Shown here: in pieces, positions 1-64,000 of the stretch
Layout: every line of letters begins with the position of its first letter
Numbering within the stretch: position 1 is the stretch's first letter
Position numbers and translations under genes: made by a program
Source of the DNA: Synechococcus sp. UW140
Lineage (GTDB): Bacteria; Cyanobacteriota; Cyanobacteriia; PCC-6307; Cyanobiaceae
Length of the DNA stretch: 64,000 nucleotides
Assembly (NCBI GenBank): GCA_943373065.1
Contig: CALSBA010000009.1
Coordinates: 19,194 to 83,193 of the forward strand
Direction of reading: 5' to 3'
The notes under the pieces: generated by a model
Databases searched by the model: none
The model's input: the letters and a program-made list of their open reading frames with translations, nothing else
What the model was told of the DNA's origin: nothing

Positions 1-2
1 AC

Positions 3-755
3 CTCACCCAGATCCTGGCCCTCACGGCGATGGAAGCCCCCGGCCGCTTCGATCCGGAGGCCATCCGCAACGAGAAGGCCAAGGTGCTGCAATCGGCCCG
101 CCTGGCCAACGAGGAGGAGGCCTGGAAGTGCTGCGTGCGGGGTCAGTACGCCGCCGGCGGCAGCCTGACCAAGCCCCTGCCCGGCTACCGCCAGGAGCCG
201 GGGGTGAACGCCAACAGCACCACGGAAACGTATGTGGCCATGAAGGTGGCCATCAACAACTGGCGCTGGCAGGGAGTTCCCTTCTATCTGCGCACCGGCA
301 AGCGCCTGCCGAAGCGCCTCAGCGAGGTGGTGCTCACCTTCCGGGAGGCGCCGGTGCACCTGTTCGACGCCGCCGGTGGCGCCCCCACCCCCAACCAGCT
401 GATCCTGCGCATCCAGCCCGACGAGGGTGCCGAGTTCAAGTTCGAGGTCAAGGCCCCCGGCTCCGGCATGCGCAGCCGCCCCGTCGACATGGCCTTCAGC
501 TACGACGAATCCTTCGGTGAACCCTCCGATGAGGGCTACGTCCGGCTGCTGGCCGACGCCATGCTGGGGGATCCCACCCTGTTCACCCGCAGCGATGAGG
601 TGGAAGCGGCCTGGCGGCTCTACACGCCGCTGCTGGCCCTGATCGAGGAATCCCCCTGGCAACTGCCGGTTCACCCCTACGAAGCCCGCACCTGGGGTCC
701 GGCCGCCGCCGATGGCCTTCTGGCCGACGACGGCCTGATCTGGCGCCGCCCCTGA
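3..755 (+). CDS. zwf: Glucose-6-phosphate 1-dehydrogenase, C-terminal part (5' end lies before the window)
   Basis: Frame is open from base 3 (LTQILALTAMEAP). Motifs RGQY, ETYVA, WRWQGVPFYLRTGKRL, LRIQPDEG and YVRLLADAMLGD are typical G6PD C-domain. Followed by opcA. Confidence 0.97.
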   Translation, partial: LTQILALTAMEAPGRFDPEAIRNEKAKVLQSARLANEEEAWKCCVRGQYAAGGSLTKPLPGYRQEPGVNANSTTETYVAMKVAINNWRWQGVPFYLRTGKRLPKRLSEVVLTFREAPVHLFDAAGGAPTPNQLILRIQPDEGAEFKFEVKAPGSGMRSRPVDMAFSYDESFGEPSDEGYVRLLADAMLGDPTLFTRSDEVEAAWRLYTPLLALIEESPWQLPVHPYEARTWGPAAADGLLADDGLIWRRP

Positions 756-824
756 GCCACGGGTCAGGCCCCCCTCTCCCTCCAGCTCCCCAGCCCAGCG
801 ACCACCGCCCCCTGCCGCGCCCCC

Positions 825-2123
825 ATGGCTCCCCAGCTAACTCTCCAGGCCCCCCTCGATCTGCCGCCGGAGGAGGTCCATCCCTACCTCCAGCGCCTCT
901 GGACCCACGACCTGGAGGGGTCCACCGGGGCTGCCACCTTCACCCTGGTGGTGTGGGAGCCCTCCTGGCTCGAGCAGCAGATGGTGCGCATCGGCCGGGT
1001 GGATGGGCCGGTCACCGGCCTGCTGCGCAAGGAGCTGCTGGAGGCGGCCCGCCTGGCCCTCCCGGACACCGACCTGCCCCTCAGCACGGCGCCGATGGAT
1101 CCCCGGCTGGCCTGGGCCATCGGTCAGAAGGATGGCCACCACAAGGGCCAGGACCTGCGGGGCCAGTTCGTTGAAAGTGCCATCAGTGCCCACATGCCGC
1201 GGCGGCTGATCACCCTGGCCCCCACCCTCGATCCCGGCCATCCCCTCGAGACCCTGGTGGCGGCCTACTGCCCGTTGCCGGAGGAGGGGGGCGCCGGAGC
1301 CGCCTGTGGCGACGTGGTGGTGCTGCGCGGCGGCATGGGGGCGCTGCAGCAGAGCCTCGATCTGTTCCAGACCCTGGTCGATGACACCCTGCCCTGCTGG
1401 GTGTGGTGGAACAGCAGCCTGGATGAACCCTCCGAGATGCTGGAGGCGCTGGCGCCGGTGCCCCGGCGGCTGGTGATCGACAGTTCCCTCGGGGAGCCGC
1501 GCCGCTGCCTCGACCTGATGCTGGCCCGGATCAGCTCCGGCCAGGCCGTCAACGATCTCAACTGGCTGCGGCTGCGCACCTGGCGCGAATCCCTGGCCAT
1601 GGTGTTCGACCCCCCGTCCCGTCGGGACGCCCTTGGCCACGTGGTGCAGCTTGACATCGACGTGGAGGGGGACCACCCGGTCAAGGGCCTGCTGCTGGCC
1701 GCCTGGATCGCCGACCGCCTGGGTTGGCACCTGGTGACCAGCTATGCGGTGGAGGTGGACGGGCCGGGCCCGGGCATCACGGCCGAGTTCGAGCGCACCG
1801 ACGGCGTGGCGGTCCAGTTCACGCTCATGCCCGTGCCCATGGGGGTGCCCAAGACCCATCCCGGCGCCATCGTCGGCATGCGGCTGATCTGCGAACCGGT
1901 GCACCGGCCACCCCTGTGCGTGATCCTCTGCTCGGAGTCGGGGGGCTGCATGCGGCTGGAGTCCGGCGGCATGGCGAGCATGGAGCTGGCCGAGGGGGTG
2001 GTGCCCCTGCCCGAGGAGAGCGAGGAGATGGAGATGGCCCGCCTGCTCTCCGGCGGCCACGATTCCACCTCCCCGCTGCTGGCGGCGGCCGTGCCCCTGG
2101 CGGCCACCCTGCTGCCAGGCTGA
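825..2123 (+). CDS. opcA: Glucose-6-phosphate dehydrogenase assembly/activator protein OpcA
   Basis: Directly after zwf. Motifs ATFTLVVWEP, AYCPL, WVWWN and DLNWLRLRTWRESLAMVFDPP. Confidence 0.93.
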   Translation: MAPQLTLQAPLDLPPEEVHPYLQRLWTHDLEGSTGAATFTLVVWEPSWLEQQMVRIGRVDGPVTGLLRKELLEAARLALPDTDLPLSTAPMDPRLAWAIGQKDGHHKGQDLRGQFVESAISAHMPRRLITLAPTLDPGHPLETLVAAYCPLPEEGGAGAACGDVVVLRGGMGALQQSLDLFQTLVDDTLPCWVWWNSSLDEPSEMLEALAPVPRRLVIDSSLGEPRRCLDLMLARISSGQAVNDLNWLRLRTWRESLAMVFDPPSRRDALGHVVQLDIDVEGDHPVKGLLLAAWIADRLGWHLVTSYAVEVDGPGPGITAEFERTDGVAVQFTLMPVPMGVPKTHPGAIVGMRLICEPVHRPPLCVILCSESGGCMRLESGGMASMELAEGVVPLPEESEEMEMARLLSGGHDSTSPLLAAAVPLAATLLPG

Positions 2124-2169
2124 AGCGCTCCCCTCTCGCGGCGCGTCAACGCCGTCCCGACCCGATCGC

Positions 2170-3639
2170 ATGAGCTGCCTGATCGCCGCCCCCTGCAGCG
2201 GCAGCGGCAAGACCCTGCTGAGCCTCACCCTGGCGGCCGTGGCACGGGCCCGGGGAGAGACCATCCAGCCCTTCAAGGTGGGGCCTGACTACCTCGACCC
2301 CCAGTTGCTGGCGGCAGTGGCGGGGCGCCCCTGCCGCAACCTCGACCCCCTGCTCTGCGGCGAGGAGTGGGTGCGGCGCTGCTACCGCTGGCATGGCGGC
2401 CGGGCCGGCCGGGTGCTGGTGGAGGGGGTCATGGGGCTGTTCGATGGCCGTGGCTCCGGCAGCGAAGGCAGTTCCGCTGCTGTGGCCGATCTGCTCGGGC
2501 TGCCGGTGGTGCTGGTGGTGGAGGCGTCCCGCCAGGCCGGCAGCCTGGCGGCCCTGGTGCGCGGCTTCCGCGACCACGGCCCGCCCCGGGTGGCCCTCGC
2601 CGGCGTGGTGCTCAACCGGGTCGGCAGCGACCGGCACCACCGCCTGCTTGCCGAAGCCCTCGAATCCATCGAGGTTCCCCTGCTGGGGGTGCTGCCCAGC
2701 CACCCCAGCCTGGAACTGCCCTCCCGCCACCTGGGCCTGCTCACCCCTGGCGAACTGGGCGACCTGGGCGCGCGCCAGCGGATCTGGGCCCGGTTGGCGG
2801 AAGAGCACCTCGACCTGGGCCGGCTCTGGCCCCTGCTGGCACCACCGGCCGGTCCGCCGGATGGGCTGGATCCGATTCACTGGTGCCTGGAGCAGGCCCC
2901 GCCGGAGCCAACCACCGCTGCCCCCACGGCCGCCATCTCCCAGGCCCTCGGCCCGCTGTCCGTGGCGATCGCCAGCGACGCCGCCTTCCACTTCCGCTAC
3001 CCAGAGGCCCAGGAGCTGCTCTCGGCCTGCGGCCTGCGGCCGGTGCCCTGGAGTCCCCTGGCCGACGATCCCCTGCCGGCGGACTGCCGGGCGGTGCTGT
3101 TGCCGGGCGGCTATCCCGAGATCCATGCCGCCCAGCTGGCGGCCGGTCGCCGCAGCCTGGGGTCCCTCGCCGCCGCCGCCCGCGCCGGTCTGCCGATCGT
3201 GGCCGAATGCGGCGGCCTGCTGCTGCTCGGCCGGGAGCTGGAGGATGGCGACGGGAACCGGCACCCCATGGCGGGCCTGCTCCCCTTCAGCGCCCGCCGG
3301 GGTGGCCTCAGCCTCGGCTACCGCCAGGCCCTGCCCGGCGCCGATGGGCTTCTGGTGCGCCGCGGTGAAGCCCTCAGCGGCCATGAGTTCCACCGCTGGC
3401 AGCTGCTGCCCCAACCACCCCGGGCCGATGAGTTGGCAGCGGGGGAGGCCCTGTGGCAACTTGAAGGCTGGGGAACACCCGCGAGGATCGAAGGATGGAC
3501 CGCCCCGACCGTTCACGCCAGCTGGCTTCACCTCCACTGGGCTGGATGCCCGGCGATTCCCTCGAGACTGGCCAGATCCGCCGCCAGCGCCGTGCCGCTG
3601 CCGAGGAACGCCGTTTCGTGCAGCCCGCTCTCCGGGTGA
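2170..3639 (+). CDS. cobB: Cobyrinate a,c-diamide synthase (CobB/CbiA)
   Basis: SGSGKT P-loop, FKVGPDYLDP, VEGVMGLFDG; glutamine amidotransferase motifs GGYPE, AECGG and GHEFH. Confidence 0.95.
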   Translation: MSCLIAAPCSGSGKTLLSLTLAAVARARGETIQPFKVGPDYLDPQLLAAVAGRPCRNLDPLLCGEEWVRRCYRWHGGRAGRVLVEGVMGLFDGRGSGSEGSSAAVADLLGLPVVLVVEASRQAGSLAALVRGFRDHGPPRVALAGVVLNRVGSDRHHRLLAEALESIEVPLLGVLPSHPSLELPSRHLGLLTPGELGDLGARQRIWARLAEEHLDLGRLWPLLAPPAGPPDGLDPIHWCLEQAPPEPTTAAPTAAISQALGPLSVAIASDAAFHFRYPEAQELLSACGLRPVPWSPLADDPLPADCRAVLLPGGYPEIHAAQLAAGRRSLGSLAAAARAGLPIVAECGGLLLLGRELEDGDGNRHPMAGLLPFSARRGGLSLGYRQALPGADGLLVRRGEALSGHEFHRWQLLPQPPRADELAAGEALWQLEGWGTPARIEGWTAPTVHASWLHLHWAGCPAIPSRLARSAASAVPLPRNAVSCSPLSG

Positions 3640-3920
3640 CCACCTCGCCCCATGAACGCTGGCGCATGAACGTGCGCGGGCTGGTGCAGGGGGTGGGCTA
3701 TCGGGTGGGCTGCCGCCAGAAGGCCATCGATCTCGGCCTCAGCGGCTGGGTGCGCAACCGGCCCGACGGCTCGGTGGAACTGGAGGCCGAGGGGCTTCCG
3801 GATCGGCTGGTGGAGCTGCGGCTCTGGTGCGAGAAGGGTCCCCAGGGGGCCCAGGTGAGCGGTGTCAGCAGCGGTCAGGTGGCGGTGGCGGGAACCGACT
3901 GGTTCGAGATCCGCACCTGA
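3636..3920 (+). CDS. acyP: Acylphosphatase
   Basis: GLVQGVGYR and GWVRNRPDGSVE motifs. GTG start at 3636 overlaps the cobB stop (GTGA); the listed ORF start at 3495 is probably over-extended. Confidence 0.92.
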   Translation: MTTSPHERWRMNVRGLVQGVGYRVGCRQKAIDLGLSGWVRNRPDGSVELEAEGLPDRLVELRLWCEKGPQGAQVSGVSSGQVAVAGTDWFEIRT

Positions 3921-3929
3921 ATCGCAGCG

Positions 3930-4616
3930 ATGCCGACCCCCAGCCTCTGGCGTGAACTGTTCGGATTCGGCCTGGCGATCAGCTTCAGCCCGCTGCACAT
4001 CGGCCTGCTGTTGCTGATCCTGGTGGGCCCCAGTCCGCTGCGCAGGGGAAGCTGGTTCGTGCTGGGGTGGCTGCTCACCTCCGCGGCGGCCATGGCCCTG
4101 CTGCTGAGCGTGGGCCATGGCCTGCTGCTCACCATGGAGCCGGGCACCGATCAGCGCACCGGCCTCGACCTGCTGGGGGCCGGCGGGCTTCTGGCCCTGG
4201 GCCTCAACGGCCTGCAGGCCAGCCGCCGGGAGAGTGGCCCCCCCGGCTGGACCCGCCGGCTGGACGGCTTCTGCGCCCTGCCCCTGCCGCTGCTGCTTGG
4301 CCTCAGCGCCGCCGTGCAGGTGTCCAGCCCGGATGATCTGTTCCTTTACGCCAAGACCGCCGCCAGCCTGCTGGAGGCGGGCTTGAGCCGGCCCCGGGAG
4401 GTGCTCACCACGGGGGTGTTCAGCCTGTTCAGTGGCCTGCTGCTGCTGCTGCCCCTGGCGGGACTGGCGCTGGTGGGGCAGGAACGCCTGCGGCCCGTGC
4501 TGCAGGCAGGCAAGGACTGGCTGTTTGCCAACGCCGAGCTGATCGTGGCGGCCATCTGCTTCGGCCTGGCCGCCTACCTCGGTTGGCAGGGCATCGAGGG
4601 GCTGCGGGCCGGCTGA
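3930..4616 (+). CDS. GAP/Sap-family (LysE-superfamily-like) multi-pass membrane protein
   Basis: About 6 hydrophobic segments. N-terminal ISFSPLHIGLLLLIL, FVLGW and the D(N)L..YA-type motif resemble the GAP family. Confidence 0.6.
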   Translation: MPTPSLWRELFGFGLAISFSPLHIGLLLLILVGPSPLRRGSWFVLGWLLTSAAAMALLLSVGHGLLLTMEPGTDQRTGLDLLGAGGLLALGLNGLQASRRESGPPGWTRRLDGFCALPLPLLLGLSAAVQVSSPDDLFLYAKTAASLLEAGLSRPREVLTTGVFSLFSGLLLLLPLAGLALVGQERLRPVLQAGKDWLFANAELIVAAICFGLAAYLGWQGIEGLRAG

Positions 4617-4618
4617 GA

Positions 4619-4816
4619 TCAGGGACCGGGCGGGGGGTCCTCAGCCTCGAGGATCCGGCTGAGGTACTTGGGATCATGCAGGGTGCCGTGGCGCGAGAAC
4701 GGCAACACCCGCTCCCGTGGCAGTCCTGGCATCGACGGCCGCGAGCGCAGCCTCAGCCAGCGCCGCACCACCACGAGCACCCCCACCAGGAGCGCAGCGA
4801 CGAGCAGGGCCCCCAC
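4619..4816 (-). CDS. Small hypothetical single-pass membrane protein; start uncertain
   Basis: One strong TM segment followed by a basic stretch. Fills the gap between convergent genes. Frame stays open upstream without ATG. Confidence 0.35.
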   Translation of the reverse strand: MGALLVAALLVGVLVVVRRWLRLRSRPSMPGLPRERVLPFSRHGTLHDPKYLSRILEAEDPPPGP

Positions 4817-5005
4817 CTCGGTGATCAGCTCACCACCGCCACCGGATCCACCGGCTCCGGCCTGGCTGGCGGAGGACTCGCTGGCCGGTGGGGTGGTGCC
4901 CAGGACGGGCGCAGGATCCGCCAGGGGTCGGGATAGGGCGAGCAGAGAATTCAGCGGAGGGCCCCGGCAAGAACCAACGCCACGAGGGTAGGCGGTGGGC
5001 TCCGG

Positions 5006-6471
5006 TCAGGTCACCGCCTCGGGACCTGTGCCGGCGTCGGCCTCCCGCAGCCAGCGTCCCCAGTGCTCCCGCTCGGTGTCATCACCGGCCCCGGCCATCA
5101 GCGTCACCGCCTGGCTGGCCCGGCTCACCGCCACGTACACCAGCCGCTGTCGCAGCTGCAGGTCCCGGGGCCAGAAGACGTCCTCGTCGATGAAGACCTC
5201 GCCGAAGGTGCTGCCCTGGCTGCGGTGGACGGTGAGCACGGCCGCCGGTCCCAGGGAGGCGAAGGCGTCGCGCACCAGGAAGTAACGGCGCCAGAAGGGT
5301 TTGCCATCTTTTTTGCCCGCTTCGCGGGCCTGCTGCCGAAGCCCCTCCATCACCCCGTCCAGGCTGGCGCGGGGGCCGCTGCCGAGGGGCGGCAGCAGCC
5401 GCAGGTTCAGCTGGGCCTCCCCCGCCTCCACGGTGGCGGTGAGGGTGTCGATCACGGGGGCGCCGAGGGAGGCCTCCACGCCGAACTCGGCGAGATCGCA
5501 GCGGTCGGGGCGCACGTCGCGCACCACCAGCTCCCGGTTGCTGCCCAGCAGTAGATCCGGCTCCTCGGCGGCGGCGTCCCCCTCGCGGCAGGCGGGGGCC
5601 ATCACGGCCGTGCGGGTGATCAGCACCTCGCCGGGGAGCACGGGCAGCTGGTCGGCCATGGCGCCGTGCAGGGCGCGGCGGGCGATCGGCACCAGCCGCT
5701 CCAGGGAACGGTTGGTGTAGCAGAGGATCCGGGCCAGGTCGGGATCGTCGGCGGCGGCGCTGCGGCGCAGGCCCTCCTGGGCGGCCGCCAGCCAGTCGCT
5801 GCGCCCCAGCAGGGACACACGGCCCGTGCTGGTGCGAACCGGTGCCAGCACGGGCGGTCTGCGGCAAGGGAGGTTTCCCTGGCGCAGGCCGCCGGCCAGG
5901 CGCAGCACCGGTCCCTGGTGGCGGACCACATGGGTCAGGGCCACCCGCTGGGCCCGGCCCAGGGCGAACACCGGACTCTGTTCCTCCCCCACCGGCGGCA
6001 ACTGGGCCGGATCCCCCACGAACACCAGGCGGGTGCGGTAGGCCTGGGCGCAGCGGAGCGTGATCTCCAGCAGGCTGCCATCCACCATCGAGGCCTCATC
6101 GATCAGGACCAACCCCAGGTTTTCGAGCGCCAGGGCGGTCTGTTCCGTTTCTTCGCAGCGCTCCCGATCCCCCTCCCGCTTCAGCTTGAGCCGCAGCAGC
6201 CGGTGGATGGTGGAGGGGTACCAGGTGGGGCGCAGACCCGCCAGGGCGAGGTGGTGGCGCAACACGCCCACCGCCTTGTGGGTGGGGGCGACCACGGTCC
6301 AGCAGAGGCCGGCCCGCTCCGCCTCGGCCAGGAAGCGCATCGACAGGAACGTCTTGCCGGTGCCGGCATAGCCCTCCAGCACGAACGGCACGCCGTCGGC
6401 GGAGGCCGACAGCCAGGCGGCGAAGGCGGTGGCGGCGTTCTGCTGGTCGTCGCTCAGGCCGGAGAGATCGC

Positions 6472-6475
<4 letters not shown>
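5006..6475 (-). CDS. SF1B RecD/Dda-like ATP-dependent DNA helicase
   Basis: GYAGTGKT (I), APTHKA (Ia), IDEASM (II), GDPAQLPPV (III), HRSQGSTF (V), YVAVSRA (VI). Confidence 0.9.
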
Positions 6476-8060
<1,585 letters not shown>

Positions 8061-8154
8061 CTATCCACCCTCAGTGGGTTCTCAAGGTGAGACATTCCAG
8101 GGAGCTGCCACCGATCCCCCTGGCGCCCCTGCGCCGCTTCGTCGCTTCGCCGGC

Positions 8155-10947
8155 ATGAGAGGTTTCGGCTGGGCCTGGCCGCAGGTTGCCCTCGTTCTTG
8201 GACTGATCCTGGCCGGCGGGGGTGTGGTCGCGCTCTGGACAGCCAGTCTGCGCCGGCAGGTAAGGCGCCGGACGGAGGCGTTGCACCGGGACCGGGAGGA
8301 CCTCAGCGCCATCATCCACTCCATTCCCGATCCCCTGATCGAGATCTCGGCGTCCGGGGAGATCCTGGCGATTCATAGTGCCCAACGGGGGCTGTTCCAC
8401 CTGCCCGAAAAAACTGAGGCACGGAGTCGTCTGGAAGATGTGCTCTCTCCCGCCGCCGCCGCCACGATGAAGGCAGCGCTGGCGCTGGCGGAAGTGTCGG
8501 CGGATGGCAGGTCACCGAGGCAACAGATCGAGGTGGCCAAACCCGGCGGCGTCGACTGGTTCGAGCTCTCGATCGCCCGACGGGAATCGCAGAACGGAGA
8601 CGGCCCCCACTACCTGATGCTCTGCCGGGACATCACCGAACGCAAACGCTACGAAGCCGGGATTCTGCGCCTCAACCGGCTCTTCGCCACCTTGAGTGCC
8701 TCCAACAAGGTGGCGGCCAGTGTTCGGGACAGCGAGGAGATGCTGGGGCAGATCTGCCGCCTGGCGGTCACCTCGGGGGAGATGCGGCTGGCCTGGGTTG
8801 GGATGATCGAACCGCTGACCCGTCGGATCAGGCCGGTGGCCTGGTTCGGCGACGACAGCGCCTATCTGGATGGATTGGAGATCAGCCTCGATCCGGAAGA
8901 CCCGAAGGGGCAGGGCCCCTTCGCGAGCGCCCTGCGGGACAACCACCCCTTCTGGATCAGTGATTTCATGACGGATTCTTCGTGCGTGCCCTGGCACGAG
9001 CTGGCCCGCCCCTACGGATGGGGGGCCGCCGCTTTTCTGCCCCTGCATCGCGACGGGGTCGTGATCGGCGGTCTGGGGTTCTACGCCAGTGAAGCCGACC
9101 GATTCGATGTCAAGAGCCAGCAGTTGCTGCTCGACTTGGTTGGTGGCATCGATGTCGCCCTCGATCGGCTCAGCCTCGAGTCCGCCCGCGAGGTGCTCGA
9201 GGACGCGGTCAAGGTCAGCGAGGAGAAGTTCCGGGAGATCACCGAGTCCACCCATGAAGTGATCTGGTCGCTCGATCCCGAGACCCTTCGCTACCTGTAT
9301 GTGAGCCCCTCCGTGCTGCGGCTGCAGGGATTCACGGTCGAGGAGGTGATGGCCAGGCCGTTCGGAGAGGCCTTCGGTGGGGAGGCCGCCGAGCGGCTGA
9401 AAGGGCAGATCAACCAGGAGCTGGCCCAGTTCAGCGCCGGATTGCGCAGCAGTGACACCGTCTCGATCGACGAGACCGAACTGCTGTGCAAAGACGGCTC
9501 AACGGTCTGGACCGAATCGGTCACCAAGATGGTGCGCAACAACCGCACGGGCCGGGTGGAGCTCCACGGGGTGACCCGTGACATCACGGAGCGCAAGTTC
9601 GCCAAGGAGCAGATCGAGCGGCTGGCCTATTTCGACCCCCTCACGGGCCTGGCCAACCGCACCCTGCTGCAGGATCGGATCCGCCACGGCCTTGATCTGG
9701 CCAGGCGTTCCAACCTGCCTCTGGCCCTGCTGGTCCTCGATCTCGACAACTTCAAGCAGGTCAACGACAACCTGGGCCATGCCATCGGTGACCGGGTGCT
9801 GCTGGAGATGGCCAAACGCCTGAAGACCCACCTGGCGGACGGCGACACCCTGGCCCACACCAGTGGCGACGAGTTCGTGGTGGTGCTGCCCGATTCGGAC
9901 ACCACGGCCACCCTGGCGATGACGGAACGGTTGCGGAACTCTGTCGCCAAGGCGTTCAGCCTCGGCGCCGAGCCCCTCTTCCTCACGGCTTCGGTGGGCA
10001 TTGCCAACTTCCCCGACGATGGCACCACACCGGAGCAGCTGATGGGTAACGCCAACATGGCACTCCATCAGGCCAAGCTTGCCGGCCGCAACGGCCTCCA
10101 GTTCTTCACGCCCAGCGTTCAGGAAACGAGCATCCGCGCCCTGCGGCTCACCAATGCCCTGCACCAGGCCATCCAACGGGGAGAACTCAGCGTGGAATAC
10201 CAACCCCAGCTCGAGCTCAGCAGCAACCTCATCTTCGGGGCCGAGGCCCTGGTCCGCTGGACCCATCCCGATCTGGGTGCGGTAGCGCCGTCCGAATTCA
10301 TTCCCCTGGCCGAACTGTGTGGCCTGATCTTGCCGATCAGCCAGTGGGTGATGGCCGCTGCCCTCCAGGATGCCAGCGCCTGGACGGAGCTGGGATCGAC
10401 ACCATTGACCCTCTCGGTCAATATCTCCGCGGTGCAGTTCGACCATGGGGATCTTGTCAGCATGGTCGTCGAACAGCTTCACGCTGAAGGGTTCCCGCCC
10501 GATCGGTTGGAGTTGGAGCTCACCGAGTCGGTGGCGCTCGCCGATCCGGAGAAGGCCCTGGCCCAGATGGAGCAACTCTACGCCCATGGCATCCGACTGG
10601 CCATCGATGACTTCGGCACCGGCTATTCCTCCCTGAGCTACCTGAAGAAGATCCATGCCCATCGGCTCAAGATCGATCAATCCTTCATCCGCGATCTGGT
10701 GGCCAGCGAAGACGATCGCGCCATCGTGGTGACGATCATCAACCTCGCCCGCTCGATGGGCATGCGAACGATCGCCGAAGGGGTCGAAACCCCCGAGCAG
10801 TTGTCCCTGCTCCGCGCCCTGGGCTGCGATGAGGTGCAGGGCTATCTGCTGAGCCGGCCCCTGCCCCAGGCGGCCTTCCTGGAGTTCCTCAAGACACCCG
10901 TCCCCTTCACCCTCCTGGAAGCGGATTCAGGTGAGCAGATCCCCTAG
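8155..10947 (+). CDS. Membrane-anchored PAS-GAF-PAS-GGDEF-EAL c-di-GMP signalling protein (EAL intact, GGDEF variant SGDEF)
   Basis: One N-terminal TM; two PAS-like regions and a GAF region; DPLTGLANR...[10 protein letters not shown]...SGDEF; [30 protein letters not shown]. An alternative TTG start is at 8056. Confidence 0.93.
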
Positions 10948-11805
10948 GTCATGCTCCAGCCCATGGCGATGGCACCAGGCCACCACGGTGTTGACCAGCA
11001 GCATGGCCACGGTCATCGGCCCCACTCCGCCTGGCACCGGGGTGATCGCCGCCGCCAACGGCTCCACCGTCTCGTAATCCACGTCACCGCAGAGCTTGCC
11101 ATCCACCCGGTGGATGCCCACATCGACCACCACGGCCCCCGGTTTGACATGCACCGCGCCGATGAGCTGGGGGCGGCCGGCCGCCACCACCAGCAGCTCG
11201 GCCTGGCGGGTCACCTCGGACAGGTGGTGGGTGCGGGAATGGGCCACGGTGACGGTGGCATCGGCCGCCTGGAGCATCAGGGCCATCGGCTTGCCCACCA
11301 GGATGCTGCGGCCGACCACCACCGCCTGGGCCCCGGCGATCGGCACGTCGGCGCTGCGCAGCAGGGCCATCACCCCGGCTGGCGTGCAGCTGCGTGGGCC
11401 CCGCTCCCCCTTCAGCAGCCGGCCCAGGTTGAGGGTGTGCAGACCATCGGCATCCTTGTCCGGATCGATCGCCGCCAGCAGCGGCTCTTCGGCCAGACCC
11501 TCCGGCAGGGGTAACTGCAGCAGGATGCCGTCGACCGTCGGGTCGGCGTTGAGGCGCCGGATCAGGGCCAGCACCTCCTCGGCCGGGGTGTCCGCCGCCA
11601 GATGGCCGCCATGGCTGCTGATGCCGATGCGGCCACAGGCCTTTTCCTTGTTGGCGACATAGACGCCGCTGGCGGGATCGTCCCCGATCCGCAGCACCGC
11701 CAGGCCTGGTGGCCGTCCCGCCACCTCCAGGCCGTCGCTGATCACGGCGCTCAGGCGCCGTTCGATCTCCGCCGCCAATCGCCGGCCGTCGAGAAGGGTG
11801 GCCAT
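10927..11805 (-). CDS. folD: Bifunctional methylenetetrahydrofolate dehydrogenase/cyclohydrolase
   Basis: [35 protein letters not shown] and [11 protein letters not shown]. Confidence 0.97.
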
Positions 11806-11887
11806 GGGGAGAATGCGCTGCCGAACTCCAGCATGCACGGACAGCCCCCGGATGGAGCGACGTTCTGCATTGGCTAGCGTGGGCGGT

Positions 11888-13978
11888 ATGAGACTGGGGC
11901 TGCGGCCGATCAGGGGACTCTGGCGTCAGCTGTTGCGGCTCGAGCGTCCCCGCCAGGCCCTCGTGGCCTGGCGCAGCGGGGGCTCCCTGCTGGTCCTGTT
12001 GTGCTGCCTCCTGGTGGCCCTGCTCTCCAGCTGGCCCTGGTTGGTGGAGCCCAACCTGCGTCCCGGCATGGCGGCCCCCTTCACCGCCCGGGCGCCCGCC
12101 GACGCCACGGTCATCGACAGCACCGATCTGGAGCAGCGCCGCAGCCAGATGCTGCCTCGAAGCCAGGTCCAGGTGGTCGACCCCCAGGCCAGCGAGGCCC
12201 TGGTGCAACGGCTGGAGCAACGCCTCAAGAACGTGCGCGAGCAGGTGGCCGACGATCAGCCCCGCCCCGATTCCCTCAACCTCACCGACGAGGAGCGGCG
12301 CTGGCTGACGGGGCTGACGCCCCCCGGGCTGGTGGCCTGGAAGGTCTCCCTGCGCCAGGCCCAGCAGCGCATGCTCAGCCAGGGCGTCGTGGCCAGCCTG
12401 TCCGAGGGTCAGCTGCTGCAGGCCGCGGTGCTGCAGCTCAACGACCTGCCACCACCGGCCCGCAGCCTGGGCAGCCGCCTGCTGGCCAGCAGCCTGCAGG
12501 GACGCACCAACCTTCGCGGCGACAGCTTCCTCAGTCAGCGCCGGATCGAGGACCTGCTCACCCGCCAGGGGCTGCCCACGATCCGGGTGCGCAAGAACGA
12601 CCTGATCACCCGCCAGGGGGAAGCGATCAGCCCCCAGGCCTTCGATGTACTGGAGCACTTCGACCTGGTCAACCACCGCCCCCGGCCCCTGGCCTGGCTG
12701 GCCCGTTTCAGTGAGGCCCTGGCCGCCTGCGGTGTGATGCTCCTGGTGATGCGCCGCTGGCGGGCCAGCCTCGAACCCCGGCAGGCCCTGCTGGCCCTGG
12801 CGATGCTGCTGCTGGTGCAGGGGTGCAAGCTCTGGCTGGGCAGCCAGGTCAGTCCCCTCGCCCTGCTGGTTCCTCCCACCCTGCTGCTTTCCCAGGGCCT
12901 GGGCACGGCCGCCGGCCTGGCCTGGCTGGCCGTGGCCGCCATGCTCTGGCCGGCGCCGGTGCAGGGACTGCTGGCGACCCAGCTGGGGGTGGCGGCCTTG
13001 CTGGCGGCGATTGCGGCCGTGCTCGCCGGGCGCCAGCGAAACCGGGCCCAGCTGCTGCAACTGGCCCTGTTGCTCCCGGTCGGCGCCGTGCTGCTCCAGT
13101 GGCTGTTGATCCAGACGTTCAACCTGCGCGGCCTGGACACCTCCCCCGGACCGTTCAGCGGCAGCGACCTGCTCCAGGAGGCCCTGCTGGTCACGGGACT
13201 GCTGATGGCGGGTTTGCTGCTGGCGCCACTGGTGGAGAGCTTCTTCGGCCTGCTCACCCGGGCCCGGCTGATGGAGCTGGCCGACCTGGAACGCCCCCTG
13301 CTGCGGCGGCTGTCGATGGAGGCTCCGGGCACCTTCGAGCACACCCTGATGATCTGTGGCCTGGCGGAGGAGGGGGCCCGCGCCATCCAGGGCGATGTGG
13401 ATCTGATCCGCACCGGTGCCCTGTATCACGATGTCGGCAAACTGCATGGTCCCCATTGGTTCATCGAGAACCAGGAGAGCGGCGCCAACCCCCACGACGA
13501 ACTCGACGATCCCTTCGCCAGCGCCGCGATCCTCCAGGCCCATGTCGATGAGGGCCTGAAGCTGGCCCGTCGCTACCGCCTGCCCCGCCCCCTGGCGGAT
13601 TTCATTCCCGAACACCAGGGCAGGCTGAAGATGGGCTACTTCCTGCACCAGGCCAAGGAACGGGATCCTGCGGTGCGGGAGGAGCAGTTCCGCTACCGCG
13701 GCCCCGCCCCCCGCAGCCGGGAGACGGCCATCCTGATGCTGGCCGATGGCTGCGAAGCCGCCCTGCGCTCCCTGCCGCCGGGCACCACCGAGGCCGAAGC
13801 CCAGGCGATGGTGCGCCGCCTTGTCGAGGCCAGACAGAACGACGGCCAGCTCGACGGCAGCGGCATCTCCCGGGCGGAACTGGAGCTGGTGATCCGGGCC
13901 TTCGTGCGGGTCTGGCGGCGCATGCGCCACCGGCGCATTCCTTACCCCATCTCCCCCCGCAAGGCCTTCAGCGCCTGA
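11888..13978 (+). CDS. 7TM-HD family phosphohydrolase (PgpH-like, putative c-di-AMP phosphodiesterase)
   Basis: N-terminal TM, extracytoplasmic region, 7 TM block, then [24 protein letters not shown] and MLADGCEAA. Confidence 0.88.
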
Positions 13979-14399
13979 GGCGCCGGCGGCCGAGCCAGCG
14001 GCCCACCGCCAGACCCACACACACCGCCATCAGCCCCCCCAGCAGGCTGATCAGCACCACGGCCAGGGCTTCGTCGGGGCGCCCGCGGCGCAGGGCCAGG
14101 CTGATCTCCAGCATCCAGCTGCTGAAGGTGGTGAGCGACCCACAGAAACCGATCCCCCCCAGCAACATCAGCCGCGGCCGGGGGGGCGGCAGCGCCGCGA
14201 TCACGCCGATCAGGAACGTGCCGAGCAGGTTGGCCACCAGATCGGACTCGATCAGCCCCGTAGGCACTCCCGCCAGGCCCTTGCCAAGTTCCTCGAGCTG
14301 CCAGCGCAGCAGGGCGCCAGGCACCGCGCCGGTGGCCACCAGCAGCAGATCCCGCGCCTCGCGGCGCAGGCTGGGGCTTCCGGTGGGGGACGGTGCCAT
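13968..14399 (-). CDS. crcB: Fluoride channel Fluc/CrcB (copy 2)
   Basis: GAVPGALLR, ANLLGTF and GFCGSLTTFSSW signatures. Confidence 0.9.
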   Translation of the reverse strand: MAPSPTGSPSLRREARDLLLVATGAVPGALLRWQLEELGKGLAGVPTGLIESDLVANLLGTFLIGVIAALPPPRPRLMLLGGIGFCGSLTTFSSWMLEISLALRRGRPDEALAVVLISLLGGLMAVCVGLAVGRWLGRRRLRR

Positions 14400-14408
14400 G
14401 GGTCCCAC

Positions 14409-14792
14409 CTAGGAGCTGCCCAGGGCGAGGCCGGCCGCCACGGCCAGCAGCCCCCCCAGCACCGAACCGCCGCAGAGGAGCAGGGCCTCCCGGCGTTGCC
14501 GCAGTTGCAGGGTGGCGTGCAGTTCGGCGATCCAGGTGGAGAAGGTGCTGAAGCTGCCCAGGAATCCCGTGCCCAGCAGCAGCAGGGTGCGGCCGGCCGC
14601 CAGGCCGCAGCTGGCCTGCAGACTCACCAGCAGGCCGATGGCGAAGCAGGCAATCAGGTTCACACCAAACGTGCCCCAGTGCTTGCGGGGCAGCATCGGC
14701 TCGAAATGGTTGACGACCCGGAACCGCAGCCAGGCCCCCGGCACCGCACCGAGCGCCACGAACAGGGCGTCGTTGCTGAAGGGTGCCGCCAT
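14409..14792 (-). CDS. crcB: Fluoride channel Fluc/CrcB (copy 1)
   Basis: GAVPGAWLR, GTFGVNL and GFLGSFSTFSTW signatures; tandem with the second copy. Confidence 0.9.
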   Translation of the reverse strand: MAAPFSNDALFVALGAVPGAWLRFRVVNHFEPMLPRKHWGTFGVNLIACFAIGLLVSLQASCGLAAGRTLLLLGTGFLGSFSTFSTWIAELHATLQLRQRREALLLCGGSVLGGLLAVAAGLALGSS

Positions 14793-14793
14793 C

Positions 14794-15099
14794 TCAGCCC
14801 TTTCCCCGGGGACCACCGCCCCAGCGCTCTCGCCCCTCCAGCAGGGCCCGCAGCTTGCGTTCCAGCACCACCGTCGCCGGCACCAGGGTGATCAGGTTGG
14901 CGACGATCACCGGCCCATCGGCCTTGAGCAGTCCGTAGGCGGCCCAGGCCAGGATTCCCAGGGTGAACAGGCCGTACATCCGCAGCGAGATGGCACTGGT
15001 GTCGCCGCTGCGCACCGTCTTCACGGCCTGGGGGAAGAGGCTGAGTGTGGTCAACGTGGCGGCCCCATAGCCCAGGGCACTGACCGCGAAGGACTCCAT
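14794..15099 (-). CDS. SemiSWEET (PQ-loop) transporter
   Basis: C-terminal 101 codons of the listed 14794..16527 ORF. Three TMs with TTLSLFPQAVKT, ISLRMY, WAAYG and VIVAN. ATG at 15099. Confidence 0.88.
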   Translation of the reverse strand: MESFAVSALGYGAATLTTLSLFPQAVKTVRSGDTSAISLRMYGLFTLGILAWAAYGLLKADGPVIVANLITLVPATVVLERKLRALLEGRERWGGGPRGKG

Positions 15100-15132
15100 T
15101 GGCGCCGGCCGTTGATGGGTGCAGCATGACGA

Positions 15133-15150
15133 CATTCCGCCCATTCCGCC
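15133..15150. repeat. Perfect 9-bp tandem direct repeat CATTCCGCC x2 in the divergent SemiSWEET / ATP-grasp intergenic region
   Basis: Read directly at 15133-15141 and 15142-15150; abuts the GTG at 15151. Confidence 0.8.
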
Positions 15151-16683
15151 GTGGTCTTGAGCTTCCGTGAACTGCAGGGGCAGCTGCGGGCTTCCTGGGG
15201 CCGGGAGCATGGCGAGGCCGGTGCCGGCGGGCCCGGTGCGGACTTCGATCTGCTGATGGTGCCCTCGCTCACCATGGATCCCTCCCAGCTGGCCCTGGTG
15301 ACCGGAGCCCACCACTACGAGGAACGGCAGCTGTTCTCCCTGATGCGGCTCCGCAACCCTGGGGTGCAGGTGGTCTACGTGACCAGCAAGCTGCTGCCGG
15401 AGTTGGTGGTGGACGCCGTGCTGGAGCTGATGCCCGGGGTCCCCACCTCCCATGCCCGCCGGCGCCTGCACCTGTTCGACACCGATGACGGTTCCGCCCG
15501 GCCGCTCACCCAGAAGCTGCTGGAGCGTCCGGCCCTGCTGGGGCGGATCCGGGAACAGCTCAGGCCCGGCCGCAGCTTCATCAACTGCTATGTGGTGACG
15601 GAGCTGGAGAAGACGCTCTCCGAACGCCTGCAGGTCCCCCTGCTGGGCACCGACCCGGCCCTGGGCTACTGGGGCACCAAGGCGGGCAGCCGGGAACTGT
15701 TCGGCCGCTGTGGCGTTCCCCATCCCCCCGGCACCGGGCTGGCCCACAGCCCCGGGGATCTGGCGGAGGCGGTGGCCGATCTCTGGGACGCGCACCCCGA
15801 GCTGGGCGGGTGCGTGATCAAGCTGAACGAGGGCTTCAGCGGTGAAGGCAATGCCCGGCTCGACTTCACCCCCCTGGCCCTGGCCGGCCTTTCCAGGCGG
15901 GAGCGGGTCGTGCGGCTGGCCGAGGCCCTCGAGGGCCTGCCGATGCCGGCCGACGCCTGGAAGGAGCTGCTGGCCCGGCAGGGGGCCCTGGCTGAGGCCT
16001 GGCTGGAGGGTGGTGCCGAGTTGCGGTCCCCGAGCGTGCAGGGCACGATTCACCCGGGTGGGCTGGTGGAGGTGCTTTCCACCCATGAGCAGATCCTCGG
16101 TGGCCCCGGCGGCCAGACGTACCTGGGCTGCTGCTTTCCCGCCGCCGAGCCCTACCGGGTGGCGCTGATGGAGCATGGCCGGTCCGTGGGCCAGGCCCTC
16201 GCCGCCGAAGGGGCCCTGGAGCGCTACGGGGTCGACTTCATCGCCCGCCGCTTTGGGGAGGTGTGGGATCTGCAGGCCATCGAAGTCAACCTGCGCCAGG
16301 GCGGTACCACCCATCCGTTCATGGCGTTGCGGGCGATCACCGCCGGCAGCCTGGAGCCCGCCACGGGCCGCTTCCTCTCCCCCACGGGCCAGCCGTTGCA
16401 CTACCGCGCCACCGACAACCACAGCGACCCCCGCCTGCGGGGCCTGATGCCCCTCGACCTGATCGACATCGTCGCCGAGGCCGGCCTGCACTACGACCCC
16501 GCCCGGCTGCAGGGCAGCGTGTTCCACCTGCTGGGGTGCCTCTCGGAGTTCGGCAAGCTGGGCATGACCTGCATCGGCCGCGATCCGGAACAGGCCTCGG
16601 CGGTCTACCGCTCCACCGTGGCCGAGCTGCTGGCCGGTGCCAGCGTCCGCAGCGGCGCCCCCCTTGTCCAGCTGGTCGGCTGA
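15151..16683 (+). CDS. PGM1-related ATP-grasp peptide ligase-like protein
   Basis: Pre-ATP-grasp-like N-terminus (VPSLT...HYEERQL), IKLNEGFSGEGN loop, SPSVQ and EVNLRQGGTTHP (ExNxR). Confidence 0.78.
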   Translation: MVLSFRELQGQLRASWGREHGEAGAGGPGADFDLLMVPSLTMDPSQLALVTGAHHYEERQLFSLMRLRNPGVQVVYVTSKLLPELVVDAVLELMPGVPTSHARRRLHLFDTDDGSARPLTQKLLERPALLGRIREQLRPGRSFINCYVVTELEKTLSERLQVPLLGTDPALGYWGTKAGSRELFGRCGVPHPPGTGLAHSPGDLAEAVADLWDAHPELGGCVIKLNEGFSGEGNARLDFTPLALAGLSRRERVVRLAEALEGLPMPADAWKELLARQGALAEAWLEGGAELRSPSVQGTIHPGGLVEVLSTHEQILGGPGGQTYLGCCFPAAEPYRVALMEHGRSVGQALAAEGALERYGVDFIARRFGEVWDLQAIEVNLRQGGTTHPFMALRAITAGSLEPATGRFLSPTGQPLHYRATDNHSDPRLRGLMPLDLIDIVAEAGLHYDPARLQGSVFHLLGCLSEFGKLGMTCIGRDPEQASAVYRSTVAELLAGASVRSGAPLVQLVG

Positions 16684-16727
16684 CGGCCTGGTCCGCTCAG
16701 GGCAGGATGGGTCAGCACAGGGGGCGC

Positions 16728-17222
16728 ATGGTCTCGATCACCGACCACGACGACGACGGCGCAGGGCGCCCCCCCCAGGCACCCCTGGGTCCGCCGGTCT
16801 GGACCGGCTGGCTCCAGATCGGCCTGAGCACCATGCTGGCCGTCCTCTTCCTGGTGATCCTGAGCAAGACGCAGGAGCAGAACCAACGGGTGATGCGGCT
16901 GGAGCAGCGCCTGCAGGGACTGGAGAACAGCCGCGCCCTCGATCGCACCTCCGTGCTGGAGGAGCAGCAGCGGGCGATGGTGGGACGGCTGCAGACGCTC
17001 GAAAGCGGCGCCCAGCGGCTGGAAGCGCTTGAGCGGCAGCAGGAGCAGTGGCGCTCCGCCCTGGCCGAGATGCAGAGCCGCGCCGTGCGCCGCCCCCAGG
17101 CCGATCCGGACCTCTTCCCGGCCGATCCGATGCCGTCAGCCGGCCCTGGCCGCCCCAGTTCCGCTCCGTCCGAGCGCGGTGATGGTGGCGTTCTGCGCCC
17201 GCCAGGGCCCGGCAGCCCCTGA
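16728..17222 (+). CDS. Hypothetical single-TM coiled-coil protein
   Basis: TM WLQIGLSTMLAVLFLVIL followed by heptad-rich LEQRLQGLE...LERQQEQW and a Pro-rich tail. ATG at 16728. Confidence 0.65.
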   Translation: MVSITDHDDDGAGRPPQAPLGPPVWTGWLQIGLSTMLAVLFLVILSKTQEQNQRVMRLEQRLQGLENSRALDRTSVLEEQQRAMVGRLQTLESGAQRLEALERQQEQWRSALAEMQSRAVRRPQADPDLFPADPMPSAGPGRPSSAPSERGDGGVLRPPGPGSP

Positions 17223-17248
17223 GGGCCATTCCACGATGACCGGGCGCT

Positions 17249-18085
17249 TCAGCCCTTCACCGCATCGCCGCTGGCGCTGGGCAGGATGTACCGCTGCAGC
17301 AGCACGAACAGCAGCAGCACCGGCAGGATCGAGACGACCGACCCGGCCGCCACCAGGCGCCAGTCGAGGGAGAAACTGCTGGCCAGCTGCTGCAATCCCA
17401 GCGGCAGGGTGTAGAGCTTGGGGTCGTCGAGAATGATCAGCGGCCAGAGGAAATCACTCCAGGTGCCGATGAACACGAACATCGCCAGGGTGATCAGGTC
17501 GGCCCGGGCCGCCGGCAGCATCACGTTCCACCATTCGCCGACGGGGGTGCAACCGTCGATCCGGGCCGCCTCCTCCAGTTCCACCGGCACCGCCAGGAAG
17601 CTCTGGCGCAGCAGGAAGATGCCGAAGGCCGTGGCCGCCTGGGGCACGATCAGGGCCCAGAGGGTGTTGCGCAGGCCGATCTGCACCATCAGCAGATAGA
17701 GCGGGATCATCACCACCTGGAAGGGGATCAGGATCGTGGCCACCACCAGGGCCAGCACCAGTCCACGACCGCGGAAGCGCATCCGGGCCAGGGGGTAGGC
17801 CGCCAGGGAGCAGAACAGCAGGTTGGCCAGGACCGCCAGGGCACTGACGATGGTGCTGTTGAGCAGGTAGGTGCCCATGGGATTGGCGGCGAAGAGGCGC
17901 CCGTAGGCCTCCAGGCTCGGCTGGCTCGGCAGCAGGGCCGGGGGGCTGGTGAAGATGTCCTCCGCCGGCCCCTTCAGGGAGGTGCTCACAAGCCACAGCA
18001 GGGGCAGCAGCAGCAACACCGCCACCAGCAGCAGCAGGGCGAGCTGCAGCCCAGTGGCCAGTGGCGAGCGGTTGGGGGCGTTCAC
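17249..18085 (-). CDS. Carbohydrate ABC transporter permease (MalG/UgpE-like)
   Basis: [23 protein letters not shown] motif [10 protein letters not shown] and WSDFLWPL. Confidence 0.92.
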
Positions 18086-19707
18086 AGACGCGGCAGTTCC
18101 GCCACCGGAAGGGGGGTCTTCTGGGGATGGAGCGGGGCGCGCTGGCTGCCGGAGACGAGCCGGTTGAGGGCGTTGACGAAGGCCTGGGCCGCCGCCACGA
18201 CGATGTCGGTGTCGGCGGCATGGCCCGAATAGAGCACGCCCTGGTGGCGCAGGCGGATGGTCACCTCGCCCATGGCGTCGATGCCCTCGGTGACGGACTT
18301 GATGCTGAACTCCACCAGTTCGTTCGGCACCTGGGCCAGGTGGTTGAGCGCCTGGCAGACCGCATCCACCGGTCCGGTGCCGATGGCCGCCTCGGTCAGG
18401 TCGATGCCGTCCCCGTCCCGCAGGGTGACGGTGGCGGTGGGCTGCAGGTTGGTGCCGCAGCTCACCTGCACCGACTGGAGGACGTAACGGGGCCGGTCCT
18501 GTTGCTGCACCTGCTCACTGACGATCGCCTCCAGATCCCGGTCGGTGATCTCGCGCTTGCGGTCGGCCAGTTCCTTGAAGCGGGTGAAGGCGTCGTCCAG
18601 GTCGTTGCGCTCCAGGCTGTAGCCGAGCTCCTCCAGCCGGGCGCGGAAGGCGCTGCGGCCCGAGAGCTTGCCGAGCGAGAGGCGGTTGTCGGCCAGGCCG
18701 ACGGTGCGGGCGTCGATGATCTCGTAGGTGAGCCGGTTCTTGAGCACGCCGTCCTGGTGGATGCCGGACTCGTGGGCGAAGGCATTGGCTCCCACGATCG
18801 CCTTGTTGGGCTGGACCGCCATGCCGGTGAGATTGGAGACCAGCCGGGAGGTCTTGGTGATCTCCTCGGTGCGCACGTTGGTGAGCGGATCGCGCTGCTC
18901 CGCCGGCCGGCCAAGGAACGGATTGAAATAGCTGCGCCGAACGTGCAGCGCCATCACCAGCTCCTCGAGGGAGGCGTTGCCGGCCCGTTCGCCGATGCCG
19001 TTGATGGTGCACTCCAGCTGGCGTGCGCCGTTCTTGACGGCCTCGAGAAAGTTGGCGACGGCCAGACCGAGATCGTTGTGCCCATGCACCGAGATCACCG
19101 CCTGGTCGATGTTGGGCACCGAGCGGTTGATGCCGGCGATGATCGCGCCGAATTCGGCCGGTGTGGTGTAACCCACCGTGTCGGGGATGTTGATGGTGGT
19201 GGCGCCGGCGTTGATGGCCGCCTCGATCACCTCGTGCATGAAGGCGGGGTCGCTGCGGCCGGCGTCCTCGCAGGAGAACTCCACGTCGTCGACCAGGGAG
19301 CGGGCATAGGCCACCATCTCCGCCGTGATGGCGAGCACCTCGGCGCGGCTCTTGCGCAGCTTGTGCTCCAGGTGGATGTCGCTGGTGGCGATGAAGGTGT
19401 GGATGCGGCGGCGGGCAGCGGGGGCCACGGCATCGGCGCAGGCCTTGATGTCGCCGCTGGCGGCCCGGGCCAGGCCGCAGATCACCGGCCCATCCGGGGT
19501 GCCCACGGTGGCGGCGATCTTTTGAACGGCGTGAAAATCGCCGCTGCTGGCGAAGGGGAAGCCGGCCTCGATGATGTCCACCCCCAGGCGGGCCAGCTGC
19601 TGGGCGATCGCGAGCTTCTCCTCGAGGTTGAGGCTGGCGCCAGGGGACTGCTCCCCGTCGCGGAGGGTGGTATCGAAGATCAATACCCGGCCGGGATCGC
19701 GGGCCAT
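18082..19707 (-). CDS. leuA: 2-isopropylmalate synthase
   Basis: [40 protein letters not shown] and the C-terminal regulatory domain GTGPVDA. Confidence 0.97.
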
Positions 19708-19804
19708 GGGGTTAAGCGGAACTGCTATGAGTTAGGCCCACTCTAGGGGCCGGCCGGGACGGCTCCGGGCGCGGAACGTACAGTGGCGCCACAGAGGTTT
19801 CCCC

Positions 19805-21370
19805 ATGGCCGCAGGCGATCTGGCCCTGGTGTTGCATGCCCACCTCCCTTACGTGCGATCGGGAGAACCGGGTTCGCTGGAGGAGGACTGGTACTTCCAG
19901 GCCTTGCAGGAATGCTATCTGCCCCTGCTGGCCGTGCTGGAGCGGGCCGCCGCCGACCCTGAGCAGCGCCCGAAACTCACCCTCGGCCTCTCCCCCACCC
20001 TGTTGTCGCTGCTGAGCGACACTGCCCTCAACGGACGCTTTCCGGCCTGGCTGGCCCTGCGCCGCACCCTGCTCGACCAAGCGGATCCGGAGCTGGAGCT
20101 GCCGGCGCGCCAGCTGAAGTCCACGCTCGCGGCCATCGAGGCCCAGTGGCGGCAGCTGGGGGGGAGCCTGCTGCCCGGGTTCCGGCGCCTGCAGGAGCAG
20201 GGGGTCCTCGATTTGATCACCTGCGGCGCCACCCACGGCTATCTGCCCCTGCTGCGGGATTCGCCCGAGGCGGTGCGGGCCCAGTTGCTCACCGCCGTGC
20301 GGGAGCATCAGCGGCTGCTCGGTGTGCGCCCCCTGGGGATCTGGCTGCCGGAGTGCGCCTATTACGAGGATCTCGATCGGCTCCTGGCTGAGTGCGGCTT
20401 GCGCTACTCCCTGCTCGACGGCCACGGCCTGCTCCATGGCCTGCCCCGACCGCGCTACGGGGTCTATGCGCCGATCTGCTCCACCGCCGGGGTGGCCTTC
20501 TTCGCCCGTGACAGCGAATCCACCCTGCCGGTGTGGAGTGCCAGCCAGGGCTATCCCGGCGACGGCGCCTACCGGGAGTTCCACCGCGACCTGGGCTGGG
20601 ACCTGCCGCAAGAAGCCCTGGAAGCCCTCGGCATCCGCGACCGGCGCCCCCTGGGGCTCAAGTTGCATCGGGTCAGCGCCCAGGGCTGTCCCCTGGAGCT
20701 GAAGCAGCCCTACGATCCGGAGCGGGCGGCGGACAAGGTGAAGGAGCACGCAGCGGCCTTTCTGCGGGGTCGCTCCGAGCAGGTGGCCCACCTGGCCGCC
20801 ACCATCGAGCCGCCACCGCTGCTGGTCGCGCCCTTCGATGCCGAACTGTTCGGCCACTGGTGGTTCGAAGGGCCCCAGTTCCTGGCCGAGCTGTTCCGCC
20901 AGGGCCCGGCGATGGATGTGGGCTTCACCCACCTGCGCGACGTGCTCAGCCAGAACCGGGCCCTGCAGGTCTGCCGGCCGGCCCCCTCCAGCTGGGGCCA
21001 GGGGGGCTACCACGACTACTGGCTGAATGACACCAACGCCTGGGTGGTGGCGGAATGGCAACGGGCGTCCCGCGCCATGGTGCAGCGCGTCAACCGGGGC
21101 GTGGGCAGCACCGAGCAGCGGGCCCTGCTCACCCAGGCGGGGCGCGAACTGCTGCTGGCCCAGAGCTCCGACTGGAGCTTCATCCTGCGGGCCGGCACCA
21201 CCACCGGCCTGGCCCGCGAACGGATCCGCCGCCACCTCGACCGCTTCTGGCGGCTGATCGATGCCCTCGAGCACGGCACCGACCTTCCCCGGGAGTGGCT
21301 GGTGGGGGTGGAACGGGAGGACGGGCTGTTCCCGGAACTGAACGCGGCCGACTGGGCGACGCGCGCCTAG
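19805..21370 (+). CDS. GH57 family glycoside hydrolase / branching enzyme (DUF1957)
   Basis: HAHLPYV, ATHGYLPL, WLPECAY (nucleophile), PFDAELFGHWWFEG (acid/base) and AQSSDW. Confidence 0.93.
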   Translation: MAAGDLALVLHAHLPYVRSGEPGSLEEDWYFQALQECYLPLLAVLERAAADPEQRPKLTLGLSPTLLSLLSDTALNGRFPAWLALRRTLLDQADPELELPARQLKSTLAAIEAQWRQLGGSLLPGFRRLQEQGVLDLITCGATHGYLPLLRDSPEAVRAQLLTAVREHQRLLGVRPLGIWLPECAYYEDLDRLLAECGLRYSLLDGHGLLHGLPRPRYGVYAPICSTAGVAFFARDSESTLPVWSASQGYPGDGAYREFHRDLGWDLPQEALEALGIRDRRPLGLKLHRVSAQGCPLELKQPYDPERAADKVKEHAAAFLRGRSEQVAHLAATIEPPPLLVAPFDAELFGHWWFEGPQFLAELFRQGPAMDVGFTHLRDVLSQNRALQVCRPAPSSWGQGGYHDYWLNDTNAWVVAEWQRASRAMVQRVNRGVGSTEQRALLTQAGRELLLAQSSDWSFILRAGTTTGLARERIRRHLDRFWRLIDALEHGTDLPREWLVGVEREDGLFPELNAADWATRA

Positions 21371-21376
21371 GAGCCC

Positions 21377-22126
21377 TCAGAGGATCTGATCCAGGAAACG
21401 CCGGGTGCGCTCGTGGCTGGGGTTGGTGAAGAACACCTCCGGTGCGGCCTCCTCCACCACTACGCCTTCGGCCATCAGCACCACCCGGTGGGCCACATGG
21501 CGGGCGAACTTCACCTCGTGCGTCACCACCACCATGGTGATGTCGTCGGCGGCGAGGTTCTGCATCACCTCCAGCACCTCCCGCACCATCTCCGGGTCGA
21601 GGGCGCTGGTGGGTTCATCGAACAGCAGGATGCGCGGTTCCATGCAGAGGGCCCGGGCGATCGCCACCCGTTGCTGCTGGCCCCCCGAGAGCTGGCCGGG
21701 ATACTTGCTCGCCTGTTCGGCGATGCCCACCCGCTCCAGCAGGGCCCAGGCCTGCTTCTCCACCTCGGCCTTGGGGCGCTTGCGCACCAGCACCGGGGCC
21801 AGGGTGAGGTTGTCGAGCACCGAGAGGTGGGGAAACAGGTTGAACTGCTGGAACACCATCCCCACCTCCCGGCGGACGGCGTCGATGTTGCGCAGGTCGT
21901 CGGAGAGCACGATGCCGTCGACGGTGATGCTGCCCTTCTGAAAATCCTCCAGCGCATTGAAGGTGCGGATGAAGGTGCTCTTGCCTGAGCCCGAGGGGCC
22001 CATGATCACCACCACCTCGCCGCGCCGCACCGTCAGGCTGGCGCCTCGCAGGGCCTGGAATCCGTTGGGATACCACTTCTCGACGGCCCGCGCCTCGATC
22101 ATCAGTTCGTTGCTGGGTTGGCTCAT
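21377..22126 (-). CDS. Polar amino acid ABC transporter ATP-binding subunit (AapP-like)
   Basis: [29 protein letters not shown] and VTHE. Confidence 0.95.
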
Positions 22127-22177
22127 GGGGCGGGAAGCGGGATCGGAGCGGGGGAGGTGGAAAAGGGGAACGCTGGC

Positions 22178-23389
22178 TCAGGTGGCGGAGGGCACCGCAT
22201 GGGGATCAAGGCGTCGCTCCAGGGCCCGGCTGCCCAGTCCGAGGGCGGCACAGCAACCCCAGAACAGCACCGCCAGGGTGAGGTACACCTCACCGTTCCG
22301 CCCCAGGAAAGCCGGGTTGGCCATCACGGTGCGGGCCGTGCCGAGCAGTTCCAGCAGTCCGATCAGCGACAGCAGGGTCGTGTCCTGCAGGAGTGAGATG
22401 AACTGGCCCACCATCGCCGGCAGGGCCACCCGCAGGGCCTGGGGCAGCACCACGTGCTGAAGCGCCTTCGGATAGGACAGCCCCAGGGAGCGGGCGGCCT
22501 CCAGCTGGCCCCGGGGCACGGCCGCCAGACCGGAGCGCACCGCCTCGGCCAGGTAGGCCGCGGCGAAGAAGGTGAGCACCCAGGCCGCCCGCCAGACCCG
22601 ATCGGGCGCCAGGCCGCCGGGCAACAGGAAACCGAGGATGTTCTGGCCGAGGAACAGCAGGGTGATCAGCGGCGCGCCGCGGATGAACTCGATGTAGAGG
22701 ACCGACCCCCAGCGCAGCAGGGGCAGCTCACTGCGGCGCCCCAGGGCCAGCAGCACCCCGATCGGGAAGCACAACAGGATCGCGAAGCTGGAGGCCAGCA
22801 GGGTGAGCATGAGTCCGCCCCATTCCGAAGGGGAGACGGTGACCAGGCCCAGGCCGCCGCTGATCAGCACCATGCCCGCCAGGTAGAGCACTGGCCACAC
22901 CAGGGCGGCCAGCCGCCGGCCGGCGGGGGAGAGGTTCGCCCCGAAACGGCCGGCCAGCCAGCGGCAGAGGACCAGCAGCAGCAGCAGCCCCCACCAGCGG
23001 GACTGGATGGCGAGGGTCAGGCCGAGGGCCGAGGGCACGGCCAGGGAGATCAGGGCCAGGAGCCCCACGGCCAGCCGGTCGTTGCGTGGCCAGAGCACGC
23101 CGGTGCGGTCGGGGCGGGGGTGGGCCCGCAGCAGACCCCAGGTGGCGCCACTGGCCGCCACCAGCAGGGCGGTGAGCAGCCAGAGACGCCACTGCTGCTC
23201 CACCGGGTAGCGGCCCACGGCGAACAGGGTGCTGTTCACCCGCACCACCGCCCACTGGGCCTGGGTGAGGGCCCAGCGCAGGAACCCGAAGGCCCCCAGG
23301 CTGAGAAGCGTGATCAGGGCCAGGCTCAGCGCCGCGTCGGCGGGGGTGGCGAACAGTTCGGCGCGCAGGCGCCGCAGGAGGGCGTTCAT
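22178..23389 (-). CDS. Amino acid ABC transporter permease (AapM/NatH-like)
   Basis: YIEFIRGAPLI, YLAEAVRSG, GQLEAARSLG, PQALR and QDTTL. Confidence 0.92.
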   Translation of the reverse strand: MNALLRRLRAELFATPADAALSLALITLLSLGAFGFLRWALTQAQWAVVRVNSTLFAVGRYPVEQQWRLWLLTALLVAASGATWGLLRAHPRPDRTGVLWPRNDRLAVGLLALISLAVPSALGLTLAIQSRWWGLLLLLVLCRWLAGRFGANLSPAGRRLAALVWPVLYLAGMVLISGGLGLVTVSPSEWGGLMLTLLASSFAILLCFPIGVLLALGRRSELPLLRWGSVLYIEFIRGAPLITLLFLGQNILGFLLPGGLAPDRVWRAAWVLTFFAAAYLAEAVRSGLAAVPRGQLEAARSLGLSYPKALQHVVLPQALRVALPAMVGQFISLLQDTTLLSLIGLLELLGTARTVMANPAFLGRNGEVYLTLAVLFWGCCAALGLGSRALERRLDPHAVPSAT

Positions 23390-23390
23390 C

Positions 23391-24428
23391 TCAGCGCTCC
23401 TGGATCTGGACCAGATGGTTGAGGCCGTTCATCAGGGCCGAAATCAGCAGGTCGAGGGTGAGGTAGGCCGCCAGCAGCACCAGGATCACTTCCACCGCCC
23501 GGCCGGTCTGGTTGAGGGTGGTTTCGGCCACGGAATAGAGGTCGGTGTAGCCCACCGCCACCGCGAGGGAGGAGTTCTTGGCCAGGGAGATGTACTGGGT
23601 GTTGAGCCCCGGCACGATCACCCGCAGCGACTGGGGCAGCACGATGCGGCGCAGGGTCGCGAACCAGCTCAGTCCCAGGGAGGAGGCCGCCTCCCACTGT
23701 CCCTTGGGAACGGCGGCGATGCCGCCGCGCACCACTTCGGCGATGAAGGCCCCCGAATACACGATCAGGCCGGTGAGCAGGGCGCCGAATTCGACACTCA
23801 GGCGCACCGGGGCCTGCCAGACCCCGTTGACGAGCGTGGGTCCCATCCAGCGCAGCCCCTCGCCGAACCCGGCGATGTACAGGCCCGATTTGGCCAGCAC
23901 CACCCCGGGCAGCTGGATCGCCGCCACGCCGTTCGGCAGGGTGAGGAACACCACGAAATACCAGAACACCAGCTGCAGCAACAGGGGGATGTTGCGCACC
24001 ACCTCCACATAGACCCGCGCCAGCCGTCGCAGCAGGCCGTTATGGCTGAAGGAGGCCATCCCCACCAGGGTGCCCAGCAGGGTGGCCCCCACCAGGCCCA
24101 CCAGCACCGCCCGGATCGTGTTGACCAGGCCGGCCGCCAGGGCGCGCCAGTAGGGCAGTTGGGCATTGAACGGAATCACCGATTCCGAGATGTCGAAGCC
24201 GGCGGGCTGCTGCAGCCAGCGCCAGCTCAGCAGCAGCCCGGCCGCCGTCAGGTTGCGGATCAGATTGCCCAGCAGGAAGGCGATCAGCAGCAGCACCAAC
24301 AGACCCACCACGGCCTGTACCAGCCAGGGAACGACGCGGCGGTCGCGCCACCAGGGCGGCTTGGGGGCAGGCAGTTTCGCGGCAGACAGTGGCGATGGGG
24401 TCGGGTCGGCGGGGGGGACCGGCGCCAT
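23391..24428 (-). CDS. Amino acid ABC transporter permease (AapQ/NatG-like)
   Basis: AGFDISE, GLVNT, RNIPLLLQL, AEVVRGG, GQWEAA and KNSSLA. ATG at 24428 overlaps the upstream stop (TGATG). Confidence 0.92.
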   Translation of the reverse strand: MAPVPPADPTPSPLSAAKLPAPKPPWWRDRRVVPWLVQAVVGLLVLLLIAFLLGNLIRNLTAAGLLLSWRWLQQPAGFDISESVIPFNAQLPYWRALAAGLVNTIRAVLVGLVGATLLGTLVGMASFSHNGLLRRLARVYVEVVRNIPLLLQLVFWYFVVFLTLPNGVAAIQLPGVVLAKSGLYIAGFGEGLRWMGPTLVNGVWQAPVRLSVEFGALLTGLIVYSGAFIAEVVRGGIAAVPKGQWEAASSLGLSWFATLRRIVLPQSLRVIVPGLNTQYISLAKNSSLAVAVGYTDLYSVAETTLNQTGRAVEVILVLLAAYLTLDLLISALMNGLNHLVQIQER

Positions 24429-25489
24429 CAACGGAAGGGCGGGGAGTAGATCAGGCCGCCATCCTTCCACTGGCGGTTGAGGCCCCGGTCGAGCTTGAGC
24501 GCGGATGCGGGGCCCACGTTGCGGTCGAAGATCTCGCCGTAGTTGCCCACGGCCTTCACCGCCTTGACCACGAAGTCGGGCGGAAGGCCCAGCTGCTTGC
24601 CGAAGTCACCCTCCACCCCCAGGAAGCGGCGCAGGTCGGCCTGGTTGGTGTTGGCCTTGGCCTCGGCCAGCTTGGCGTCCACATTGGCCTGGGTGATGCC
24701 GCTCTCCTCGGCCTGCATCAGACCGAACACGATCCAGCGCACCGCATCGGCCCAGGCCGGGTCGCCGTTGGTGGTGGCGGGGGTCAGCGGCTCCTTGCTC
24801 ATCACCACCGGCAGCAGGGTGTGGGCGTCCGGTTTGGGGAAGCTGGTGCGCTTGCCCGCCAGCTGGGAGCGGTCGCTGGTCACGGCCACGCAGCGGTCGC
24901 CGAGGTAGGCGGCGAAGGTCTGGTCGCTGGTCTGGAACTTCAGCGGCGTGTAGGGGATGTTCTGCTCCCGCATCCGGTCGGCCAGGTTGAGCTCGGTGGT
25001 GGTGCCGCTCTCGACGCAGATCGGCTTGCCGGCGAGGCCCTTGAGGTCCTTGATGCCGCTGGCCACGGGCACCAGCACCCCCTGGCCGTCATAGAAGGTG
25101 GTGGGGGCGAAGCTGAGGCCGTTGCCGCCGGCCGCATCACGGCTCAGGGTCATGGTGGTGTTGCGCGACAGCAGGTCCACCTCGCCACTGGCCAGGGCAG
25201 CGAAGCGCTCGCTGGAGTTCAGGTCGCGGTACTCCACCTTCTCGGGATCCCCCAGCACCGCAGCGGCCACGGCCTTGCAGACGTCAACGTCGAGGCCCAG
25301 GTACTTGCCGTCGGGGCCCACGAAGCTGAAGCCGGGCAGCTTGCCTTCCACACCGCAGATCAGCTTGCCCCGCCCCGTGATCGTGGAGAGCTTCTGGCTC
25401 TGCACACCGCCATCATCCCCAGCACAACCGGCGAGCAGGCCAGCGGCCAGCAGGGAGGCCCCGAGGGAGAGGGTCCGGTTCCAGAGCAT
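24428..25489 (-). CDS. Amino acid ABC transporter substrate-binding protein (AapJ/NatF-like), canonical copy
   Basis: Lipoprotein-like signal (LLAGC), GKLPGFS, SRNTTMTLSRD, TSDRSQL, SKEPL and VGNYGEIF. Confidence 0.93.
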   Translation of the reverse strand: MLWNRTLSLGASLLAAGLLAGCAGDDGGVQSQKLSTITGRGKLICGVEGKLPGFSFVGPDGKYLGLDVDVCKAVAAAVLGDPEKVEYRDLNSSERFAALASGEVDLLSRNTTMTLSRDAAGGNGLSFAPTTFYDGQGVLVPVASGIKDLKGLAGKPICVESGTTTELNLADRMREQNIPYTPLKFQTSDQTFAAYLGDRCVAVTSDRSQLAGKRTSFPKPDAHTLLPVVMSKEPLTPATTNGDPAWADAVRWIVFGLMQAEESGITQANVDAKLAEAKANTNQADLRRFLGVEGDFGKQLGLPPDFVVKAVKAVGNYGEIFDRNVGPASALKLDRGLNRQWKDGGLIYSPPFR

Positions 25490-25557
25490 GCTTGTTTCCT
25501 TGAGTGGCCGCATTGTTGCAGGTGCGGGCCGGCGCAGGTAGGCCGCCCGGAACCTCC

Positions 25558-26640
25558 TCAGCGGAAGGGCGGGGCGATGTGCAGGCCGCCGCGGCTCCAG
25601 AGGTGGTTAAGGCCCCGCTCCAGGCCCAGGGGGGTGGCAGGGCCGAGGTGGCGCGCGAACAACTCGCCGTAGTTGCCCACCGCCTTGACCACCTGCACCG
25701 TGAAATCGGCGGGCAGGCCCAGCTGGCGGCCGAAATCCCCCTCGATCCCCAGGAAGCGACGTTGCTCCGCCTGGCTGGTGTCCTTCTGGGCGGCGGCCCG
25801 CCGGGCCTCCACATTGGCCTGGGTGAGGCCGCTATCCTCCGCCTGGACCAGGGTGTGGCTCACCCAGCGCACCGCATCGGCCCAGGCCGGATCCGCCTGG
25901 ATCGTCACCTTGGCGCTGGGCTCCTTGCTGAGGAGATCGGGGAGCAGCCCGTGGGCGGCCGGATTCTTGAAGCCACTGCGCTTGGCCGCCAGCAGGGAGC
26001 TGTCGCTGGTGATGGCGGCGCAGCGACCCTGCTCGTAGGCCGGGTAGGCCTGCTCGCCCGACTGGAAGCGCAGCGGCTGGTAGGCGACCCCCAGTTCCCG
26101 CATGCGATCGGCCAGGTTGAGCTCGGTGTTGGTGCCGCTCTCGACGCAGATGGGCTTGCCGGCCAGGTCTTGCAGGCGGCGGATGCCACTGGCCACCGGC
26201 ACCATCAGCCCCTGGCCGTCATAGAAGAAAACCGGGCCGAAGCTGAGGGCGTTGCCGCCGGGGGCGTCGCGGCTGAGCGTGTGGGTGGAGCTGATCGAGA
26301 GCAGATCCACCTCACCGCTGCTCAGGGCCACGAAACGCTCGCCGGCCGTCACCGGCCGGAACTCCACCTTGGTGGGATCCCCGAGCACGGCGGCGGCCAC
26401 GGCCCGGCAGAAGTCGGCGTCGATGCCCACGAAAGCTCCGCTGGGGCCCACCGTGCTGAACCCCGGCACCGCCCCATCCACGGCGCAGACCAGCCGTCCC
26501 CGTTCGCGGATCTTGGCCATGGTGGGGCTGCCGGGGGCCTCGTTGCCGGCGGCGCAGCCCATCAGGCCGCCGAGGGCCGCCATCAGGAGTGCCAGCGTGC
26601 CGATGGCCGGCCCTGACGCACCCCGCGTCGCCCGGCTCAT
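25558..26640 (-). CDS. Amino acid ABC transporter substrate-binding protein, divergent paralog
   Basis: Same scaffold (GFS, CVESGT.TE, SKEP, VGNYGELF) with a lipobox-like LMGC. ATG overlaps the cupS stop. Confidence 0.9.
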   Translation of the reverse strand: MSRATRGASGPAIGTLALLMAALGGLMGCAAGNEAPGSPTMAKIRERGRLVCAVDGAVPGFSTVGPSGAFVGIDADFCRAVAAAVLGDPTKVEFRPVTAGERFVALSSGEVDLLSISSTHTLSRDAPGGNALSFGPVFFYDGQGLMVPVASGIRRLQDLAGKPICVESGTNTELNLADRMRELGVAYQPLRFQSGEQAYPAYEQGRCAAITSDSSLLAAKRSGFKNPAAHGLLPDLLSKEPSAKVTIQADPAWADAVRWVSHTLVQAEDSGLTQANVEARRAAAQKDTSQAEQRRFLGIEGDFGRQLGLPADFTVQVVKAVGNYGELFARHLGPATPLGLERGLNHLWSRGGLHIAPPFR

Positions 26641-27038
26641 CCCGGCAGGATCACCCGGTCGATCACGTGCACGATGCCGTTGTCGCAGACGATGTCGGCA
26701 GAAACCACGGTGGCGTTCTTGACCTCGAAGGGCTCAGCCCGACGGATCGCCACCGGCGCCCCCTCCAGGCTCTCCCATTCCGGCTGCCCAATCAGTTGCT
26801 CCCGCCGGTAGGCCCCGGAGAGCACATGGAATTTGAGGATCCGGGCCAGCTGGGGCACGTTGTCCACCAGGGTCTGGACCGTGCCGGGGGGCAGGGCGGC
26901 GAAGGCGTCGTCGACGGGGGCGAAGACGGTGAAGGGGCCGGGGCTTTCCAGGGCGCCGGTGAGCCCGGCCACCTCGACGGCGGTGAGCAGGGTGGCGAAG
27001 CAGCCGGCTCCCTTGGCGGTTTCGATGATGTTGGCCAT
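26637..27038 (-). CDS. cupS: Fasciclin-domain small subunit of the NDH-1(3) CO2 uptake complex
   Basis: FAS1 motifs FTVFAP.DDAF and NGIVHVID; directly downstream of cupA. Confidence 0.88.
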   Translation of the reverse strand: MANIIETAKGAGCFATLLTAVEVAGLTGALESPGPFTVFAPVDDAFAALPPGTVQTLVDNVPQLARILKFHVLSGAYRREQLIGQPEWESLEGAPVAIRRAEPFEVKNATVVSADIVCDNGIVHVIDRVILPG

Positions 27039-27048
27039 GGGGAATCTC

Positions 27049-28359
27049 CTAGCGGTAGTCCTGGGTCTGGATCTGGGGCAGACGGGCCTCGGGCCGCAGG
27101 AAGCGATCCATCTGGGCCTCGAAGAACTTCCGGTTGGCCATCAGATGCACCGGGTCGGTGTCATCGAGGGGATAGAGCAGGGCACAGCGCAGGGCCTGGA
27201 TCACCGCCGAGGTGACGTTGTACATGGAGCGCTGGAAGGTGATCCCCAGTTGGATGAGCTTGTCCTCATCGCCACGCTTGTGGTGCTTGTAGAGCTCCTC
27301 CAGATAGGGCGGCAGGAAATGCAGCATGTCCTGCATCAGCAGGGTGGGAGGGATGCCGGCCGAGCCCACGGGGAACACGTCGGCATAGAGGATGCCGTAG
27401 TGGAAATCGGCCTGATCGGCAGGCACCTGATAGGCCTGGGCGTTGTAGCTCTTGGTGCCGCGAAATGGCGCCGTGCGATAGAAGACCGCCTCCACGTACG
27501 GGAGAGCCGCTTCATAGAGCCAGGTGAAGCCTTCCGACTTGGGGATGATCTCGAGGCACTCCCCGCCGATGTACACGTGGTGGTAGATGGGCCGCCCCGC
27601 CACGGCGAAGATGCCGTTCACCAGGAAATCCATGGCGGCGGGCACGCCGGAGAAGCCGCCCTCGTCGTAGATGTCGCTCATCTCGAAGAACACCGGCGCC
27701 ATCACCTCCCAGAACAGGCCGAGGTTGGCGTAGTAGCTCATCTTCTTCACCTGCTCCATGAACATCTCAGGGAACAGGCGATAGAGGCCGAGCATCAGCG
27801 GATTGCCGCGGAAGTAGGCCTTGATGGCGCGATCGGCGTTGGCCCGGTAAGCGTCACTGGCGAGATAGTCGTAGAAGCGGCCGCCCATGCCCTGATGCCA
27901 GAGCATGGCTTCCATGCACGCCTCGGCGAACTCCATGTTGATCCGGTCGTGCCAGAGGTGATGGAGCAGCTTCGACATCTTGCCGGTTTCGCCCTTCTCC
28001 ATGAACTCCAGCAGTTCAGGATGGGCCTTTTCACCGCCGCGCCAGATCCGCAGCTTCGACTGATCGCCGGCGTAGGAATTGGGGAGATCGAGGTACTCCT
28101 GGCTGGGAAAGTATTTGAAGGCCGGCAGGGGATCGAGGAACACCTGCTCGGCGATGTAGAGCAGGTCGCGCCAGTAGAAGTCCATCGGCACGGCATAGGC
28201 CTTGTAGATGCCGATGATCTGCATCAGGTTCTCCGGCGTGTCCGGCAGCATCGAGCCGCCGGCCTCCAGCCGGTGGATCACATCGGCATAGCGATGGGTG
28301 GAGGGCGGGATCAGGGGAGCGGTGACGGGCTCGGGGGCCGTGGCGGTGGGGGGCGTCAT
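27049..28359 (-). CDS. cupA: CO2 hydration protein CupA/ChpY (high-affinity type)
   Basis: 436 aa, which fits CupA rather than the shorter CupB. Motifs LEAGGSMLPDTPENL, YAVPMDFY, EFAEAC...WH, YRTAPFRGTKSYNAQ. Followed by cupS. Confidence 0.92.
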   Translation of the reverse strand: MTPPTATAPEPVTAPLIPPSTHRYADVIHRLEAGGSMLPDTPENLMQIIGIYKAYAVPMDFYWRDLLYIAEQVFLDPLPAFKYFPSQEYLDLPNSYAGDQSKLRIWRGGEKAHPELLEFMEKGETGKMSKLLHHLWHDRINMEFAEACMEAMLWHQGMGGRFYDYLASDAYRANADRAIKAYFRGNPLMLGLYRLFPEMFMEQVKKMSYYANLGLFWEVMAPVFFEMSDIYDEGGFSGVPAAMDFLVNGIFAVAGRPIYHHVYIGGECLEIIPKSEGFTWLYEAALPYVEAVFYRTAPFRGTKSYNAQAYQVPADQADFHYGILYADVFPVGSAGIPPTLLMQDMLHFLPPYLEELYKHHKRGDEDKLIQLGITFQRSMYNVTSAVIQALRCALLYPLDDTDPVHLMANRKFFEAQMDRFLRPEARLPQIQTQDYR

Positions 28360-29912
28360 GACGTGCGCAGCTCCGAGGCGGAAGGGAGGGTGACGGCGAC
28401 CAGGGGGGAGCCGGAGGCGGCGAGGGTGAGGGGCTGGGCGGCATCCCGGCTGAGGAACGGCTGGGTGCGCAGGGCCAGACCCGTGGATTCGGTCTCACTC
28501 CAGCCCGTGAGGGCGGTAGGCCAGAGGCCCGCCGCGATCACCAGAACGGTGAGGGCCATGGCCGGCGCCCGCTCGCTCCAGCAGGTGGAGCTCCATTTGG
28601 CGCGCTCGTTGTCGAGGCGGCCGAAGCCCACCCTGTTGAACAGGCGGATGGCGTAGACGGCGGTGAAGCCCGAGGCGATCAGGCTCACCAGGGTGGCGCG
28701 GGGGAAGGTGGTCCAGCTGCCTTCGAACACCAGCAGCTCGGCAGGGAAGCCCGCCAGGCCGGGGATGCCGGCGGCGGCCATCATGGCCAGCAGCAGCATG
28801 CCCATGGTGAACGGCAGTCCCCGCAGGGGGTTCATCAGGCCCGAGAGCTCAGGGATGGACGTGGTGCCGGTCTTGCGTTCAATCAGGCCGACGCAGGCGA
28901 ACAGCAGAGCCACGATCATGCCGTGGGCGAGCATCTGGGCCACCGCCCCCTGCAGACTGAGGGGGGTGGCGGCTGAGAGCCCCAGCACCAGCAGGCCCAT
29001 GTGGCCGAGGGAGCTGTAGGCCATCAGGCGGCGGATGTCGCTCTGGGCGATGGCGTTGAGCGCCCCGTACACCGCGCTGATGGCGCCGGCAGCGGCGATC
29101 CAGGGCGACCAGGCGGCCCAGGTGTCTGGAAGGAAGCCCACGCCGAAGCGCAGCAGGCCGTAGGCGCCCAGCTTGGAGACGGAGCCCGCCAGCAGCATCA
29201 CCACCGGGGTTGGGGCCTGGCCGTAGGTGAAGGGCTGCCAGCCGTGGAGGGGAAAGACGGGAAGCTTCAGGCCGAAGGAGAGCAGCAGCAGGGCCAGGAT
29301 CCAGCGTTGGGCCGTGGGGGAGAACTGGGCCTGGCGAAGATCCTCGAAAGCGAAGAGCGGACCGGCGGGATTGAACCAGGCGAAGGCCAGCACGGCCGCC
29401 AGCAGGGCCAGGCCGGAGACGGCGCTGTAGAGCAGGAAACGCACCGCGGCACCGGCCCGTTTCTCGCCCCCCCAGACCGCCACCAGCAGGGTGATCGGGA
29501 TCAGCACCAGCTCGAAGGCCAGGAGGAACAGCAGGGCGTTGCGAGCCAGCAAGCCCGCGACGACACCCAGGTTGGTGGCCAGCATCAGCGAGAAGAACAG
29601 CCGCGGCCGGGACTGGTCGGCCGCTGCCGAGAGGATCGATAGAGAGGTGATCAGCGCGGTGAGCAGCACCAGCGGCAGCGAGAGGCCATCCAGACCGAGA
29701 TCGAGCCCGAGCCCGAGTTTCGGCAGCCAGGAGAGCTGCAGGTCGGCGGGGGGGTGCTGCCAGCAGAGCAGGCCCACAAGGAGCTGAAGGGCGCCGAACA
29801 GGGCCGCGATGCCGCGGACCCGAACGGAAGGAACGGTTGCCGGCAGCAGGGGCAGCAGCAGGGTGCCGGCCAGGGGTGCGGCCAGGAGAAGCAGGAGCGA
29901 GGACGATCCCAT
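28356..29912 (-). CDS. ndhD3: NADH dehydrogenase subunit 4, NdhD3 type
   Basis: Proton-translocating antiporter-like subunit (FELVLIP, LKLPVFPLHGW, SKLGAYG, YSSLGHMG) between ndhF3 and cupA. Confidence 0.88.
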   Translation of the reverse strand: MGSSSLLLLLAAPLAGTLLLPLLPATVPSVRVRGIAALFGALQLLVGLLCWQHPPADLQLSWLPKLGLGLDLGLDGLSLPLVLLTALITSLSILSAAADQSRPRLFFSLMLATNLGVVAGLLARNALLFLLAFELVLIPITLLVAVWGGEKRAGAAVRFLLYSAVSGLALLAAVLAFAWFNPAGPLFAFEDLRQAQFSPTAQRWILALLLLSFGLKLPVFPLHGWQPFTYGQAPTPVVMLLAGSVSKLGAYGLLRFGVGFLPDTWAAWSPWIAAAGAISAVYGALNAIAQSDIRRLMAYSSLGHMGLLVLGLSAATPLSLQGAVAQMLAHGMIVALLFACVGLIERKTGTTSIPELSGLMNPLRGLPFTMGMLLLAMMAAAGIPGLAGFPAELLVFEGSWTTFPRATLVSLIASGFTAVYAIRLFNRVGFGRLDNERAKWSSTCWSERAPAMALTVLVIAAGLWPTALTGWSETESTGLALRTQPFLSRDAAQPLTLAASGSPLVAVTLPSASELRTS

Positions 29913-31828
29913 CAGCGGAACGGGCGAACGAGTTCGGACGGAACGGAAGGGGCGGAGGCCAGCAGCCAGGCGGCCATCAGCAGCACCCCGAGAAGGAGGG
30001 TGAGGGCATAGGCCTGGGTGCGGCCGGAGGTGGTGAAGCTGAGGCGGCGGGCACCCTCAAGGGCGGCACTGCCGGAGGCACCACTGAAGCCATCGATCAG
30101 CCGGTCATCCGACCAGGCACTGAGCCGGGCCAGGGCCACCACCAGCCACACCACGGTGCGGTGGTAGAAGCGCTCGGTCTGCATGTCGTGGGCCAGCCAG
30201 TCCTGCAGGCCGCCGAGGGCTGCGGGCAGGTGGGCCAGGGGGTGGGGCCGCAGGTAGAACACCGCCGAGAGGCCGCCGCCCACGAGGGTGGAGATCAGCA
30301 GGGGCATCGCCAGCGGACCCCAGCCCGGAAGGGGGGAAAGGGCGAAGACGCCGTTGATCACCATCAGCTGCGGCAGGTGCAGCACCAGACCCATGAGCAC
30401 GAAGGTGGGCAGTGCCATCAGCCACAGCACCTCGGCGGAGCGGGTGGTGAACACCGACGGACGCCCGCCCCAGATCAGCCCGAACACCCGGATCAGGCCG
30501 GCGCTGATCAGGGCATTGGTGAACAGCACCAGGGAACCGAGCAGCACCGGATGGGAGCTCTCGGCCGTGAGCACCATGAGCTCGCGCAGGGCGGCGAAGC
30601 CACCGAACGGTGGCAAGGCCATCAGGCCGGCGGCGCCTGTGAGGAAGGCCAGGCCCATCAGCGGACGCTTGCTCCACAGGCCCCCGAGCTGGGTGAGGTC
30701 CTGGGTGACGTTGGTGATCACGATGGCGCCGATCACCATCAACAGCAGCGCCATCGGCAGGGGATACACCAGCATCAGGTGATCGGCCACGCTGATGCCG
30801 CCCAGACCCACCGCCACGAACAGCAGGCCGAGCCAGCTGCTCACCAGGAAGGAGAGGGCGCGCTTCACATCGATCTGGGCGAGGGCAATCAGGGAGGCCA
30901 CCAGCGCAGTGGTTCCGCCCACGATCACGAGCACGGTCTGCACCAGGGCGCTCAGTTCGATCAGGGGCTCGAGCCGCAGCAGGACCCAGGCGCCGCCCAC
31001 CACCACCACCGAGTTACGGAGCACGGTGGAGGGCAAGGGACTCTCCATGGCCTCATCGAGCCACAGGTGCAGGGGGATCTGGGCGCACTTGCCCATCGGC
31101 CCGGCGATCAAGGCCAGCAGGATCAACGGCAGAAACTGGGGAAGGGGGTTGCCGTTATTGATCTGATCGGCGGCCCAGGCCTGCAGCCCGTGGAAGTTCC
31201 AGGTGCCGGTGATCGGCAGCAGGGCAATCAGGCCCGCCAGCAGGATCAGGTCGCCGATCCGCTTGGTGAGGAACGCATCGCGTGCGCCCTTGACCACCAG
31301 GGGCTGGTTGTACCAGGTGCCCACAATCAGGTAGGTACCCAGGGTGAGCAGCTCGAGGATGACGTAGCTGAAGAACAGCGAGTCCGTGAGCACCAGGGCG
31401 CACAGACCGGCCTCGAAGAAGCTCAGGGACCCGAAGAAGCGGGGCCAGCCCCAGTCCATCTCCAGATAGCCGATGGCGTAGATCTGCACCAGCACATGCA
31501 GGCCGGTGATCACCGTCATCGCGATCAGGGCCGGCTCGGTGATCAGGCCATCGAAGCCCACCTTGAGCCCGGCGGTCTCCAGCCAGGTCCAGCCGAAGGT
31601 GAGGGGCTGGTAGAGGGCAGCGGCACCTGCGGCGGAATTGGAATGGAGCGCCATCAGGGCGGCGGCGCTGTGGACGAAGGCCACGCTCACCAGGGTGAGG
31701 TTGAGATAGCCGCAGGGGCGTGGACCCGTGCGCGAGATCAGCCCCGGAGACCAAAGCAGCGACAGCAGGGACGCCACCAGGGGGTAGAGCGGAACCAGCC
31801 AGGCCGTCTGGGCGAAGAACAGGGTCAT
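29912..31828 (-). CDS. ndhF3: NADH dehydrogenase subunit 5, NdhF3 type
   Basis: SRTGPRPCGY, GYLEMDWGW.RFF, GARDAFLTKRIGD and GKCAQIPLHLWLDEAME; head of the cupA/cupS operon. Confidence 0.9.
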   Translation of the reverse strand: MTLFFAQTAWLVPLYPLVASLLSLLWSPGLISRTGPRPCGYLNLTLVSVAFVHSAAALMALHSNSAAGAAALYQPLTFGWTWLETAGLKVGFDGLITEPALIAMTVITGLHVLVQIYAIGYLEMDWGWPRFFGSLSFFEAGLCALVLTDSLFFSYVILELLTLGTYLIVGTWYNQPLVVKGARDAFLTKRIGDLILLAGLIALLPITGTWNFHGLQAWAADQINNGNPLPQFLPLILLALIAGPMGKCAQIPLHLWLDEAMESPLPSTVLRNSVVVVGGAWVLLRLEPLIELSALVQTVLVIVGGTTALVASLIALAQIDVKRALSFLVSSWLGLLFVAVGLGGISVADHLMLVYPLPMALLLMVIGAIVITNVTQDLTQLGGLWSKRPLMGLAFLTGAAGLMALPPFGGFAALRELMVLTAESSHPVLLGSLVLFTNALISAGLIRVFGLIWGGRPSVFTTRSAEVLWLMALPTFVLMGLVLHLPQLMVINGVFALSPLPGWGPLAMPLLISTLVGGGLSAVFYLRPHPLAHLPAALGGLQDWLAHDMQTERFYHRTVVWLVVALARLSAWSDDRLIDGFSGASGSAALEGARRLSFTTSGRTQAYALTLLLGVLLMAAWLLASAPSVPSELVRPFR

Positions 31829-32003
31829 GGCGGGAGAACGGTCGGGACCGGGGACGGCCCGCGTGGTGGCGAACACTAAGATCCCGGGCGCCGAGCGGTG
31901 GCTTTTCCGTGAAGGAAATTCCTATGGGATCTCCAAGCTGTCGTTATCAGTCAGCGGCCATCCCCTTGGCCCTGCCCACCGGGCCGGAACGGCTGGACAC
32001 GCA

Positions 32004-34778
<2,775 letters not shown>

Positions 34779-34782
34779 CGCG

Positions 34783-34798
34783 GCGATTCACGAATCGC
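34783..34798. promoter_or_regulatory. Perfect inverted repeat GCGATTC-AC-GAATCGC, candidate operator just upstream of the P-type ATPase start
   Basis: 7-bp arms with a 2-nt spacer, 4 nt before the TTG at 34778. The spacer is too short for a hairpin loop. Confidence 0.35.
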
Positions 34799-34831
34799 TC
34801 AAACATTAGTCACAGGATGCGGCACTTCCGG

Positions 34832-36001
34832 TCAGCCGTGCACACCTTGCGGAACAGCCTCGAGGTGTTTCAGCCGCCGCTCCAGCAGCAGCAGGCCCAC
34901 CACGGTGGTGAACGTCACCATCAGCACAAGGGACGAGAACTGCACCGCATCGATCAGGCCCTGGTTCAGTGCTGTTGTCGCGAATACCAGCCCCGGCAGG
35001 CCCCGGGGGATCAGGCCGAACACCACCAGCCAGCGGTCGACCCCCGCCTGGCGGTCGCGGCGGTCGATGCCCAGGCCGCAGGCCAGCTTGCTGAGCACGG
35101 CCATCACGATCAAGGCCGCCGCCAGGCTCCAGGCCGCTGGCTGCAGCAGGGTTCCGGCGCTGATGCGCATCCCCACACTGATGAAGTAGAGGGGCAGGAA
35201 CACCTCCGAGAGCACGGTCAGTACCCGCTGCACCTCCCCCTCCACCGGCCCCAGCCTGGCCATCAGCACCCCGCCCCAGAGAGCCCCCAGCAGGCTGGTC
35301 AGGCCACAGGCCTCGCCCACCCAGGCCGAACCGATCAGCAGCATCAGGATCGACAGAGCACTGGCGGGCCTCCGGCTGTGATGCCGGCTCCAGTGCGCCA
35401 CCGCCAGCCAGCTCACCACCGCCACCAGCACCCCCAGCAGCGGACCCGCCCAGCCGATCCCCTGGGTTCCCAGCCGCAGACCCGCGCTGGCGGTGGCGAT
35501 CGCCAGCAGGGCGATGGCCGGGAGATCATCGAGGACCGACACCCCGACCAGCATCCGGCCGGACGGAGTCTGGATGGCACCCCGCTGGGCAAGCAGCCGC
35601 AGGGTCACACCGGTGCCGGTGGCACTCAACACCGCCAGGCAGAGGAGGGTGGTGGGGATGGAGAGGTCGAACAGACTCCTGAGGGGCCAGAACGCCAGCA
35701 GCGGTGTGCAGAAGCTCAGCGCCACCGTGCGCAGGATCGCGGCACGGCGGGAGCTGAGCAGGTCGCCCCGCACTTCCAGTCCCACCTGGAAGAACAGGGT
35801 GAGCACCCCCAGCTCCGTGAGGCCACTCAGGGGCGCCATCGCCTCGAACGGCACCACGGTGTTGCCGAGGATGAAGCCCATGACGAGCTCCAGAATGATC
35901 GCCGGCACGGCCAGGCGTGCCATCCAGCCTTCCGAGAGGCGTGCCAGCAGCACGCCGATCAGCAGGATCAGGAGGGTGCTGAGCAGGGAAGGGTGTGCCA
36001 T
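34832..36001 (-). CDS. Cation:proton antiporter (CPA2/NapA family)
   Basis: About 11-12 TMs, LFFQVGLE, LSATGTG, VLDD motif, LPLYFISVG and IPRG. Confidence 0.88.
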   Translation of the reverse strand: MAHPSLLSTLLILLIGVLLARLSEGWMARLAVPAIILELVMGFILGNTVVPFEAMAPLSGLTELGVLTLFFQVGLEVRGDLLSSRRAAILRTVALSFCTPLLAFWPLRSLFDLSIPTTLLCLAVLSATGTGVTLRLLAQRGAIQTPSGRMLVGVSVLDDLPAIALLAIATASAGLRLGTQGIGWAGPLLGVLVAVVSWLAVAHWSRHHSRRPASALSILMLLIGSAWVGEACGLTSLLGALWGGVLMARLGPVEGEVQRVLTVLSEVFLPLYFISVGMRISAGTLLQPAAWSLAAALIVMAVLSKLACGLGIDRRDRQAGVDRWLVVFGLIPRGLPGLVFATTALNQGLIDAVQFSSLVLMVTFTTVVGLLLLERRLKHLEAVPQGVHG

Positions 36002-36106
36002 GGCACGCAGTTGCCCAGACGGGATTCAAGCCCCCTTGCCACGTTGTGGTGACGAAGGGCTGCAGACCTAGCGTCCTAAGTCATCCAGCGGAAGAGCCGA
36101 AGTCGC

Positions 36107-37987
36107 ATGCTCATCCTTGACAACCTGCGACGTCGGCTGATCGGCACCCCCCTGCCCACCAGCGCCCATCACGAGGAGCGGTACAGCAACGCCGAGGCCC
36201 TGGCGATCCTCAGTTCCGATGCCCTCTCCTCGGTGGCTTACGCCACCCAGGAAATCGTGCTGGTGCTCGGGATGGGCGGGGCGGCGGCCCTGCCATTCAC
36301 CCTGCCGATCACGGTGTTGATCGTGGGGCTGATGCTGATCGTGGCCAGCAGCTACCGGCAGACGATCAAGGCCTATCCGCATGGGGGCGGCTCCTACCGG
36401 GTCTCCCAGCAGAACCTCGGCCAGACGGCGGGTCTGGTGGCCGGAGCCTCCCTCTCGATCGACTACGTGCTGACGGTGGCGGTGAGCGTGGCCGCGGGTA
36501 TCGCCGCCCTCACCTCCTATTTCCCCGTGCTCGAACCCGAGCGGGTGCCCCTCTGTCTGCTGGCGGTGCTGCTGGTGATGCTCGCCAATCTGCGGGGGGT
36601 GAGCTCCAGCGCCAGGTTCCTGAGTCTGCCCACCTTTCTGTTCATGGGCGCCGTCGTCACCCTGCTGGTGGCAGGGTTCATCAAGACGGGGCTGGGCCAG
36701 CTTCCTCCCCTGCCCCTGGCGGAGCAGCAACGGTTGCTGGCGGCGGCCCACCAGGGCAGCCAGGGGCTGCAGGCCATCGGTCCCCTGCTGCTGATGCGGG
36801 CCTTCAGTTCCGGCTGCGCCGCCCTCACCGGCATCGAGGCGATCAGCGACAGTGTTGCCGCCTTCAAGCCGGTGGAGTGGCGCAACGCCCGCCGGGTGCT
36901 GGGGGTGATGGTGCTGATGCTGGCCCTGATGTTCAGCGGCATCAGCGCCCTGGCCAGCCAGGGCGGTCTGGTGGTGCAGGACAACGGCCCCACGCTTCTC
37001 TATCAGCTGGGCGAGCGGATCTTCGGGGATGGCCCGCTCCTGTTCGTGCTGCAGCTGGCGACCCTGTTGATCCTGCTGCTGGCGGCCAACACCGCCTACG
37101 CGGATTTTCCGCGGCTGGCGGCCTTCCTGGCCCAGGACGGCTTCCTGCCCCGCCAGCTCTGCTCCCTGGGCGACCGGCTGGTGTTCAGCAACGGCATCTT
37201 TGCCCTCAGCGCCATGGCCGGCCTGCTGCTGGTGATCGTTGATGGCAGCGTCAGCCGCCTGATCCCCCTCTATGCGGTGGGCGTGTTCATCAGCTTCACC
37301 CTGTCCCAGGCAGGGATGGTGGTGCACTGGTGGAAGCTGCAGGACCGGGGCTGGCGCTCCCGGGCGCTGATCAACGGCATCGGCGCAGGGATCACCGCCG
37401 TGGTGGCGGTGATTCTTCTGATCAGCAAGTTCACCCATGGGGCCTGGGTGGTGGTGGTGGCCATTCCGCTGCTGGTGATGCTGTACCTACGCATTCGCAC
37501 CCATTACGACGCCGTGGCCAGGCGTCTGCGCCTTGACACCGCCGGGCGCCTGCCGTTGCCCGCCGGTCCTCCCCCCGGTGGCGGCACCCCCACGGTGGTC
37601 CTGGTGGGCCAGCTGCACCGCGGCACCCTCGAGGCCCTCTGCTGTGCCCGCAGCAACGCCAGCGACCTGGTGGCCGTGCATGTGGATCTCGGCGACGGCC
37701 GCGCCGAGGCCTTCCGCGAGCAGTGGAGTCGGCAGTTGCCGGACGTTCCGCTGGAGGTGCTGGAGTCCCCCTACCGCTCCCTGGTGGACCCGGTGGTCGA
37801 CTTCGTGAGGCGCTTCGAGCGCGAGCACCACAAGGACCGTCACGCCTTCTGCATGGTGGTGCTGCCGGTGTTCGTCACCCGTCACCGCTGGGAAAACCTG
37901 TTGCACAACCAGTCGACGATCCGCCTGCGGCGCGCCCTGCGCGAGCGCGGCACGCGGGTCGTCGCTACCGTCGGCTTCTACCTCTGA
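36107..37987 (+). CDS. APC-superfamily KimA/YdaO-like K+/H+ symporter
   Basis: LSSDALSSVAYATQE, YPHGGGSY, DYVLTVAVSV, ALTGIEAISD, FPRL and LIPLYAVGVF, plus a C-terminal cytosolic domain (SPYRSL...LHNQ). Confidence 0.88.
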   Translation: MLILDNLRRRLIGTPLPTSAHHEERYSNAEALAILSSDALSSVAYATQEIVLVLGMGGAAALPFTLPITVLIVGLMLIVASSYRQTIKAYPHGGGSYRVSQQNLGQTAGLVAGASLSIDYVLTVAVSVAAGIAALTSYFPVLEPERVPLCLLAVLLVMLANLRGVSSSARFLSLPTFLFMGAVVTLLVAGFIKTGLGQLPPLPLAEQQRLLAAAHQGSQGLQAIGPLLLMRAFSSGCAALTGIEAISDSVAAFKPVEWRNARRVLGVMVLMLALMFSGISALASQGGLVVQDNGPTLLYQLGERIFGDGPLLFVLQLATLLILLLAANTAYADFPRLAAFLAQDGFLPRQLCSLGDRLVFSNGIFALSAMAGLLLVIVDGSVSRLIPLYAVGVFISFTLSQAGMVVHWWKLQDRGWRSRALINGIGAGITAVVAVILLISKFTHGAWVVVVAIPLLVMLYLRIRTHYDAVARRLRLDTAGRLPLPAGPPPGGGTPTVVLVGQLHRGTLEALCCARSNASDLVAVHVDLGDGRAEAFREQWSRQLPDVPLEVLESPYRSLVDPVVDFVRRFEREHHKDRHAFCMVVLPVFVTRHRWENLLHNQSTIRLRRALRERGTRVVATVGFYL

Positions 37988-37995
37988 ACGGCCCG

Positions 37996-39816
37996 ATGCA
38001 AGCGTTCCTCACGGTCGCCGCCACCCCGGAAGGGCTCATCACGTTGGCGGTGTTCGTCGGGGCCATGGTGCTGTTCGTCACCGGGTGGCTCGCGCCCGAG
38101 GTGACCGGTCTGCTGGCGGCGGCCCTGCTGGTGAGTTTCAAGGTGCTCAAGCCGGATGAGGCGGTGCAGGGTTTCGGCAGCCCGGCCCTGATCACCCTGA
38201 TGGGCCTGTTCGCCGTCTCCGCCGGCCTGTTCCGCAGTGGTGGCCTGGATCGGTTGCGGGCCCTGATCGGTTCCGATGCGGTCCGCAGCCCCAAACGCAT
38301 GATCGCCCTGATGGTGGGGGTGGTGGCCCCCATCTCTGGCTTCATCCCCAACACCCCGATTGTGGCCACCCTGCTGCCGGTGATCGAGGGCTGGTGCCAC
38401 CGCCGCGGCGTCTCCCCGTCGAAGGTGCTCATGCCCCTGTCGTTCGCCACCGTGCTGGGAGGCACCATCTCCCTTCTCGGTACCTCCACCAACCTGCTGG
38501 CCAGCGATGTGAGCCGCCAGCTGGGCTTCGGCTCCCTGGAGCTGTTCAGCTTCACCGCCATCGGCATCCCCGTGTGGCTGCTGGGGGGGCTGTACATGGT
38601 GCTGGTCTCCGATCGGCTGCTGCCCGACCGCGGGCAGGGCAATGAGGATCTGCTGGGTGGCCTCGCCCGGGATGGCTATCTCACCGACGTGCTGATCCCG
38701 GAGCAGTCCGGTCTGATCGGCCAGTCGCTGCACAACAGCCGCCTGCAGCGACGCTTCGACGTGGATGTGCTGGAGCTGCACCGGGGCCAGGACAGCTTCA
38801 CCGCCCCCCTGGCCGACCTGCCCCTGCAGGCCGGCGACCGGCTGCTGCTGCGCTGCAACCGCGACAACCTGCTGCGTCTCCAGCAGGAGCACACCGTCAC
38901 CCTCGCCCCGATCGGCGATCAGGAGGAGGATCTGCGCGAGCTCTCCGGAGAGACCACCTCACCCCAGCGGGTGGTGGAGGTGCTGCTCCCCAACGGTTCC
39001 GCCCTGGCCGGCGCCAGCGTGCGCGACATGCGCTTTCGCCAGCGTTACAACGCCACCCTGATGGCGGTGCGGCGCGGCAACCAGGTGCTGCGCGAACTGC
39101 TGGGCCGGGTGGTGCTGCAGGCCGGCGATGTGCTGCTGCTGCAGGCTCCTGTGGACGCCATCCGCGGCCTGCAGGCCAACAACGACCTGGTGGTGCTTGA
39201 TGAGCTCGAGAAGGACCTGCCCACCACCGATCGCAAGCTCGTCGCCATGGCGATCACGGCGCTGATGATCCTGCTGCCGATGCTCAAGATCCTGCCGTTG
39301 ATGGCCTCGGTGCTGCTGGCCATGGTGGCGATGGTGGCCACGGGCTGCCTGCGCTCTGGCGAGCTGCTGCGCTCGATCCGCTGGGACGTGATCCTGCTGC
39401 TTGGCTCCCTCTCCTGCTTCAGCGTGGCGATGCAGAAGACCGGCCTGGCCGAAGCCCTGGCCACCGACCTGCTCCAGTCCCTCCAGGGCTGGCCCGCCTA
39501 TGGAGTGCTGCTGGTGGTGTTCGTGCTGGGTCAGCTGTTCACCGAGGCGCTCAGCAACGGCACCACCGTGGTGCTGCTGATCCCGATCGCCACCGAACTG
39601 GCCAAGGGCCTGTCACTGCCGCCGATGGCCTTCATCTTCGCGATCACCTTCGCCGCCAGCCAGAGCTTCCTCACCCCGATCGGCTACCAGACCAACCTGA
39701 TGGTGTTCGGCCCCGGCCGCTATCGCTTCCTTGACATGGCCCGCTATGGCGCACCGCTCACGATCAGCCTGGCTCTGGTGGTGCCCTGGTTGATCTGTCG
39801 CCAGTTCGGCCTCTAG
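37996..39816 (+). CDS. SLC13/DASS-family permease with two central TrkA-C (RCK_C) domains
   Basis: FIPNTP, LLGTSTNLL, two RCK_C repeats (FDVDVLELHRG, YNATLMAVRRG), LSNG and TPIGYQTN. ATG at 37996. Confidence 0.9.
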   Translation: MQAFLTVAATPEGLITLAVFVGAMVLFVTGWLAPEVTGLLAAALLVSFKVLKPDEAVQGFGSPALITLMGLFAVSAGLFRSGGLDRLRALIGSDAVRSPKRMIALMVGVVAPISGFIPNTPIVATLLPVIEGWCHRRGVSPSKVLMPLSFATVLGGTISLLGTSTNLLASDVSRQLGFGSLELFSFTAIGIPVWLLGGLYMVLVSDRLLPDRGQGNEDLLGGLARDGYLTDVLIPEQSGLIGQSLHNSRLQRRFDVDVLELHRGQDSFTAPLADLPLQAGDRLLLRCNRDNLLRLQQEHTVTLAPIGDQEEDLRELSGETTSPQRVVEVLLPNGSALAGASVRDMRFRQRYNATLMAVRRGNQVLRELLGRVVLQAGDVLLLQAPVDAIRGLQANNDLVVLDELEKDLPTTDRKLVAMAITALMILLPMLKILPLMASVLLAMVAMVATGCLRSGELLRSIRWDVILLLGSLSCFSVAMQKTGLAEALATDLLQSLQGWPAYGVLLVVFVLGQLFTEALSNGTTVVLLIPIATELAKGLSLPPMAFIFAITFAASQSFLTPIGYQTNLMVFGPGRYRFLDMARYGAPLTISLALVVPWLICRQFGL

Positions 39817-39829
39817 GGGGCCGGAGGCC

Positions 39830-40861
39830 TCAGCGCGAGCGGCGTGGGCCTTTCCGCTGCCGAAGCGAATCGGCCAGGGAAAGGATCAGCATCCCGATGC
39901 CGATCAGGCCCGTGACCCATTCAGGCAGACGGAGATCGTGCTGGCGAAGCACGATGCTTGACAGCATCAAAACCCCAAGGGCGCCGATGGCGTAATGGGC
40001 GCCATGCTCCAGGAACACCAGCTGATCGAGCGCCTTCTCCCGGCTCAGCATCAGGGTGAGGGAGCGGATGAACAGGGCTCCGAGCCCGAGGCCGGTGAGG
40101 ATCAGGCCCAGGTTCTGGGTGATGGCGAAGGCACCGATCGTGCCATCGAGGCTGAAGGAGGCATCAAGAAGCTCCAGATAGAGCAGGCTGGCCAGCCCAC
40201 CCCCTGCCGCCAGTCGCAACCCCGCCTGCTCCTCATCACCGAAGGCTTCAGCCAGGGAGGTGCTCAGCAGCTGCAGCACCAGGCCGATCACGCCGCTGAT
40301 CATCACCTCGGCCCGCAGGCTCTCCGGCAGGGCGGCGACGAGCAGCAGCAGCAGGATGAGGGCAAGGGCCACTTCCAGGGCCTCCACCCGTCCGGCGGCG
40401 CTGAGGCGGCGTTCCAGGGGTCGGAACCAGTGAAGGGTCTTGGCTTCGTCGAAGAAGTAGCGCAGAAACACCATCAGCAGGAACAGTCCGCCGAAGGCGA
40501 GGATTCTGGGTTCCGCCAGCTCCAGCAGCTCCCGGTAGCGCTCCGGGTGGTGCAGGGCCGCATCGAGGGCGGTGCCCATGCCGACGCCACCGGCCAGGGA
40601 GACCATCACCAGGGGGCCCGCAAAGCGCACGCCGAACACGGGAATCACCAGGCCCCAGGTGAGAAAGAACCGTTGCTGACCGGGCGTCAGCCGATCGAGC
40701 ACCCGGGCATTGACCACCGCATTGTCGAAGGAGAGTGAGATCTCCAGAAGCAGCAGCACCAGGGTGATCCAGGCCGCTTCCAGGCCATGCAGGCCGAGCA
40801 CGATCGCCAGCCCCGCGGCGCAGCAGGCCAGGGGCACCTGCAAATAGCGCAGATATCGCAT
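39830..40861 (-). CDS. DUF475 / TerC-like integral membrane protein
   Basis: LEISLSFDNAVVNA, LYLELLDASFSLDGTIGAFA and YLEHGAHYA-like motifs. ATG at 40861 overlaps the dedA stop. Confidence 0.85.
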   Translation of the reverse strand: MRYLRYLQVPLACCAAGLAIVLGLHGLEAAWITLVLLLLEISLSFDNAVVNARVLDRLTPGQQRFFLTWGLVIPVFGVRFAGPLVMVSLAGGVGMGTALDAALHHPERYRELLELAEPRILAFGGLFLLMVFLRYFFDEAKTLHWFRPLERRLSAAGRVEALEVALALILLLLLVAALPESLRAEVMISGVIGLVLQLLSTSLAEAFGDEEQAGLRLAAGGGLASLLYLELLDASFSLDGTIGAFAITQNLGLILTGLGLGALFIRSLTLMLSREKALDQLVFLEHGAHYAIGALGVLMLSSIVLRQHDLRLPEWVTGLIGIGMLILSLADSLRQRKGPRRSR

Positions 40862-41526
40862 CAGGGGGGGCTCTCTTCCGCCCCATCGTCCAGCTGAGCC
40901 TCCTCGAAGCGGGCCACCAGCTTCGGCACCACCAGCACGATCACCAGCAGCACCAGGGCGCCGAGGCCGAACTCCACGACCCCCTTCACCATCTGATCGA
41001 AGGGGATCCAACGTCCGCCGAGCCAGGCCAGGCCCACCATCGTCGAGGCCCAGAGCACGGCCCCGAGCATGTTGAACAGCAGGAAGCGGCGGTAGGGCAT
41101 CCGCACCGCCCCGGCGATCGGGCCGGCGAGCACCCGCAGCACCGCCACGAACCTCCCCAGCAGCACCGACTTGCCGGCGTGGCGCAGGAAGCGTTCCCGC
41201 AGGGCCTCCATCTGCTCCGGATTGCGGCCCAGCAGCCGTCCCGCCCGCAGCAGCAGCCCCCAGCCCGCCCGGCGCCCCACCCAGTAGCCGAGGTTGTCCC
41301 CCAGGATCGCCCCGCCGGCCGCCGCCCCCATCACCCCAAGCACCTCCAGCTGACCGCTGCCAGCCGCGTAGCCCGCCAGCAGCGTGACCGTCTCGCCCGG
41401 CAGGGGCACACCGGCGTTCTCCAGCAGCATGGCGCCGAAAACCACCCAGTACCCCCAGTCGTGGAGGAGGGATTCCAGGGCGGTGAGGCTGATGGTCCCG
41501 TCGAACACGGCCAGGGGCCAGGCCAT
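40861..41526 (-). CDS. DedA family membrane protein
   Basis: LENAGVPLPGET, GDNLGYWVGR and GRFVAVLR (DedA F/GR motif). Confidence 0.92.
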   Translation of the reverse strand: MAWPLAVFDGTISLTALESLLHDWGYWVVFGAMLLENAGVPLPGETVTLLAGYAAGSGQLEVLGVMGAAAGGAILGDNLGYWVGRRAGWGLLLRAGRLLGRNPEQMEALRERFLRHAGKSVLLGRFVAVLRVLAGPIAGAVRMPYRRFLLFNMLGAVLWASTMVGLAWLGGRWIPFDQMVKGVVEFGLGALVLLVIVLVVPKLVARFEEAQLDDGAEESPP

Positions 41527-41550
41527 CGCAACGTGGAAGGTCTCTCGACC

Positions 41551-42558
41551 CTATCTCCCTGGCCAGGCCAGCGTTCCGGTCCAGAGCCAGCGGCGGCGGC
41601 GCAGGCGGTTGGCGTGGGGCCCCGGCCAGGTGAATCGGGGCAGGGCCAGGGGTGGCGTGGAGTCGGTGAGCAGGGCCCCATCGACCGTGGCCACCTGGCG
41701 GAAATGGCGGCCGCAGATCTGGGCGTCGCCGGGCAGATGGCTGTTGAACGGATAGGAGAACGACCGGGGCGGCTGCCCCAGCACCCGTCCGAGCACGGTG
41801 CTGGATCGGACCAGTTCCTGCTCGAACTCGGCCGGGCTGATGTTGCAGCGGGGGACATGGTGGTGGCCGTGGCTGCCAATCTCGTGGCCGGCGTCCCGGG
41901 CCCGGAGCAGGTGGGCCTCGCTGGGGTAGAGGCGATCGGCCGCCGCCGCCAGCTCGCTGGCCGTGCCCCAGCGCTCCGCCAGCTCCGCCAGCAGCTCCCG
42001 CACCCGGTCCACGGGGGTGGCATCCCGCAGCCGGGCGATCAGGTCAGCCCCTTCCAGATCGGCCGGCAGCTCCAGCCGTTGGCGGGCCAGCACCGCCAGC
42101 CTGGGCCCCAGGGTGGGGTGGGCCCCGTACCAGTAGAGGGCGTGCTCCCAGACCAGCTCCCCTCCGGCGAGCATCCCGGAGGACTGGAAGAACACGGCGG
42201 GGATGCCCAGCGCCTCAAGCACCTCCAGCCCCCCCTCGTAGTTGCAGCGCAGGCCGTCATCGAAGCTGACGATCACCGCGAACTCCCCGGCACTGGGGAA
42301 GCGGCCCTCCCGCAGATCGGCATAGGTAAGGAAGCGGGCGCCGCGGCGCTGCAGGAACCCCAGTTCCGCGGCCAGCGCGGCGGGGGGGATCGGCGGCACC
42401 CCGTAGCGGTCGAGGAACGGCACCCTTCCCGGCTCGTCCACCCGGTGGTACAGCAGACACAGAACCTTGCCCCGCAGGCGACGCAGCCAGAGGCCATCCA
42501 GCGGCGGCAGGAACAGCAGGTCCGCTGCCCGGTTGGCCGCTCGCCCCAGGCGGCTCAT
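41551..42558 (-). CDS. NodB-type polysaccharide deacetylase (CE4)
   Basis: LLYHRV, VSFDDG, EIGSHGHHH, FSYPF and LPRF. ATG at 42558 overlaps the formyltransferase stop. Confidence 0.88.
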   Translation of the reverse strand: MSRLGRAANRAADLLFLPPLDGLWLRRLRGKVLCLLYHRVDEPGRVPFLDRYGVPPIPPAALAAELGFLQRRGARFLTYADLREGRFPSAGEFAVIVSFDDGLRCNYEGGLEVLEALGIPAVFFQSSGMLAGGELVWEHALYWYGAHPTLGPRLAVLARQRLELPADLEGADLIARLRDATPVDRVRELLAELAERWGTASELAAAADRLYPSEAHLLRARDAGHEIGSHGHHHVPRCNISPAEFEQELVRSSTVLGRVLGQPPRSFSYPFNSHLPGDAQICGRHFRQVATVDGALLTDSTPPLALPRFTWPGPHANRLRRRRWLWTGTLAWPGR

Positions 42559-43427
42559 GGCTGCTCCCCCCGCACCACCCGCACGGTCCGGTCCCGGTTC
42601 GCCTGGTCGGCCAGGTAGTCGCGCACCAGGCCGCGGGCGATGCGGCGGTTGGCCAGCAGCCGCTGCCAGGGTTCGTAGACGTAGCCGGTGCGCCGCAGGA
42701 ACAGCTTGCCCTTCTCCCACTGGGGCACCCGTGGGGCGGTGCCGGCCTCGAGCCGGCGGGCTGCTTCGATCAGCAGCTCGATGCCCACCTGGAAGCTGCG
42801 TACATCAATAGTCTCGACGTCGTCATCAGGCTCCAACGGCACGTGGGCCGACAGGATGATGTCGCCGCTGTCGATGCCGGGGTCGATGTGGTGGACCGTC
42901 ACCCCCACCAGCTCCGGATGCCCCTCCATGAGCATGTAGAGGTTGCAGTTGGCGCCGCGGGAATAGGGCGACAGCCCGGTGTGCAGGTTGATGAGGCCGT
43001 GGCGAATGGTGGGGATCAGCTCCAGCACCGGCGCCCGCAGCAACTGGGTGCCGTTCACCAGCACGATGTCGGGGGCGACCTGGCGCAGGAAGTCGACGGT
43101 GCGCTGCTCGTTGATGGCCGACGTGACCAGGACCGGCACCCCGGGGGGCAGCTCGGGCGGGGCACCGTTGCGGTGAAACAGCTGCCGCTGCAGGGCGGCA
43201 CCGCGGCGATCGTGGGGCCGCAGCAGCACCCGGGCGATCAGCTGGCGCAGCAGCCGCAGGGGCCGGCGGTACTTCGCCAGCCGGGAGAGGGTGCTGCGGC
43301 TGGCCGGCGGCGACACCTGCAGCACGACGCCCACCAGGGTGAACGCCTCCGCCGCCCGCCGCACCAGGTGGCGCTGGTAGAGGTCGTCGCAGCAGAGAAC
43401 GGCCACCCGCAGGGAGCTCACGGCCAT
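42555..43427 (-). CDS. Formyltransferase (N10-formyl-THF dependent, Formyl_trans_N)
   Basis: [13 protein letters not shown] and [17 protein letters not shown] retain the Asn/His/Asp catalytic triad. Lacks the Fmt C-terminal domain. Confidence 0.85.
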
Positions 43428-43512
43428 GGATCCGCCGATCGCAGCATCATCTGCGGATGGTACGGACGGGGCGGCCCGAAAGCGGCACAGTGGGACCGAT
43501 CCTGAGGCGCCC

Positions 43513-44007
43513 ATGGCCGTCCGTGACGTGCTGACCATCGGAGATTCCCGCCTGCGCCAGGTGAGTGCGCCGGTGGAACGGTTCGACGACCCCGCCCTTC
43601 CGGCCCTCATTCAGGACCTGCGCGACACCATGGCCGCCACCGATGGGGCCGGCCTGGCCGCTCCCCAGATCGGCGTGCCCCTGCGGGTGGTGATCTTCGG
43701 CATCACCTCCAACCCCCGCTACCCGGAGGCGCCCCCCATCCCGGAAACGGTGCTGATCAATCCCGTGCTCACCCCCCTGGGCGACAGCCAGGACGACGAC
43801 GCCTGGGAGGGCTGCCTGAGCGTGCCGGGCTGGCGGGCCCGGGTGCCCCGCTGGCGACGCCTGCATTACCGCGGCTTCGACGGCCATGGGCAACCCTTCG
43901 AGCGGGAGGTGGAGGGCTTCCATGCCCGGGTGGTGCAGCACGAATGCGACCACCTTGATGGGGTGCTGTTTCCGGATCGGATGCCGGCGGGGCTGCCCCG
44001 TGGCTGA
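43513..44007 (+). CDS. def: Peptide deformylase (short form)
   Basis: [16 protein letters not shown] and HECDHLDG; 164 aa. Confidence 0.95.
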
Positions 44008-45586
44008 GCTCACCGCAGCCGTCCCGCAGCCGGGCCCCCGCTGGTGGGTGCGCGGCGATCTCGATGGCTTCCTGGGCCTCGGGCTCGACAACCTGATCCA
44101 GATCCTGCTGATCGTGGCCCTCTGCCGCGGCGTGCTGGGGTATCCCGATGGCCTGATCTTCGGCACGATCCTGCCGGCCACGGGCATCAGCCTGGTGGTG
44201 GGCAACGTGGCCTATGCCATCCAGGCCCACCGCCTGGGGCGGCGCGAGGGCCGGGATGACCGCACCGCCCTTCCCTACGGCATCAACACGGTCAGCCTGT
44301 TCGCCTATGTGTTCCTGGTGATGCTGCCGGTGAAGCTGGCGGCCGTGGGGCAGGGGCTCGATCCTCTGGAGGCCGCCCAGCTCTCCTGGCGCGCCGGGCT
44401 GCTGGCCTGCCTGGGGTCGGGGCTGATCGAGGCGGGGGGTGCCTTCCTGGTGGCCCCCCTGCGGCACTGGCTGCCCCGGGCGGCCCTGCTCTCCACCCTG
44501 GCCGGCATTGCCCTCGGTTACATCGGGCTGGGTTTCCTGCTGCGCACCTACGCCGTTCCAGTGGTGGGGCTGGCGGTGCTGGCGGTGATCCTGCTGGCCT
44601 ACTTCGGCCGGGCCCGGCTGCCCCTGCCGGGCGGCGTGCTGGCGGTGCTGGTGGGCATCGTCCTGGCCGCGGCCACGGGCCTGCTCCGCCTCGATGGCCC
44701 CACCTGGCAGGCCAACATCGCCCAGGTGGGCCTGCACCTGCCCGTGCCCCGGCTCGGCACCCTCTGGGAGGGTCGCGACGACCTGTTGCCCTGGCTGGGG
44801 GTGACGGTGCCGATGGGTCTGTTCAACCTGCTGGGCTCCCTGCAGAACCTGGAGAGCGCCGAGGCGGCCGGCGATGCGTACCAGGTGAAGAGTTCGCTGC
44901 TGATCAACGGCATCGGCACGGTGGCCGCCGCTCTGCTGGGCTCCTGCTTCCCCACCACCATCTACATCGGCCATCCCGGCTGGAAGGGCATGGGGGCCCG
45001 CATCGGCTACTCCTGGCTCAACGGGCTGGTGATGGGCCTGGGCTGCCTGCTGGGGCTGTTCGGGGTCGTGGGCCAGCTGGTGCCGATCGAGGCCGGCATG
45101 GCGATCGTGCTCTACATCGCCCTGGTGATGGCGGCCCAGGCCTTCCAGGCCACGCCGCCGGCCCACGCCCCCGCCGTGGCCCTGGGCCTGCTGCCCGGCC
45201 TGGCCGGCTGGGGTTCCCTGATGCTGAAGGCGGGGCTGCGGGCCGGGGGCAGCGGCACCCCGGCCAACCCCTTCGGTCCCCAGCTGCTGTTGCCGCTGCA
45301 GCAGGCGGATGTGTGGGCCGCCGGCGCCTTCGCCCTCGAGCAGGGCCAGATCCTGGCGGCGATGCTGCTGGCGGCCATGCTCGTCTATGTGATCGAGCAG
45401 CGGTACCGCGCCGCCGCCCTCTGCGCCCTGGTGGCGGCGGCCGCCTCCTGGCTGGGCCTGATCCATGCCTGGAGCTTCACCCTCGCCGACACGGTGCTGG
45501 ACCCCGGCTGGGGCAGCGGCACCCCCTGGGCCCTGGGCTATCTGGCGATGGCGGTGGTGTTCCTTCTGGGACGTCCGCAGCGCTGA
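44000..45586 (+). CDS. NCS2/AzgA-like permease (putative nucleobase transporter)
   Basis: About 13 TMs, [32 protein letters not shown] and [14 protein letters not shown] at 44000. Substrate is inferred. Confidence 0.65.
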
Positions 45587-45627
45587 ACAGGGTGCTGCCT
45601 AGGGTTGGTCGACTGCATCCGCGCCGC

Positions 45628-46173
45628 ATGGCTTCCGTGCCCAAGGGCCGCTTCAAGCGGTTTGAGCATCGCTTCGAGCGGATTCTGTGGCGCCTGCGGC
45701 TGATTGCCATCCTGCCGGTGGTGATGAGCCTGGTCAGCACGGTGGTCGCCTTCGTGCTCGGCACGCTCGAGATCGGCAAGGCGCTGGTCAGCTTGGGAGA
45801 TGGGGGCTACACCAAGAAGACCTTCGTGGCCGAACTGCTGGGGGCGATCGTGACGGGGATCGATCTCTACCTGATCGGCATCGCCCTGCTGATCTTCGGC
45901 TATGGGGTGTATGAGCTGCTGATCTCACCGATCGAGGCGGCCCGGGAACACGATCAGGGGGGCGGGGGTCTGCTCGACATCCGCGACCTCGACCAGCTGA
46001 AAGAGAAATTGGTCAAGGTGCTGGTGGTGGCCCTGATCGTGTCGGCCTTCAAGGCGATGCTGACCCTGCCGATCACTGACGGCCCTTCCCTGGCTTTCTT
46101 CTGCCTGAGCGTGCTGCTGCTGTCCCTGAGCGGCTATCTGGTCACGGGCAGCGGCGGCAAGAGGCTCTTCTAG
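45628..46173 (+). CDS. YqhA family membrane protein
   Basis: IDLYLIG.ALLIFGYGVYELLIS and LDQLKEKLVKV; four TMs. Confidence 0.82.
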   Translation: MASVPKGRFKRFEHRFERILWRLRLIAILPVVMSLVSTVVAFVLGTLEIGKALVSLGDGGYTKKTFVAELLGAIVTGIDLYLIGIALLIFGYGVYELLISPIEAAREHDQGGGGLLDIRDLDQLKEKLVKVLVVALIVSAFKAMLTLPITDGPSLAFFCLSVLLLSLSGYLVTGSGGKRLF

Positions 46174-46211
46174 AGACTGGGTGCCATGAACCGGTTCCTC
46201 AAGACCTCTCG

Positions 46212-47273
46212 ATGGTGATCTCCCGTCTGAGCCTGCGCCGTCCCGATGACTGGCACGTGCACCTCCGTGACGGCGCCCTGCTTCAGGCGGTGGCCCCGGC
46301 CACGGCCCGCACCTTCGCCCGGGCGATCGTGATGCCCAACCTCAGCCCGCCGATCACCACGGTGGCGACCGCCGCGGCCTACGGCGCCCGGATCCGGGCG
46401 GCCCTGCCGGACGGCAGCCGCTTCACCCCCCTGCTCACCGCCTACCTGACCGACACGATCGATCCGGCCGAGATCGAGCGCGGCCACCGCGAGGGGGTGT
46501 TCACCGCCTGCAAGCTCTACCCGGCCCATGCCACCACCAACGCCGCCGCCGGCGTCACCGACCTGGCCCGGATCGAGGCGGTGCTGACCACGATGGAGCG
46601 GATCGGCATGCCCCTGCTCATCCACGGGGAGGTGACCGACGCCGAGATCGACATCTTCGATCGCGAGGCGGTGTTCATCGAACGCCACCTGGCGCCGCTG
46701 CTGGTGCGGCATCCGGGCCTGAAGGTAGTGCTGGAGCACATCACCACCGCCGAGTCCGTGGCGTTTGTGCGACAGGCGGGCCCCAGCCTGGCCGCCACCA
46801 TCACCCCCCATCACCTGCACATCAACCGCAACGCCATGTTCCAGGGCGGCCTGCGGCCGGACTTCTACTGCCTGCCGGTGGCCAAGCGGGAACGGCACCG
46901 GCTGGCCCTGCGCCAGGCGGCCACCTCGGGGGAGCCCTGCTTCTTTCTGGGCACCGATTCGGCCCCCCATCCCCGCTCGGCCAAGGAAAGCGCCTGCGGC
47001 TGCGCGGGCATCTACAACGCCCCCTACGCCCTGGAGAGCTACGCGGCGGTGTTCGAGCAGGAGGGGGCCCTGGATCGGCTGGAGGCCTTTGCCAGCCTGC
47101 ACGGGCCCGCCTTCTACGGATTGCCCCTGAACGAAGGGACGATCACCATGGTGCGGGACCCCCACACCGTGCCGCCGCGTCTGCACGGCCAAGGCGAGGG
47201 CGGAGCCGCCACGGACCTTGTGCCTTTCCATGCCGGCCAGGTGCTCCAATGGCGGCTGGCGGAGGAGGGCTGA
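46212..47273 (+). CDS. pyrC: Dihydroorotase (class II)
   Basis: PDDWHVHLRD, VMPNL, KLYPAHATTN, HGE, EHITT and LGTDSAPH. Confidence 0.96.
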   Translation: MVISRLSLRRPDDWHVHLRDGALLQAVAPATARTFARAIVMPNLSPPITTVATAAAYGARIRAALPDGSRFTPLLTAYLTDTIDPAEIERGHREGVFTACKLYPAHATTNAAAGVTDLARIEAVLTTMERIGMPLLIHGEVTDAEIDIFDREAVFIERHLAPLLVRHPGLKVVLEHITTAESVAFVRQAGPSLAATITPHHLHINRNAMFQGGLRPDFYCLPVAKRERHRLALRQAATSGEPCFFLGTDSAPHPRSAKESACGCAGIYNAPYALESYAAVFEQEGALDRLEAFASLHGPAFYGLPLNEGTITMVRDPHTVPPRLHGQGEGGAATDLVPFHAGQVLQWRLAEEG

Positions 47274-47300
47274 GTCCCAGCCCATGGCCGCCGGCATGAA

Positions 47301-48266
47301 TCAGGGGCGCGGCACCAGCGGCGCCCCATCCGCCAGGGAGGGATCGCCGCTCTGCACGACGGTTCCCGCCGGTGGTCCGCCGGCCGCAGGAAGGCGCTCC
47401 TTGCTGCGGTAGCCCCGGCCGTCGAACACCTCGCGCACCCAGGTGGCCGGGGCACCGCCGCCTGACTGCAGCCGCCAAAGATCTCGCCAGCGGCTGCGGC
47501 CCGCTGCCTGGATGATCACCGGCAGGCGGCTGGTGGGAAAGCTGGTGACGAGGCGATAGCCCCGGTCCTCCTGGCGGAACACCTGGAGGGTGCAGCCACC
47601 GGTGCCGCAGACGTAGGGACCCATCAGGTACACGAGAACGTCCTGACGGCCATCCCCATCAAGGTCGGTGCGGGCATGTACGTAGCTGACTCGTCCCATG
47701 GCGCGGCGGAGGTCCGGGGAGGCCGCCAGGATCGCTGCCTCCAACGCCGGATCGGGCCGGTTGCTGTAGGCGGGCCCGGTGCCGGCGCGGGGTTCCCAGA
47801 TGAGGATGCCTCCATCGGCCAGAAGACTCAGGTTCAGCCGCCCGTCCCGTAGGAGGTAGCCCCGCACGTAGGGAAGCTGGCGGGCCAGGGGTTCCCCCAG
47901 GCTGGGCGCCGGGCACAGGGCTTTGGTGCTGGCCAGGGGCCCGAAGCGGAAGCCGCCGTTGCCGGAATCGCTGCTGGGCTCCACCCGCCAGCTGCCCATG
48001 GCGCGGTTGCAGTCGAGCTGCAGCACGGCCCGGCCATCGGCCTGGAGCGAAAGGGTGTAGCGGGAGGGGGCCGTCGGACGCCTCAGGCCCTGGGCGTCAT
48101 CCATCGACTGGATCCCCACCAGCTGCCAGGAGGTGCCCTGCAGCGGCACTGCCCGGGGGGCCGCCTCCAGGGGCAGTGGCGCCACCGCCAGGAGCGAGGC
48201 CGCGGCTATGGAGCCTCCCGTCCAGGCCCCCAGGAGCCGGGTCACCGTGCTGGAGGGGAAAGGCAT
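47301..48266 (-). CDS. Secreted META-domain protein with a C-terminal DLDGDG/CGTGGC domain
   Basis: Signal peptide, LQGTSWQL, DCNR...STKALC (META), then DLDGDGRQD and CGTGGCT. ATG at 48266. Confidence 0.75.
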   Translation of the reverse strand: MPFPSSTVTRLLGAWTGGSIAAASLLAVAPLPLEAAPRAVPLQGTSWQLVGIQSMDDAQGLRRPTAPSRYTLSLQADGRAVLQLDCNRAMGSWRVEPSSDSGNGGFRFGPLASTKALCPAPSLGEPLARQLPYVRGYLLRDGRLNLSLLADGGILIWEPRAGTGPAYSNRPDPALEAAILAASPDLRRAMGRVSYVHARTDLDGDGRQDVLVYLMGPYVCGTGGCTLQVFRQEDRGYRLVTSFPTSRLPVIIQAAGRSRWRDLWRLQSGGGAPATWVREVFDGRGYRSKERLPAAGGPPAGTVVQSGDPSLADGAPLVPRP

Positions 48267-48356
48267 CGGGCGACTCCTGCTGGCTCCCCACAATCGGACA
48301 CCGACCACGGAGTGGCGGGACGGGGCCGAGCATGGTCGTGCCGTCCCGCCACTGCC

Positions 48357-48767
48357 ATGTCGATCCTGCGCGCCGCCGCCAGCTATTTCGCCCTGGTCTT
48401 CGGCACTGGCTTCGTTCTGGGGGCGGTGCGGGTGTCGCTGCTGGTGCCCTGGCTGGGGGTGCGCCTGGCCGAACTGCTGGAGATGCCGTGGATGGCCCTG
48501 GCCATGGTGCTGGCCGCCCGGTTTGTGGTGCGCCGGCAGCTCGCCGGCTGCGGTCCCGTCACCCGGGCGGCCGCCGGGGTCCTCGCCCTGGCGTTCATGG
48601 TGACGGCGGAGCTGGCGGTGGGACTGGTTCTCCAGCAGCGCCCCCTGCGGGAGATCCTTATCGACCGCGACCCGGTCTCCGGCGTTGTGTTTCTGGCCCT
48701 GCTGGTCCTCTACGCGCTGCTGCCGCTGCTGCTGGGCCGGGGCTCCACCACCACGGCGGTGCCGTAG
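48357..48767 (+). CDS. Hypothetical 4-TM membrane protein
   Basis: Four hydrophobic segments, E.P.M and AEL motifs; coding-like codon usage. ATG at 48357. Confidence 0.65.
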   Translation: MSILRAAASYFALVFGTGFVLGAVRVSLLVPWLGVRLAELLEMPWMALAMVLAARFVVRRQLAGCGPVTRAAAGVLALAFMVTAELAVGLVLQQRPLREILIDRDPVSGVVFLALLVLYALLPLLLGRGSTTTAVP

Positions 48768-49075
48768 CAGAGCACTTCGGTGGCGGCGGCCGTTCCGCCC
48801 TGAACCTCCGAGCCGTCGTAGCGGGTTCCCACGATGGCGTTGGCTCCCAGGGCCCTGGCGTGCTGGATCATCTGCTCGTAGGCCTGCTCCCGGGCCTGCT
48901 CGCACATCTCGGTGTAGGCGCCGATCCGGCCGCCCACGATCTGCTTGAGCCCGCCCAGGAAACCCTGCACCAGGGTGGGGGAGCGCACGACGATGCCGCG
49001 CACCAGGCCCCGGTAGGCGGTGATGTCGTACCCCTCGATCGTGAAGGTGGTGGTCACGAACACGGGTTTGACCAT
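48710..49075 (-). CDS. YbjQ/UPF0145 family protein
   Basis: TTT.TIEG..I..YRGLVRG, REQAYEQM...A..LGANAIVG.RYD and YGTAV. Confidence 0.9.
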   Translation of the reverse strand: MVKPVFVTTTFTIEGYDITAYRGLVRGIVVRSPTLVQGFLGGLKQIVGGRIGAYTEMCEQAREQAYEQMIQHARALGANAIVGTRYDGSEVQGGTAAATEVLCYGTAVVVEPRPSSSGSSA

Positions 49076-49124
49076 GGGGGCACTGGCGCTGGGAGCCCCA
49101 TCCTGGAGGGCATGGGCCGGTGCT

Positions 49125-50546
49125 TCAAGCCGTTGGGGCGAAGGCGGCCTGCAGCAGGGGAATCGCCCGCTCCAGCGCCACGCCGCGGCTGGCCTTGAGC
49201 AGCACCCGATCCCCCGGCTGCAGCCAGTCGAGCAGCACCTCGGCCGCCGCTTCCGGTGAGATCACCCGCTGCAGCCGCGGCAGCCCGGCGGCGGCCGCTT
49301 CCATCGCCTGCGCTTCCTCCCCGGTGGCCACCACCAGCAGACCGTCCAGGCCCAGCTCCCTGGCCCTGGCCGCCACCTGCCGATGCAGCTCCAGGCTGCG
49401 TTCCCCCAGCTCGAGCATCGTGCCCAGCACCGCATAGCGGCGGCCCCCCGCGGCGGTGCCGGTGGCGGCCAGCAGATCCAGGGCCGCCAGCACCGCCTCC
49501 GGCGAGGCGTTGTAGGTCTCATCGAGCAGCTCCACCCCGCCCAGGCTCCAGCGTCGGGACCGCCCCCCCGGCAGCTCCACCGCCAGATCGACGAGGGCCG
49601 TGGCCGGCACGCCCAGCTCCTGGGCCACCGCCACCGCCAGCAGCAGGTTGCGGGCGTTGTGGCGCCCCTCCAGGGGCAGCCGCAGGCTCGGCCCGCCCGC
49701 CAGGCTGAGGACGTCAGCCTTCAGCCGCCCCACCAGGTCCGGCGCCGGCGTTTCAGCCGGGAACCCCGCCCGCTCGTCCTCCAGGGCGACCCGCACCACC
49801 CGGCCCCCCCAGACCCTGGCCAGGGAGAGCTCCAGCAGGGGATCCCCGGCCGGAATCACCAGCACCCCGTCCGGTCCCAGGCCGGCGGTGATCTCGCACT
49901 TGGCCTGGCCGATCGCCTCGCGGCTGCCCAGGCGGCCGATGTGGGCGGTGCCGATGTTGGTGATCACGGCCACATCCGGCTCGGCGCTGCGGGTGAGGCG
50001 ATCGATCTCCCCCAGGCCGCGCATGCCCATCTCCACCACCAAGGCCGCCGTGGCCTCGTTGGCCTTCAGCAGGGTGAGGGGCGCCCCCACGTCGTTGTTT
50101 TCGTTGCCGCTGCTGGCCACCACCGGCCCCAGGGGGGCCAGGGCCGCCTTGATCAGTTCCCGCGTCGTGGTCTTGCCCGCCGAGCCGGTCACCGCCACCA
50201 CCGGCAACCCCAGCTGTCGCCGCCACAGCAGGGCCAGCTGCTGGTAGGCCACCAGGGTGTCGTCCACCAGCCAGATGGGGGCGCCGCCGCCGGCCACCAG
50301 CTCCGCCACGACGTTTTCGGCCAGGCGGTCCTTCTGCACCAGCGCCGCCACCGCACCGGCGGCGAGGGCCTCAGCCAGGAAGCGGTGTCCGTCGAAGCGT
50401 TCCCCCACCAGGGGCACGAACAGGGCGCCGGCCAGGTTGCCGCGGCTGTCGGTGCTCACGCTGGCGAAGGTGTCCGGTGCGCTGGTTCCGGGGGCCATCA
50501 GGGGCTCGCCCCACAGCTGGCGCAGGGGTTCGAACGGCAGCGGCAT
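49125..50546 (-). CDS. murF: UDP-N-acetylmuramoyl-tripeptide--D-alanyl-D-alanine ligase
   Basis: STDSR, VTGSAGKTTT, NNDVG, VEMGM, ITNIG.AH, DETYNASP, LGTMLELG and LLKASRG. Confidence 0.96.
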   Translation of the reverse strand: MPLPFEPLRQLWGEPLMAPGTSAPDTFASVSTDSRGNLAGALFVPLVGERFDGHRFLAEALAAGAVAALVQKDRLAENVVAELVAGGGAPIWLVDDTLVAYQQLALLWRRQLGLPVVAVTGSAGKTTTRELIKAALAPLGPVVASSGNENNDVGAPLTLLKANEATAALVVEMGMRGLGEIDRLTRSAEPDVAVITNIGTAHIGRLGSREAIGQAKCEITAGLGPDGVLVIPAGDPLLELSLARVWGGRVVRVALEDERAGFPAETPAPDLVGRLKADVLSLAGGPSLRLPLEGRHNARNLLLAVAVAQELGVPATALVDLAVELPGGRSRRWSLGGVELLDETYNASPEAVLAALDLLAATGTAAGGRRYAVLGTMLELGERSLELHRQVAARARELGLDGLLVVATGEEAQAMEAAAAGLPRLQRVISPEAAAEVLLDWLQPGDRVLLKASRGVALERAIPLLQAAFAPTA

Positions 50547-51247
50547 CAGCCTGGGGCACCGGGATCGAGCAGGATCATGCCGGAGCCCACCAGGGCCCTG
50601 CGGGCCAGCAGGCGCTGCCGGCCGTCGACCAGCTCCAGCCGCTCGTAGCCGAGGGCCAGGGCGCGCTGCTGCCAGCGATCCGCCCAGCGCCGACGACTCG
50701 CTTCGCCGAAGCCGGTGTAGGTCGGCGCCATGGTGAGCACCAGCCGTCCTTCAGCCGGCACCGGATGGGCCGAGGCGATCAGATGGTCGGGATCATCCTC
50801 CGCCAGGAGCGCCAGGAGGGGGTCGAGTTCGAGGGGCGGTGGCGGCTCAGGCTCCGGCATGGGCTCCTGCACGGCCATGGGGGGCGGGGCCTCCAGGGCT
50901 GGCGCAGCGATGGCTGGGGCCCCCTGGGGCGTCGGGGTCGGCGCCAGCGAAACGGCAGCGTCACCAGTCGTCCGCACCGCCCGGTGGGACAGCCCGCGCC
51001 CCACCTGTCCCGCCAGCGCCAGGGCCAGCGCCAGCAGGGCCGCCAGCAGCAGGGGCCAGAACAGGGGGGCCAGGCCCTGGGGCCAGAAGCCCGGCACCGA
51101 CAGGTCCCCCTCCCGATTGCGCCGCCACAGTTCGTGCAGCTTCAGCCGCAGGGACGCCAGCACGGCCCTCGCGGCGTCCCCGAGCTGGCCCCAGGGACTG
51201 GCGTAGGGCGCCGGCAGATCGGAAGGTGGGGGAACCGGATCAGCCAT
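50546..51247 (-). CDS. Hypothetical single-TM protein with a Pro-rich linker
   Basis: TM around residues 60-80, Pro/Ala-rich spacer, folded-looking C-terminus. Its stop overlaps the murF ATG (TGATG). Confidence 0.7.
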   Translation of the reverse strand: MADPVPPPSDLPAPYASPWGQLGDAARAVLASLRLKLHELWRRNREGDLSVPGFWPQGLAPLFWPLLLAALLALALALAGQVGRGLSHRAVRTTGDAAVSLAPTPTPQGAPAIAAPALEAPPPMAVQEPMPEPEPPPPLELDPLLALLAEDDPDHLIASAHPVPAEGRLVLTMAPTYTGFGEASRRRWADRWQQRALALGYERLELVDGRQRLLARRALVGSGMILLDPGAPG

Positions 51248-51258
51248 GGGCGCCGGAC

Positions 51259-52803
51259 TCAGGAGTCGTTACGGCGACGCAGCAGGGCCAGGGGGTTGCG
51301 GGGCCGCGGCGCCGGCGGGGGTTCCTTGGTGACCACGTCCGGCCTGGGCTCGTCGTTCAACAGGCTCGGGTCGGCTCCCTGGCCCTGGGAGAAGCGCTCC
51401 ACCAGAGCCGCGTCGGGGGTGGGTTCCTTGACGCCGCAGACCTCGCGGTACATGGCGTCGTACTCCAGAGCTGAGCGGTTCCAGCTGAAGTCGGTGGTCA
51501 TGGCCCGGCGTTGCAGGTCCTGCCAGCTGGGCTCGTTGCGGTAGGCCTCCCAGGAGCGCACGATCGTGGTGTAGAAGTCGATGGCCTCGTAGCGATCGAA
51601 GCCGTAGCCCGTGCCGGTGCCGGCGCTGGGGTCGTTGGGGGGCACGGTGTCCACCAGCCCACCGACGCGGCGCACCACCGGAATCGAGCCGTAGCGCATG
51701 GCCAGCATCTGACTGATGCCGCAGGGCTCGAAGCGGCTCGGCATCAGGAAGGCGTCGCTGCCCGCATAGATCAGGCGCGAGAGGGCGTCGTCGTAGGTGA
51801 GGAACACGGCGAAGCGGCCAGGGTGGCGGGCCGCCATCTGCCACAGGCCCGACTCATAGCCGCGCTCACCCGTCCCCAACACCACGAACTGGCTGTCGCT
51901 GTAGGCCAGCACCCGGTCGGCCACCTGCAGCAGCAGGTCGACCCCCTTCTGATCCACCAACCGGCTCACCATGCCCATCAGGTAGCTGCGGGGACTCACG
52001 GCCAGCCCCATCCGTTCTTGCAGCAGCCGTTTGCTGGCGCTGCGGCCGGAGAGGTCGCCTGCCGAGAATGGCTCCGGCAGGGTGGGGTCGGTGGCCGGAT
52101 CCCAGTCCGCGGTGTCGATGCCGTTGAGGATGCCGCGCAACTTGCCGCTGATGAAGTTGAGCAGGCCGTCGATGCGCTCGCCGTATTCGGGCGTGCGGAT
52201 CTCCATCGCATAGGTGGGCGAGACGGCGTTGACCCGGTCGGCATAGAGCAGGGCCGCGGCCATGGTGTGGTCGCCCTGCATGTACCAGGGACACCAGGTC
52301 ATGCGGTCGAGCTTCCAGCGCCAGGGACCCTGATAACGCAGGTTGTGGATGGTGAACACCGTGCTGATTTCCGGGTCCTGGTGCATCCACACCGGGATCA
52401 TGCCGGTGTGCCAGTCGTGACAATGCAGAACCTGGGGTTTCCAGCCGCCGTTCCAGGCGAATTCAGCCGTGGCATTGGCGAAAAAGGTGAAGCGCCAGTC
52501 TTCGTCTTCACCGCCGTAGATGCGCTCCGGATCGAACACCGGATGCCCCACCAGATAGATGGGCAGGCCGCAGCTGGGATGGCGGGTTTCGTAGATGGCG
52601 AAATCGGTACCCATGGCATGGCCACGCCACATCGGCTCGGCGGGAATCTTCAGCCGACTCCACAACTTGCCGTAGCCCGGCAGGATGATGCGCACGTCGT
52701 GGCCCAGGGCCGCCAGGGCCGGTGGCAGGGAGCCCACCACATCTCCCATGCCTCCCACCTTGATCATCGGAGCGCACTCCGCGGCGGCAAACAGAACCCT
52801 CAT
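51259..52803 (-). CDS. glgA: Glycogen synthase
   Basis: KVGGMGDV (KxGG), [24 protein letters not shown] and PSRFEPCG. Confidence 0.97.
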
Positions 52804-52863
52804 CCGCTCTCGATCCCTGGTGCGCCCGGAACTCTACGGGCTGCTCCGCTGGGCTCCCTGGCC

Positions 52864-53421
52864 TCAGGGCAGCACCGTCACCGGGGTGCCCACCTGAACC
52901 AGTTCAAACAGCTCCTTGACGTCCTCGTCGAACAACCGCACGCAGCCATGGGACACGGCGCCGCCGACGCTATTGCGATTCGGCGTGCCATGGAAGCCGG
53001 AGGTGACGCAGCCCTTCACCTCCAGATGCTCCTGGCCGTTGAAACCGCGTCGTCCCTTGCAGTCACGGTGGAAACCGATCCAACGCGAACCGAGGGGATT
53101 GGTGGGGCCCGGGGGAATGCGCACGCCCTTGGCCGGATGCTCCCAGATCGGATAGGCGGTCTTTTCGATCACGCTGAACGATCCCACCGGCGTCTCCCAA
53201 CCGGGCATGCCCACACCGACGCGGAATCGGCGCACCTCCCGTTCCCCTTCCATCACCGTCAGCAGGCGTTGGCGCCGGTTCAGCACCAGCTGGCGTGCCG
53301 ACGGGCTGGCGGTGGCCGTCTCGGATGGGGGAGAGGCGGCGAGCGATGGCACCGGCACCACCATCCCGCTGATCGAGCCGATCAGGGCAACGGCCAGGGG
53401 CATGATGGCTCGGCGATACAC
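52864..53421 (-). CDS. L,D-transpeptidase (YkuD family), secreted
   Basis: Signal peptide, VGVG..GWETPVG, NPLGSRWI and GFHGT...SHGCVRL. Confidence 0.92.
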   Translation of the reverse strand: MYRRAIMPLAVALIGSISGMVVPVPSLAASPPSETATASPSARQLVLNRRQRLLTVMEGEREVRRFRVGVGMPGWETPVGSFSVIEKTAYPIWEHPAKGVRIPPGPTNPLGSRWIGFHRDCKGRRGFNGQEHLEVKGCVTSGFHGTPNRNSVGGAVSHGCVRLFDEDVKELFELVQVGTPVTVLP

Positions 53422-53481
53422 GGTTAGGAGGCTGTCGGCATGGGGCTGACACTTGATCGTAGCCAGCGAAATGGGGCCACG

Positions 53482-53555
53482 GGCCCTTGGCCAAGGAGGG
53501 CCAAGCCAACCGTCCGGCTACGTTGACAGTGATGGCCGGGCGGTAAGGACGGTTG
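53482..53555 (+). other. Palindrome- and hairpin-rich intergenic segment, possible structured RNA or operator
   Basis: 12-bp palindrome CCTTGGCCAAGG at 53485-53496. Arm 53507-53520 can pair with either 53533-53544 or 53547-53555. Confidence 0.3.
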
Positions 53556-54017
53556 CATCCAATCGCTGCCAGGACGTCTGCCGCTCTGCTCATGGGTCTG
53601 GAGATCACGGCTTCATCGCTTGGGTCCCTGGACCACCATCCCGGCGTTCTCTACAGCTACAAGAACGACGCCGTACCGCCAACCTGCTCAAGGAGCTTCT
53701 GGTTGCTCCAGAAGAGCAAGAAAGTCTGGTTCAGACTCGATGAGAAGGTCCGGGGCCTGGCCATGGAGCCAGGCTTTTACTACAGGGGCCGCAGAATTCT
53801 CTACAGCGGCGATCTGATCAAGTTCCCTAAGGAGAAGAGGACATCGCTGGAAGCCAACAGCATCCTCTGGGGCCAGAAGCTGGACAATGGTTGGGGACGG
53901 GGACCGCAGGGTACCAATTATTATCTTCACCTCTGGACACGTTGGTCGGTCTTCCAACCTGCCCGCTGCCATCCGGAGTTTTTCAGCATGACCCGACAAC
54001 CGATTCATCGGCCCTGA
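53553..54017 (+). CDS. Orphan hypothetical protein
   Basis: 154-codon ORF with a TTG start, aromatic/basic-rich, no recognised motif; lies opposite to the EPS locus. Confidence 0.4.
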   Translation: MHPIAARTSAALLMGLEITASSLGSLDHHPGVLYSYKNDAVPPTCSRSFWLLQKSKKVWFRLDEKVRGLAMEPGFYYRGRRILYSGDLIKFPKEKRTSLEANSILWGQKLDNGWGRGPQGTNYYLHLWTRWSVFQPARCHPEFFSMTRQPIHRP

Positions 54018-54483
54018 GGGGGTGGCTCAGGGATAGTCCGTTGGTCCCGTCATCGCGCCTGCAATGGCTGATTGTCCAGCCGTACTGCTTCTGAAGCTTC
54101 AGAAACATCACCAGTCCCCAATGGGCTTCCCGGGCCAGGGGATCATGACCACTGGCTGCGACCTCCGCTTCCACTCTGGCCAGTGCCGCTGTGAAGTCGA
54201 AGGGTTCCCCATGATCAATGATCTGAATGCAGAACGCCTCGCTGGATCGCTGGAGCGAAAGCTGCACCTGGGGCGGCGCAACCAGGTGGGCATGGGCATG
54301 ACGAACGGCATTGGTGAAACCTTCCACCAGTGCCAGTTGAGCCTGCATCCATAGATCCGAAGGAACGTCTGGGTGCTGTTGTCGTTCAAACCAGGACAGC
54401 ACGGTGTCCAGTTCGCCGAGATCGCTGCTGACGGCCAGTTCGCTGATGGGTTGCCGTGCATCGGCTGACAAGTCCGGGTTCAT
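53983..54483 (-). CDS. RsbW/SpoIIAB-like anti-sigma factor Ser/Thr kinase (HATPase_c)
   Basis: LALVEGFTNAVRHAH (N-box) and IIDHGEPFD (G1). ATG overlaps the stop of the STAS-glycosyltransferase gene. Confidence 0.82.
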   Translation of the reverse strand: MNPDLSADARQPISELAVSSDLGELDTVLSWFERQQHPDVPSDLWMQAQLALVEGFTNAVRHAHAHLVAPPQVQLSLQRSSEAFCIQIIDHGEPFDFTAALARVEAEVAASGHDPLAREAHWGLVMFLKLQKQYGWTISHCRRDDGTNGLSLSHPLRADESVVGSC

Positions 54484-55481
54484 GCCGCCCCCGAATCCTT
54501 GCTCAGAAGCACAAGGAATGTTTTGACAATTAATTTCAGATCATAGGCCAGACTCCAATTCTGTTGGTATCTGAGGTCGAGCCTGATCACATCTTCGAAA
54601 TCACGGATCGATGACCTGCCACTCACCTGCCATTCGCCACTCAGCCCGGGGCGCACATCAAAGCGCTGCCAGCTTGGAATGGCATAACGAAGCACCTCAT
54701 CGGGTGTGGCTGGCCGGGTGCCGATCAGGCTCATGTCACCGATCAGCACATTCCAGAACTGGGGCAGCTCATCGAGGCTTGTCTTGCGCAGAATGCGCCC
54801 CACTTTGGTGATCCTGGGGTCGTTGTCGTTTTTGAAGAACGCCCCCTGGGCCTGGTTCACCACCATGCCTTTGAGCACCTCGGCATTGCTGACCATCGAG
54901 CGGAACTTCCAGATGCGGAAATGGCGGCCCATCCAGCCGCAGCGAACCTGGCTGAACAGGATCGGCCCCGGGCTGTCCAGACGGATGGCCAATGCCATCG
55001 GCAGGAACAGCAGCGCCGTGACGCCAAGTCCGATCAGCGCACCACAGATGTCCATGAACCGCTTGAGTCCGGAACGCACCGATGGGTGGGTCAGGGGGGG
55101 GCGTTGGTCTTCGACGTGCGAGAGCTGGGGGAGCAGGCCCTCGGAATGGGCCGCCACTGGCAACACCTTCTCCAGCCCGGTCATCTGCAGCGCCAGGAAC
55201 ACCTGCCGGTGCAGGCTCCAGGCGCAGAGGGGAACGTCTTGCTCCTTGGCGGTCTTGATGGCGCCCACCAGGGCACCGATGCCGCTGCTGTCGATGACGG
55301 CGGTGCGGCCGAAATCCAGAACCACCTGCCGCAGACCATCCACCTCAGCCAGCCAATCGGCGAAGCCGGCACGGAAAGCCACCGCTTCGCTGACGGTGAG
55401 CCGTGGTGGCAGCTGCAGAAACAGGATGCCGTTCCGGACGGTCCTGACGAATGCAGAGTGGGGAGACTGGCTTCCCATCAT
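54480..55481 (-). CDS. STAS (anti-anti-sigma) domain fused to a priming polyprenyl-phosphate glycosylphosphotransferase
   Basis: N-terminal VVLDF...IDSSGIGALV...TGL (SpoIIAA-like). C-terminal KRFMDI, GPILFSQVR.G, KFRSM, DPRIT.VG..LRKTSLDELPQ, GDMSLIG.RP and RPGLSGEWQVSGRS. Confidence 0.9.
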   Translation of the reverse strand: MMGSQSPHSAFVRTVRNGILFLQLPPRLTVSEAVAFRAGFADWLAEVDGLRQVVLDFGRTAVIDSSGIGALVGAIKTAKEQDVPLCAWSLHRQVFLALQMTGLEKVLPVAAHSEGLLPQLSHVEDQRPPLTHPSVRSGLKRFMDICGALIGLGVTALLFLPMALAIRLDSPGPILFSQVRCGWMGRHFRIWKFRSMVSNAEVLKGMVVNQAQGAFFKNDNDPRITKVGRILRKTSLDELPQFWNVLIGDMSLIGTRPATPDEVLRYAIPSWQRFDVRPGLSGEWQVSGRSSIRDFEDVIRLDLRYQQNWSLAYDLKLIVKTFLVLLSKDSGAA

Positions 55482-55969
55482 GTCGCACCAAAATCCGCAG
55501 AAAAATGGCTCTGGAGACTGCGACACAGGGACTGGGCGGAACTGTCCGTCACATCACTGATCGACGTCTGGAACGGGGCCTGGAGAAAGCGAACCAGATC
55601 ACCCGGACTCCAGGCAATCGGCACACCCATTTCCGTCAGCGCCAGGGCGAGTTCCACCTGGTGGTCGTCAACATGCTCCTGGTAGCGAACGCTGCGGGGC
55701 ACAAGAATGAAGGGCTGCTGCATCTCATCAAGCAACAGCACGGTGCCCTCCCCGCAATGGGCAATCACCACCCGTGCCTTGCGAATCAGCGACCGAAAGG
55801 TGTCTTCCTTCACCAACCGATAGACCGTGGTGCCACTGGGGAGAAGGGTACAGGTGCCGTACTGAACAACGATGTCCTCGTTGATCAGTTCCTGTTGGAT
55901 CAAGAGCTCCACCCACTGCATCAGCCGGTTGAAGGGGAACTGCTCCGTACCGACGCTGATGAGAATCAT
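55478..55969 (-). CDS. PssE/Cps14G-family glycosyltransferase catalytic subunit (Alg13-like)
   Basis: ISVGTEQFPFNRL, VIAHCGEGT and PR....EHVDDHQ. Confidence 0.9.
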   Translation of the reverse strand: MILISVGTEQFPFNRLMQWVELLIQQELINEDIVVQYGTCTLLPSGTTVYRLVKEDTFRSLIRKARVVIAHCGEGTVLLLDEMQQPFILVPRSVRYQEHVDDHQVELALALTEMGVPIAWSPGDLVRFLQAPFQTSISDVTDSSAQSLCRSLQSHFSADFGAT

Positions 55970-56421
55970 GATCCGATCTTGCTTTGGACAAGCTCGGCGC
56001 GGGGATAACGAAGCTGCAGCTGGGGCCAGTGAACGTAGAGAATATCAAGAAATGGATGGACGATTCGTGCCGAAAGACTGAGCGTTTGAATACGGGTCAC
56101 GGACTCGATGAACACGGTCTTGCACCCAAACAGTTTACCGATCAGAAGAAAGGGAACGGCAACTCCCGCGCCGGTGGAGAGGATCACGTCCGGCCGCTCG
56201 GTGCGGATCACCTGCAAGGCGAGCCAGAGGTTGCGCAGCAGATTCGGCAGGTTGCGGTTCGTGGGGCTGTGGGCCCAGAGCACCTGCTCCTGGGCCAGGG
56301 CCGTTTCCGTGGTGGCGGTTCGAAACGTGACCCAGAGATGGGGATGGCGCTGCCAGAAATCGGCCAGCTGCTGCAGCGCCTTGAAATGACCCCCTGATGA
56401 GCAGACCAGCAAGACCTTCAT
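55966..56421 (-). CDS. PssD/Cps14F-family glycosyltransferase accessory subunit (Alg14-like)
   Basis: CSSGGH, RPDVILSTGAGVAVP and FIES.TRI..LSLSAR. ATG at 56421. Confidence 0.9.
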   Translation of the reverse strand: MKVLLVCSSGGHFKALQQLADFWQRHPHLWVTFRTATTETALAQEQVLWAHSPTNRNLPNLLRNLWLALQVIRTERPDVILSTGAGVAVPFLLIGKLFGCKTVFIESVTRIQTLSLSARIVHPFLDILYVHWPQLQLRYPRAELVQSKIGS

Positions 56422-57449
56422 CGGCTCAGTTTCCCACGTATGCGCCGCTGCTGACTGGCTCCTGTGGAGCGCAGCATCAGACCCTCCAGCCAGCGATAGG
56501 GAGCCTCCGGCAACAGCCGCAGCAGGTAGGCCGCCAGCAGCGTGATCAGGGTGCGTCGCGGTTCCTCCAGCATCACCCTCCAGTCGGTGGCCAGGGATTG
56601 GTGCAGCAGACGCACGGCCATGGCGCCGTCCCGCTGGCGGGTGGCCCGGCGGGCCAGATAGCGCAGCTGATAGGCGCGGGCCCTGGAGCCCCATTGGGCG
56701 ACGAACTCCGGGTGGGTGGCTTCGGTCTTGAGCAGAACCCGCTCCCAGGAGGCGTACTGCTTCATCAGGTTGGCCGAGAGTCCGCCGTCGCTGATGCGGT
56801 AAAGCGTCAGCGCCTCGGGGAGGCCTTCAATGCGCCAGTGGGTCTGGAGCGCAATCCGCAGCCAGCATTCGATGTCTTCGGACTGACGGAAGCTGTCGTC
56901 AAAGTAGAAGTCTTCCACGTCGCCATAGAGATTCGCCTCAAAGCGAATGGCGGTAAAGACGTCCCGGCGGATCACCACCGCCGAGCCATTGCCGATCGGA
57001 TTGCGACAGAAGACGATCTGCGGGGTGATGTCCTGCAGCCTCGGCATCTGGTAGATCCCGATCGGCCTGGAGTTCTCATCGATGAATCCGGAGCGGGAAT
57101 AGCTGACCCCCACCTCCGGCCGCGATTGCAGATGGGCCACATGGCGCTCCACTTTGGTGGGCAGCCACAGATCATCGCTGTCCAGAAAGCCCAGGAACTC
57201 CCCTTTGGCCTGCCGGATGCCTGTGTTCCGGGCCCCGGCCAGGCCCCGGTTCTGCTGATGCACCACCCGAACGCGCCCGTCCGCGTACCCCTGACAGATC
57301 GCCACCCCGTCATCGGTGGAGCCGTCGTTCACCACCAGGATCTCCAGGTTGGGGTAGGTCTGGCTGAGAACGGATTCCAGGCTTTCCCTCACCGTGGCGG
57401 CGGAGTTGTACAGCGGCATCACCACCGAGACCAGGGGAGATTGGCTCAT
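56418..57449 (-). CDS. Family 2 glycosyltransferase
   Basis: VSVVMPLYN, NDGSTD, GLAGARN.G, FLDSDD (DxD) and SEDIECWLR. Confidence 0.92.
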   Translation of the reverse strand: MSQSPLVSVVMPLYNSAATVRESLESVLSQTYPNLEILVVNDGSTDDGVAICQGYADGRVRVVHQQNRGLAGARNTGIRQAKGEFLGFLDSDDLWLPTKVERHVAHLQSRPEVGVSYSRSGFIDENSRPIGIYQMPRLQDITPQIVFCRNPIGNGSAVVIRRDVFTAIRFEANLYGDVEDFYFDDSFRQSEDIECWLRIALQTHWRIEGLPEALTLYRISDGGLSANLMKQYASWERVLLKTEATHPEFVAQWGSRARAYQLRYLARRATRQRDGAMAVRLLHQSLATDWRVMLEEPRRTLITLLAAYLLRLLPEAPYRWLEGLMLRSTGASQQRRIRGKLSR

Positions 57450-57459
57450 GGGAATGCAC

Positions 57460-58440
57460 TCACGGGCGGAAGGGGGCCAGCAACTGGCGCGCGAAAACGG
57501 CCAGGGCCGTCAGCACGGTACGGCGCGGCTGTCGCAGCAGGATCCGCCAATCCGAACGCAGGGAGCGCAGCATGAAGTCGGTGCCGATGGCGGGCGCTCC
57601 TCCCAGGCGCAGGGAGCGCCGGGCCAGGTAGCGCAGTTGGATGGCCTGGGCGGTGGCGAAGTGTCGCGCCACCAGCTCAGGCGCATAGCCACGGGCTTCG
57701 CTGATCAGCCGCAGCCAGCCCTGTTCCATGCGCTGCAGGCTTGAGGACAGCCCCCCGGCCGAGGTGCGGTAGTAGGTGAGCACCTGCGGTAATCCGGCGA
57801 TCGGCCAGCGGCCATCGCAGGCCACCCGCAGCAGCCATTCCAGATCCTCCGAATAGCTCATGTCAGCGACGAATCCGCCCACCGAATCGAACACCTGCCG
57901 GCGCAGCACCCAATTGGATGTGGTGTTGGTGGGGTTCTCACAGAGAAAATCCACCGGCCGATGCGATTCCCGGGGCAGGGCCGCCAGCAGGCCCGTGGGC
58001 GTCCCCTCAGGGGACAGGAACGCGACGCGGGCGAAACTCACGCCGACATCAGGATGGTTGGCGTGGTACTCCACATGCAGGCGCAGTTTGTCGGGATGCC
58101 AGAGGTCATCGGCATCGAGGAAGGCGATCAGGGGCGCATGGCTGAGGGCCACCCCGCGATTGCGGGCCATGGAGACCCCGGCGTTGGGCTGGCTCACCAG
58201 GTGCACCCGGGGATCGTCTGCGAACAGGCGCGACACGATGGCGAGGCTGTCGTCGCTGGAACCGTCATCAACGGCGATCAGTTCCCAGTTGCTCAGGCTC
58301 TGGTTCTGCACCGAGCGCAGGGTTTGCGCGATGTGAGGCGCCGCGTTGTAGATCGGAACCACCACGGAAATGGCCGGTACGTCCAGTTCGGCTGACTCTG
58401 GAACAAGAGCAGCGGTCTCGTGGTCATCCAAGGACTCCAT
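57460..58440 (-). CDS. Family 2 glycosyltransferase (paralog of the downstream GT2)
   Basis: ISVVVPIYN, DDGSSD, GVSMARN.G, FLDADD and SEDLEWLLR. Confidence 0.92.
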   Translation of the reverse strand: MESLDDHETAALVPESAELDVPAISVVVPIYNAAPHIAQTLRSVQNQSLSNWELIAVDDGSSDDSLAIVSRLFADDPRVHLVSQPNAGVSMARNRGVALSHAPLIAFLDADDLWHPDKLRLHVEYHANHPDVGVSFARVAFLSPEGTPTGLLAALPRESHRPVDFLCENPTNTTSNWVLRRQVFDSVGGFVADMSYSEDLEWLLRVACDGRWPIAGLPQVLTYYRTSAGGLSSSLQRMEQGWLRLISEARGYAPELVARHFATAQAIQLRYLARRSLRLGGAPAIGTDFMLRSLRSDWRILLRQPRRTVLTALAVFARQLLAPFRP

Positions 58441-58448
58441 CGTGGCGG

Positions 58449-59399
58449 CTACGACGTATGGCTGGAGCGGTGGCCACCCAGAAGCCGACGCAGGAAGGCC
58501 TTGAACCGCCCCATCAAGGTAATGCGGATCATCCGCAGGCGTTTGGCGTAGTAATCGAACTGGTTGATCGTTGGCGGCTGACCCTCCTGGAAGTGGTTCA
58601 GCTGGCGCGCAGGCAGCAGCTTGGATGTCCAGTCGACCGAGTTGATATGGCGAAACTGTTCATGGCCGAAACGGGCCTGAAGCTTCTCCTTGATCTGGTC
58701 AGGCGTGCGGTAGGGGTAGTGGCGGTTGTAGAGGCGCTGCGAGCAGGCTTTGGTGAGTCCGTTGGGCCACTGTGGGGCCACCGCTTCGTTCCAGGGTTGA
58801 TCGGGCTGGTTGCGGAAGAAGCGGTATTCCCGCCAATTGGCTGAGTAGTAGAGGCGTCGCTCGGTGATCGGTCGATTGGTTTCAAGCTTCTCGGCCGCCC
58901 AGTTCTTGTAATCGGCATCCGTGTAGTAGAACTGAAGATTCCAGGCCGTCACGAAGTCGGCCCTTTCACGGTTGGCCTTGGCCAGCACCTCCCTGGGATC
59001 CCCTTCCAGGAATTCATCCCCATCGAGCCGCAGCCACCAATCCCGATCACCCAGTTCATGGTTGTACTTGTTGTAGACGACCGATCGCATCCCATCGCGA
59101 AAGGGCACCAGTAGCTGCTCTTCAATCACAATCGCTGGATACTGCCGCGCCAGGGCATTCACGGTTTCCCAGGTGCCATCCGTACTGCCGTTGTCAAGAA
59201 CAAAGATGCGATCACAGAACGTCAGCGCATGAACCAGACAATCAGCAATGACGTCGCCCTCGTTCTTGATCAGGCAGATGGCGTAGATCTTCACGAGTCG
59301 ATCAGGCGGGCGGACGTCGGGGTTGGCTCTGATGGCACCCATGGCACCACGAACGTGATCCAGGCCTGCGGCGGGGGCAGCAAGGCACGAATGCTTCAA
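58449..59399 (-). CDS. GT2-like glycosyltransferase (Glyco_tranf_2_4 type); real start probably GTG 59294 or ATG 59343
   Basis: IYAICLIKNE.DVI, LDNGSTDGT and WWLRLDGDEF. Confidence 0.8.
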   Translation of the reverse strand: MKHSCLAAPAAGLDHVRGAMGAIRANPDVRPPDRLVKIYAICLIKNEGDVIADCLVHALTFCDRIFVLDNGSTDGTWETVNALARQYPAIVIEEQLLVPFRDGMRSVVYNKYNHELGDRDWWLRLDGDEFLEGDPREVLAKANRERADFVTAWNLQFYYTDADYKNWAAEKLETNRPITERRLYYSANWREYRFFRNQPDQPWNEAVAPQWPNGLTKACSQRLYNRHYPYRTPDQIKEKLQARFGHEQFRHINSVDWTSKLLPARQLNHFQEGQPPTINQFDYYAKRLRMIRITLMGRFKAFLRRLLGGHRSSHTS

Positions 59400-59471
59400 T
59401 CACCATAACCGCGCGTTGAGCGCGCCCTCAACGGCGCCACGATGTTGAAGCCTCAGGCTTGCGACAGTGGC

Positions 59472-60752
59472 TCACAGGCTTGCTGGCTGGGTGATCTGAA
59501 TCCTTCGCAGCAGCCGCTGCCCCATCATCAGGTAGATCGGCTGCAGCGAGAGATGGGCCGCCGCCACGGCCACGGCCACGCCCAGGGATCCCCAGGTTGT
59601 GCCGATCAGGATGGCCACGGTGAGAGCCACGGTGAAGGCCAGGTTCCAGAGCAGGTCCACCTGGGGCAAGCCCACGGCTCGGAACAGCATCGACGAGGCG
59701 TTGGCAAAGGGGCGTGACAGGGCCGACAGGCAGATCAGCATCAGGATCGGCACGGCACCTTCCGACACCCACTTCTGACCAAAAACGATCGGTACATAGA
59801 GGGGTGCCAGACTGCATTGCAACGCCACAACGGGCACGATCACCTTGGTGATGGTGAGCAGATTCTTGCTGAAGCGTCTTTTCAGTTCGGCGGGTTGGCC
59901 ACGGACGTCACAGAAGTCGGAGTAGATGGAGACGGACAGGGCATTGATCACACTCAGACTCAGACCCAATCCTGCGTTGAAGGCGAAGAAGTACACCCCA
60001 AGCGCTTTGACACCGATGAACCGACCGATCAGCAGATAGTCCACATTCTCTCGGAAGGTGTTGAGCATCTCCACACCCAGGATGCGACTGCCGAAGCCCA
60101 GCACGGATTTCCATCGCTTAAGCGTTAACGTCATCACGGGCCGCCAGGGCTCGAAGCGCAGCATCATGGCGACCCAGACGGGAGCCACCAACAGCTTGGG
60201 CAGCACAATCGCCCACATGCCCATGCCCATCAGGGCAAAGATTCCCGTCAGCAGGTTGTCGGTGACAACGGCTGTGAGGTTGGTCAAGCTGTAGAACTTC
60301 AGCCGATTCTGCCTGCGCACCAAGGCCGTCTGGACCATGGAGAGTGGGTAGATCAGATAGCTGAAACTGACCACGATGATCGGCAGGATCAGCGCGTTGT
60401 CTTTATAAATGCTGGCAAAGATAAACGAACCAACGATCTGCACGAGAAAGAGGCTGAAGCCGATCATCCAGTTCAGGCTCCATGCCGTCTGGCAGATCTC
60501 CTGGACATCCTTCTCATCGGCCTGCACGATCTTGTCGCCGATGCCGTTGCGTGTGAAGACCTTGACAAGCTCACCGGACGTCAACACGATCGCGGCAAGG
60601 CCATAGTCCCTGGGGCTCAGCAGCCTGGCCAGCAGAACCGTGGCCAGCAGCCGCGAGACGCGAATCCCCACCTCCCCCACGCCCATCCAACCGATGTTGC
60701 GGATGAATCGATCCTTCGGGATGAACCGCTTCAGGCTGCTGAGCAGGCGCAT
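59472..60752 (-). CDS. Wzx-type oligosaccharide flippase
   Basis: LARLLSPRDYG, about 11-12 TMs, DYLLIGRFIG..ALGVYFFA and P..FG.KW (PST family). Confidence 0.88.
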   Translation of the reverse strand: MRLLSSLKRFIPKDRFIRNIGWMGVGEVGIRVSRLLATVLLARLLSPRDYGLAAIVLTSGELVKVFTRNGIGDKIVQADEKDVQEICQTAWSLNWMIGFSLFLVQIVGSFIFASIYKDNALILPIIVVSFSYLIYPLSMVQTALVRRQNRLKFYSLTNLTAVVTDNLLTGIFALMGMGMWAIVLPKLLVAPVWVAMMLRFEPWRPVMTLTLKRWKSVLGFGSRILGVEMLNTFRENVDYLLIGRFIGVKALGVYFFAFNAGLGLSLSVINALSVSIYSDFCDVRGQPAELKRRFSKNLLTITKVIVPVVALQCSLAPLYVPIVFGQKWVSEGAVPILMLICLSALSRPFANASSMLFRAVGLPQVDLLWNLAFTVALTVAILIGTTWGSLGVAVAVAAAHLSLQPIYLMMGQRLLRRIQITQPASL

Positions 60753-60854
60753 CAAGGGCTAACCCCACGCGTTCGAGCTGTCATTGGACAGCCTCCTGTC
60801 TCTGGATTGCTCATCATGGCATCAAAGCTGGTAACGGCTGGCAGACCGGATGAA

Positions 60855-62186
60855 TCACGCTATGGGCTGAACTTCAGGCTGGAGGGAGCCTTTCTTCTCC
60901 TGTAGAGCCATTCCCATGATAAGCATTCCAGGCCAGAAGAGGTAGACCAGAATCTCCAGATTCTCGCCAAACGTATACATGAACAAAAGAATGATAATTC
61001 CCAGCCCGGCTGATCCAAGTTGATAGCGGGAACTGGCTGCACGGCGCAATAGATCAAGCGCTGTAACCAACATGGGAACAGCCAGAGCGACGAAGCCAAC
61101 AATACCCTTCACAAAAAGCACCCCGGCCCAGGTGTGATGGGAGCCAATGGCCATGTACTCAACCAGATGGGGGCCACCCTCGACAACACCATGCCCCCAG
61201 ATCGGAGCCTCTGTCTCCCAGCGATGGAAGGCTATTCGTTTTAATGCAAAGCGAACACGCGTAGAACCAGCCCGTGCACCTTTAAATCCTTCCCAGTAGT
61301 CGTTGATGGCAGTAAGTATGGAAGTGGCAAAGATTCCTCCTAGATAGGATACAATTCCAAGAGAAATCAGCATGGACGGTTTGCGGAGCCTGGAAACCAC
61401 CGCCGTAACGGTTGGGATCAAGATGATGGCAAGCTGGGCAAGACGCGACTTGCAGACGAAGCACATGACGATGGATCCAATGATGCCAAGAGTTTTCCAT
61501 CTGCGATCCTTTTCCAGAAGACAAATCATGAAGTTGATGTTACCCACAAAGCCAAGGGCCGGCCCCCATGGAGAGAAGAGGCGCCAGCGAAGGTCACCGG
61601 TGCTGCCGTCAATCTCGTAGAGTGGAACATCAAAGAATTCATTTCCTGGACCACCGACGGCTCTCAATGGAGAGACATAGAGCACTTCTGGCAGGCCCAG
61701 ATGCGGGGTTAGCAGAAGCAGCGGCATGATCAGGAGCGTATGAAAGCCTACGATGCAAATGGCACGTGTCGGGATGCTGCTGCGAATCGGCAGAGCCCCT
61801 GCCAAGGGATAGAGCGCCAGGGCAGCCCACCCTTTAGCCCAACCAATCGTGGACTTGATGATCGCTCCAGTCCCTAGATTGAAGTTCACATGTCCTGCAA
61901 TCAAGGCAACCTCCATGATGATCATGCCGATGATCCAAAGCAAGATCACGGGTGATATGGAAATTTCTTCATTGTCCTCTGGGTGATCCATTCGTGCCAG
62001 GATCTTGATCAGCAGGCAACCCAGGAGTAGCCAGCACAGAACAGACCCCACAACATAAAGGCCCCCGAATAGCCAGATAGGGTAGGTGCAAACAATCGAC
62101 CACCAGACCAAACGCTCGGGCCAATTTCTTGGCTGAAGATCATCTTCAGACTGGAATACCTTTGAAAGAAGCGTTTTAAGTCCCAA
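60855..62186 (-). CDS. Wzy/O-antigen ligase-like polysaccharide polymerase
   Basis: About 10-11 TMs, CKSR, a periplasmic loop STRVR...PIWGHG...GSHHTW and G.VGF. Confidence 0.75.
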   Translation of the reverse strand: MGLKTLLSKVFQSEDDLQPRNWPERLVWWSIVCTYPIWLFGGLYVVGSVLCWLLLGCLLIKILARMDHPEDNEEISISPVILLWIIGMIIMEVALIAGHVNFNLGTGAIIKSTIGWAKGWAALALYPLAGALPIRSSIPTRAICIVGFHTLLIMPLLLLTPHLGLPEVLYVSPLRAVGGPGNEFFDVPLYEIDGSTGDLRWRLFSPWGPALGFVGNINFMICLLEKDRRWKTLGIIGSIVMCFVCKSRLAQLAIILIPTVTAVVSRLRKPSMLISLGIVSYLGGIFATSILTAINDYWEGFKGARAGSTRVRFALKRIAFHRWETEAPIWGHGVVEGGPHLVEYMAIGSHHTWAGVLFVKGIVGFVALAVPMLVTALDLLRRAASSRYQLGSAGLGIIILLFMYTFGENLEILVYLFWPGMLIMGMALQEKKGSLQPEVQPIA

Positions 62187-62199
62187 TGAAGACTCCTTG

Positions 62200-63711
62200 T
62201 TATGTTGAAATCCAATTGGCGACCCGTTTGATCCAAGGCTTGCGGATCCATAGGATCCAAAGACCTACAGTCGTCAGGATGGAACCAAAGGCTGAGCCAG
62301 CAAGCACCAACGTTCGCTTTGGTGACGTCGCTTTTTCAGGCAAGGATGGCTCAACAGCGATTTGAATCAGCGGGAATGCTGCAAAGATGTTCGCCTGACC
62401 AAGATCCAGTTTGGCCAATGTGGAGGCAAAGACAGCTTCTGCTATCTGTTCATTCCGTTTAAGGTTCTCCAATGAAGACTGCCTTTGGGACATCAACCTG
62501 AGGCGCCCCTCCAAGGAGCTGATCTGTTGATCAAGCTTGCCAACCTGTGAGGCTGCACCTGAAGCATCTGACTGGTAGTTCACCAAGTTCTGGAATAGTG
62601 AATCGCGACCCGAACTGGCACCAGTCAACGCCAGTCGTGAGAGTGTCTGGGCCGATGGTGGCCGACCAAGCAACTCCTTGGCACGCTGATTCATCGCCTG
62701 TCTGGCAGCCTCTTGCCGCTTGATCTCTTTGAGAATTCGAGGATTATTGCGGCCGAACTTAGACAGTTGGACCTTGAGTATGGACGTCGCTTCGCTGTAG
62801 TCCTTCACATTCTGTTGGAAGATCTGATCAACCTGCAACTTGAACGCATCTGTGGCCTCTGAAGGAGACAGCCCCAGGCTGCGACTCAACTTCTGCAATC
62901 GACTCTCAGCCTGCGATTGCTGAGCGGCAAGTTCGGCTCTCTGTTTGCGAAGCTGTTCAATGTTAGCCGACAGGATTTCAACCTGTTCGGTAGAGGTGAG
63001 TCCAGACTGGCGCTTGTAGGCGGAGACTTGCTTTTGCGCAGTCTCAAGTTTCTGCTGCGTTTCCAGCAGAATCTTCTGCGCTGGACCTTGCCGTTGCTCG
63101 ATCTCACTGACACGCAGCTCATTGAGACGCTCTACCATGGCGTCATGCAACGCATAGGCGCGCTTGCGTGCATCTAGAGGCGATGGACCGGTGGCATCAA
63201 TCTGCATCAGCGTTGTGTTATCAATGTTCTTAATGCGAGGCTTGGCGAAATCCGCCTTAGGAATACTGGCAATCTTTGCAGCCCTTGCCAGAACCTGGTC
63301 GCTAACGAAGATGTATTCGTAGTTGGCACGGGGATCAAATGTAGCCAGGCCAAGGGATTCGTTTGATGCCGTAGCTTGACCAATTTCAGGTAGGCTTAAG
63401 TTCACAGCATTCGCGCTTCCAGGTAAAACTAAAGCAAATGAGCTAGTGTAGACAGGTTTCGCAAGTGCAAGATACAAAATACTGGTACCCCATATCAATC
63501 CATTTGTGCATGTGGATACGAAAAGATAACGACTCCAGCGAAGCTTGTCGGTTCGACTCAGTCTGTTCCACCAACCTTTTGGATCGGGTGCCTTCAACCC
63601 AGGAATATTTCGGAACTGCTCGGCAAACAGTCGCTTCGCCTTGCCCAAGGGTTCTTGCACGGCCTGCACCTTAGGCCTGAGTCGTCTGATGATCGGCGGA
63701 GAGTCTTTCAC
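62200..63711 (-). CDS. Polysaccharide co-polymerase / chain-length determinant (GumC/Wzc-N-like), no kinase domain
   Basis: TM then P.YTSS, long coiled-coil periplasmic region, Pro-rich PSLPEKATSP motif before the C-terminal TM, short tail. Confidence 0.82.
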   Translation of the reverse strand: MKDSPPIIRRLRPKVQAVQEPLGKAKRLFAEQFRNIPGLKAPDPKGWWNRLSRTDKLRWSRYLFVSTCTNGLIWGTSILYLALAKPVYTSSFALVLPGSANAVNLSLPEIGQATASNESLGLATFDPRANYEYIFVSDQVLARAAKIASIPKADFAKPRIKNIDNTTLMQIDATGPSPLDARKRAYALHDAMVERLNELRVSEIEQRQGPAQKILLETQQKLETAQKQVSAYKRQSGLTSTEQVEILSANIEQLRKQRAELAAQQSQAESRLQKLSRSLGLSPSEATDAFKLQVDQIFQQNVKDYSEATSILKVQLSKFGRNNPRILKEIKRQEAARQAMNQRAKELLGRPPSAQTLSRLALTGASSGRDSLFQNLVNYQSDASGAASQVGKLDQQISSLEGRLRLMSQRQSSLENLKRNEQIAEAVFASTLAKLDLGQANIFAAFPLIQIAVEPSLPEKATSPKRTLVLAGSAFGSILTTVGLWILWIRKPWIKRVANWIST

Positions 63712-63717
63712 TCGATT

Positions 63718-64000
63718 CTAGGGAATACTGCGATCATAAATCAAAACAGCTGGATTGAGAAACTGAGTAAAAATGCTAAGGACAGCCTGGAAGTTGGTCA
63801 TCTTGGAGTCATAACAGGCAACACCATCGTCTGCCATGAGATAGGGGTTGTTGGCGTTGTCTGTAGACGCGCGAAGAAGATCTTCTACGCCTCTTTCGTA
63901 GGCAGTCGTCTTGCCCGAGATCCTTTCCGTTCTCACCAGGATGGCTCGGCGTCGCGCATTGGTGACCATGGTTCCACCAGCACAGTTGGCCGAGATCACC
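63718..64000 (-). CDS. C-terminus of a probable Wza-like polysaccharide export protein (partial, continues beyond the window)
   Basis: ANC.GG...NARRRA.LV and NP.LM.DDGVACYDS resemble the SLBB-containing C-terminus of cyanobacterial export proteins. Directly upstream of the co-polymerase. Confidence 0.6.
   Translation of the reverse strand, partial: VISANCAGGTMVTNARRRAILVRTERISGKTTAYERGVEDLLRASTDNANNPYLMADDGVACYDSKMTNFQAVLSIFTQFLNPAVLIYDRSIP

Follow-up and report, generated by a model that had tools for sequence, protein, structure and literature searches.

A stop/start overlap places a divergent amino-acid-binding protein gene behind cupS in the CO2-uptake locus of a Cyanobium clade

A single ABC importer may be served by several binding proteins, as in Salmonella, where HisJ and LAO share HisQMP. 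In Synechocystis, the ndhF3-ndhD3-cupA-cupS operon extends to a fifth gene, cupAR (sll1736), which is co-transcribed after cupS (PMC11456788), and the statement of an earlier sequence-only reading that this operon normally ends at cupS is therefore too strong. For amino acids, Anabaena sp. PCC 7120 has the N-II importer (NatFGH-BgtA), whose substrates are acidic as well as neutral polar amino acids and whose gene order is identical to that of the transporter described here (PMC4500139). A literature search found no paper on a link between the CO2-uptake operon and an amino-acid receptor. The locus considered here comes from freshwater picocyanobacteria of a Cyanobium clade, which, unlike Synechocystis, are alpha-cyanobacteria; within the window (the whole 64-kb stretch of DNA that was analysed), it comprises nine genes on the minus strand and a convergent neighbour:

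29912-31828, minus strand: ndhF3, 638 aa (NCBIfam TIGR01960, PRK07390; Pfam)
28356-29912, minus strand: ndhD3, 518 aa (Pfam PF00361; TIGR01972, 414 bits, cut-off 264)
27049-28359, minus strand: cupA/chpY, 436 aa (Pfam ChpXY, E 6e-156; TIGR01964, 735 bits, cut-off 294)
26637-27038, minus strand: cupS, 133 aa, fasciclin fold (Pfam Fasciclin, E 9e-34; PDB matches)
25558-26640, minus strand: SBP1, AapJ/NatF-type amino-acid-binding lipoprotein paralogue, 360 aa, lipobox LMGC (Pfam SBP_bac_3)
24428-25489, minus strand: SBP2, canonical AapJ/NatF-type binding lipoprotein, 353 aa, lipobox LLAGC (Pfam, NCBIfam)
23391-24428, minus strand: permease 1, AapQ/NatG-like (Pfam BPD_transp_1; NCBIfam HEQRo_perm_3TM domain)
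22178-23389, minus strand: permease 2, AapM/NatH-like, 403 aa (Pfam BPD_transp_1; NCBIfam HEQRo_perm_3TM), 1 bp past permease 1
21377-22126, minus strand: ABC ATPase, AapP/BgtA/GlnQ-like, 249 aa (Pfam ABC_tran, E 4e-39), 51 bp past permease 2
19805-21370, plus strand: open reading frame convergent with the ATPase gene and ending 6 bp from it

The first four genes are those of the Synechocystis operon in the same order, and an additional gene follows cupS in both organisms; in contrast to CupAR, a 127-aa two-helix membrane protein, the fifth gene product is here an exported amino-acid-binding lipoprotein. Three features of an NDH-1MS (NDH-1_3) operon are found, namely a subunit of the NdhF3 subfamily, CupA/ChpY beside ndhD3/ndhF3, and CupS after cupA. 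Specifically, ndhF3 matches TIGR01960 ndhF3_CO2 over its full length (672 bits, cut-off 589) and PRK07390 (719 bits, cut-off 676), with NdhF3 alignments that begin at residue 1, and carries the Pfam domains Proton_antipo_M and Proton_antipo_N, while the D3 assignment of ndhD3 is based on its location between ndhF3 and cupA. The naming of cupA as ChpY draws on context and score; another contig of this genome carries a further chpXY gene of lower score, which is presumably chpX. CupS aligns over residues 1-133 on 1-133 both with PDB 2MXA, the 'NDH-1 complex sensory subunit CupS' (E 7e-42), and with chain Q of the NDH-1MS structure 6TJV (E 6e-42). Moreover, the genes are tightly packed: ndhF3 and ndhD3 have one base in common (TGATG), ndhD3 and cupA overlap by ATGA, cupA and cupS are 10 bp apart, and the spacings after SBP1 are 68 bp, -1 (a TGATG overlap of SBP2 and permease 1), 1 and 51 bp. 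The nine co-oriented genes and every junction spacing given in the sequence-only reading agree exactly with the coordinates and the sequence. We regard it as probable that the locus is made up of two neighbouring transcription units, which the inserted paralogue SBP1 connects in this lineage.

The evidence for the first unit centres on the junction between cupS and SBP1:

26637-26640, minus strand: ATGA, shared by the stop codon of cupS (TGA) and the start codon of SBP1 (ATG) (sequence ...ccgggATGAgccggg)

About 27 Cyanobium genomes at species level have an SBP1 orthologue of at least 88% identity, in every case behind cupS, so that the adjacency, for which a synteny comparison had been suggested, is not confined to this strain. 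In all of them, as far as the contig extends, the order is P-ATPase, ndhF3, ndhD3, cupA, cupS, SBP1, SBP2, permease, permease, ATPase. The in-frame ATGA overlap is retained in 25 of the 26 evaluable genomes of this clade, and its ATG is the sole start that yields a lipoprotein signal peptide for SBP1, while the signal peptide on its 3' side is free to vary in sequence and length, the lipobox Cys being preceded by about 17 to 32 residues. In one genome of the clade (L111/L015), a 140-nt spacer takes the place of the overlap, and in it the promoter motif described below for SBP2 recurs in degenerate form. In the sister clade, SBP1 again lies close behind its upstream neighbour, with a 45-nt spacer after cupS in one genome (L106); in two others (L107, L108), a Cache-GGDEF gene has been inserted and overlaps SBP1 by ATGA. 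From cupA to SBP2 there is no terminator-like or sigma-70 consensus site, and the TGNNANAAT motif does not occur within cupS. SBP1 lies on the same strand as the ndhF3 operon, behind a conserved junction with no space for a promoter or terminator, and the proposal that it belongs to the transcription and translation unit of cupS is supported by the retained ATGA, by the junction free of promoter and terminator, and by purifying selection on the gene.

SBP1 and SBP2 are 63% identical and are the only genes of this kind in the genome; SBP1 also matches PDB 4Z9N, an amino-acid-binding protein (E 5e-84). Across the clade, SBP1 is 88-95% and SBP2 97-100% identical, indicating that SBP1 evolves faster, and the SBP1 sequences form a separate clade in the tree. 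The dN/dS values are 0.16 for SBP1, 0.10 for cupS, 0.13 for cupA, 0.18 for permease 2 and 0.07 (0.066) for SBP2, by which SBP1 is seen as a functional gene under purifying selection. Substitutions are fixed in SBP1 at 11 family-invariant columns, two lost arginines among them; conservation at these columns is at least 90% across 57 SBP2 sequences, and at least 70% of 32 outgroup sequences share the residue. The ligand-loop residues of the family (S-R-N-T-T...R-D; G-T-T-T; T-S-D-R) are invariant in these 57 SBP2 and 32 outgroup sequences; SBP2 follows this pattern, whereas in SBP1, the remodelled loop, LLSISSTHTLSRD, carries the changes RNT to ISS, T164 to N, and the Arg after TSD to S. In relatives from Anabaena, Prochlorococcus, Chloroflexota and Bacillus, too, the residues lost by SBP1 are invariant. 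SBP1 keeps the two residues that we take to be the alpha-amino-acid anchors, the Arg of TLSRD and the Asp of TSD; the mapping of pocket residues is assumed from the LAO/HisJ contacts. As in the HisJ/LAO-HisQMP system, two paralogous receptors are encoded beside one permease set and their differences cluster in the loop taken as ligand-contacting, while here, unlike there, one receptor is placed under the control of another operon via a stop/start overlap, and the sharing of the permease is presumed.

That SBP1 is a decaying pseudogene copy of SBP2 would be in keeping with its lower identity across the clade, the loss of family-invariant residues and an in-frame stop in the gene of one genome (L116), but this explanation is disfavoured and highly improbable, considering that all of the approximately 27 genomes except one have an unbroken open reading frame with a lipoprotein signal peptide, that the dN/dS of SBP1 is low, that the anchor residues persist, and that the substitutions are fixed and identical clade-wide rather than scattered. 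On these comparisons, SBP1 is best described as an old paralogue of SBP2 that is fast-evolving yet selectively maintained.

Upstream of ndhF3, a 17-genome alignment shows near-invariant blocks in the intergenic region, which is likely the regulated promoter of the ndhF3 operon:

31829..32003, minus strand: intergenic region 5' of ndhF3
31941-31952, upstream of ndhF3: conserved block GACTGATAACGA
31921-31928, upstream of ndhF3: conserved block CCCATAGG
31873-31878, upstream of ndhF3: TAnnnT-type hexamer TAGTGT, within the conserved block GGGATCTTAGTGTTCGCCACCACGCGGGCC

The next gene, whose end is at 32004, codes for a P-type ATPase. Because this unrelated gene occupies the same upstream position in most genomes that have the cupS-SBP1 adjacency, adjacency alone proves no functional link, and the gene order at this locus appears to be largely inherited and need not mirror function. 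The same observation lends some weight to a neutral origin, in which SBP1 is a second transporter receptor that lost its spacer through deletion and owes its expression to incidental read-through or to a cryptic promoter in cupS, without an adaptive link to inorganic carbon (Ci). Tandem extra SBPs are indeed common in related picocyanobacteria (up to three, L126 and L127), most of them uncoupled from cupS, and the spacers of 45 nt (L106) and 140 nt (L111) in relatives resemble deletion variants. We nevertheless consider this neutral origin rather unlikely: the overlap has been held over about 25 species at dS ~0.2-0.45 in these genes while the adjoining signal peptide changed freely, the remodelled pocket is limited to the cupS-linked paralogue, the unlinked extra SBPs retaining the canonical residues, and cupS contains no promoter-like motif.

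Downstream of SBP1, the make-up of a PAAT cluster is found, with an SBP_bac_3 binding protein, two BPD_transp_1 permeases and one ABC_tran ATPase. TIGR01726 HEQRo_perm_3TM is above its cut-off in each permease, and at the equivalog or subfamily level all NCBIfam matches are below cut-off, including GlnQ, the top match of the ATPase (297 bits vs 379), and TIGR01096 (143 vs 256); for the transporter, only the family-level assignment suggested by these matches (PAAT, AapJQMP / NatFGH-BgtA, TC 3.A.1.3) is safe. As in NatF-NatG-NatH-BgtA (N-II) and in AapJQMP / BztABCD, the order is binding protein, permease, permease, ATPase, and the binding protein is large (about 340 aa), with 4Z9N as best solved relative; all four transporter proteins of the window match an Anabaena locus (L149) in the same order at 41-69% identity. 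In contrast to those systems, two binding proteins stand in tandem here, the first of which is physically coupled to the CO2-uptake operon and has lost family-invariant residues.

The start of the second unit would lie in the spacer between the two binding-protein genes:

25490..25557, minus strand: SBP1-SBP2 spacer of 68 bp
25512-25520, minus strand: extended -10-like motif TGCAACAAT, 31 nt before the SBP2 ATG

The spacer length presupposes that SBP2 starts at 25489 (MLWNRT). Relatives favour this start over the upstream ATG proposed by the ORF finder (25513), since the latter falls within the conserved CAACAATG motif and is missing where this motif reads GACAATC. Matches to TGNNANAAT are rare in the 64-kb window (2 observed vs 6.5 expected), and TGCAACAAT is one of them. 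A motif of this type stands at -30 to -34 from the SBP2 start in 50 of the 52 distinct upstream regions of relatives, also where the transporter is unlinked to cupS, either standing alone or inverted relative to it, which argues that the transporter has its own start signal wherever it is located. TGCAACAAT is thus probably the promoter of the transporter operon, although its identity as a -10 element is assigned by consensus, and it may instead serve as a site for a regulator or as an element of the 5'UTR. The sequence-only reading had guessed at an internal promoter in this gap, a guess that gains strong support from the conserved motif at a fixed distance from SBP2; the AAGGA that it noted there is present in the window and absent from most relatives.

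Alternatively, all nine genes might form one operon induced by low Ci without a functional internal promoter, which would place the whole transporter in the CO2-limitation regulon. All nine share one orientation and either overlap or lie at most 68 bp apart, no intergenic region from ndhF3 through the ATPase gene, the 68-bp spacer included, contains a terminator-like site, and the spacers hold no significant hairpins; the fold of the 68-bp spacer is not more stable than that of shuffled sequence (z -0.6), and the same applies to the cupS-SBP2 spacers of single-SBP relatives, which can be as short as 44 nt (L018). A single operon is quite unlikely, however, given the rare, position-fixed motif before SBP2. 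The CO2-uptake operon can therefore be linked firmly to SBP1 alone, the transporter as a whole being probably transcribed from a promoter of its own.

In the two-unit arrangement that we favour, the first unit would comprise ndhF3-ndhD3-cupA-cupS and SBP1 and be driven from the conserved, regulated promoter region upstream of ndhF3, making SBP1 the fifth gene of the NDH-1MS (NDH-1_3) high-affinity CO2-uptake operon in the Cyanobium gracile-type clade. As its start overlaps the cupS stop, SBP1 would be transcribed with cupS and is probably translated by termination-reinitiation coupling; its amount would track the expression of the CO2-uptake operon, for which we infer low-Ci induction by analogy with the Synechocystis and Synechococcus models. 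The second unit, SBP2-permease-permease-ATPase, would be an N-II/Aap-type polar amino-acid importer with its own promoter 31 nt before SBP2 and, no terminator being evident, may also receive read-through from the first. SBP1, a periplasmic lipoprotein with a changed ligand loop, would dock on the neighbouring permease with a shifted substrate range and most likely deliver different, less acidic or more neutral amino-acid-like substrates to it.

The locus hints at a link between carbon limitation and the uptake of organic nutrients. One possible meaning, speculative and in our view unlikely, is that SBP1 acts as a carbon-stress receptor whose synthesis is confined to times of CO2-uptake operon induction and which re-aims a constitutive amino-acid permease to another substrate class. 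If so, the candidate ligands would be neutral or photorespiration-related amino acids (glycine, serine, alanine) or another small organic acid or amine, and freshwater picocyanobacteria would activate mixotrophic or salvage uptake within their carbon-concentrating regulon.

On its minus strand the window holds nine co-oriented genes, as the sequence-only reading had described and as ORF listing, translation and the raw sequence bear out, with junctions, from ndhF3 to the ATPase gene, of TGATG, ATGA, a 10-bp gap, ATGA, 68 bp, -1, 1 and 51 bp. By ORF listing and translation, these genes are:

29912-31828, minus strand, ndhF3
28356-29912, minus strand, ndhD3
27049-28359, minus strand, cupA
26637-27038, minus strand, cupS
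25558-26640, minus strand, SBP1, the amino-acid-binding lipoprotein gene directly after cupS
24428-25489, minus strand, SBP2, its paralogue and the first gene of the ABC importer
23391-24428, minus strand, permease 1
22178-23389, minus strand, permease 2
21377-22126, minus strand, ATPase

In the family profile search, NdhF3 scores 672 bits against TIGR01960 (cut-off 589) and the cupA product 735 bits against ChpXY TIGR01964 (cut-off 294); since a second chpXY gene with a lower score lies elsewhere in the genome, cupA here is taken as the ChpY/CupA of the ndhF3/D3 system. The other domain matches are Fasciclin, SBP_bac_3, BPD_transp_1 (twice) and ABC_tran. The 133-aa fasciclin protein aligns over its full length with the solved CupS 2MXA (E 7e-42), also matches chain Q of the NDH-1MS cryo-EM structure 6TJV and is, by these alignments, the true CupS, its exact sequence finding no match in public assemblies. 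SBP1 and SBP2, the only two binding-protein genes of their kind in the genome, both encode lipoproteins (lipoboxes LMGC and LLAGC, respectively), with the amino-acid-binding protein 4Z9N as their best solved relative (E 5e-84). A plus-strand gene (19805-21370) converges on the ATPase gene, and the two ends lie 6 bp apart (21370-21377), which leaves no room for a terminator of either gene; an Rfam scan of 15000-40000 returned no RNA family.

The sequence-only reading had the CO2-uptake operon run by overlap into an amino-acid ABC transporter; what holds firmly is the membership of SBP1, whereas the rest of the transporter has a promoter-like motif of its own. Specifically, among clade genomes whose SBP1 is at least 88% identical, cupS ends in GGA-TGA, with the ATG of the ATGA in frame with SBP1, in 25 of the 26 that could be evaluated. 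The SBP1 signal peptide varies by species in sequence and in length (about 17 to 32 residues ahead of the lipobox Cys), starts at the overlapping ATG in every case and, where it is shortest (e.g. L087; L-numbers designate loci fetched from related genomes), no alternative codon yields a workable lipoprotein signal peptide. The constant ATG and the lack of a workable alternative argue that the overlapping start is real, and it has been retained while dS in these genes reached about 0.2-0.45. The exception, L111/L015, has a cupS ending in GGC-TGA followed by a 140-nt spacer that holds TGGCAAGCT, a degenerate copy of the promoter-like motif seen before SBP2. At the cupS-SBP1 junction and in its vicinity, no terminator-like or promoter-like site is found. 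Judged by this gene structure, SBP1, and firmly SBP1 alone, is part of the CO2-uptake operon.

The wider neighbourhood was compared over the 80 best cupA and the 79 best SBP1 loci, with one genome per prokaryote species, by mapping all nine window proteins and the flanking genes onto the fetched loci. Among these best loci, about 27 species-level genomes, with the labels Cyanobium, Synechococcus or Aphanothece, have an SBP1 orthologue at 88-95% identity, and wherever the contig is long enough the order around it is P-type ATPase, ndhF3, ndhD3, cupA, cupS, SBP1, SBP2, permease, permease and ATPase, so that the arrangement proves reproducible across the clade. Strains of Cyanobium gracile (L097, L101) are among its carriers. 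In a sister group, SBP1 (76-79%) likewise lies downstream of cupS, after a 45-nt spacer in L106 and, in three loci of the FGCU clade of Cyanobium, after an inserted gene whose stop shares an ATGA with the start of SBP1:

L107, 489-1961, Cache-type sensor diguanylate cyclase (GGDEF) gene
L108, 5442-6917, Cache-type sensor diguanylate cyclase (GGDEF) gene
L110, 5453-6934, Cache-type sensor diguanylate cyclase (GGDEF) gene

Being confined to these three genomes, the GGDEF gene is read as a derived insertion, and its presence as the ancestral state between cupS and SBP1 is rejected; in L110, the GGDEF gene and SBP1 form one continuous in-frame fusion. L011 has a CHASE-PAS-GGDEF gene on the reverse strand, unrelated to the insertion above, between cupS and the extra binding-protein gene. 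More distant Cyanobium/Vulcanococcus genomes carry either a lone SBP2 44-240 nt after cupS (10 loci) or, in the remainder, a transporter that is 2.5-9 kb off, inverted or elsewhere, and among the fetched loci of beta-cyanobacteria the cupS-transporter link is absent. As a control, the unrelated P-type ATPase gene keeps its place upstream of ndhF3 in most of the same genomes; the adjacency of cupS and the transporter therefore mostly reflects inherited gene order and, taken alone, is no argument for a functional tie. L126 (7001-10236) and L127 (6992-10220) have three tandem binding-protein genes before the same permease-ATPase set, which indicates that multi-receptor forms of the transporter are common among freshwater picocyanobacteria. 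Seven MAG records (L012, L017, L024, L054, L092, L105 and L118) hold picocyanobacterial CCM and transporter genes under the titles of unrelated organisms, including Bordetella parapertussis, Chitinophaga pinensis, Tabrizicola and Rhizobium, and are evidently mislabelled in the public database.

The internal promoter proposed for the 68-bp gap is borne out as probable. The gap holds TGCAACAAT (25512-25520, minus strand), 31 nt ahead of the SBP2 ATG, and 50 of 52 distinct regions upstream of SBP2 have a motif of this type (TGTGACAAT, TGTAAAAAT, TGGCACAAT, TGGCAAACT and others, mostly followed by GCGSCCAC) 30-34 nt ahead of the start codon; TGNNANAAT occurs twice in the 64-kb window, against 6.5 occurrences expected from shuffles. 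By consensus, the motif reads as an extended -10 element (TGn + nAnAAT), which in picocyanobacteria is the principal promoter signal that can be recognised. It is also present where the transporter operon is inverted or unlinked to cupS, which suggests that the transporter brings a start signal of its own to every location. The upstream ATG at 25513, offered by the ORF finder as the SBP2 start, is rejected because it belongs to this extended -10-like motif. The AAGGA noted in the gap occurs in the window and, as AAGGAAGC, in a few relatives (L083/L012, L096, L109), whereas most relatives lack it. A sigma-70 consensus scan gave no site, as expected at about 69% G+C, and a by-eye look for an NtcA box (GTA-N8-TAC) upstream of the -10-like motif gave only a GTT-N10-TAC in the clade, not conserved in relatives, so that this candidate was dropped. 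The terminator scan gave four terminator-like matches, all within coding sequence and as many as in shuffled sequence. The 68-bp gap and the cupS-SBP spacers of ten relatives form hairpins whose stability does not exceed that of shuffled controls. Folding thus speaks neither for nor against an intrinsic terminator in these spacers, and transcripts of the ndhF3 unit could run on into the transporter everywhere.

SBP1 is 63% identical to SBP2 and, in a phylogeny of 131 members of the family, forms a long-stemmed clade, with the "extra" tandem binding proteins of other freshwater picocyanobacteria as its sister, both groups being nested inside the picocyanobacterial SBP2 radiation; this position makes it an old duplicate rather than a recent copy. 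Its dN/dS of 0.16 (cupS 0.10, cupA 0.13, permease 2 0.18, SBP2 0.07) leads to the rejection of a pseudogene and, on substitution patterns, SBP1 is under purifying selection. In Cyanobium sp. Aljojuca 7A6 (L116, about 6950-8000), an otherwise conserved SBP1 is interrupted by one in-frame stop (GVA*QPL), which reflects a sequencing error or a loss specific to this strain. At 11 alignment columns, substitutions are fixed in SBP1 alone; conservation at these columns reaches at least 90% across 57 SBP2 sequences, and at least 70% of 32 outgroup sequences (from Anabaena, Prochlorococcus, Chloroflexota and Bacillus) share the SBP2 residue. The substitutions include, in SBP2 numbering, R109I, N110S and T111S (loop S-I-S-S-T vs S-R-N-T-T), T164N (G-T-N-T vs G-T-T-T), L235S, P237K and G46A; the Arg after T-S-D is also replaced by Ser, in a column whose conservation among the outgroups falls short of that threshold. 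Canonical residues are retained in the other extra paralogues, and SBP1 itself keeps both the T-L-S-R-D arginine and the T-S-D aspartate. We take the ligand contacts of LAO/HisJ to be Ser69-Ser72, Arg77, Thr121-Gln122 and Asp161; the changed positions would then presumably lie in ligand-contacting loops, and the kept ones would anchor the alpha-carboxylate and alpha-amino groups. The SBP1 ligand is thus likely still amino-acid-like, with an altered side-chain preference (two arginines lost).

Within the clade there are two deeply divergent alleles of a segment of roughly 3.6 kb (about 28100-31700; ndhF3, ndhD3 and the 5' part of cupA). In one set of species (L083, L089, L104) the segment is 64-81% identical to the window in nucleotide sequence; in another (L084, L095, L109) it is mostly 95-98% identical, and at least 87% in every bin, while both flanks are mostly at about 85-95% in all species; across alleles, protein identity is 76% versus 98% for ndhF3 and 65% versus 98% for ndhD3. 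This pattern looks like the replacement of one allele by another through recombination, one of the two having spread recently between species.

These observations suggest a model of two units. The first, ndhF3-ndhD3-cupA-cupS-SBP1, would be transcribed from the 175-nt region upstream of ndhF3 (31829-32003), which is almost invariant in 17 genomes, contains the blocks GACTGATAACGA, CCCATAGG, TTTCCTT and GGGATCTTAGTGTTCGCCACCACGCGGGCC, and presumably holds regulator sites and the promoter; the blocks are candidates for the promoter elements and CcmR/NdhR-type operators of alpha-cyanobacteria. The second, SBP2-permease-permease-ATPase, would use its own promoter, with possible read-through. An exported SBP1 has no partner role with the cytoplasmic CupA/CupS module and, as a lone receptor beside the genome's only permease set of its type, most plausibly docks on that neighbouring permease. 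We infer all four steps, namely that SBP1 is co-transcribed with cupS, that low Ci (inorganic carbon) induces the unit in these alpha-cyanobacteria, that SBP1 works with the neighbouring permease and that its substrate has shifted. A physiological tie of SBP1 to CO2 limitation is, from this arrangement, a reasonable hypothesis, weakened because unrelated neighbour genes persist in most of these genomes too, and literature searches gave no report that connects cupS or ndhF3 to an amino-acid transporter.

The closest characterised system is Anabaena N-II (NatFGH-BgtA), which imports acidic and neutral polar amino acids (PMC4500139) and shares the gene order SBP2-permease-permease-ATPase. The view that the CO2-uptake operon normally ends at cupS needs softening, as cupA and cupS of Synechocystis share a transcript with cupAR (sll1736; PMC11456788); there too a fifth gene follows cupS, but cupAR encodes a small membrane protein unrelated to SBP1. 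ChpY is present in the freshwater subclusters 5.2/5.3, and freshwater Cyanobium-type picocyanobacteria dominate many lakes (PMC9477826); how this group combines autotrophy with the uptake of organic compounds is poorly known. If SBP1 expression is incidental, the locus would still be a clean example of operon capture by duplication and deletion. If the model is true, SBP1, with a pocket unlike that of every other family member, would show the substrate range of a transporter being set by putting one receptor under another regulon, and its place in the CO2-uptake operon would be a concrete link between inorganic-carbon limitation and the acquisition of organic carbon or nitrogen.

Follow-up and report, generated by a model that had tools for sequence, protein, structure and literature searches.

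Gene content of the exopolysaccharide locus

The window, by which we mean the whole 64,000-nucleotide stretch of Synechococcus sp. UW140 DNA analysed here, carries on its reverse strand a Wzx/Wzy-type exopolysaccharide (EPS) operon. Its last two genes encode a priming phosphoglycosyl transferase (PGT) fused to a STAS domain and an RsbW/SpoIIAB-type kinase (Table 1). The fusion gene overlaps both of its neighbours by ATGA: at 55478-55481 the stop of the PssE/Alg13-like gene overlaps the fusion start, and at 54480-54483 the fusion stop overlaps the kinase start, the latter as described in an earlier note on this DNA. Only weak terminator-like hairpins were found 3′ of the kinase gene. The same note spoke of a Wzy locus. 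The Wzx flippase is firmly identified, but Wzy is only a candidate, assigned by its position and multi-span sequence, and the protein gave no family match in the Pfam search.

Table 1. Features of the EPS operon, its terminal gene pair and the linked phosphatase gene. Positions marked C9 are contig coordinates, all others are positions in the window.
Feature	Position	Strand	Evidence
RsbW/SpoIIAB-type serine kinase, 166 aa	53983..54483	(-)	HATPase_c_2 PF13581 E 2.2e-13; assigned orthologue of Anabaena All2284
Kinase variant G2 box 'HWG'	54112-54123	(-)	
Kinase G1 box	54199-54216	(-)	
Kinase N box	54292-54324	(-)	
STAS-fused priming phosphoglycosyl transferase, 333 aa	54480..55481	(-)	Pfam STAS + Bac_transf; assigned orthologue of Anabaena All2285
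Bac_transf catalytic domain, aa 140-326	54504..55064	(-)	PF02397 E 4.3e-63
Asp-Glu dyad D237-E238 of Bac_transf domain	54768-54773	(-)	Invariant in 41 homologues
Long hydrophobic helix, aa 138-169; re-entrant membrane helix of monotopic PGT	54975..55070	(-)	AF2 helix H138-169; fold match PglC 8E37/8G1N
STAS domain, aa 14-112	55146..55442	(-)	PF01740 E 2.2e-11
DSSG phospho-acceptor motif, residues 64-67	55281..55292	(-)	Ser65 = 55287-55289
PssE/Alg13-like glycosyltransferase half	55478..55969	(-)	PF04101, NF041548; 65% identical to Anabaena neighbour of All2285
PssD/Alg14-like glycosyltransferase half	55966..56424	(-)	PF08660, NF041549 above cut-off; 72% identical to Anabaena counterpart
GT2 glycosyltransferase	56418..57449	(-)	64% identical to Anabaena cluster III GT2
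GT2 glycosyltransferase	57460..58440	(-)	52% identical to Anabaena cluster III GT2
GT2-like glycosyltransferase	58449..59399	(-)	PF13704 E 1.1e-12; no counterpart in Anabaena cluster
Wzx flippase	59472..60755	(-)	PF13440 (Polysacc_synt_3) E 1.9e-53; 57% identical to Anabaena protein at all2290 position
Candidate Wzy polymerase, multi-span membrane protein	60855..62186	(-)	Position and multi-span sequence; 91% identical in locus L001
Candidate GumC/Wzz-like co-polymerase	62200..63711	(-)	Weak Wzz match E 0.26; position matches Anabaena alr2295 'GumC'
Wza-like export gene, 3′ end; continues past window (C9 82911-83954)	63718..64000	(-)	Poly_export E 2.6e-6, SLBB_2
REC + SpoIIE (PP2C) phosphatase gene	C9 95656-96828		~22 kb from kinase; free STAS adjoins

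Domains and motifs of the fusion and the kinase

As the earlier note had proposed, the STAS domain takes the place of the N-terminal membrane domains that are usual in priming PGTs. The large-PGT models TIGR03025, WcaJ and WbaP matched the fusion through their C-terminal ~190 positions only, which indicates that the N-terminal membrane block is absent and that STAS stands in its place. The AlphaFold model of the fusion had PglC/WbaP and SpoIIAA/RsbV as PDB matches. The modelled STAS domain lay at ~2 Å rmsd from SpoIIAA (1TID_B, 1TH8_B) and RsbV (6M36_B), and STAS domains of SulP/SLC26 transporters were also among the fold matches. The DSSG motif is intact, and the note had placed it correctly to the nucleotide. 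In an alignment of 41 homologues D64, S65, S66 and G67 are invariant, as are D237, E238, P240, Q241 and the motif G254-T255-R256-P257; 44 fusions were compared from other genomes, and 42 of them keep DSSG. Ser65 aligns with the first DSSG Ser of all relatives, at the position of Ser74 in Anabaena All4160. With its DSSG-bearing STAS domain, a monotopic PGT domain with an intact dyad and orthology to All2285, the fusion belongs to the STAS + Bac_transf type represented by All4160, All2285 and XssP.

Searching the PDB with the kinase sequence alone returned nothing significant (best E 0.44), so that a fold comparison was needed. The top PDB matches of its AF2 model (pLDDT 85) were SpoIIAB (1TH8/1TIL), UsfX (8JZT) and RsbW (6M37), which together with the PF13581 hit bears out the previous reading of the downstream gene as an RsbW/SpoIIAB-like kinase. 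The protein has a GHKL fold with an N box (E..N..H) and a G1 box (D.G..F), and E54, N58, H62, D90, G92, F95 and G123 are invariant among its relatives. Its G2 box, however, reads HWG and not GxG: the first Gly is missing and the last (G123) is kept. Remoter relatives have GRG at this place. We considered that the protein might be a pseudokinase and dropped this idea, since HWG is conserved across genera and is shared by the Anabaena kinase All2284, which binds the STAS domain of All4160 and phosphorylates its Ser74 in vitro, although more weakly than the kinase Alr3423 does (PMC13555669). The HWG lid is thus probably tolerated.

Candidate partner genes in the same island

The operon lies in a low-GC acquired island of 30 kb that also encodes an H-NOX protein, an HNOBA hybrid kinase with an Hpt domain, a REC-PP2C phosphatase and a free STAS protein. 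This set occupies the opposite end of the island, ~19-24 kb away from the kinase gene, with an IS remnant, a GT8 gene and an extra hybrid kinase gene in between. Besides the HNOBA-Hpt kinase, the island encodes three further hybrid kinases. Neither a tRNA nor a clear integration mark was found at the island edge within 50000-64000. Both the REC and the PP2C domain of the phosphatase are present, with the usual acidic and metal-binding motifs recognised by eye. As the gene is 22 kb away and the genome has three other SpoIIE genes (four in total), its pairing with the fusion is one of linkage only. No sigma factor gene was found among the genes of the 30-kb island, all of which were annotated, nor in the corresponding Anabaena cluster, and the module therefore departs from the canonical RsbU-V-W-sigma arrangement. 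The H-NOX/phosphorelay/REC-PP2C/free-STAS set recurs in Nostoc and suggests that NO or O2 feeds a phosphorelay as input and that the kinase has a second STAS partner.

Distribution of the gene pair

Linkage was examined in 19 family genomes and 80 loci. The kinase is present in 20 of 151 genomes of the Cyanobiaceae, the family to which the window belongs. The earlier note had made its reading depend on the co-occurrence of kinase and fusion in other genomes, and this held: in 17 of the 19 other carriers in the family the gene immediately upstream of the kinase encodes the fusion, as it does in loci of Nostoc, Aphanothece, Microcystis, Planktothrix, Limnothrix, Laspinema and Spirulina. It had also suggested looking for a PP2C gene in these neighbourhoods. 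Within the family, 17 of the 19 other carriers have a SpoIIE gene at a distance of 2-43 kb on the contig of the kinase gene, and in several of them it adjoins a free STAS gene. The genes for fusion, kinase, free STAS and REC-PP2C follow one another without a gap in Nostoc FACHB-280 (L003) and Laspinema (L036) and lie within 8 kb on an Anabaena contig (L081). For cis-kinase loci of other cyanobacteria, among them Spirulina and the more distant Microcystis, Planktothrix and Limnothrix, tblastn and HMM searches to a distance of 10 kb found neither PP2C nor free STAS. The four-gene association is thus not universal among cis-kinase loci. Among the 44 fusions compared, 31 have no kinase gene beside them. 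In the tree, 19 Nostocales fusions without a cis kinase form a separate clade; All4160 itself was outside the sampling, but length and serine position indicate that this clade is probably of the All4160 type.

Relationship to the Anabaena pair All2285/All2284

The fusion is 62% identical to All2285 (BAB73984) of Anabaena/Nostoc sp. PCC 7120, with which it falls in one clade (support 100/99), and the kinase is 41% identical to All2284 (BAB73983), including the unusual HWG ATP-lid motif. Judged from sequence, the window pair is the orthologue of All2285/All2284. Synteny with the Anabaena EPS "cluster III" (all2283-all2293) extends over eight genes, and the order Wzx-GT2-GT2-Alg14-Alg13-fusion-kinase is common to both. 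A pyruvyl transferase, Wza-like and GumC-like proteins, a free STAS, a REC-SpoIIE and an H-NOX protein are also present in both the window system and the cluster III region, which includes All2283 and alr2278-alr2280. Unlike in Anabaena, the free STAS, REC-PP2C, H-NOX and hybrid kinase genes of the island are far from the kinase gene. The window system lacks the two GT4 genes and the 1783-aa Ser/Thr-kinase/HK found in Anabaena and has one GT2-like gene in addition. The gene numbers all2283-all2285 were assigned from the GenBank proteins BAB73982-84, the operon table of PMC12267927 and the adjacency of all2284 and all2285 stated in PMC13555669. In the latter work the two are named as a second fusion/kinase pair, and the authors suggest that All2284 acts on All2285. 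All2285 has been reported to be induced by desiccation and salt and in biofilms.

Comparison with known switches

In Anabaena PCC 7120 the fusion All4160 is off when the serine of its STAS domain, Ser74, is phosphorylated (Harada, Matsuoka, Ehira, Mol Microbiol 2026; PMC13555669). Its kinase is Alr3423, and the REC-SpoIIE phosphatase HenR turns the enzyme back on. The S74A variant of All4160 bypasses the loss of HenR, and loss of Alr3423 suppresses the henR mutant (PMC13555669). Like the window system, All4160/Alr3423/HenR has a STAS + Bac_transf protein carrying DSSG and the same kind of kinase. Its REC + SpoIIE phosphatase is of the same kind as the candidate phosphatase of the island, and its control at the level of the enzyme and not of a sigma factor is what is proposed for the window system. 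However, All4160 works in the synthesis of heterocyst envelope polysaccharide, with the genes for its kinase and phosphatase at other sites in the genome, whereas the window comes from a unicellular picocyanobacterium without heterocysts.

The proposal of the earlier note that the kinase acts on the STAS serine and controls the enzyme with no sigma factor thus gains support from a paralogous system and, by analogy, may extend to the All2285/All2284 orthologues. Its statement that no functional study of a fusion and its kinase was known is out of date, and HmpUWV, to which it had compared the locus, is not the closest system: All2285/All2284 and All4160/Alr3423/HenR are closer. The N. punctiforme orthologue of Alr3423 is stated to lie outside the Hmp and Hcy systems (PMC13555669).

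XssP, the priming glycosyltransferase of the synechan (xss) cluster of Synechocystis sp. PCC 6803 (Maeda et al., eLife 2021; PMC8205485), was named as a STAS + sugar transferase fusion by Harada et al. (PMC13555669). Its Wzx/Wzy EPS cluster also has a hybrid kinase and a response regulator, but the regulation studied for xss is transcriptional, through XssS/XssR/XssQ (PMC8205485), unlike the switch considered here. The text of PMC8205485 contains neither 'anti-sigma' nor 'PP2C', and a full-text search for XssP and STAS did not return that paper.

The RsbU-RsbV-RsbW-SigB and SpoIIE-SpoIIAA-SpoIIAB-SigF circuits of Bacillus share the kinase and STAS folds and the DSSG phospho-site with the window system, and have a PP2C phosphatase as input, as is proposed here. 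They end in a sigma factor, whereas the output here would be an enzyme domain covalently joined to STAS. In the syp locus of Vibrio fischeri, the phosphorylation state of a serine in the STAS protein SypA controls polysaccharide production post-transcriptionally, and a relay of hybrid kinase and Hpt, open to modulation by an H-NOX protein, feeds into SypA/SypE. SypA, however, is a free STAS protein, no STAS-enzyme fusion is known from this system, and SypE unites kinase and PP2C in one protein.

A probable phospho-switch on priming and its alternatives

We consider it likely that the last two genes of the operon constitute a phospho-switch on its first committed enzyme, which the REC-PP2C of the island reverses. 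The fusion would be a small monotopic polyprenyl-phosphate phosphoglycosyl transferase with an N-terminal cytoplasmic STAS domain of the SpoIIAA/RsbV type, and the translationally coupled RsbW-type kinase would phosphorylate Ser65 of its DSSG motif. By analogy with All4160, phosphorylation would turn the transferase off, and removal of the phosphate by the REC-SpoIIE phosphatase ~22 kb away would turn priming on. The phosphatase probably receives its input from the island phosphorelay, from H-NOX to the HNOBA hybrid histidine kinase with Hpt, plus three hybrid kinases, and the adjoining free STAS may be a second substrate or a competitor for the kinase. That the same phosphorylation scheme holds in the group of All2285 and the window fusion, with this sign of effect and this input signal, we infer from these likenesses. 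For the sign of regulation we rely on All4160, a paralogue in a different clade.

One kinase is encoded together with two STAS partners in the island, in the Nostoc FACHB-280 and Laspinema loci and in Anabaena (all2283/all2284/all2285), which would also suit a partner switch by sequestration. The kinase would then bind the unphosphorylated STAS domain of the transferase, phosphorylation would merely reset the complex and the enzyme would take the place of sigma in RsbU-V-W; free STAS, dephosphorylated by REC-PP2C, would draw the kinase off the enzyme. The atypical ATP lid fits this reading, as does the stronger binding of the kinases to the S74A STAS domain than to the wild type in BACTH (PMC13555669). 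However, Ser74Ala restores All4160 function without the phosphatase, the opposite of what pure sequestration predicts, and All2284 is catalytically active (PMC13555669). Free STAS was moreover not found near many cis-kinase loci, and we regard sequestration as unlikely.

We give even less weight to a circuit read backwards, in which the kinase acts as anti-sigma factor on a sigma encoded elsewhere and the membrane STAS-PGT is its antagonist, reporting the state of priming to transcription. The nearest folds of the kinase are indeed the anti-sigma factors SpoIIAB, UsfX and RsbW, and its Anabaena orthologue is publicly annotated as 'Sigma-B activity negative regulator'. Yet neither the island nor the Anabaena cluster has a sigma gene, the kinase travels with the fusion and not with a sigma gene, and the genetics of All4160 put the output at the enzyme (PMC13555669). 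It is very improbable that STAS is not phosphorylated and lets the transferase bind a ligand or oligomerise, with the neighbouring kinase serving the free STAS only. SulP/SLC26 domains among the fold matches and the many fusions without a cis kinase would agree with it, but the DSSG serine is almost invariant even in those fusions, two such kinases phosphorylate the STAS domain of All4160 (PMC13555669) and the fusion and kinase genes overlap.

Significance of the proposed phospho-switch and its possible input

The mechanism, the wide spread of the fusion in cyanobacteria and the All2284/All2285 pair are already in print, so that the first reading of the locus was sound but is no longer new, and as a discovery the phospho-switch is modest. 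By analogy, an enzyme-level phospho-switch on priming, proven for one heterocyst-specific enzyme, would also be present in unicellular picocyanobacteria of fresh water, as a compact cassette that moves horizontally. Because its kinase is encoded in cis, the cognate pair is unambiguous and should allow cleaner biochemistry than is possible with All4160, for which a screen was needed to find the kinase.

The linked H-NOX, HNOBA-Hpt hybrid kinase, REC-PP2C and free STAS of the same island are not covered by PMC13555669 and point to a testable signal for the switch. Tentatively, and with somewhat more doubt than confidence, we propose that an H-NOX of the Alr2278 type, sensing NO or O2, acts through the adjacent HNOBA-Hpt kinase on REC-PP2C and thereby on the two STAS partners of one kinase, the free STAS being a decoy that titrates the kinase from the enzyme. 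If this is true, a gas signal would gate EPS priming in cyanobacteria post-translationally, and the long-studied Nostoc H-NOX Alr2278 would gain a physiological output. H-NOX occurs in just 5 of the 19 related kinase-carrying genomes and would thus be an optional input.

EPS operon and its two last genes

We found the EPS genes of the window in a single tightly packed operon, 53983-63999(-). Its genes and those of the island beyond the window are listed in the table. The fusion shares ATGA overlaps with both of its neighbours, the PssE-like gene (55478-55481) and the kinase (54480-54483). In Pfam searches the fusion matched STAS (aa 14-112, E 2.2e-11) and Bac_transf (aa 140-326, E 4.3e-63), and the next protein matched HATPase_c_2 (E 2.2e-13), in line with the RsbW/SpoIIAB-like kinase that the earlier note had placed there. 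The fusion aligned only to the final ~190 positions of the large WbaP, WcaJ and EPS_sugtrans models. This alignment marks the fusion as a small monotopic transferase in which the STAS domain replaces the membrane block of the large priming phosphoglycosyl transferases (PGTs); the earlier note had likewise seen STAS where the usual N-terminal membrane domains would be. The DSSG motif, described earlier as intact, corresponds to residues 64-67 (55281-55292). The note's observation was borne out on every point.

Features of the EPS operon and of the island (C9, contig CALSBA010000009.1; other coordinates are those of the window)
Feature	Coordinates	Strand	Remarks
Wza-like export gene	start outside window	-	first in transcription order
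GumC/Wzz-like gene	62200-63711	-	second
Multi-span membrane protein, possible Wzy	60855-62186	-	third
Wzx	59472-60755	-	fourth
Three GT2-type transferases	58449-59399, 57460-58440, 56418-57449	-	after Wzx
PssD/Alg14-like gene	55966-56424	-	after GT2s
PssE/Alg13-like gene	55478-55969	-	after PssD/Alg14-like gene
STAS-PGT fusion	54480-55481	-	333 aa; last but one
Kinase	53983-54483	-	166 aa; last
ORF	53553-54017	+	154 aa; convergent with kinase
HAMP-GAF hybrid kinase	island, beyond window
IS remnant	C9 88079-89256		DUF772 transposase split into two ORFs
GT8 and pyruvyl transferase	island, beyond window
H-NOX protein	C9 92521-93117		PF07700 E 2e-51; E 3e-70 to Alr2278 (PDB 2O09)
HNOBA hybrid histidine kinase	C9 93125-95650		with Hpt domain
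REC-SpoIIE phosphatase	C9 95656-96828
Free STAS	C9 96851-97216		MDSSG; divergent
Two further hybrid kinases	island, beyond window
GAF-GGDEF protein	C9 101307-102278		far end of island

The AlphaFold model of the fusion (pLDDT 72) has a weak inter-domain linker; its N-terminal part matches SpoIIAA and RsbV at ~2 Å rmsd and its C-terminal part PglC (8E37, 8G1N) and WbaP (8T53). For the kinase model (pLDDT 85) the best PDB matches are SpoIIAB (1TH8, 1TIL, 1TID, 1L0O), mycobacterial UsfX (8JZT, 8IH8) and Bacillus subtilis RsbW (6M36/6M37). Across 41 fusion homologs no change was seen in D64, S65, S66 or G67, in the Asp-Glu dyad D237-E238 or in the GTRP motif. Among 39 kinase homologs the N box (E54, N58, H62) and G1 box (D90, G92, F95) are likewise invariant; at the G2 box the near clade has HWG and more distant members have GRG, G123 being its sole invariant residue. 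HWG is shared by All2284 of Anabaena sp. PCC 7120, which is active in vitro (PMC13555669). The atypical ATP lid is therefore probably not a mark of a dead kinase, and we set that reading aside.

Published precedent and orthology to All2285/All2284

A system of this kind was described in 2026 for Anabaena All4160, likewise built as STAS + Bac_transf (Harada, Matsuoka and Ehira, Mol Microbiol 126:237, PMC13555669, with preprint). In that work, a Ser74Ala substitution in All4160 restored heterocyst polysaccharide in a mutant lacking the REC-SpoIIE phosphatase HenR, and the henR defect was suppressed by loss of alr3423. In vitro, Ser74 was phosphorylated by the RsbW-type kinases Alr3423 and All2284, both of which bind the All4160 STAS domain, and the authors concluded that a partner-switching-like module works directly on the enzyme. 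They also assigned Synechocystis XssP to this type, described the fusions as widespread among cyanobacteria but rare in other organisms, and pointed out that all2284 adjoins all2285, another STAS-glycosyltransferase gene. This mechanism being in print, the earlier note's inference is supported as right, and its statement that it knew of no functional study of a fusion plus its kinase has been overtaken.

The window locus is, by sequence and gene order, orthologous to this all2285/all2284 pair. All2285 (333 aa, GenBank BAB73984) is 62% identical to the window fusion and is followed by BAB73983 (HATPase_c_2, 165 aa) and BAB73982 (free STAS, 109 aa). On the Anabaena contig the genes run in the order pyruvyl transferase, two GT4s, Wzx, two GT2s, Alg14, Alg13, the STAS-PGT, the kinase, a free STAS, a 1783-aa Ser/Thr-kinase/HK, a REC and, divergently, a REC-SpoIIE. 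This agrees with the published table of the all2293-all2283 operon (all2283 antagonist, all2284 RsbW, all2285-89 glycosyltransferases, all2290 export protein, all2293 pyruvyl transferase), followed there by alr2294-96 encoding Wza, GumC and a membrane protein (PMC12267927). Further identities between window and Anabaena are 41% (kinase), 65% (Alg13), 72% (Alg14), 64% and 52% (GT2s), 57% (Wzx) and 50% (pyruvyl transferase). A maximum-likelihood tree groups the window fusion (support 100/99) with All2285 and the fusions of loci L001, L002, L003 (Nostoc FACHB-280) and L004 (Aphanothece), and every member of this clade has a cis kinase. Nineteen Nostocales fusions that lack a cis kinase form a separate clade (support 100/100), presumably of the All4160 type.

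Co-occurrence of fusion and kinase

Among the 80 best loci, sampled at one genome per species, 44 encode full fusions; 42 of these retain DSSG and 13 have a kinase homolog directly downstream. The kinase is present in 20 of 151 family genomes, including three of five in the genus. In 17 of the 19 other family carriers the fusion STAS precedes the kinase by ~1 kb in the same orientation, so the objection that the two do not co-occur fails for this clade. In one exception the kinase has an in-frame stop; in the other, fusion STAS was not detected next to the kinase. A SpoIIE gene lies 2-43 kb from the kinase on a shared contig in 17 of 19 related genomes, in several of them with an adjoining free STAS gene.

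H-NOX linkage

The host genome of the window (C9:19194-83193) measures 3.43 Mb at 68% G+C and encodes proteins closest to those of freshwater Cyanobium/Synechococcus. Its EPS genes lie in an island of 51-63% G+C (C9 about 72.7-102.3 kb) that is flanked by core genes of ~70% G+C. H-NOX, HNOBA hybrid kinase and REC-SpoIIE form a co-directional block (C9 92521-96828, equivalent to window 73328-77635), ~9-13 kb past the window end, with the free STAS beside it. The H-NOX is 58% identical, by eye from the alignment, to Alr2278, the crystallised Nostoc H-NOX. In Nostoc FACHB-280 (L003 11545-17891) this block stands directly beside the fusion-kinase pair, and H-NOX, HNOBA kinase, REC-PP2C, free STAS, kinase and fusion are six contiguous genes. 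In Anabaena, alr2278-alr2280 are listed as one operon (alr2279 hybrid sensor, alr2280 response regulator), near all2283 by gene number. H-NOX occurs in only five of 19 related kinase carriers, in four of them within ~4 kb of the island SpoIIE gene. This linkage points to NO/O2 as a possible input of the switch; our literature search found no published link between H-NOX and this switch.

Proposed mechanism

From orthology and the activity of All2284, we propose that the kinase phosphorylates Ser65 in the STAS domain of the enzyme, which, by analogy with All4160, would then be inactive. The REC-PP2C, switched on via the island phosphorelay, would strip the phosphate and allow priming, as HenR and the gene linkage suggest. 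The free STAS would be a second kinase partner and, speculatively, a decoy giving a switch-like response. With the translation of PssE, fusion and kinase coupled, the enzyme:kinase ratio would stay constant.

The kinase might instead act by pure sequestration, the STAS domain might never be phosphorylated, or a hidden sigma factor might be the target; the island holds no sigma factor gene. All three account less well for the genetics of All4160 and for the conservation of the serine than phosphorylation of the enzyme does. Together with the orthology, the All4160 work supports the earlier note's proposal of a switch directly on the priming enzyme: the finding is real, and its interpretation is supported as correct.

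Additional observations

The EPS and signalling region as a whole makes up this island of ~30 kb, from window 53450-64000 on to C9 ~102300; core L,D-transpeptidase and GlgA genes flank one side and high-G+C genes the other. No tRNA was found at the window-side edge. The IS remnant separates export/kinase genes from those for GT8 and pyruvyl transferase. The GAF-GGDEF protein has SDDEF in place of the expected GG(D/E)EF and may be unable to make c-di-GMP.

Locus L001 (CALRKA020000001.1), titled as a Tabrizicola sp. MAG, an alphaproteobacterial label, carries the same island with the same cyanobacterial flanks (GlgA 95.5%, L,D-transpeptidase 99%, MurF 81% identical), so a wrong label or mis-binning is likely. 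Its kinase (10999-11475) is 67% identical to that of the window, compared with 87-93% for other island proteins, which makes the kinase the fastest-changing operon gene between the two. The 154-aa ORF, which overlaps the kinase 3' end by 35 nt and gave no Pfam match, is 67% identical over 153 aa to its L001 counterpart; it may represent a small conserved gene or just conserved island-edge DNA. Another contig of the window's own genome (G000 C4:39569-41555) encodes a compact trio of SpoIIE (417 aa), HATPase_c_2 (169 aa) and STAS (132 aa), which looks like a second, more canonical partner-switching module.
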